Sequence record: SRR20825019_2588
DNA: 20,000 nucleotides
Reading direction: 5' to 3' (one strand)
Shown here: in pieces, positions 1 to 20,000 of the stretch
Position numbering within the stretch: the first letter of the stretch is position 1
Layout of the letters: each line of letters opens with the position of its first letter
The notes under the pieces: model-generated
Told to the model about the DNA's origin: nothing
The model's database searches: none
What the model saw: the letters and a program-made list of their open reading frames with translations, nothing else
Position numbers and translations under genes: made by a program

Positions 1-474
1 CAGTGCGGCAACAAACTGTTCCGGACTATGCAGTGAATCCCATACAGCCGGCAGGAAAGTAGCACGATGCTGGTCATCTTCCAGTATCAGGCCATCCTCG
101 CCAGCCTTGAGCTGGTTCAACAGGGACTGCTCAGAGTGGCATGAAATCGGCTCAGCTTTACTGAGCACAGAAATATGCACATCCAGTTCATCGAGCATGT
201 TGTCGCTAATCGGCTCAAAACGCTTATCCTGAAACGCTGCTGAGTATGCATTGGCGGCGACATCAACAGCCAGAGGGCGATAAGCTTCCAGTGTACCGAT
301 ACAACCGTGCAGGGCACCGGCATAATACAAAGTCACAAAGCTGGCCCTATCAGCCCTGACTTTCGGCGGTAGACTATTTAGATCCAATGGCATCACAGAC
401 TGATGTTTGAGGCCATATTTAATGGCATCACGGGCGATTTTACGCAGCAGAAAGCGATCAGGCCTGGCAATCAT
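1..474 (-). CDS. amrA: AmmeMemoRadiSam system protein A (AMMECR1 domain), 3' end runs off the window
   Basis: Not in the ORF track. My translation from the ATG at 474 (2 nt after the amrB stop) gives MIARPDRFLLRKIARDAI...ASFVTLYYAGALHGCIGTLEAYRPL...AAFQDKRFEPI...DGLILEDDQHRATFLPAVW, open to position 1. The xGCIG, DxRF and ATFLPxVW motifs are AMMECR1 hallmarks, and the gene is adjacent to amrB and amrS. Confidence 0.93.
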   Translation of the reverse strand, partial: MIARPDRFLLRKIARDAIKYGLKHQSVMPLDLNSLPPKVRADRASFVTLYYAGALHGCIGTLEAYRPLAVDVAANAYSAAFQDKRFEPISDNMLDELDVHISVLSKAEPISCHSEQSLLNQLKAGEDGLILEDDQHRATFLPAVWDSLHSPEQFVAAL

Positions 475-476
475 GG

Positions 477-1265
477 CTACTGAAACAGGTAGGCGCCATA
501 ACCCACGACACTGTCACGCTTGCCAGCGGTATCACCGGAATTTCTTAGATCCAGTATCTGACCCTGCATATGGTGTTCACGGGCGTAGTGCAACAGGCCG
601 TTAATGCCGACACTGCCACAGGCGTGATAACCATCAATGATACGGTTATCCATGCTGATGATAGCTTGGGAAGTTTCTGCATCAACCTCACGGGCACTGT
701 CGTAATCGAGGTAATGACTTAAGTCCGAGCTGATAACTATCAGGGTCTCCGGACCGCCCCAGAGCGTATCGAGCACCTCAGCAACCAGCTTGGGACTGGC
801 GTGCCCGGCCACAATAGGCACAATTTTGAAGTCTTCAAGCAAGTACTGCAGGAAGGGCAGTTGCACTTCCAGGCTGTGCTCTTTGGCATGGGCTTGTTCC
901 AGTACATGCACACCCTCGATTTTCATGATCTGGCTTTCGGCATGGCGGTCAACCGGTATCAGCCCAATTGGTGTCTCGAACCAGTCAACCGAGGAAACGG
1001 CCAGCCCCTCAAAAGGAACCCGGTGCGATGGACCAATAAGCACTACCCGTTTGATGATGTCTTTGCGAGCTTCCAGATGCTTATAGGCGCTGGCAGCGAC
1101 CAGACCGGAATAAACATAACCGGCATGTGGGACGATCAAGGCCTTAGGGGTACTATCTGCCCGTACCGTACTGGCTTGCAGATTTCGGGCAATCATATTG
1201 CTAAGTTTCTCGGCGTCGGCCGGATAAAATAGACCGGCGACGGCACTGGGGCGAACGATTTCCAT
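477..1265 (-). CDS. amrB: AmmeMemoRadiSam system protein B (MEMO1 family)
   Basis: RPSAVAGLFYP, PHAGYVYSG, GPSH, EHSLEVQLPFL, SSDLSHY, ACG and VVGY motifs of Memo proteins. Confidence 0.95.
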   Translation of the reverse strand: MEIVRPSAVAGLFYPADAEKLSNMIARNLQASTVRADSTPKALIVPHAGYVYSGLVAASAYKHLEARKDIIKRVVLIGPSHRVPFEGLAVSSVDWFETPIGLIPVDRHAESQIMKIEGVHVLEQAHAKEHSLEVQLPFLQYLLEDFKIVPIVAGHASPKLVAEVLDTLWGGPETLIVISSDLSHYLDYDSAREVDAETSQAIISMDNRIIDGYHACGSVGINGLLHYAREHHMQGQILDLRNSGDTAGKRDSVVGYGAYLFQ

Positions 1266-1308
1266 GGCAACCCTCCGCTTATCGGCGTAGTATGAATAAG
1301 TATCATCT

Positions 1309-1321
1309 TATCAATGATTTA
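1309..1321 (+). promoter_or_regulatory. Candidate IHF site in the divergent amrB/amrS intergenic region
   Basis: TATCAATGATTTA matches the IHF consensus WATCAANNNNTTR exactly. It is a short motif in AT-rich DNA. Confidence 0.35.
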
Positions 1322-1352
1322 TTGCAATATCTCCTAACAGGGGAGGTGTCAT

Positions 1353-2453
1353 ATGAATCAGAAAAACAGCCAAAGCGACGCGTTTTCCGAGGCGGTGCCG
1401 ACCAAGTATTGGCACCCTCTGGAAGATGGCCGGGTGCAATGCGATTTATGTCCGCGATTTTGCAAACTGCACGAAGGTCAGCGAGGGCTTTGTTTTGTGC
1501 GCGCCAATTATCAGGGAGCGGTAGTACTGACAACCTGGGGTCGCTCCAGCGGTTTTGTCATCGATCCCATTGAAAAAAAGCCACTTAATCACTTTCTCCC
1601 CGGAACACCGGTGCTGTCATTCGGTACGGCCGGCTGCAATCTCGCCTGCAAATTCTGTCAGAACTGGGATATCAGTAAGTCCAGAGAAATGGATACGCTG
1701 ATGGACATGGCCACCCCCGAAAAGCTGGCAGAAAAAGCGAAACAACTGGGCTGCCGAAGTATTGCCTTTACCTACAATGACCCGGTGATTTTCCATGAAT
1801 ATGCCATTGATGTGGCACAAGCCTGCCATGAGCAGGATATTAAAGCGGTGGCCGTGACCGCAGGCTACGTGAGTCCGGAACCACGCAGTGAGTTTTATCG
1901 CTATATGGACGCGGCCAATGTGGATTTAAAAGCCTTCAGCGAACGTTTCTACAAAAAAATCACCGGATCACAGCTGCAGCCGGTACTGGAAACCCTCCAA
2001 TACCTGAAACATGAAACCGATGTCTGGTTTGAACTCACCACATTGTTGATTCCCGGTGAGAATGATTCTGAGCAGGAGGTGACTGAGATGTGCCAGTGGG
2101 TGATTGAGCACTTGGGCCCGGATGTCCCCATGCATTTCAGTGTTTTTCACCCCGACTGGAAAATGATGGATAAATCCTCGACGCCCCCGCAAACTGTGCG
2201 CAGAGCCCGAGATATCGCTATCGAACAGGGTGTACGCTATGCCTATGTGGGAAATATGCATGATATTGAAGCTGACAGTACCTGGTGTCATCACTGTGGC
2301 AGTCTGTTGATCGGTCGGGATTGGTACCAGTTGTCAGCCTGGCAACTGGATGAGAAAGCTTGTTGTCTTAATTGTGGTACGCCCTGTGCCGGTGTGTTTG
2401 AAGCCATGCCCGGATTTTGGGGAGCCAAACGTGTTCTTATAGATATGGCCTGA
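1353..2453 (+). CDS. amrS: AmmeMemoRadiSam system radical SAM enzyme
   Basis: CxxxCxxC motif (GCNLACKFCQN), DPIEKKPL motif, N-terminal CDLCPRFC and C-terminal CHHCG/CLNCG Cys clusters. RBS GGAGG upstream. Divergent from amrB-amrA. Confidence 0.95.
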   Translation: MNQKNSQSDAFSEAVPTKYWHPLEDGRVQCDLCPRFCKLHEGQRGLCFVRANYQGAVVLTTWGRSSGFVIDPIEKKPLNHFLPGTPVLSFGTAGCNLACKFCQNWDISKSREMDTLMDMATPEKLAEKAKQLGCRSIAFTYNDPVIFHEYAIDVAQACHEQDIKAVAVTAGYVSPEPRSEFYRYMDAANVDLKAFSERFYKKITGSQLQPVLETLQYLKHETDVWFELTTLLIPGENDSEQEVTEMCQWVIEHLGPDVPMHFSVFHPDWKMMDKSSTPPQTVRRARDIAIEQGVRYAYVGNMHDIEADSTWCHHCGSLLIGRDWYQLSAWQLDEKACCLNCGTPCAGVFEAMPGFWGAKRVLIDMA

Positions 2454-2472
2454 GCTTGAGAGGAGAGTAACG

Positions 2473-3267
2473 ATGTTGATGCTAGCTTGGTCACTCATTA
2501 CTGTATTGGTTTTGCTGTGGGTGTCGATTCGTATTTATAGAAAAAGCAAATCGCCGAAACTCAAAGTCAGTCCCAGAAAAATGCTGATGGATAAGCTGGT
2601 GTGGGATTTTAAATCGCAGTTAGAGCGTGCGGTTGGTGAAGATTATGATGTTTATCCGCATATACGGCTGGCGGATCTGCTGGTGATAGACCCGGACAAG
2701 GATAAAAAAGCCCGGCAAATCCAGTCACGGATTGAAGCGACGTCAACCGATCTGGTTCTGACTGAAAAAGCGACCGGAAAAATCGCCTGTGTGCTGATTC
2801 TGATTCATCAGGAAAAACTGGGTAGCAGACAACAGTTCATTCGTCAGATATGTAAGCAGGGCAAGTTGCCATTTCAGATATTTGATGTCAATAATGCCTT
2901 CAGCGACAAACAAATTCGCCAGGAAATCACCTTGTTGCTGGAACCGACGATAAGACTGGATGAAAGCCCCAGCCATGATATCAAGGTCTATCTTGACCCG
3001 GTACAGGCGCAGCAGACAAGGAATAAAGTCGAATCGCAGTTGCCGGAGATGCAGGATAAAAAACAAAAGTCCGATACACACCCGGGAGAACAACAGAAAA
3101 CGCACATTGCCGAGCCAGAGCAAAAAGCGCAATATCATAAAGCGAAAAAAGCCGAGCCCGATCTGGTCGGGGGAAGTTATAAAAAGCATGAGGCAGAGCC
3201 GAAGCTGCGTGAGCAATCTCATAAAAAGCAAGAAGCCGAGCCGGAGTTTGATTTATCTGTCGACTGA
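2473..3267 (+). CDS. Membrane-anchored DUF2726-like protein with a repetitive charged C-terminal tail
   Basis: N-terminal TM helix. VYPHIRLADLL, DLVL and ICKQGKLP segments resemble DUF2726. RBS GAGGAG; starts 19 nt after the amrS stop. Confidence 0.65.
   Translation: MLMLAWSLITVLVLLWVSIRIYRKSKSPKLKVSPRKMLMDKLVWDFKSQLERAVGEDYDVYPHIRLADLLVIDPDKDKKARQIQSRIEATSTDLVLTEKATGKIACVLILIHQEKLGSRQQFIRQICKQGKLPFQIFDVNNAFSDKQIRQEITLLLEPTIRLDESPSHDIKVYLDPVQAQQTRNKVESQLPEMQDKKQKSDTHPGEQQKTHIAEPEQKAQYHKAKKAEPDLVGGSYKKHEAEPKLREQSHKKQEAEPEFDLSVD
3109..3264 (+). repeat. Degenerate 42-bp (14-aa) tandem repeat inside the DUF2726-like CDS
   Basis: GCN GAG CCN (Ala-Glu-Pro) starts at 3109, 3151, 3193 and 3235. Units: AEPEQKAQYHKAKK / AEPDLVGGSYKKHE / AEPKLREQSHKKQE / AEPEFDLSVD. 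Confidence 0.8.
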
Positions 3268-3285
3268 CAAGGACCTATTGAGATC

Positions 3286-3705
3286 ATGACGAATCCACAA
3301 TCCAGGGTAAAACTTCTTAAACCAAGCCAGGTCAATGCCTGTAAACAACTGGCAGAGTCTCAACTTAACGACAACAAGCGCGCTGCTGCGCTGCTCGCCA
3401 TTCACCAGGGCCAAACCCATGCACAGGCCGCCGAATCCAGTAGTCTTAGCATTGGTCAGGTCAAATATATTGTTACCCGATTTCGTAAACTGGGAATGAA
3501 GGCCCTGCATGTCTTGCAGGAAAGCCCTGACAATGCTGTCGAAACAGCGGTTGAAGCACCAGTGACCAAAGCCCGAAAGAAAAAAGACAAAGCAGATAAA
3601 AAAGCCAAGAAAGCAAAGAAAATCAAAAATAAAGAGAAAAAAACTAAGAAAAAAGATAAAAGCGATAAAAAAAAGAATAAGAAAAAGCTTAAGAACAAAA
3701 AATAA
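3286..3705 (+). CDS. Helix-turn-helix protein with a lysine-rich C-terminal tail
   Basis: RAAALLAIHQGQTHAQAAESSSLSIGQVKYIVTRFRKLGMKAL resembles a homeodomain-like HTH (IS630 N-terminus type). 28 of the last 45 residues are Lys. Confidence 0.7.
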   Translation: MTNPQSRVKLLKPSQVNACKQLAESQLNDNKRAAALLAIHQGQTHAQAAESSSLSIGQVKYIVTRFRKLGMKALHVLQESPDNAVETAVEAPVTKARKKKDKADKKAKKAKKIKNKEKKTKKKDKSDKKKNKKKLKNKK

Positions 3706-3787
3706 GCGTTGTAATCCATCAGTTGCTGCGGTCAGTATTGACGAAGTAGCAGGTTAAGGATGCCAGGGAGCATCTCAGGGGACGATA

Positions 3788-6343
3788 GTGAAACCACGCC
3801 TTTGCGTTGTTTTCTTCAGGTTTGTGTTTGCCGCTGCCATTCTGGCAATTACCGCTGCAAGCTATGCCGAGCCCGTTCCATTACGGGTCGGTGTCTATGA
3901 CAACCCGCCAAAGTTGTTGCTCAGTGAGCAGGGTGAAGTCAGTGGCATTCTGGGGGATTTGTTGCAGCAAATTGCCAGTCGCGAGAACTGGCGAGTTGAC
4001 CCGGTTCCCTGTAGCTGGAGCGTCTGTCTCAAGATGCTGGAAAATGGCGAGCTGGACTTGCTGCCCGATGTTGCAAGAACCCAGGCCCGCGAACAGCGCT
4101 ATCAGTTTCATACAGAACCGGCATTAATGAGTTGGTCACAGGTCTATACCGCGGATGATGTCAGACTGAGTAATTTGCTGGATCTGGACGGTAAAACCGT
4201 CGCTGTCCTTGATGGGTCGGTTCAGGAAGATTATCTGCATAAGCTGGCCACCAATTTCTCTCTTGATGTGAACTGGCTGCCTTCCAATGATCTCGATAAT
4301 GCCTTTAACGCCGTCGTCAATGGCGAGGCTGATGCCGTTGTCTCCAGCCACTATTACGGCAACAATAAAATGCAGGCCTTATCGCTCAATGCGACGCCCA
4401 TTTTGTTTCAGCCCGCCCGTCTTTTCTATGCTGTTTCACCCCATCGGGACGGTGCCATTCTGGAAGTCATTGATGCCTACCTGACACGTTGGAAAGTCAT
4501 GCCCGACTCGGTCTATTACCAGACACTGGAAAAATGGACCTTGCCCTCAGAAAAGCCGATCCCAGTCATCATCTGGTGGCTCCTGGCGGCATTGATGATG
4601 ATCCTGATACTGGTCGTCACTTTTAATCTGACCCTACGCAGACAAGTCAACCTTAAGACCCGTGGCCTGTTTGAAAGTGAAAACAGGCTGAACACGATAC
4701 TCAATAGTCTGGATGCGATTGTTTATATCAAGGATCGCCAACATCGTTATCGCTATATCAATGAGAAAGTGACGGTTCTGACCGGCTTTACACCTGAAGC
4801 CTTGATTGGCGAAACCGATGAGAAAATTTTTAATGATGAGACCTGTAAGCACCTGAGACAGAATGATTTGAAAGTGCTTGAATACGGCGAACGTCTGGTT
4901 GAGGAAGAAGAGGTCAGTGACACCCGAAGCGGCGATACACGCCATTTTCTCTCTGTGAAAATTCCACTGCGGGACGCTTTCAATAAAATTTATGCTTTGT
5001 GTGGTATTTCAACGGATATCACTAACAACAAAAAAATGCATGAGCGCATCCAGGCGCTGGAGTTCTCCGATCCCCTGACGGGCCTGCCCAATCGCTTTGA
5101 GTTGTTCAGACGAATTGACACTGTGCTGCAGGAAGATGCTTCAGCCAACGGCGCCGTCATGGTGGTGGATGTGGATGATTTCAAAATGATTAATGAATCA
5201 CGCAGCCATGGTCAGGGTGATGAATTATTGGCACAAATTGCACAACGGCTGCTCTCCTATAACCAGAAAGCGATGAGTGTCGCCCGAATCAGCTCTGATG
5301 AGTTTGCCTGTCTGGTTCAGCTTTCGGCGGAACAAGATGCCAGAGAGTTCATAACGGCAATGGCCAGGGATGTGAGGCAACTTCTTTCTGTCCCTTATCA
5401 ACTCAGCAAAGGGCATTACAATGCCAGCGTCTGTATTGGTATAGCGCTGTTCAGCGATGCCGAGGGCCAGACTGAGCGTCTAATCAGGCTGGCCGATCTG
5501 GCGCTCAACGAAGCCAAACATCACGGTCGTAATAGCCAGCGCTTTTTTAATCCGAAGATGCAGGAAGCCATTAATCGCCGCAGTGTGCTCGAAGTCGCTC
5601 TGCGTGATGCTATCGAAAAACAGCAAATAGCGCTCTATCTTCAGCCGCAGGTTGATGACAACGGGACAATTATCGGCATGGAAGCGTTGCTTCGCTGGCA
5701 TGACAGGGCAATGGGAACAATTGCCCCCACCGAATTTATCCCGATTGCTGAAGACAGCGGCTTGATCATTCCACTCGGGGAGTGGGTTATCCAGACGGCC
5801 TGCGAGGTGCTGGCGCAATGGGCCGATGATTCAGAGACAGCAGACTGGACGCTGGCAGTCAATATCAGCCCGCGTCAGTTCCGGCATAGTCGTTTTGCTG
5901 AGCATGTCGAACAGACTCTCCGCCAAGCTGGCATTGATGCCGGAAAACTCAAGTTTGAAGTCACTGAAAACCTGCTTATTGATAACCTGCAACAGGTGGC
6001 AGAACGTATGAACACACTGCAGTCACTGGGTATTCAATTCGCACTGGATGATTTCGGTACCGGCTATGCCTCCCTGAGCTATCTGAAACTGTTGCCCATT
6101 CATCAGCTCAAGATCGATCAGTCTTTTGTTCGCGAACTGGTCCATAACCCTGATGATGAAGCAATCATCAAAACGATTCTGGCACTGGGACAGACTCTGG
6201 AACTGGCGGTCATTGCTGAAGGTGTCGAGACTCAGGAACAGGCGGAGCGTTTGCGGAAACTGGGCTGCAGGCAGTTCCAGGGCTTCCTGTATGGACGGCC
6301 AGCGCCGGCCGCTGATAGTTTCAAACAACGTCGGATGGGTTGA
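3788..6343 (+). CDS. c-di-GMP signalling protein: periplasmic family-3 SBP sensor, TM, PAS, degenerate GGDEF, EAL (probable phosphodiesterase)
   Basis: Signal peptide and LRVGVYDNPP SBP start; TM IIWWLLAALMMILILVV; PAS (IVYIKD...STDIT); DPLTGLPNR and ARISSDEF; MEALLRW, DDFGTGYASL, LKIDQSF, AEGVET, QGFLY. Confidence 0.92.
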   Translation: MKPRLCVVFFRFVFAAAILAITAASYAEPVPLRVGVYDNPPKLLLSEQGEVSGILGDLLQQIASRENWRVDPVPCSWSVCLKMLENGELDLLPDVARTQAREQRYQFHTEPALMSWSQVYTADDVRLSNLLDLDGKTVAVLDGSVQEDYLHKLATNFSLDVNWLPSNDLDNAFNAVVNGEADAVVSSHYYGNNKMQALSLNATPILFQPARLFYAVSPHRDGAILEVIDAYLTRWKVMPDSVYYQTLEKWTLPSEKPIPVIIWWLLAALMMILILVVTFNLTLRRQVNLKTRGLFESENRLNTILNSLDAIVYIKDRQHRYRYINEKVTVLTGFTPEALIGETDEKIFNDETCKHLRQNDLKVLEYGERLVEEEEVSDTRSGDTRHFLSVKIPLRDAFNKIYALCGISTDITNNKKMHERIQALEFSDPLTGLPNRFELFRRIDTVLQEDASANGAVMVVDVDDFKMINESRSHGQGDELLAQIAQRLLSYNQKAMSVARISSDEFACLVQLSAEQDAREFITAMARDVRQLLSVPYQLSKGHYNASVCIGIALFSDAEGQTERLIRLADLALNEAKHHGRNSQRFFNPKMQEAINRRSVLEVALRDAIEKQQIALYLQPQVDDNGTIIGMEALLRWHDRAMGTIAPTEFIPIAEDSGLIIPLGEWVIQTACEVLAQWADDSETADWTLAVNISPRQFRHSRFAEHVEQTLRQAGIDAGKLKFEVTENLLIDNLQQVAERMNTLQSLGIQFALDDFGTGYASLSYLKLLPIHQLKIDQSFVRELVHNPDDEAIIKTILALGQTLELAVIAEGVETQEQAERLRKLGCRQFQGFLYGRPAPAADSFKQRRMG

Positions 6344-6369
6344 TCCAGGTCATTGACCTGTGATTTTGC

Positions 6370-6396
6370 TTAACTCTTCGCTCTTATTGCCGATAA
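6370..6396 (+). promoter_or_regulatory. Candidate sigma28 (FliA) promoter for the aer-like gene
   Basis: TTAA-N15-GCCGATAA. The -10 element (6389-6396) is a perfect match and is correctly spaced from a TAAA-like -35. It lies about 60 nt upstream of a chemoreceptor gene. Confidence 0.65.
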
Positions 6397-6454
6397 CCTC
6401 TGCGGGCAGACGACAACACCAGTTTCAGTTGATGCCCGTTTTAAGGTAGAAACA

Positions 6455-8038
6455 ATGAAGAAAAACTTACCCGTTACTGACAACGAAGTCACATTTGAAG
6501 AAGAACTCATTTCCACCACCGATCTGAAAGGTGCCATCACCGGATTTAATTCGGCGTTTGAGGATGTCAGTGGTTTTCCGGGCGATGAAATGCTTGGAAA
6601 AAACCACAATGTGATCCGTCATCCGGATATGCCACCGGCGGCCTTTGAAGACTTGTGGGATACCATCAAGGCTAAAGACCATTGGATGGGTATCGTCAAA
6701 AACCGCAGTAAGAACGGTGATTATTACTGGGTTGATGCCTATGTGACCCCGATTTTCAACGGTCAGCAAATCGTCGGTTATGAATCAGTGCGTATCAAGC
6801 CCAAAGCGGAATACGTTAAAAGGGCACAAACGCTTTACCAGCAAATCAATGCGGGCAAAAAGCCCCGGCTAGGTAGTTTCTTGAACCGCTTCGGGTTGAA
6901 GCATAAAAATGCGTTAAGCATGGGTGCTGTCGTTGTGCTGACCATGATAGCGACCCAACTGGATATGGTTAAGGCATTACCGTTTTTCTTACCCATGATC
7001 ATTCCATTACTGGTCGGTGCGGCAACCTACGGCCTTTTGACCAAATGGGTATTTGCCAGTCTGGACCGTGCATTGAAAGAAGCCCGTAAAGAAGTCGACA
7101 ATCCCTTGATGACCATGGTCTATACCGGTAACAACGATGAAATTGGCCAATTGACGCTGGTGAATAAACTGACTCAGGCTAAACTGAACACGGTGTTGGT
7201 AAGATTGAGAGATACGGCAACAAAAATCGACTCAGAAGCGCAGGACACTTTCAGTTCGCAACAGTCCATCATGGAGTCGATTCAGTCACAGGCATCCCAG
7301 ACAGACCAGGTTGCCACAGCAATGACAGAGATGACCTCAAGCATTCAGGAAGTCTCCAATAATGCCAGCAGAGCCGCGTCTACGGCATCAGAAGTGGATG
7401 ACCTGACAAAAGCCAGTGAGCGTAAAGCCTCAACGGCGGTCAGCAGCCTGGGTTCACTGGATGCTGCTTTTAGTGATATCAATAGCATTATTAGCGAACT
7501 GGAAGACGATTCCAGCGCGATTAATCCGATTATCGGTGTCATCAGTGATATTGCTGAGCAGACTAATTTACTGGCGTTGAACGCCGCCATCGAGGCAGCA
7601 CGGGCAGGGGAGTATGGGCGGGGCTTTGCCGTAGTGGCAGATGAGGTCCGCTCATTGGCAAGCCGAACCCAACAATCTACGCAGGAGATTTCAACACTTA
7701 TCCAGAAGCTGGATCAGGCGGTGGATAAGGTTGTTTCCGGGATGAAAAAGACACAGGAAACAGCCTCATCAAGCCGCGAAGATATTTCCGCATCGATTAG
7801 CTCTGTGTCCAGTATTAAGGATAAGGTTCAGGAACTGAATGATCTCAATACACTGATAGCGACTGCGGTTGAGGAGCAGAGTGCCGTCAGTGATGATATA
7901 AACCGCAATGTGGTACAGATCAGTAGTGAGGCTGAAAGCGTCGTATCCAATGCCAATCTGGTCAATACCAATGCGGAAAACCTCGCTGAAGAGTCATCCG
8001 CTTTGTTAAATATGATTCGGCGTTTCAGCCAGTCATAA
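6455..8038 (+). CDS. aer: Aer-type PAS-domain methyl-accepting chemotaxis (aerotaxis/energy taxis) receptor
   Basis: N-terminal PAS with [10 protein letters not shown] and [12 protein letters not shown], hydrophobic membrane anchor, and MCP signalling core [37 protein letters not shown]. Confidence 0.9.
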
Positions 8039-8050
8039 GTCTATAAAAAT

Positions 8051-8088
8051 AAAAAGGGGCTGAGACTTAGAAGTCTCAGCCCCTTTTT
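8051..8088. terminator. Bidirectional rho-independent terminator
   Basis: AAAAAGGGGCTGAGACTT-AG-AAGTCTCAGCCCCTTTTT is a perfect inverted repeat with A/T tails, between two convergent genes. Confidence 0.92.
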
Positions 8089-8100
8089 TAGGTTTCAATC

Positions 8101-8409
8101 TCAGCAGTTGCCTTTTTTGGCTTGTCCCGGCGGGCAGAAATGACCACCATGATGATCATCAATATAGACTTTACCGTGATGATTGTCATTACGATGCCCA
8201 TCTTCATCTGTATTGACTGCGACACCCGCAGCTGCACCGACAGCACCGCCAATCATGGCACCGTCCTTACCGCCAACTTCATTACCTACAGCCGCACCGA
8301 TGGCACCACCGATTCCGCCGCCGACAGCCGCGTCCAGTGTGGATGAGTCATCAGCCATAATCGGTGCTGAAAATAGACCCAAACTAAATAAAATCATCAT
8401 GAGCTTCAT
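8101..8409 (-). CDS. Small secreted glycine-zipper protein with a His-rich segment and a CPPGQAKKGNC C-terminus
   Basis: ATG at 8409 after a GGAGGT RBS (preferred over the ORF-track start at 8424). Signal peptide MKLMMILFSLGLFSAPIMA and GGGIGGAIGAAVG...GGAVGAAAG glycine zipper. Confidence 0.8.
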   Translation of the reverse strand: MKLMMILFSLGLFSAPIMADDSSTLDAAVGGGIGGAIGAAVGNEVGGKDGAMIGGAVGAAAGVAVNTDEDGHRNDNHHGKVYIDDHHGGHFCPPGQAKKGNC

Positions 8410-8529
8410 ACGAATTACCTCCACGTTAATGCTTTGAACTATGACAGTTTCAGCAAGCTAAGTCTGTGATGACTTTCAGATCACAAGCAAAGTGCTACCT
8501 AGAAGAGTTCTTTTTCAAACTTCAGGCAC

Positions 8530-8564
8530 AAAAAAAGCAGTTATCGCAAGGCGAATAACTACTT
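8530..8564 (-). terminator. Rho-independent terminator immediately downstream of the tRNA remnant
   Basis: Minus strand reads AAGTAGTTATTCGC-CTT-GCGATAACTGC-TTTTTTT: a hairpin with one bulge and one G-U pair, followed by a U tract. Confidence 0.7.
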
Positions 8565-8579
8565 AATTATATTTACTTT

Positions 8580-8614
8580 GGGAGGATTCAAACCTCTGAT
8601 CGCAAGGTTCCTAG
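8580..8614 (-). pseudogene. Degenerate 3' half of tRNA-Arg(ACG-type), probable att-site remnant
   Basis: Minus strand CTAGGAACCTTGCGATCAGAGGTTTGAATCCTCCC matches the E. coli tRNA-Arg(ACG) segment CTACGAACCGAGCGGTCGGAGGTTCGAATCCTCCC (recalled from memory) at 29/35. It covers the anticodon loop, variable loop and T arm. There is no D arm, no 5' half and no CCA. Confidence 0.7.
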
Positions 8615-8703
8615 AATCGTAGTTAATTTTCAAATAACTAACTATATCATGTGGTTACCATTGTATAACTTAACATTAAAAGTCATGGTTTTTACGAAAG
8701 AAA

Positions 8704-8723
8704 TAGTACTGAGATTAGTACTG
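8704..8723 (+). repeat. TAGTACTG direct repeat with 12-bp period (candidate integrase arm-type sites or operator)
   Basis: TAGTACTG at 8704-8711 and at 8716-8723, about 90 bp from the tRNA remnant. Confidence 0.5.
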
Positions 8724-8887
8724 TGCTATTCATACTGGCTCCTTCGAGCTTGATCAATGTCCATAGTTTAGTCAACGTTTAAGAATGAGCTTATATAAAC
8801 TTTCTTATTTTATATGGTGATATGCATATATTGTTAAGTTAATATATATGTTTTGACTATACAAGTGCTCACCAACGGGATTAAATA

Positions 8888-9427
8888 ATGATGACATTGT
8901 ATCTGGATCCAGAGGGACCGCTGATTACAGACATTGTGAGCCGACATCACAAAAAGTTAGTCATGATAGCTGCGAGAATTGTTGGGCATATTTATGCGGA
9001 AGAGGTAGTCCAAGATACTTGGCTTACCCTACTTCACGGATCAACACTGACTAAAGAGATTCATTCAATAGAAGCATGGCTATATAAAGTCGTCGTCAAT
9101 AAATCGATTAACAGGAAAAAAAGAGAGCAAAGAGCAGAGTCGTTGAATCATAACATTTTATACCCGGACAGAGCTCAGAGCAGTGATTCTGAAATTGCTG
9201 ACTTTGAGACAATGCCAGAAAACATTCTCTCATTGCTCCAGACCATTCAAAGCCTAGAGCAGGCATGGTTATCGCTCCCTGAAACCCAGAAGAAAGCAGC
9301 AGAAATGAGCTTCAGTAGAAATCTGAGTAACGAACAAATTGCATTGAACTTGGGTATCAGTCAATCAAATAGCAAAGTATCTATTCATAGGGCTAAGTCT
9401 AAACTGATAAACGCAGTAGCTAACTGA
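8888..9427 (+). CDS. ECF-type RNA polymerase sigma-70 factor
   Basis: Region 2 (AEEVVQDTW...IEAWLYKVVVNKSIN) and region 4 (LPETQK...SNEQIALNLGISQSNSKVSIHRAKSKL); 179 aa. Confidence 0.9.
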   Translation: MMTLYLDPEGPLITDIVSRHHKKLVMIAARIVGHIYAEEVVQDTWLTLLHGSTLTKEIHSIEAWLYKVVVNKSINRKKREQRAESLNHNILYPDRAQSSDSEIADFETMPENILSLLQTIQSLEQAWLSLPETQKKAAEMSFSRNLSNEQIALNLGISQSNSKVSIHRAKSKLINAVAN

Positions 9428-9449
9428 TTCCTTACTAAGTTTTCGTCAG

Positions 9450-11186
9450 TTAATGATTTGCTTTGGCAAAAGTTTCTACAGCATCTTTGGTCTGAAAAAA
9501 TACACGACCAGGTAGAAGCTCTTTGAAAAAATCTATTTTATCCAGCTTATCAAGGACTGGACCTTTGACTTCTGCCAGATTGAGTGAAATTCCTTTCCCT
9601 CTGAGGTCGTTGATCAACTGTTTCAAATAATTAATAGCGGTTGTATCAATGTAGCTTACGGATGAAAAAATAAGAACCACATGTTTTGCAGTGCTACGAC
9701 GTGACTCCCTTTCAATAAATTCTGAAATGTAATTTATATTTGCAAAGGTGATATTTTCATCGATTCTAATGAACAGTAGATCTTTCCATGTTTCGACACG
9801 ATGTCTTTTCACATTGCGAAAATGGTCGGTGTTTTTGATCCTGCCAACAACGGCAATATGCGGTCGACCAGCTCTTCTTAAGTAACAAAATATTGTTACT
9901 ACAACACCAAGTATGATGCCTTCTTCAATGCCTAATACCAAAACGCCAACGAGCGTGAGAATCTGACTGGCACCATCTGCTTTATCCTCTCTCCACACTG
10001 AGACTAATTTTCTGAATTCAATAAGTGGTAAGACTGCCAGGATGATAATGGCAGCTAAAATAGCTTTTGGAATGACTTCCAGAGTCTCACTGATGGTAAC
10101 CACAACAAAGGCAATGATGACCACAGCGATAAGCATGGCAACTTGACTTTGAGCGCCTGCAGAGTGGTTAACCATCGTGCGGCTAAATCCACCCGCAACA
10201 GGCATGCCTCCGGATATTGATGAGGCGATGTTGGCTGAACCAAGAGCGATAAGCTCCTGATTTGGCTTTATTTTTTCATTTCTTGTCGTGGCAATAACTT
10301 TTGCAATAGCGACACTTTCCACATAGGCGATAAGGCTGATAAAAAAAGCACTCGGAAACAGTGCATAAAGGTGTGATAGAGATACATTTAAAAAACTCAA
10401 ATCAATACTGGGTAATCCCTTTGGAATTGAACCCACTACGGCGACGTTATACTTACTGTCCAATGCGAAAATACTGACTAAGATTATCCCAAGAATTACT
10501 GAAATTAAGGGGGCTGATTTACTGATTCCAGTCCTGATTGATTTATTTATGCCTCTTTTCAACAGTAGATTGACTAGCGGTTTTCCCATAACAGCGACAG
10601 TGACAATGGCCAAGAGTCCAAGCCACATTTCATAACTATTGAAGCTTGCATATGAATGTTGAAGACAGGAAAAAGCATCGTCACAGGTGCCGACATGTAT
10701 GCCTAAGATACTTGGCAGTTGACTCCAGACAATAATGATAGCCGCACCTGAAGTAAAGCCAGAAAGCACAGGCTGACTGATATAGTGGACCAAGCTTCCC
10801 ATCTTGAAGGCAGACATGACACAGAGAATCAGTCCTCCTTCAAACGCGAGTAACATGGCGTTTTGTACTGGAGAGCCGAGTGCCATTATTTCAGGTGAAG
10901 ATAAAGCACTTGCAACCATAATAGCGGCTATTGAAACCGGCCCGACCGAGAGTATTCTGCTCGTTCCGAATAATGCATACATCACTGCGGGTAGAAGACT
11001 TGTATAGATCCCCACTTCTACCGGTAATCCTGCAAGTAATGCGTATGCCATTCCTTGAGGTATCAAAAGAATGGCAGTGATTATGCCTGCAAAAATATCA
11101 CTATTAAAAAGCTGCCAGTTATAAGAACTCAATGATTCTCTAAGGGGGACACTGGTCATCAATTTAATAAAAGAATTTTTTAACAT
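9450..11186 (-). CDS. sulP: SulP/SLC26 family anion transporter with C-terminal STAS domain
   Basis: DIFAGIITAILLIPQGMAYALLAGLP, GGFSRT, NQELIALG and STAS motifs (IRIDENITFAN, VSYIDTT). Confidence 0.93.
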   Translation of the reverse strand: MLKNSFIKLMTSVPLRESLSSYNWQLFNSDIFAGIITAILLIPQGMAYALLAGLPVEVGIYTSLLPAVMYALFGTSRILSVGPVSIAAIMVASALSSPEIMALGSPVQNAMLLAFEGGLILCVMSAFKMGSLVHYISQPVLSGFTSGAAIIIVWSQLPSILGIHVGTCDDAFSCLQHSYASFNSYEMWLGLLAIVTVAVMGKPLVNLLLKRGINKSIRTGISKSAPLISVILGIILVSIFALDSKYNVAVVGSIPKGLPSIDLSFLNVSLSHLYALFPSAFFISLIAYVESVAIAKVIATTRNEKIKPNQELIALGSANIASSISGGMPVAGGFSRTMVNHSAGAQSQVAMLIAVVIIAFVVVTISETLEVIPKAILAAIIILAVLPLIEFRKLVSVWREDKADGASQILTLVGVLVLGIEEGIILGVVVTIFCYLRRAGRPHIAVVGRIKNTDHFRNVKRHRVETWKDLLFIRIDENITFANINYISEFIERESRRSTAKHVVLIFSSVSYIDTTAINYLKQLINDLRGKGISLNLAEVKGPVLDKLDKIDFFKELLPGRVFFQTKDAVETFAKANH

Positions 11187-11253
11187 AGACTCATGTCTGA
11201 AATAGGGTTGTGAGGTTTACACAAAGGTCAGACCTGGGTTGAGAGTCCAAATC

Positions 11254-11272
11254 ATAACCAGAATATGGTTAT
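11254..11272. promoter_or_regulatory. Inverted repeat upstream of sulP (candidate regulator binding site)
   Basis: ATAACCA-GAATA-TGGTTAT, a perfect 7-5-7 inverted repeat in the very AT-rich 129-nt sqr-sulP gap. Confidence 0.45.
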
Positions 11273-11315
11273 ATTTTAATATACAAAATAAGTATATGTA
11301 TATATTTATATCAGA

Positions 11316-12569
11316 TTATGAGTCCAGGAATTTTTCAGCATAACTTGCTTTACTGGGTAGATCTATGCGACGTGCCTTGAGCATGATTTTCCAGTAAAGG
11401 AAAGGTAGCCCATAACGTTTAAACAGCATCCAAACGCGTCTATTTTTTCTGGGGTCCAGATAAGGAAAGGAGGGGGTGACCTCACCGCCATAGGAGAACT
11501 CTGCCATCATGACTGTGGAGCGGGAAGTCGTAAGCGGGCATGAACCATAACCTTTATAACTGGCTACAATATCGCGAGTGTTTATCAAATGCAGAAGATT
11601 ATTGACTAAAATCGGCACCTGTTTTCTGACAGCGGCAGCAGTCTTGGCGTTGGCTGTACCAATGACATCTCCAATGCCAAAGATATTGGGATAGACCTTA
11701 TGTTGTAATGTCCCTTGGTCAACACTCAACCAACCCGCATCGTCACTTAATGGACTCGTTTTGATGAAATTGGGTGCGCTCTGAGGGGGCGTCACATGAA
11801 TCATATCGAAATGTTTGGTCATGGTTGAGGATTCACCTTTCTCATCTTTCTTTTCGAAGACGGCTGTTTTTGAAGCCCCATTTATTTCAATTAAATTCCA
11901 GCCATAGTTGGTCTGAATTCCATACTTATCAATAACTTTTTCGAGCTCTTTAGCAAAAAAAGGCACGCCAAAAATAGCTGGGCCCGCATTGAAGAATTCA
12001 ATATCGATCTTCGACAAGATGCCTTTTTCCCGAAAATAATCAGCCGCTAAATACATGGCTTTCTGTGGAGCACCGGCACACTTGATTGGCATAGGTGGCT
12101 GTGTAAAAAGCGCTCTTGATCCAGCGGGTAGTTTTTTAGTTGTTTCCCAAGTGTATTCAACATGTTCGGGAGAATAGTTACAACAAACACCGTTTTTACC
12201 GAGTGTCTCAGAAAGGCCTTTAATTTTGTTTATATCAAGTTGTAAGCCGGGGCAAACAACCAGGTAGTCATAAGAGAGCTCACAGCCAGTATTGAGATAA
12301 ACCATATTGTCTTCTGGGTGAAACTCAACGGCATAATGTTTGAACCAGGTGACACTAGGAGGAATCAGCTTTTCTTCTTTTTTTTCTGTATTTTTAAACT
12401 TGAACAGCCCTGCGCCAACCAATGTAAATGCGGGTTGGTAATAATGTTTCGAAGAGGGTTCTATCAGGGCTACTGTTTGGCTGGGATCCATTTTCGCCAA
12501 GTCGTTCGCAACTGATATGCCTGCTGCACCCCCTCCGACGATAATCACGTTGTAATGACTATTTTTCAT
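11316..12569 (-). CDS. sqr: Sulfide:quinone oxidoreductase, type II (SqrB/SQOR-like)
   Basis: GGGAAG FAD-binding motif, HYYQPAFTLVG, catalytic Cys motifs PIKCAGAPQK and YGSCPL, AKTAAAVRKQ, AEFSY. Start set at ATG 12569 after the GGAGAG RBS. Confidence 0.92.
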   Translation of the reverse strand: MKNSHYNVIIVGGGAAGISVANDLAKMDPSQTVALIEPSSKHYYQPAFTLVGAGLFKFKNTEKKEEKLIPPSVTWFKHYAVEFHPEDNMVYLNTGCELSYDYLVVCPGLQLDINKIKGLSETLGKNGVCCNYSPEHVEYTWETTKKLPAGSRALFTQPPMPIKCAGAPQKAMYLAADYFREKGILSKIDIEFFNAGPAIFGVPFFAKELEKVIDKYGIQTNYGWNLIEINGASKTAVFEKKDEKGESSTMTKHFDMIHVTPPQSAPNFIKTSPLSDDAGWLSVDQGTLQHKVYPNIFGIGDVIGTANAKTAAAVRKQVPILVNNLLHLINTRDIVASYKGYGSCPLTTSRSTVMMAEFSYGGEVTPSFPYLDPRKNRRVWMLFKRYGLPFLYWKIMLKARRIDLPSKASYAEKFLDS

Positions 12570-12597
12570 TTTCTCTCTCCGGGCTTTGATTATCTTT

Positions 12598-12999
12598 TTA
12601 ATTTGATAGGGCTTTCCAGGCTTCATATCCACCTGCCATGGACATGATGTTGCTGAATCCCATATGTTGAAGGCTTGCTGCAGCTAATGCTGATCGACCA
12701 CCCGAGCGGCAATACAAAATAATCTTGGTGTCAGGGTTGTTTACTTCTTGCAGATCAGAAATTTTGAACTCCAGTACACCTCTGGGAATTAACTTTGCCC
12801 CCGTGATTGAACCTTGCTCAACCTCACTCTCTTCTCGAATATCAATCAAGACTACATCGTCGTTTTGAACCAATTCTTTGGTCTCCTCCGGACTGATTTC
12901 AGTAATTTGAGGTTTGACCTGCGCAACCAGTTGTGGGGCTGTCAAACGTTCTTTTGATTGTGATTCATTGTCTGTATTGTCGTTGTGAATGCTATTCAT
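12598..12999 (-). CDS. Single-domain rhodanese (sulfurtransferase)
   Basis: LIDIRE, YCRSGGRS active-site loop, MAGGYEAW. Start set at ATG 12999 after the GGAGAG RBS. Confidence 0.92.
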   Translation of the reverse strand: MNSIHNDNTDNESQSKERLTAPQLVAQVKPQITEISPEETKELVQNDDVVLIDIREESEVEQGSITGAKLIPRGVLEFKISDLQEVNNPDTKIILYCRSGGRSALAAASLQHMGFSNIMSMAGGYEAWKALSN

Positions 13000-13377
13000 T
13001 TCTCTCTCCAAGTCATACTTATATTGTTAATTTGACAGTGTTTTCCAGGCTTCATAGCCACCGGCCATGGACATCACATTCTTGAAACCCATATTCTGAA
13101 GGCTCGCTGCAGCCAGGGCTGAACGACCACCGGAACGGCAATACAAGATGAGCTTTGTATCGGGGTTATCTATTGCATCCAGATCTGAGATCTTGAATTC
13201 CAGCACGCCTCTGGGGATGAATTCAGCGCCTGAGATTGAACCCTGCTCGACTTCACTTTCTTCTCGAATATCAATTAAAACGACGTCCTGGTTCTGAATT
13301 AATTTACTTGTTTCTTCAGGGCTTATTTCAGTGATTTGGGGTTTGGTTTGCGCCACAATTTGAGGTGCAGTCAAACG
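12598..13377 (-). repeat. Tandem duplication of the rhodanese domain (13027-13377 and 12598-12948)
   Basis: Ungapped alignment from RLTAPQ to the stop codon gives 98/116 identical residues by hand count. Confidence 0.9.
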
Positions 13378-14115
13378 CTGTTGTGATTTCGCTACGTCTC
13401 TGGGTTCGGAAGACTGGAAGGTTTCTTCTTCATCTACACCACAGTATCGGTTGGCGGGAACCGCTATATCAATAAGCTTGGGTTTAGGTAAATTGAGATT
13501 ATCCATCAATTCAATGAACTCCTCTCTCGATTTACCAGCTAATCTCGGATTGATCCTTTTTTCCTGCCCGATACTGCTGACGCTGTGACCTTTATAGTCA
13601 TGTCCCGGAAAGACAAGTGTCTCGTCTGGCAGGCTAAATAAACGTTGTGTAATGCTGTCGTAAAGTGTTCCCGCATCGCCTCCCTGGAAATCTGTTCTTC
13701 CGCAGCCATTGATCAGTAAAGCATCACCAGTAAAAACTTTATCTCGCCAATGAAAGCTCATGCTTCCTTTGGTGTGACCTGGAGTCGCGATAGCGGTGAT
13801 TGTTTCCTTGTCTCCAAGATGGAATGCATCATGATCATGAATTTGTTTATCTGCATTTTTCGCTTCACAAGCGTGACCTACACCTGTTTGGCAACCCAGT
13901 TGCTGCCTGAGAATGCCACTGGCCGTTATATGATCTGCATGGACGTGTGTTTCCAGTGAATACTTAAGATTGAGTCCGTATTCGTCCAGAATCGTCTTAT
14001 AAATTTCAATCTGACTTTTAACTGGATCTATCAAAGCGGTCTCACGAGAGGAGGTGTCAGCAATCAGATAAGTGTAGGTGCTACTCTCATCGTCGAACAT
14101 TTGTTTGAAGAGCAT
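13027..14115 (-). CDS. pdo: Persulfide dioxygenase (ETHE1-like MBL fold) fused to a C-terminal rhodanese
   Basis: SSTYTYL, ETHVHADHIT, TPGHT, GCGRTDFQ, PGHDY and VPANRYCG motifs, followed by a rhodanese domain with CRSGGRS. Confidence 0.93.
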   Translation of the reverse strand: MLFKQMFDDESSTYTYLIADTSSRETALIDPVKSQIEIYKTILDEYGLNLKYSLETHVHADHITASGILRQQLGCQTGVGHACEAKNADKQIHDHDAFHLGDKETITAIATPGHTKGSMSFHWRDKVFTGDALLINGCGRTDFQGGDAGTLYDSITQRLFSLPDETLVFPGHDYKGHSVSSIGQEKRINPRLAGKSREEFIELMDNLNLPKPKLIDIAVPANRYCGVDEEETFQSSEPRDVAKSQQRLTAPQIVAQTKPQITEISPEETSKLIQNQDVVLIDIREESEVEQGSISGAEFIPRGVLEFKISDLDAIDNPDTKLILYCRSGGRSALAAASLQNMGFKNVMSMAGGYEAWKTLSN

Positions 14116-14139
14116 GGCGCTTTTCCTAATAGTCAGTGT

Positions 14140-14637
14140 TTAAAAATTGCCCGAGTTTGGCATCAGAGCATTCATTTCATCTACGTCCCATGATTTTGCC
14201 CCAATGGCCCTGTGAGTTATATTTCCCTCAGGATCAACCAGGTAGCTTATAGGGAGGGCTCTTACATCCCAGTTTTTCAGGCTGGTATCAGGATCGCTCA
14301 CGATGGGAAAGGTGATGCCAAACTTCTTCACGAACGCCGCAGCCTCTTCGGTGTAAGGTCCTGCATGAATACCAATGATTTCCAGATCCGTATTGATGTT
14401 TTCATACAGTTCCTGCATTTCTGGAAATTCCTTGATGCAGGGTGAGCACCAGTACGCCCAAAAGTTGACCAGGACGTACTTACCTTTGAAATCGCTCAGA
14501 CTTAAGTTTTCACCAGCCGGTGTATCAAGAGTAAAGTCATTGGCTGACCTGACCGGGGTTAGGGGTGACATCAAGTCATCCGCGTTTGCAGTAAAACATG
14601 ACGTAATCAATAGTGTTGAGAGAATAAATTTCAGCAT
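14140..14637 (-). CDS. Exported TlpA/ResA-family thiol-disulfide oxidoreductase
   Basis: Signal peptide, LVNFWAYWCSPCIKEFP (CxxC) and ALPISYLVDPEG (cis-Pro loop). The start overlaps the upstream stop (TAATG). Confidence 0.9.
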   Translation of the reverse strand: MLKFILSTLLITSCFTANADDLMSPLTPVRSANDFTLDTPAGENLSLSDFKGKYVLVNFWAYWCSPCIKEFPEMQELYENINTDLEIIGIHAGPYTEEAAAFVKKFGITFPIVSDPDTSLKNWDVRALPISYLVDPEGNITHRAIGAKSWDVDEMNALMPNSGNF

Positions 14638-16655
14638 TATTTTGTATCCTGTTGTTCTTTGGAATAGTCACCAATTGGCGTAGCAAACGAATCAGAAATG
14701 ATTTCAGCTACATTGTCACCATTTAGTGATTTCAAAAACTCGACCAGATCTTCTACTTCAATGGGAGATAGGTTAAGCGGATTGATAAGTTCAGACTGCG
14801 TTTCATTTTCGAAACCACCCTCGTTGTAAAAGTCGACAACTTCCTCCAGGCTGGCTAATGAACCGTCATGCATATAGGGCGCTGTCAGAGCTACATTACG
14901 CAGGGTAGGGGTGCGGTACTTCCACCTGTCATCAGGGTCTTGCGTAATTTCGTAGAGTCCTAAGTCTCCAAGTGGTTGGTGGCCCACAGAGTCAATGATT
15001 TCTTTTTTCACGTTGAGGTACCGACCGGGGGCAACCTGAACCCTGGTTTTTTCGGGTTCTTTCTTCATAGCGCGGTGCCAGCCTATCCCTGTGTTATGAA
15101 GGCTATTATCGGTAAAGAGTGAATGGTCACTGGCTACGGTGTGACAGTTGATGCACTGCGCTTTACCGGTAAATAGTTCGAAGCCACGAACAGCAGAATC
15201 GGACATGACCTCTTTTTCATTACCAAAATGCCAGCGATCAAATTTAGAGTTACCAGAAACAAGCGTTCTTTCATAGGATGCAATCGCAGCTGGGATCGTC
15301 TCTATACCAGCCTCTTTGCCATCGAATGCTTCTTCAAACAATCCCGCATAATCATTTAAAGCTTTGATTTTTTCGATGACAGAAGAGAAAGATGGATTTG
15401 CCATCTCATTGCTTGCAAGCATGGGTTGCCATACTTGAAGTTCTAAAGAGGTTTCACGGCCGTCATGAAAAACTTTCTCCAGATAGGCAGAGTTATAGAT
15501 AGTTGGTGCGTTTCTACGAACCGAACGTCCCTCAAATCCTACGGCAGTTTGGAGCTCATGATTAGTAAAGCCTTGTTCTGGTACATGACACATTGCACAT
15601 GACTGCGTGTTGTTGAGTGACAGCCTGCGGTCAAAAAAAAGCTTCTTACCTAATTGAACTTTGGCCTCACTGATAGGGTTATCTTCAGGGATCGGTACGG
15701 GGGGTAAACCCAGAGGCGGGTTCTCAACGAAACGAAGTAAATTAGTCTCTTTACCTTCGCGACTTTTCAGGCTTAGTGAGCTTGTAATATAGTCCTTGCT
15801 TTCGTAACCAGCTTTAGAGTCACCAGCACCAATTCTGATGTTCTGGGAATGATGGCTTTCTTTAGCACTTTTTTCATTGACACCATATTCCATCATGAGT
15901 GTTTTTAAGTCATTAATGATGATGTCTGGATGGAGAAAGTCCACGCTGTAGATATTACGTATTCTCAGATCGGGATCGATGAGAAATACACGCAATATAT
16001 GCGAGAAATTTCCCGTCATTCTGGTATCAGCGTCTGTTTTGGTAATGACAGACTGATTATAAGCGTCCAGGATTGGAGCCAACTCCTTTTCTGAGCGAGT
16101 GGTTAGATATTTCCAATCGACTGTTTTGGAATCTTTGTCATGATGCATGTTGTGATCACCATGATTCATATCATGGCCATCATGATTTGAATGATCCATG
16201 TGTTGATCATGTACACCGCTTTCCAGTTTTTTTAAAACTTCAGGCGTGTCGTAGTTCGGATCAAAACTCATACTAATCATTTGGAGGTTTTCAGCTAATA
16301 CGGGATCTTGTTTAGCAATATCTCTGATTCTGCTGAAAACAATATGTGATAACGGGCAGCCGTTTAAATCATCACATCGGGTGTACATAAAATTCAGCAG
16401 GGTATATTTCCCCCTCAAAATTTCATGATAGGAAACTGGCTCACTCTGAGTGTTGATTGCTTTGGCATTTTTGGCATAGCCCAATACGGGTAGCTTATAG
16501 CTACCCGCATCAGGTGCCTCAAAGTCTAATTCACCATATCCGGGGGCGGGCAATATTGTCTCCGGAATTGGAGGAGCATCAAATGAGAAGACATGACTCG
16601 ATAATAATAAGAAGCTGAAAGATACTATTAGCGAGGTCATATTTTGATGTTTCAT
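14637..16655 (-). CDS. SCO1/SenC copper chaperone - MauG-like diheme cytochrome c fusion (probable MTO maturation protein)
   Basis: Signal peptide. SCO domain (FMYTRCDDLNGCP, SFDPNYDTPEVL, H in FSHILRVFLIDP) with a His/Met-rich insert. Two CxxCH motifs (CAMCH 15585-15599, CINCH 15141-15155), RNAPT, TPTLRNVALTAPYMHDGS. Directly downstream of mtoX. Confidence 0.9.
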   Translation of the reverse strand: MKHQNMTSLIVSFSFLLLSSHVFSFDAPPIPETILPAPGYGELDFEAPDAGSYKLPVLGYAKNAKAINTQSEPVSYHEILRGKYTLLNFMYTRCDDLNGCPLSHIVFSRIRDIAKQDPVLAENLQMISMSFDPNYDTPEVLKKLESGVHDQHMDHSNHDGHDMNHGDHNMHHDKDSKTVDWKYLTTRSEKELAPILDAYNQSVITKTDADTRMTGNFSHILRVFLIDPDLRIRNIYSVDFLHPDIIINDLKTLMMEYGVNEKSAKESHHSQNIRIGAGDSKAGYESKDYITSSLSLKSREGKETNLLRFVENPPLGLPPVPIPEDNPISEAKVQLGKKLFFDRRLSLNNTQSCAMCHVPEQGFTNHELQTAVGFEGRSVRRNAPTIYNSAYLEKVFHDGRETSLELQVWQPMLASNEMANPSFSSVIEKIKALNDYAGLFEEAFDGKEAGIETIPAAIASYERTLVSGNSKFDRWHFGNEKEVMSDSAVRGFELFTGKAQCINCHTVASDHSLFTDNSLHNTGIGWHRAMKKEPEKTRVQVAPGRYLNVKKEIIDSVGHQPLGDLGLYEITQDPDDRWKYRTPTLRNVALTAPYMHDGSLASLEEVVDFYNEGGFENETQSELINPLNLSPIEVEDLVEFLKSLNGDNVAEIISDSFATPIGDYSKEQQDTK

Positions 16656-16683
16656 GATGAATTATCCTTTACCGTTTTAACTT

Positions 16684-18126
16684 CTATAAAGTTTTATCAA
16701 TTGCTTCTAAAGCGTGCTCTTTAATTGCTTCCTTGGCTTTTTCTTCACGGTTGCTAACCGGAACAATCGGCGCTTCTTTACCGTAAAGAGAATATGAACC
16801 AAAACGCATTTGGTGAGCTCTTCCGAGTTTTTCTTTATAGAAATCGATCTTGAATTGTTCTGTCATCGTTTTAGTGTCGCGGTCCCAGTGCATCAATTTC
16901 ATGTACTGAACGTCTTTCTCACCTTTGTGATCCCAATTAGCCAGCAAAGAGCTTGTGTAATACAGTCGAGTGCCATCCCAGCTTGATGAAACCATATTCA
17001 CTTGCTTGTCTATAAATTGCTCATGCATAAGCGTTGGGTTATAGGGATCAGTGATGTCGTAGCCACGAGTCATACCGTCCATAAATGTATTCACCCAAAT
17101 CGTGGAGTCATCACTTGAAATAGAGAAGTCAACCGGCAGCGGAACGTCTGAAGGATTGGCAACAGTGCCAACAACTTCTGCTTTCCAGCCACCTTTACCA
17201 TCTTCAATAATTAAGATGATTTCAGAGGTTAAAGCTGTAATTGTGAAGCAGTAATTATTTTCAGCTCCCCAGGCACATCTGAGTTCAAGAGGTGCACCTT
17301 CAGCATCAAGCACCTGTTTAGGCTTACGTGTATGTAAGTCCCAAACAACAATGGTGTTACCGAAACGTTTCATGGCTTCAGGGTCTTTCAGCATCTTGCC
17401 GAAATCCATCATGTAGTTTGTCCAGCCGGTAAATGATGAGGTGAACATCGCATTACGACGGGGCAAAACCTGGATGTCATAGCCATAACCATCAGCATAT
17501 TGTCCGGTTTTCTCTGCACCTTGGAGGTTGTCATCGGTAGGGATCCAATAGGTATCTACGTACTCACCGTCGTTAGTGTATTCAACCAGTGCAGTTCTAC
17601 CACCATGATCCTGGTTATTAGATAAAGCTGTCCAAAGCATGCGGCCAGGCACTGCATAAGGTGTATGCGGACCAACAACACCACCGGTTTTGCTGACAAA
17701 GTCATCAATCGTTTTTACAAGTTTGGGTTCAGCTGGATTGGTATGAACATCAAATATGAAAATCTTGCTGCTATCCAGACTGCCACCCCAAAGATATTTA
17801 CGGTCATCAGTAAAACCAGAGTGGTGAGCTTCATTTCTGCCACCGACAGATGTAACGTGGCGAACCTTACCGTAATCTTTAGCAGCTGGATTGACCGAGA
17901 CAGTGACCAGTTTATCCTGGCCATCACCAAGTCCCTCCACACCCAATGTCCAGACATAAACAAAATCTTCCTGACCTTGAATTTTTGCCATGTAGGGTGA
18001 CATACAGGTTTCATCGGCATGGACTGCTACGGGGGCTCCTATTATTAGTGCGGCACTAACAAAAACCGGACTTAAGAACTTCAAGACCGGTTTAGTCTTC
18101 ATTTTTATCACTTCATTAAATTTCAT
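16684..18126 (-). CDS. mtoX: Methanethiol oxidase (SBP56/SELENBP1 family), periplasmic
   Basis: Signal peptide then DETCMSPY; EAHH, GPHT and RAHQMRFG His motifs; SSFTGW and SSLLANWD Trp motifs 163 residues apart; linked to an SCO-MauG gene. Start set at ATG 18126 after an AGGAGAG RBS. Confidence 0.93.
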   Translation of the reverse strand: MKFNEVIKMKTKPVLKFLSPVFVSAALIIGAPVAVHADETCMSPYMAKIQGQEDFVYVWTLGVEGLGDGQDKLVTVSVNPAAKDYGKVRHVTSVGGRNEAHHSGFTDDRKYLWGGSLDSSKIFIFDVHTNPAEPKLVKTIDDFVSKTGGVVGPHTPYAVPGRMLWTALSNNQDHGGRTALVEYTNDGEYVDTYWIPTDDNLQGAEKTGQYADGYGYDIQVLPRRNAMFTSSFTGWTNYMMDFGKMLKDPEAMKRFGNTIVVWDLHTRKPKQVLDAEGAPLELRCAWGAENNYCFTITALTSEIILIIEDGKGGWKAEVVGTVANPSDVPLPVDFSISSDDSTIWVNTFMDGMTRGYDITDPYNPTLMHEQFIDKQVNMVSSSWDGTRLYYTSSLLANWDHKGEKDVQYMKLMHWDRDTKTMTEQFKIDFYKEKLGRAHQMRFGSYSLYGKEAPIVPVSNREEKAKEAIKEHALEAIDKTL

Positions 18127-18329
18127 TTTTCTCTCCTGGCTGTAATTACTTACGAAGCCTCTAAAAGTTGAACAACGCATCAATAGAAAAACCTTATTCC
18201 ATTAGTCATTTAAATATTGGCTGCAAATTTATTCATAAACTGCAGGTTACGTTGAAAATGTGGGAACCAGTTCGTTAGCCAAAAATAGAAATTCATCTTC
18301 TAGTTCAACGTGACCATTACGTAAGAATA

Positions 18330-18345
18330 AGGAATAAACGTGCCA
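18330..18345 (-). promoter_or_regulatory. Imperfect sigma54-like promoter facing mtoX
   Basis: Minus strand TGGCACGTTTATTCCT. The -24 element is perfect and the spacing is correct, but -12 reads TTCC instead of TTGC. Confidence 0.3.
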
Positions 18346-18730
18346 AAATTGGCTAAATTAAAACACCTCCATATATTCACCACGTGCATATAGTTATAGC
18401 CCAGTGATATAAAAAAGGCAACTCCTAGGTCTAGAATTTTTTTTAAGTAACATCTCCTCCGTTATGCTCTTTGCTTATAAGGGTTCAAGTGCATGATTCT
18501 ATTATTATTAAAAGGGGTTTAGATGTGTTTTAAAGCTGATGCAGAATTTCTCGGTTGCTAAATTCTTTGGACTGATTTTATAAAAATGATTTGTCGGCGC
18601 ATTGCCCGAAAAGAATATGTTTGATGTTTTTATGGGATAAGTATATAACTATAAAGAATATGTATGTATAAAAAGTGTGCAGAACATTTTTTGTGCAAGG
18701 AATATGAATTCTCCCATCGGAGGAGATTGT

Positions 18731-19705
18731 ATGAAGTTACAGCAAATAAAATATCTTCTGGGTATCGTCAAGAATGACTTGAACGTATCAAAAACGGCGG
18801 AGAGCTTTTATACCTCACAGCCAGGCGTCAGCAGACAAATAAGGCTTTTGGAAGAGGAATTGAAAGTAGAGATCTTTGAAAGGCATGGAAGGTTGCTGAC
18901 AGGTATTACGCCTATCGGAAATAAAATTTTGAAAATGGCTGCTGAGGTCGCGGATACGATAAATAGCATCAAGTCTGTGGCAGAAGAATATGCCAATGAA
19001 ACACACGGTTCATTGGTTATTGCTACGACTCATACACAAGCCCGCTACGTGCTGCCCAAAACAATAATGAGTTTCACCAATAAACATAGTTCTGTCTCGT
19101 TTCATCTGAAACAGGGGAATCCCCATCAAGTTAGTGAAATGGTTTCCAATGGAATAGTCGACTTATCTATTGCCTCAGAGTCAATGCAAGATTTCAGTAA
19201 CCTGGTCACCTTACCCTGTTATTCATGGAATCGGGTTGTGCTGGTCAAGAAAAAGCATCCACTGATAGAGGAACTGCCACTTACTCTCGAAAAATTATCC
19301 AAATACCCTTTGGTTACCTATGAGAGTGGATTTACAGGGCGATATCAATTAGATAAGGCGTTCGAGCTAGCCAGTATCAAGCCTAATATCATGCTCACCG
19401 CTTCAGATGCAGACATCATAAAAGCTTACGTAAAAATGGACTTGGGAGTAGGGGTGATTGCGAGCGTTGCTTATGACCCAAATGATGATGCAGACCTTGT
19501 TGCTGTCGATGCAAGTCACTTGTTTGATAACTGTGTAACAAAAATAGCCCTCAGAAGAGGTGCGGTGCTGAGGGGGTATGTGTATGACTTTATTGAATTA
19601 TTTGCGACACACCTCACAAAAGAGGTCGTTGACTCAATACTGACTACAAATAATTCGACGATATGTTCTGGTTATGTTGATTCATTATCAATACCTCATT
19701 TTTAA
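18731..19705 (+). CDS. cysB: CysB/Cbl-family LysR regulator, divergent from mtoX
   Basis: MKLQQIKY...LNVS...YTSQPGVSRQIRLLEEEL, IATTHTQARYVLP, LPCYSWNR, FTGR, DADIIKAYV. 324 aa from ATG 18731 after a GGAGGAG RBS. Confidence 0.88.
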   Translation: MKLQQIKYLLGIVKNDLNVSKTAESFYTSQPGVSRQIRLLEEELKVEIFERHGRLLTGITPIGNKILKMAAEVADTINSIKSVAEEYANETHGSLVIATTHTQARYVLPKTIMSFTNKHSSVSFHLKQGNPHQVSEMVSNGIVDLSIASESMQDFSNLVTLPCYSWNRVVLVKKKHPLIEELPLTLEKLSKYPLVTYESGFTGRYQLDKAFELASIKPNIMLTASDADIIKAYVKMDLGVGVIASVAYDPNDDADLVAVDASHLFDNCVTKIALRRGAVLRGYVYDFIELFATHLTKEVVDSILTTNNSTICSGYVDSLSIPHF

Positions 19706-19892
19706 GTAAAGTCCCCGGGATTATCGCTGTTTGCTGAACACCTCCCTGCAATAAATTTCGTTTCAATGAGGGGGGGATTACTTCCTGCTTAATCGAGCTG
19801 GTTTGAGCTTCAAGCTTATTTTTACTTGAAATAACAGGTGGCTTCTTTCAAAAACTCCATATTTTTCAAAACTTAAAAAGAGATTAACAACG

Positions 19893-20000
19893 ATGGATGA
19901 AATAGTAACACCCTGTTTAGCCGACATAGGGTTAGTTGGTCTAGCTGTGATGGGTCAGAACCTGGTCCTCAATATGAATGACAAGGGCTTCAGGGTCTCG
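19893..20000 (+). CDS. gnd: 6-phosphogluconate dehydrogenase (decarboxylating), 5' fragment
   Basis: Not in the ORF track. My translation is [36 protein letters not shown], the GLAVMGxNL Rossmann start typical of Gnd. Only 36 codons are visible. Confidence 0.85.

Follow-up and report, generated by a model that had tools for sequence, protein, structure and literature searches.

A decayed tRNA-Arg(ACG) gene fragment and an orphan terminator at the edge of a methanethiol oxidation cluster: possible scar of an old integrative element

The window (the whole 20,000-nucleotide stretch of DNA that was analysed) consists of two blocks of genes that meet in an AT-rich spacer. The left 8.4 kb carries nine features, the last gene of which encodes a small Gly-zipper protein, and the right block carries a set of genes for methanethiol oxidation (mto) with its flanking regulators. 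The features are as follows.

Left block: genes for AMMECR1, Memo and the AmmeMemoRadiSam radical-SAM (rSAM) enzyme
Left block: genes for a DUF2726 protein and a lysine-rich protein
Left block: gene for an SBP-PAS-GGDEF-EAL protein
6455-8038, left block: PAS-MCP gene
8051-8088, left block: perfect 18-bp bidirectional terminator
8101-8424, minus strand: gene for a Gly-zipper (YMGG-like) small secreted protein or lipoprotein (Pfam PF13441, PF13488; GC3 0.41)
8425-8887: AT-rich spacer, 463 bp at a GC of about 0.32, flanked by the Gly-zipper and sigma factor genes
8530-8564, minus strand: orphan hairpin resembling an intrinsic terminator, predicted by folding; hairpin 8564-8535 overlapping and running into seven T (8536-8530)
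8580-8614, minus strand: almost certainly a decayed tRNA-Arg(ACG) gene fragment spanning gene positions 33-67 (anticodon loop through T stem)
8645-8657, plus strand: match to the IHF consensus with one mismatch, at chance level
8704-8723, plus strand: two TAGTACTG octamers 12 bp apart (8704-8711 and 8716-8723)
8888-9427, plus strand: gene for an ECF-type sigma factor (Pfam Sigma70_r2 and r4_2), convergent with sulP
9450-18183, minus strand: mto cluster, assigned by Pfam domains and by a gene order as in relatives
16684-18183, minus strand: mtoX, probable start at 18126
18731-19705, plus strand: gene for a LysR-family regulator, divergent from mtoX and sharing 69% identity with the regulator next to M. 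thiooxydans cluster 2
19893-20000, plus strand: first 36 codons of gnd (6-phosphogluconate dehydrogenase), 78% identical over 36 aa to L001:7799-9265, whose protein carries the Pfam 6PGD domain

According to the Pfam domains, the right block holds mtoX, sco1/mauG, a tlpA-like gene, pdo, sqr and sulP in the same direction, which is the composition expected of an mto cluster. The products are MtoX, a SCO1-MauG fusion, a TlpA/AhpC-like thioredoxin, a persulfide dioxygenase-rhodanese, an extra rhodanese, an SQR-like flavoprotein and SulP. The gene of the extra, stand-alone rhodanese stems from a tandem duplication of 429 bp. The conserved mto module has the ECF-type sigma factor gene as its outermost member. 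All named relatives of the PAS-MCP belong to Methylophaga (88% identity for Methylophaga sp. OBS1), and the best MtoX locus in genome contigs is that of Methylophaga thiooxydans DMS010 (85% identity). The host was therefore assigned to Methylophaga.

The spacer at 8425-8887 is the junction between a GC-richer left block and a GC-poorer mto block. As the initial annotation had noted, the sequence becomes AT-richer to the right: the best single GC change point lies at 8369 (support 8321-8407), where the GC content drops from 0.494 to 0.416. The third codon positions shift by about 0.13, with GC3 values of mostly 0.50-0.57 in the left genes and mostly 0.37-0.42 in the right ones. The exceptions are the lysine-rich protein gene (0.43), the thioredoxin gene (0.51) and the Gly-zipper gene, whose GC3 of 0.41 blurs the exact compositional boundary. 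Rightward of the junction the break persists throughout, over 11.4 kb. The composition of the right block resembles that of the other Methylophaga mto loci (GC 0.38-0.42), in which no internal GC break was found. Either side of the junction could have the composition native to the host; the GC range of the genus, given as 40-50% in the available part of PMC6548844, bears on this choice.

On the minus strand of the spacer, positions 8614-8580 match positions 33-67 of the Escherichia coli K-12 argV/argQ tRNA-Arg(ACG) at 29 of 35 nucleotides in a gap-free alignment. The match begins at the first base of the anticodon loop and ends at the last base of the T stem. Elsewhere in the window, the same argV probe reached at most 20/35 on either strand, and no 35-mer from seven other tRNAs matched the window at more than 24 positions. 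When 31 distinct E. coli tRNAs were scored against the fragment, the runner-up was Pro(UGG), with 24/35, and in 60 windows simulated with a first-order Markov model the best scores of any argV 35-mer were 20-23. The T-loop 11-mer taken alone is not significant (a match occurred in 65 of 200 shuffles). The 35-nt tRNA-Arg-like piece starting at the anticodon loop, on which the initial annotation was built, is thus well founded. The two mutations that it had named, ACG to AGG in the anticodon and TTCGAA to TTTGAA in the T loop, are both among the six mismatches to the E. coli gene, which also include one that breaks the first T-stem pair; the second of them alters the invariant C of the T loop. 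Its description of the fragment as a tRNA 3' half holds from the anticodon loop through the T stem only: past 8580 the acceptor 3' strand and CCA are unrecognisable, the next 11 nt being AT-rich and unlike any acceptor strand.

The standard detectors are silent at this place. ARAGORN reported no tRNA across the whole window, and the Rfam tRNA model RF00005 gave no match at E<=10 on 8000-9200, on 8566-8616 or on 8580-8614, the exact 35 nt having been submitted so that truncated matches were allowed. The silence of Rfam on these stretches is weak evidence, because a genuine scar of this kind, that of the DLP12 prophage, scores just 24.8 bits with the same model, which is below the gathering threshold. 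Relaxed ARAGORN runs gave calls that were set aside as noise: none with -ps, two contradictory ones on opposite strands with -ps80 (Asp-atc and a 93-nt Phe-gaa), and seven in 600 nt with -ps60. A decayed full-length tRNA gene was also considered and rejected, the 5' half aligning at random level only. With neither a cloverleaf detectable by ARAGORN or RF00005 nor a 5' half, 8580-8614 does not constitute a functional tRNA gene. Judged from its sequence, the fragment is almost certainly the relic of a tRNA-Arg(ACG) gene that is dead as a gene. No comparable fragment was detected in 143 kb of seven Methylophagaceae loci, which were scanned together with the window using 30-mer probes from tRNA 3' halves. 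In one of the related mto loci (L017), a tRNA-Arg(CCG) gene lies 376 nt upstream of a LysR paralog that adjoins the cluster. It was rejected as the origin of the fragment, to which it matches at 24/35 only, and it has no repeat elsewhere in that locus; its proximity to an mto cluster was treated as a coincidence.

The hairpin at 8564-8530 sits 16 nt downstream of the tRNA-like piece on the same strand. Folding predicts 13 pairs with one bulge followed by seven U (-14.1 kcal/mol), that is, the GC-containing hairpin and T run of an intrinsic terminator on the transcribed strand. A terminator had been proposed at this position, and the prediction agrees with it; a simple terminator scan called just 8088-8051 and missed the hairpin through its bulge. 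There is no coding gene upstream on the same strand: the nearest minus-strand gene, that of SulP, extends as far as 9450, and the plus-strand sigma factor gene lies between. The terminator is considered an orphan because there is no upstream minus-strand gene for the hairpin to serve.

The 273 bp that separate the fragment from the sigma factor gene are non-coding and very AT-rich (GC 0.30-0.33). They contain the direct repeat of 12-bp period that had been pointed out, namely the TAGTACTG pair, which stood up to testing: TAGTACTG occurs three times in the window against 0.26 expected, and three copies were reached in 0 of 200 shuffles. Each octamer contains the palindrome AGTACT, and the arrangement AGTACT-N6-AGTACT is absent from the 93 loci searched. 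The pair are candidate protein-binding sites, which might be arm-type sites of an integrase or the operator of a regulator. The IHF-like site claimed at 8645-8657 fared differently. The match exists, but the window contains 33 such matches (one mismatch to WATCAANNNNTTR) against 29.2 expected, which puts it at chance level. The spacer as a whole resembles nothing among 80 related loci (best blastn E value 1.6). Searches of the junction against phages gave one match (E 0.02, AT-rich) and against plasmids three (E 0.8), none of them meaningful.

The mto cluster itself is well represented in relatives. The order from mtoX to sulP is colinear with the Methylophaga loci L001, L002, L017, L024 and L036, and a gene in the position of the sigma factor gene occurs at the same cluster end in L017 (37% identity) and L024 (41%). 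In these five other Methylophaga mto loci the order is kept and the flanks are different. No match to any of the eight left-block proteins is encoded in the 80 related loci, and the window has no remnant of the gene for a 295-aa membrane protein that lies beyond the sigma factor gene in L024. No integrase or transposase came to light when 60 flank proteins of L001, L002, L004, L017, L024 and L036 were examined. The cluster proteins are 65-85% identical to the nearest known ones, with no close donor. On the right side, gnd adjoins the mto cluster both in the window and in M. thiooxydans cluster 1, which may reflect old shared synteny; no tRNA gene lies between the LysR gene and gnd in the window. 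In a quick tree, MtoX of the window groups with that of M. thiooxydans cluster 1 and L002 (97 SH-aLRT), and the clade of the window and M. thiooxydans does not include Methylophaga sp. NORP93 (L036). The tree was restricted to loci with a best HSP of at least 400 aa without a stop and leaves out 6 of the 80 loci (L003, L017, L043, L044, L064 and L075).

The rSAM enzyme and the MCP of the left block have public relatives at 99-100% and also at 88-93% identity, among them the MCP of Methylophaga sp. OBS1 (88%). For MtoX the best relative reaches 86% identity, and its best 120 include no OBS1 protein. Against M. thiooxydans, MtoX is 85% and the rSAM enzyme 76% identical; against the genome OZ223249.1, MtoX is 79% and the MCP 67% identical. 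MtoX is thus otherwise the better conserved protein, yet its best relative is just 86% identical, which suggests that the nearest sequenced relatives have no orthologous mtoX. In M. thiooxydans, the longest contig recorded for the cluster of the rSAM ortholog measures 397,852 nt, and the two mto clusters lie on contigs of 292,472 and 198,717 nt. The left-block genes are unlinked to the mto clusters in that species, as they are within 21 kb of OZ223249.1. The contig records also hint at contigs with an identical MCP and no near-identical MtoX; this was not relied on, as the bookkeeping looked incomplete. The available text of PMC6548844 gives mtoX in only two of six Methylophaga genomes, and on this basis the mto cluster is accessory in the genus.

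The relic and its surroundings can be assembled into the following scenario. A tyrosine-integrase element with its crossover in the anticodon loop would have inserted into a tRNA-Arg(ACG) gene, so that the original 3' part of the tRNA, together with its terminator, ended up on the left, at the far end of the element. The terminator at 8564-8530 would once have ended the tRNA transcript. The GC-poorer right block (the sigma factor gene, the mto cluster, the LysR gene and possibly gnd and beyond) would be cargo of the element or a leftover of it. The scar would later have mutated (anticodon C35 to G, T-loop C56 to T, first T-stem pair broken) and its acceptor strand would have been lost or replaced, leaving it no longer usable as a tRNA or as an att site.

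tRNA fragments at the edges of islands are a textbook phenomenon. This scenario is favoured by the exact start of the match in the anticodon loop, by the polarity of the fragment, by its position at the edge of the mto module and by the coincident break in composition. The orphan terminator, the DLP12 control, the varied flanks and patchy presence of the cluster in the genus, the lack of linkage to left-block genes in relatives and the probable absence of an orthologous mtoX from the nearest ones also speak for it, as do the likeness of the right block to other mto loci in composition, the place of NORP93 in the MtoX tree and the Islander figures given below. The polarity puts the inserted DNA to the right, in keeping with what had been proposed, and the TAGTACTG repeats lie 90-110 bp inside the junction. 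The scenario is weakened by the absence of the acceptor strand, through which a displaced fragment should extend, and by the lack of an integrase, an intact tRNA gene or an att repeat in the window. No integrase, recombinase, excisionase, transposase or conjugation domain was found in the 17 window proteins; of the right block, this result covers the 11.4 kb inside the window. No above-chance k-mers are common to the junction and the candidate right-hand spacers 18184-18730 and 19706-19892, and no second copy of the fragment occurs within the window, although the true right end may be located beyond it. The lack of element genes near the related clusters, the absence of tRNA fragments from seven Methylophagaceae loci, the common gnd neighbour, the lack of a close donor, the silence of the Rfam tRNA model and the fact that either side may be of native composition weaken it further. 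The claim of the initial annotation that the methanethiol cluster arrived on an integrative element is therefore sustained as far as the tRNA relic, the orphan terminator and the composition edge are concerned, and it finds no integrase, intact tRNA gene or att repeat in the window to complete it. We consider an old tyrosine-integrase insertion into a tRNA-Arg gene, with the mto block as the inserted side, plausible but unproven (probability of roughly 0.45). The agency of an integrase, an intact tRNA-Arg gene past position 20000, the arrival of the mto genes in that very event and an arm-type role of the TAGTACTG sites are what we infer beyond the relic itself.

The same relic could have arisen without a site-specific enzyme. 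A native tRNA-Arg(ACG) gene with its terminator may formerly have stood downstream of the Gly-zipper gene and have been truncated by a non-site-specific rearrangement, in which a deletion or an illegitimate or homologous recombination joined the mto block to it, removed the 5' half, damaged the 3' end and regenerated no intact copy at the other end. Such an event would explain why a tRNA match, a terminator and a break in composition occur together, and would also account for the absent acceptor strand, for the lack of an integrase, tRNA gene or repeat in the window and for the lack of element genes near the clusters of relatives. It would, however, make a coincidence of the start of the match exactly at the first anticodon-loop base, a classical crossover sublocation, and the paired TAGTACTG sites about 100 bp inside also count against it. 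We hold it to be unlikely, but it deserves serious consideration.

Another possibility is that a different, earlier prophage or island left the scar and was later deleted, in which case gnd and the mto cluster would be vertically inherited and unrelated to the scar. The shared position of gnd beside mtoX in the window and in M. thiooxydans cluster 1, and the grouping of the window MtoX with that cluster in the quick tree, agree with vertical descent. The non-coding, AT-rich 273 bp in front of the sigma factor gene would suit a leftover arm, and the cluster proteins come no closer than 65-85% to known donors. Against this, the break in composition falls at the scar and continues for all of the 11.4 kb on its right, the left-block genes are unlinked to mto in M. 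thiooxydans and in the 21 kb of OZ223249.1, and the closest relatives appear to have no orthologous MtoX. An unrelated earlier element is an improbable source of the scar.

The spacer might instead express a live small RNA with a regulatory role, a minus-strand transcript with a T-arm-like or extended hairpin at 8618-8585 that ends at the 8564-8530 terminator and whose tRNA ancestry is old or exapted. A 141-nt stretch of the minus strand folds better than its shuffles (z -2.46, with 2 of 200 as good), the fragment forms a 12-pair hairpin (-10.2 kcal/mol), and a good predicted terminator follows. However, nothing like a sigma-70 promoter was detected on the minus strand upstream of it, no Rfam family matches, and similar sequence is absent from the related loci searched, so that there is no conservation to speak for a function. 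Moreover, the hairpin is largely inherited, because the CGAACC/GGTTCG pairing is already present in E. coli tRNA-Arg(ACG). A functional RNA is accordingly very unlikely. Least credible of all, and hardly worth retaining, is a chance resemblance to a tRNA in an ordinary divergent promoter spacer: the silence of ARAGORN and Rfam, the contradictory relaxed ARAGORN calls on both strands and the chance-level T-loop 11-mer and IHF match would suit it, but it would have to produce 29 of 35 identities in register where 60 simulations gave 20-23 at most, where other tRNA probes reached no more than 24 across the window, where the 30 other E. coli tRNAs reached no more than 24 against the fragment, and where 143 kb of related loci held nothing comparable.

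Returning to the insertion of an integrative element into the tRNA-Arg(ACG) gene, a wider form of it can be put forward, which we regard as doubtful: the mto module, from the sigma factor gene to the LysR gene and perhaps gnd, would travel within Methylophaga on an element whose target is the anticodon loop of tRNA-Arg(ACG), the window would carry its only recognisable att relic, and the paired TAGTACTG octamers would be its arm-type sites. If true, this would explain the patchy capacity for methanethiol oxidation, the presence of two copies in one strain and the fact that, in a GC-richer host, the copy of the window keeps a GC3 like that of a donor. An insertion scar that can be dated and lies next to an mto cluster would be direct physical evidence of horizontal movement of the trait within the genus, and tRNA-Arg(ACG) would become a concrete site at which to seek the vehicle in other genomes. 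Even if no island was involved, the fragment remains a clean example of a tRNA-gene relic missed by standard detectors.

The trait concerned is of some importance. In the degradation of DMS and DMSP, methanethiol oxidase determines what becomes of a key intermediate, and, as far as the available text of PMC6548844 goes, the enzyme is carried by some Methylophaga species only. The same portion of that paper contains no discussion of islands or transfer ('horizontal' and 'genomic island' both occur 0 times), and our literature search brought up no description of the mto cluster as an island. In the accessible parts of the sources, tRNA fragments at island ends (PMC4383910, PMC9897764) and the mto cluster (PMC6548844) are both known already; linking the two would be new, and is as yet unproven.

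Several known systems can be compared with this locus. Partial tRNA genes beside integrated DNA are pervasive in prokaryotes (van der Gulik et al. 2023; PMC9897764, in the part available). The fragments described there are usually intact enough for low-scoring tRNAscan-SE calls, whereas that of the window is too decayed and truncated for ARAGORN or Rfam to call. The available text of the Islander study (Hudson, Lau and Williams; PMC4383910) reports a 3' fragment left by 3760 of 3919 tDNA islands and an anticodon-centred site used by 2083. In those islands, as proposed here, a regenerated tDNA and a displaced fragment mark the two ends. For Islander, intact tDNA and fragment have to share one replicon and an integrase is required as well, whereas the window shows the fragment only.

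The cryptic prophage DLP12 at argU (tRNA-Arg UCU) of E. coli K-12 was fetched as a control. In DLP12, intD directly follows the intact tRNA gene, whereas neither an intact tRNA gene nor an integrase is seen in the window. Its far-end copy is perfect through the acceptor strand and CCA, and the window fragment, at 29/35 to a foreign reference, stops at the T stem; with the Rfam tRNA model the DLP12 scar can be scored and the window fragment receives no score. The resemblance lies in the target and the geometry. Both involve a tRNA-Arg gene, with a block of identity that begins at gene position 33 in the anticodon loop and a displaced 3' fragment that marks, or in the window would mark, the far end. 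The annotation of DLP12 indeed starts at argU position 33, and its far end carries argU 33-77 with 45 of 45 nucleotides identical.

For the cargo, the closest counterparts are mto-clusters 1 and 2 of M. thiooxydans DMS010 (Kroeber and Schaefer 2019; PMC6548844, in the part available). The window differs from both in the extra rhodanese, in the left flank with the Gly-zipper and PAS-MCP genes and in the tRNA fragment, which is present in neither M. thiooxydans mto locus. The order of mtoX, sco1/mauG, the tlpA-like gene, pdo, sqrB and sulP is the same as in the window, and the two flanks of the module each find a likeness, cluster 2 having a sigma-70-family gene at its end and cluster 1 having gnd as its neighbour.

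The mto (methanethiol oxidation) cluster of this Methylophaga window bears a tandem duplication of 429 bp (12570-13298), in which 300 nt are at 78% identity. The stand-alone rhodanese gene at 12598-13011 is the product of this duplication: the persulfide dioxygenase-rhodanese gene (13027-14115) encodes a C-terminal rhodanese domain, of which it is a copy. Since the rhodanese query matches only the fused domain in the five Methylophaga loci with a colinear cluster (L001, L002, L017, L024 and L036), the extra gene seems, from this sequence comparison, to be specific to the lineage of the window.

The longest MtoX ORF (16684-18183) begins with TTG. Because its closest homologs are 463-480 aa long and cover about 91-96% of this ORF, translation probably begins at the ATG at 18126, which would give a protein of 480 aa with a signal-peptide-like N-terminus. 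The same start-codon issue is raised for MDMS009_211 in PMC6548844. The right edge of the window holds one further gene start:

19893-20000, right end: start of gnd (6-phosphogluconate dehydrogenase), 78% identity over 36 aa to L001:7799-9265

In L001, which is M. thiooxydans mto-cluster 1, this gnd gene (7799-9265) is divergent from mtoX. The upstream region of L002 is otherwise syntenic with that of L001, but lacks gnd and the adjoining LysR paralog. In M. thiooxydans mto-cluster 2 (L024), a free-standing LAGLIDADG homing-endonuclease-like ORF of 151 aa (L024:20434-20889) is located past the sigma gene, at a distance of about 1.7 kb.

In the left block, a perfect 18-bp inverted repeat with A and T runs at its flanks (8051-8088) sits between the convergent PAS-MCP (6455-8038) and Gly-zipper (8101-8424, minus strand) genes and is a bidirectional terminator. 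The microRNA matches that Rfam gives at 8051-8088 are spurious and due to this repeat. TGTGAT-N9-ATCACA (8465-8485), an inverted repeat some 40-60 bp ahead of the start of the Gly-zipper gene, is a possible operator of that gene. Farther left (region 2473-3705), the tail of the DUF2726 protein is repetitive and rich in Lys and Glu, and the ORF after the DUF2726 gene encodes 139 aa with an extreme lysine run at the end. This ORF has no Pfam match and differs from its neighbours in GC3 (0.43).

The Methylophaga MAG chromosome OZ223249.1 (L017) carries a tRNA-Arg(CCG) upstream of its mto cluster (L017:7736-7812), in the same direction as mtoX and flanked by glycogen phosphorylase and LysR paralog genes. 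No repeat of the 3' part of this tRNA was found in the 13.6 kb downstream. The control for a displaced tRNA 3' half was the far end of the E. coli prophage DLP12 (L088). The 10-mer TTCTAGGAAC is common to L088:548-557, where it belongs to the phage side and immediately precedes the argU fragment, and to window 8607-8616, where it lies at the start of the decayed tRNA-Arg(ACG) fragment (8614-8580, minus strand). Measured from the T arm, the positions of the two copies differ by 7 nt, and the occurrence of this 10-mer at both the DLP12 far end and the window is probably a coincidence.

Follow-up and report, generated by a model that had tools for sequence, protein, structure and literature searches.

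Genes for methanethiol (MT) oxidation have been described next to genes for sulfur oxidation in Methylophaga thiooxydans, in which mtoX, sco1/mauG, tlpA, pdo-rhodanese, sqrB and sulP occur twice (Kröber and Schäfer 2019, PMC6548844). Alongside a signal-peptide analysis, the authors proposed a pathway in which periplasmic MT oxidation is coupled to sulfide:quinone oxidoreductase (SQR), persulfide dioxygenase (PDO) and rhodanese. On DMS versus methanol, their transcript values are 17350/37 and 4064/20 for mtoX, 1428/15 and 1543/16 for sco-mauG, 454/12 for tlpA and 1097/17 for pdo. The SqrB protein MDMS009_274 rose 18.33-fold on DMS; the sulP transcript showed no induction (55 versus 78), with SulP protein at 1.67-fold, and the strongly induced SQR transcript was that of an unlinked gene, sqrA (388 versus 11). 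The published transcript table lacks sqrB and the cluster-2 pdo, sqrB and sulP; when the supplementary files were searched by locus number, the only matches were SqrB 274 and the annotation of the cluster-2 TlpA. The M. thiooxydans RNA-seq data are public under PRJNA509071. The authors call co-regulation from one promoter unclear (PMC6548844).

Two further systems are related. In the mtoX–SCO1/senC–mauG operon (Eyice et al. 2018, PMC5739008), the conserved histidines of the Hyphomicrobium VS MtoX are His89, 90, 140 and 412, and a fused SCO/MauG, as found here, was noted for some genomes. Heterotrophic sqr-pdo(-rhodanese) operons number 454 in 441 genomes (Ran et al. 2022, PMC9163753).

Here we describe a 20,000-nt stretch of DNA, referred to below as the window. 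We consider it likely that it carries a new, intact Methylophaga mto cluster, working by the mechanism set out below, as cargo of an island targeted to tRNA-Arg, the host being Methylophaga-like and its nearest relatives without the cluster.

Gene content and spacing

An earlier reading of the window, made from its letters alone (the sequence-only reading), had reported seven minus-strand genes and a divergent LysR gene. All are present, and their families are as expected (Table 1). The tight spacing was also borne out: from mtoX to sqr the gaps are 28, −1 (a TAATG overlap of tlpA with sco-mauG), 24, 27 and 28 nt, and 129 nt separate sqr from sulP. For these values we chose start codons preceded by a purine-rich leader (mtoX 18126, rhd 12999, sqr 12569); the gap of 27 nt and the 28 nt before sqr derive from such alternative starts, and the values 28, −1, 24 and 129 are direct. 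Placing the starts of mtoX, rhd, sqr and cysB at the first start codon of the longest ORF was rejected, since it gave worse leaders and, in one case, a 35-nt overlap. A second locus, L126, supports the assembly with 99.2% identity across 11,222 nt.

Table 1 Features of the window (positions counted from its first nucleotide).
Feature	Position	Strand	Basis or detail
Decayed 3' half of tRNA-Arg(ACG), from the anticodon loop	8582–8614	−	27/33 nt match to G017 tRNA
ECF-type sigma factor, converging on sulP	8888–9427	+	PF04542 + PF08281
sulP, SLC26/SulP anion transporter with STAS domain	9450–11186	−	PF00916 + PF01740
sqr (SqrB), mitochondrial/type II-like SQR, 417 aa	11316–12569	−	Pyr_redox_2
Free rhodanese (rhd), 133 aa	12598–12999	−	Tandem duplicate of PDO C-terminal rhodanese domain
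PDO-rhodanese fusion, 362 aa	13027–14115	−	PF00753 (Lactamase_B) + PF00581 (Rhodanese)
TlpA/ResA-like thioredoxin, predicted to be exported, WCSPC	14140–14637	−	PF00578 (AhpC-TSA); NF002854 below cut-off
SCO1/SenC-MauG fusion	14637–16655	−	PF02630 + PF03150, one 672-aa ORF
mtoX, methanethiol oxidase, SBP56 family, signal-peptide-like N-terminus	16684–18126	−	NF052453 above cut-off
AT-rich divergent control region, 33% GC	18127–18730		Three TTATA-N9-TATAA-like palindromes at 18394, 18462, 18630
CysB-family LysR regulator, cluster-tied paralogue	18731–19705	+	NF009326 above cut-off
gnd (6-phosphogluconate dehydrogenase), 5' end	19893–20000	+	Translation resembles L001:7799–9265 (6PGD)

By hydropathy only, MtoX, SCO-MauG and TlpA have N-terminal hydrophobic stretches (maximum 11-residue means 2.56, 2.46 and 2.14), whereas PDO (0.44) and the rhodanese do not. 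In SQR, the N-terminal hydrophobic stretch is the FAD-binding GGGAAG motif; published SignalP values for SqrB orthologues are ambiguous, at 12% and 55% (PMC6548844). A promoter and terminator scan returned 27 and 9 sites (26.9 and 10.0 expected), an uninformative result, and an Rfam search of positions 8000–20000 gave three chance matches only, the tRNA half not among them. The ECF sigma gene, the tRNA remnant and the duplicate nature of the free rhodanese are absent from the sequence-only reading.

MtoX and its maturation proteins

In a profile search, MtoX scored 699.6 bits against NF052453 (NCBIfam equivalog cut-off 650). It is 85% identical to M. thiooxydans MtoX and falls in a clade with the proteins of loci L001, L002, L017 and L110 (support 98/94). 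Residues H101, H102, H154 and H438 align with histidines of 2ece and match the spacing of the four conserved histidines, a check made by way of 2ece and the spacing. The protein also contains the motif TCMSPYM, with C41. The SCO-MauG fusion carries two CxxCH haem motifs (CAMCH at 353 and CINCH at 501) and a His-rich insert from residue 149.

Exported MtoX would be matured by SCO-MauG, through Cu loading and a TTQ-type cofactor, and probably also by TlpA. It would then split CH3SH into formaldehyde and either H2S/H2O2 (Eyice 2018) or sulfane sulfur (Cao 2024). This cleavage is demonstrated for MtoX homologues, and we ascribe it to the window protein by analogy.

Sulfur oxidation genes

The PDO-rhodanese has full-length matches to BpPRF (5ve3, E 3.2e-75) and ETHE1 (4chl, E 9.7e-65), and its motifs are intact: HVHADH, PGHT and GCGRTD in the metal-binding MBL part and the active-Cys loop CRSGGRS in the rhodanese. 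The best solved relative of SQR is human SQOR, ahead of type I SQR and FccB (E 1.6e-101, versus 3.7e-14 for 3hyv and 7e-20 for FCC). Two of its motifs, KCAGAPQK (C164) and GSCP (C344), align to the two equivalent Cys motifs of human SQOR; we take C164 and C344 to be the catalytic pair.

Between pdo and sqr lies a second copy of the rhodanese domain (repeat D1: spacing 429 nt, 78%). Free and fused copies share 99 of 121 residues, with the CRSGGRS loop intact, and differ synonymously in 48 and non-synonymously in 18 of 116 codons. All six other full clusters are missing this gene. The rhodanese tree did not resolve the placement of the two copies in the window; we pair them because they are 83% identical to each other and 57–67% identical to others. 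An assembly artefact was rejected, as contigs of sequencing runs X6 and X8 and L126 span the duplicate. Most likely, the additional rhodanese increases capacity.

In the proposed pathway, SQR would use sulfide and quinone to make polysulfide or glutathione persulfide, and PDO would turn this product into sulfite. The fused and free rhodaneses would shuttle sulfane sulfur, hold its level low and permit thiosulfate to form. These steps are demonstrated in other bacteria, and we infer them for this cluster by analogy. In line with the pathway, a Ruegeria pdo deletion mutant consumed 0.18 mM MT versus 0.53 for the wild type (PMC10936201). That periplasmic MT oxidation is coupled to SQR, PDO and rhodanese, a view central to the sequence-only reading, is well supported. 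The claim of that reading that the single unit is new fails, however: both the clusters and the coupling have been in print since 2019 (PMC6548844). Its expectation of co-induction agrees with the M. thiooxydans orthologues at the level of RNA for mtoX, sco/mauG, tlpA and pdo and of protein for SqrB, but not with the sulP transcript. The first six genes probably form one transcript with polar decay, and sulP is probably uncoupled. Among the sequencing runs containing this stretch, none is listed as RNA; X12, which may be RNA, yielded short contigs uninformative about expression. Thiosulfate formation without Sox fits M. thiooxydans, which is without soxAB (PMC6548844), but does not apply throughout: in L002 the gene immediately after sulP is soxB, and L033, an mtoX-sqr-sulP locus, has soxC, Y, Z, A and B upstream of mtoX.

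A variant of this explanation, not exclusive of it, is that MtoX frees sulfane sulfur directly. PDO-rhodanese and the extra rhodanese would then be the main protective sink and SQR would only salvage H2S from GSH reduction, making the set chiefly a detoxification device and not an ordered sulfide-to-thiosulfate pipeline. Three MTOs did yield sulfane sulfur; loss of pdo hurt MT use more than loss of sqr/fccAB; and the reactive Cys lies in TCQSPYM, to which the window's TCMSPYM corresponds (PMC10936201). Rhodaneses also minimise sulfane accumulation and boost PDO activity (PMC9163753). However, purified native MTO gave formaldehyde, H2S and H2O2 (PMC5739008), the 2024 in vitro enzyme was expressed in E. 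coli (PMC10936201), SqrB rises 18-fold on DMS (PMC6548844), and, of the 45 loci with at least 8 kb downstream, all 11 partial ones have sqr and only 4 have pdo. We hold this variant to be rather unlikely.

A cluster-tied CysB paralogue

The divergent regulator scored 445.4 in the NF009326 profile search (cut-off 436). Across 37 genomes, it is 69% identical to the M. thiooxydans cluster-2 CysB and 40–50% identical to all other matches, and in the tree these two form a clade of their own (100/100). In enterobacterial CysB, T100, T102, Q103, T149, W166 and T202 are effector-site residues; the window protein keeps five of the six, with T149S the exception.

Within the 20-kb window, all three matches to TTATA-N9-TATAA lie in the region between cysB and mtoX. 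These palindromes are weak candidates for LysR-type boxes, the motif having been chosen post hoc, and they are not enriched upstream of mtoX: 5 of 78 loci have them, against 6.6 expected (three of 81 mtoX loci were dropped for having less than 500 nt upstream). On position and phylogeny only, this paralogue is a probable regulator of the mtoX promoter; the tree is in keeping with the sequence-only reading's view that the unit has its own regulator. CysB has no occurrence in the main text of PMC6548844, and the paralogue offers a concrete candidate for an MT-oxidation regulator, a point left open by the 2019 paper.

At the other end of the cluster, SulP scored 395.9 against TIGR00815 (cut-off 380.45). 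The sqr-sulP spacers of seven clusters showed no common alignment or hairpin. The sigma gene has counterparts at the same position in L017 and L024 (37–40% identity), and the legend of Fig. S2 of the 2019 paper mentions a previously unannotated sigma70 gene (PMC6548844). We infer, weakly, that SulP probably carries a sulfur oxyanion.

SulP and CysB could instead serve sulfur assimilation, with SulP importing sulfate or thiosulfate, the CysB paralogue sensing sulfur status, and both adjoining the MT operon instead of acting as exporter and dedicated activator for it. The uninduced sulP transcript of M. thiooxydans, the 129-nt spacer before sulP and the APS kinase that follows sulP in cluster 1 fit such a role, as does the near-complete set of enterobacterial CysB residues in the paralogue (T149 changed to S). 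The BpPRF rhodanese, moreover, runs from thiosulfate through GSSH to sulfite (quoted in PMC9163753). Yet sulP comes next after sqr in 6/6 other full clusters and in L033, L045 and L050, SulP protein increased on DMS, and a core CysB is already in the host lineage, with the paralogue found only beside mtoX. We think an assimilatory role somewhat unlikely.

A probable island context

Similarity to five mtoX-less relatives stops at 8614, inside the tRNA-Arg(ACG) remnant. GC content steps from 49.1% to 41.8% at this point, and the low-GC region continues past position 20000. ARAGORN found no tRNA in the window; we compared the remnant with positions 33–65 of the 77-nt G017 tRNA (alignment A1). Intact tRNA-Arg(ACG) genes occupy the corresponding place in G017, G031, G034 and G036, and the remnant is probably an att remnant marking the left border of an island. 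A partial tRNA at the border, an empty site in relatives and a shift in composition mark tRNA islands, and the locus shows all three.

A second insertion site is tRNA-Arg(CCG), where the cluster sits in islands of ~33.2 kb (G003) and ~32.9 kb (G039); clean empty sites for this tRNA are present in G009, G040 and G029. No integrase was found among the 16 main ORFs of the window, and no terminal repeats flank the cassette. The window does not contain the right border or second att site; a single metagenome scan led to one contig, L126, which ends in gnd ~95 nt beyond the window. Upstream gnd also occurs in L001, and G001 has two gnd copies where five close relatives have one each; gnd is probably an extra copy within the island. 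The sequence-only reading had called the unit self-contained and apparently mobile. Mobility is supported in the sense that the cluster is cargo of a larger tRNA-bounded island, given the remnant, the GC step and the empty sites. Self-containment is not, because the tRNA border with its GC drop and the ~33-kb islands elsewhere point to cargo, with low GC running past the window's end and no integrase inside it.

Alternatively, the cluster may be ancestral in Methylophaga and lost from most lineages, the border at 8614 being a chromosomal rearrangement at a tRNA. This would sit well with the integrase-free window, the decay of the remnant (27/33), the presence of gnd upstream of mtoX in L001 too, and cluster proteins whose similarity to M. 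thiooxydans (57–85%) does not exceed that of a flank protein (77%). It fits poorly with the abruptness of the GC step, neighbours that differ from genome to genome, the empty sites at another tRNA for the G003 and G039 islands, and the presence in G018 of another low-GC insert at this tRNA-Arg(ACG) half. We regard ancestry with loss as distinctly improbable and retain the island.

Only three of 37 genus genomes have mtoX, although many comparison genomes are incomplete, so gene absences are soft. The location in an island accounts for this patchy DMS/MT use, and in such a context taxonomy alone will not predict it. By sequence, the window adds one more Methylophaga lineage able to oxidise MT, by a pathway logic already published. 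An AlkB-like candidate DMS monooxygenase gene is not in the window; it co-occurs with mtoX in 13 of 16 related genomes having either, and an AlkB/XylM-like di-iron monooxygenase module is found next to M. thiooxydans cluster 1 and in both G003 and G039. As a speculative joint proposal, the cluster might be the terminal part of a transferable DMS-catabolism island able to insert at various tRNA-Arg genes of Methylophaga and to make plain methylotrophs DMS degraders, with CysB re-purposed to switch on MT oxidation and the AlkB/XylM-like module beyond gnd supplying the missing DMS-to-methanethiol enzyme.

Comparison with known systems

In gene order, the window cluster equals M. thiooxydans mto-clusters 1 and 2 (DMS010), with proteins 57–85% identical. 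It shares the divergent CysB and convergent sigma factor with cluster 2 (L024) and the upstream gnd with cluster 1 (L001). Unlike both, it has an extra free rhodanese from tandem duplication between pdo and sqr and lies behind a tRNA-Arg(ACG) remnant; the examined text of PMC6548844 has no occurrence of "genomic island". Unlike cluster 1, it is without cysC or a DNA-repair methyltransferase at its end. With the mtoX–SCO1/senC–mauG operon (PMC5739008) it shares the four-His MtoX and downstream SCO and MauG, to which it adds tlpA, pdo-rhd, rhd, sqr and sulP; its regulator is CysB-like, whereas that of Roseobacters is IclR-type. With the heterotrophic sqr-pdo(-rhodanese) operons (PMC9163753) and the PDO-rhodanese fusion BpPRF (PDB 5ve3) it shares SQR, PDO and fused and dissociated rhodanese. 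In the window, by contrast, this set is joined 3' of a presumably periplasmic MT oxidase, and its free rhodanese duplicates the fused domain.

Architecture of the cassette

Family profile searches confirmed what the sequence-only reading had described: seven minus-strand genes (mtoX, SCO-MauG, tlpA, PDO-rhodanese, free rhodanese, sqr and sulP), with a LysR-family, CysB-like gene divergent from mtoX, all at the positions originally proposed. Its interpretation is supported only in part. Calculated from starts with purine-rich leaders, the gaps from mtoX to sulP are 28, −1 (TAATG), 24, 27, 28 and 129 nt, and six genes may share a single transcript. No functional motif is disrupted: MtoX has four His and TCMSPYM, SCO-MauG two CxxCH, TlpA WCSPC, PDO-rhodanese HVHADH and CRSGGRS, and SQR the two Cys motifs known from human-type SQOR. 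Export signals were assessed from hydropathy alone. SCO-MauG also carries a His-rich insert within its SCO domain (residues 149–168), possibly a copper store. The region is real: a metagenome contig, L126, possibly related to the window's source, matches it at 99.2% identity over 11,222 nt, and near-identical contigs from runs X6 and X8 (two studies) tile it.

The free rhodanese duplicates the PDO C-terminal domain in tandem (429 nt), with 99 of 121 residues identical. Because the codon differences comprise 48 synonymous and 18 non-synonymous changes and the active-site loop is intact, comparison of the two copies suggests that both are under purifying selection. Each of six other full clusters has one rhodanese match. 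Since sqr-pdo operons commonly contain fused as well as free rhodaneses, according to the accessible text of PMC9163753, we regard the free copy as a local variant.

Steps shown in homologues suggest how these proteins might work in series. According to the portions of the sources available, MTO converts methanethiol to formaldehyde, H2S and H2O2 (PMC5739008), a product assignment disputed in favour of sulfane sulfur by work in which delta-pdo impairs methanethiol use (PMC10936201), and homologous SQR, PDO and rhodanese convert sulfide to sulfite and thiosulfate (PMC9163753). The window's MtoX, SQR, PDO and rhodanese would act in this order, SulP would move the pathway product and CysB would control the cluster.

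Genomic context: a probable island

The left part of the window is matched at 75–85% by five close relatives (G017, G031, G018, G034 and G036). All of them lose similarity at position 8614, and none has mtoX, the PDO fusion or the CysB of the cluster. Four of the five carry an intact tRNA-Arg(ACG) at the equivalent place, followed in G017, G034 and G036 by what we take to be the core genes lysC, alaS and recA. The window instead has a decayed 3' half of this tRNA, beginning at the anticodon loop (27/33 nt), and GC content falls from 49.1% to the left of 8614 to 41.8% to its right. Truncated tRNA halves at the edge of a region are an established sign of integration.

The clusters of genomes G003 and G039 begin behind tRNA-Arg(CCG), independently of the window's site; in 4/5 genomes tested the match stops at the end of this tRNA. 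The site is empty in G009 and likewise in G040 and G029, which puts the insert sizes at about 33.2 and 32.9 kb. Given the border, tRNA remnant, GC step and empty sites elsewhere, the cluster in the window is probably old island cargo. The proposed mobility is thus supported for the cassette as part of a tRNA-bounded island, a mobile unit that would extend beyond it. The island's right border is not visible within the window. The 16 main ORFs of the window yielded no integrase; in the related islands the scan covered some of the ORFs.

Several further features were seen. Within the host lineage, tRNA-Arg(ACG) is a hotspot for insertions: a separate tRNA-half remnant with different, low-GC DNA is present in G018, and distinct three-gene inserts lie on the opposite side of the site in G031 and G036. 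The G003 and G039 inserts additionally hold two GST-like genes, a PAS histidine kinase with a response-regulator-like ORF, an acyl-CoA dehydrogenase, a MetX-like hydrolase and the oxygenase module. A gnd gene lies 5' of mtoX both in the window and in M. thiooxydans cluster 1 (L001), whose genome has two near-identical gnd copies; it possibly adds formaldehyde-oxidation or NADPH capacity that travels with the island. The 139-aa ORF, with a Lys-rich tail, lies in DNA common to close relatives and has no Pfam or NCBIfam match.

Coordinates of features in the window and comparison loci
Feature	Location	Strand	Context
AlkB/XylM-like di-iron oxygenase	L001:1179-2357	-	mtoX island
AlkB/XylM-like di-iron oxygenase	L177:11056-12234	-	mtoX island
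AlkB/XylM-like di-iron oxygenase	L178:10705-11883	+	mtoX island
AlkB/XylM-like di-iron oxygenase	L002:4245-5426	-	mtoX island
mto-bearing insert at tRNA-Arg(CCG)	C1 about 1912575-1945761		G003
mto-bearing insert at tRNA-Arg(CCG)	C18 about 237210-270078		G039
AmmeMemoRadiSam system protein B and radical SAM enzyme	window 477-2453	divergent	host backbone, unrelated to cluster
139-aa ORF	window 3286-3705	+	
ECF sigma factor gene	window 8888-9427	+	convergent on sulP
SCO-MauG	window 14637-16655	-	cassette
gnd	window 19893-20000		5' of mtoX
gnd	L001:7799-9265		5' of mtoX
tRNA-half remnant	L107:3001-3103		G018
three-gene insert	L106:342-3374		G031
three-gene insert	L108:2779-9394		G036
OsmC-like and metallo-beta-lactamase-fold genes	L024:3679-8343		5' of mtoX; ORFs scanned
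OsmC-like and metallo-beta-lactamase-fold genes	L036:6720-9931		5' of mtoX
OsmC-like and metallo-beta-lactamase-fold genes	L033:7858-9513		5' of mtoX

Regulators

The CysB-like protein is about 68–69% identical to CysB of M. thiooxydans cluster 2 (L024), versus 40–50% for all other matches in 37 genomes, and in a tree of 33 rows, with L126 left out, they pair as a separate, long-branched clade (100/100). This paralogue is a plausible regulator of the cluster, judging by phylogeny and position. Members of a second CysB-like clade occur near mtoX at five loci. This clade probably includes the cysB that Table S6 of PMC6548844 lists as DMS-induced (tag 120, 669/11), judged by tag range and strand only. 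All three TTATA-N9-TATAA-like palindromes of the 20 kb fall in the mtoX-cysB spacer; at least two arise in 1.3% of local shuffles, for a motif picked from these same data, and the motif shows no enrichment over 78 mtoX loci. An ECF sigma factor gene faces sulP, as in L017, L024 and L111, with no anti-sigma gene seen next to it. In a search lying mostly outside the subscription literature, we found no publication on an mto-cluster CysB regulator or an mtoX island in Methylophaga.

Expression on DMS and a candidate oxygenase

Whether the cassette is one co-induced unit is largely addressed by published M. thiooxydans data (PMC6548844). DMS/methanol transcript values in Table S6 are 17350/37 and 4064/20 for mtoX, 1428/15 and 1543/16 for sco-mauG, 454/12 for tlpA and 1097/17 for a 'Rhodanese-PDO fusion', and SqrB (MDMS009_274, entered as NADH dehydrogenase) rises 18.33-fold as protein. 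Against a single unit, sulP RNA is 55/78 (protein 1.67-fold), and the SQR transcript that the table shows as DMS-induced comes from sqrA, which is not linked to the cluster (388/11). In the accessible text, the authors also term co-regulation of the cluster genes unclear. Rows 768 (+) and 211 (−) for mtoX may be swapped, because their strands are opposite to the orientation in L024 and L001; mtoX is strongly induced under either assignment.

Outside the window, the G003 and G039 islands and the DNA beside cluster 1 encode an AlkB-like di-iron protein (PF00487; AlkB 8sbb, E 4.3e-28), accompanied by ferredoxin reductase, globins, a FadL-type porin and a NorQ/NorD-like pair. Of the 83 genomes of the family, 13 carry this protein together with mtoX, one has it alone, two have mtoX alone and 67 have neither (Fisher p 2.7e-12, inflated by kinship). 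We infer that a desaturase (1359/10), an NAD-binding oxidoreductase (618/12) and a globin (601/21), all DMS-induced in Table S6, are ORFs of this module. In the available portion of PMC6548844 the desaturase is interpreted in terms of lipid repair, and earlier assays are cited as having failed to detect DMS monooxygenase activity. By family and co-occurrence, the AlkB/XylM-like oxygenase is a candidate DMS-to-methanethiol enzyme, a proposal we did not find in the literature searched.

Distribution and relation to known mto clusters

We examined the best 80 of 477 candidate mtoX loci in the genome collection. Among the 45 of these with at least 8 kb downstream, pdo, sqr and sulP were all present in 5, partly present in 11 and absent from 29. 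The full-set loci (L001, L002, L017, L024 and L036) are all titled Methylophaga, two being from one genome; G039 supplies a sixth full cluster. mtoX occurs in 3/37 genomes of the genus and 15/83 of the family, many incomplete. OsmC-like and metallo-beta-lactamase-fold genes recur 5' of mtoX, joined in L024 by a FadL-type porin and lipoamide dehydrogenase.

A Sox-free route to thiosulfate, as initially suggested, fits M. thiooxydans, which lacks soxAB according to the accessible text of PMC6548844, but is not general: in L002 soxB comes directly after sulP, and L033 has soxC, Y, Z, A and B upstream of mtoX (six of seven ORFs scanned received a Sox name).

The supposed novelty of a single methanethiol-to-oxidised-sulfur unit did not survive comparison with Kröber and Schäfer (2019, PMC6548844), whose accessible text already contains this cluster and pathway. 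There, M. thiooxydans has two mto clusters ordered mtoX, SCO1/MauG fusion, TlpA-like, PDO, SqrB and sulP; MTO, SCO/MauG and TlpA are argued to be periplasmic and PDO cytoplasmic; sulfite from PDO is proposed to react with polysulfide to yield thiosulfate; and sulfur goes on to tetrathionate via enzymes outside the cluster. The window proteins are 57–85% identical to those of these clusters, and cluster 2, like the window, has a divergent CysB (about 68–69%) and a convergent sigma factor (40%). The cassette is a new copy of the already known Methylophaga mto cluster.
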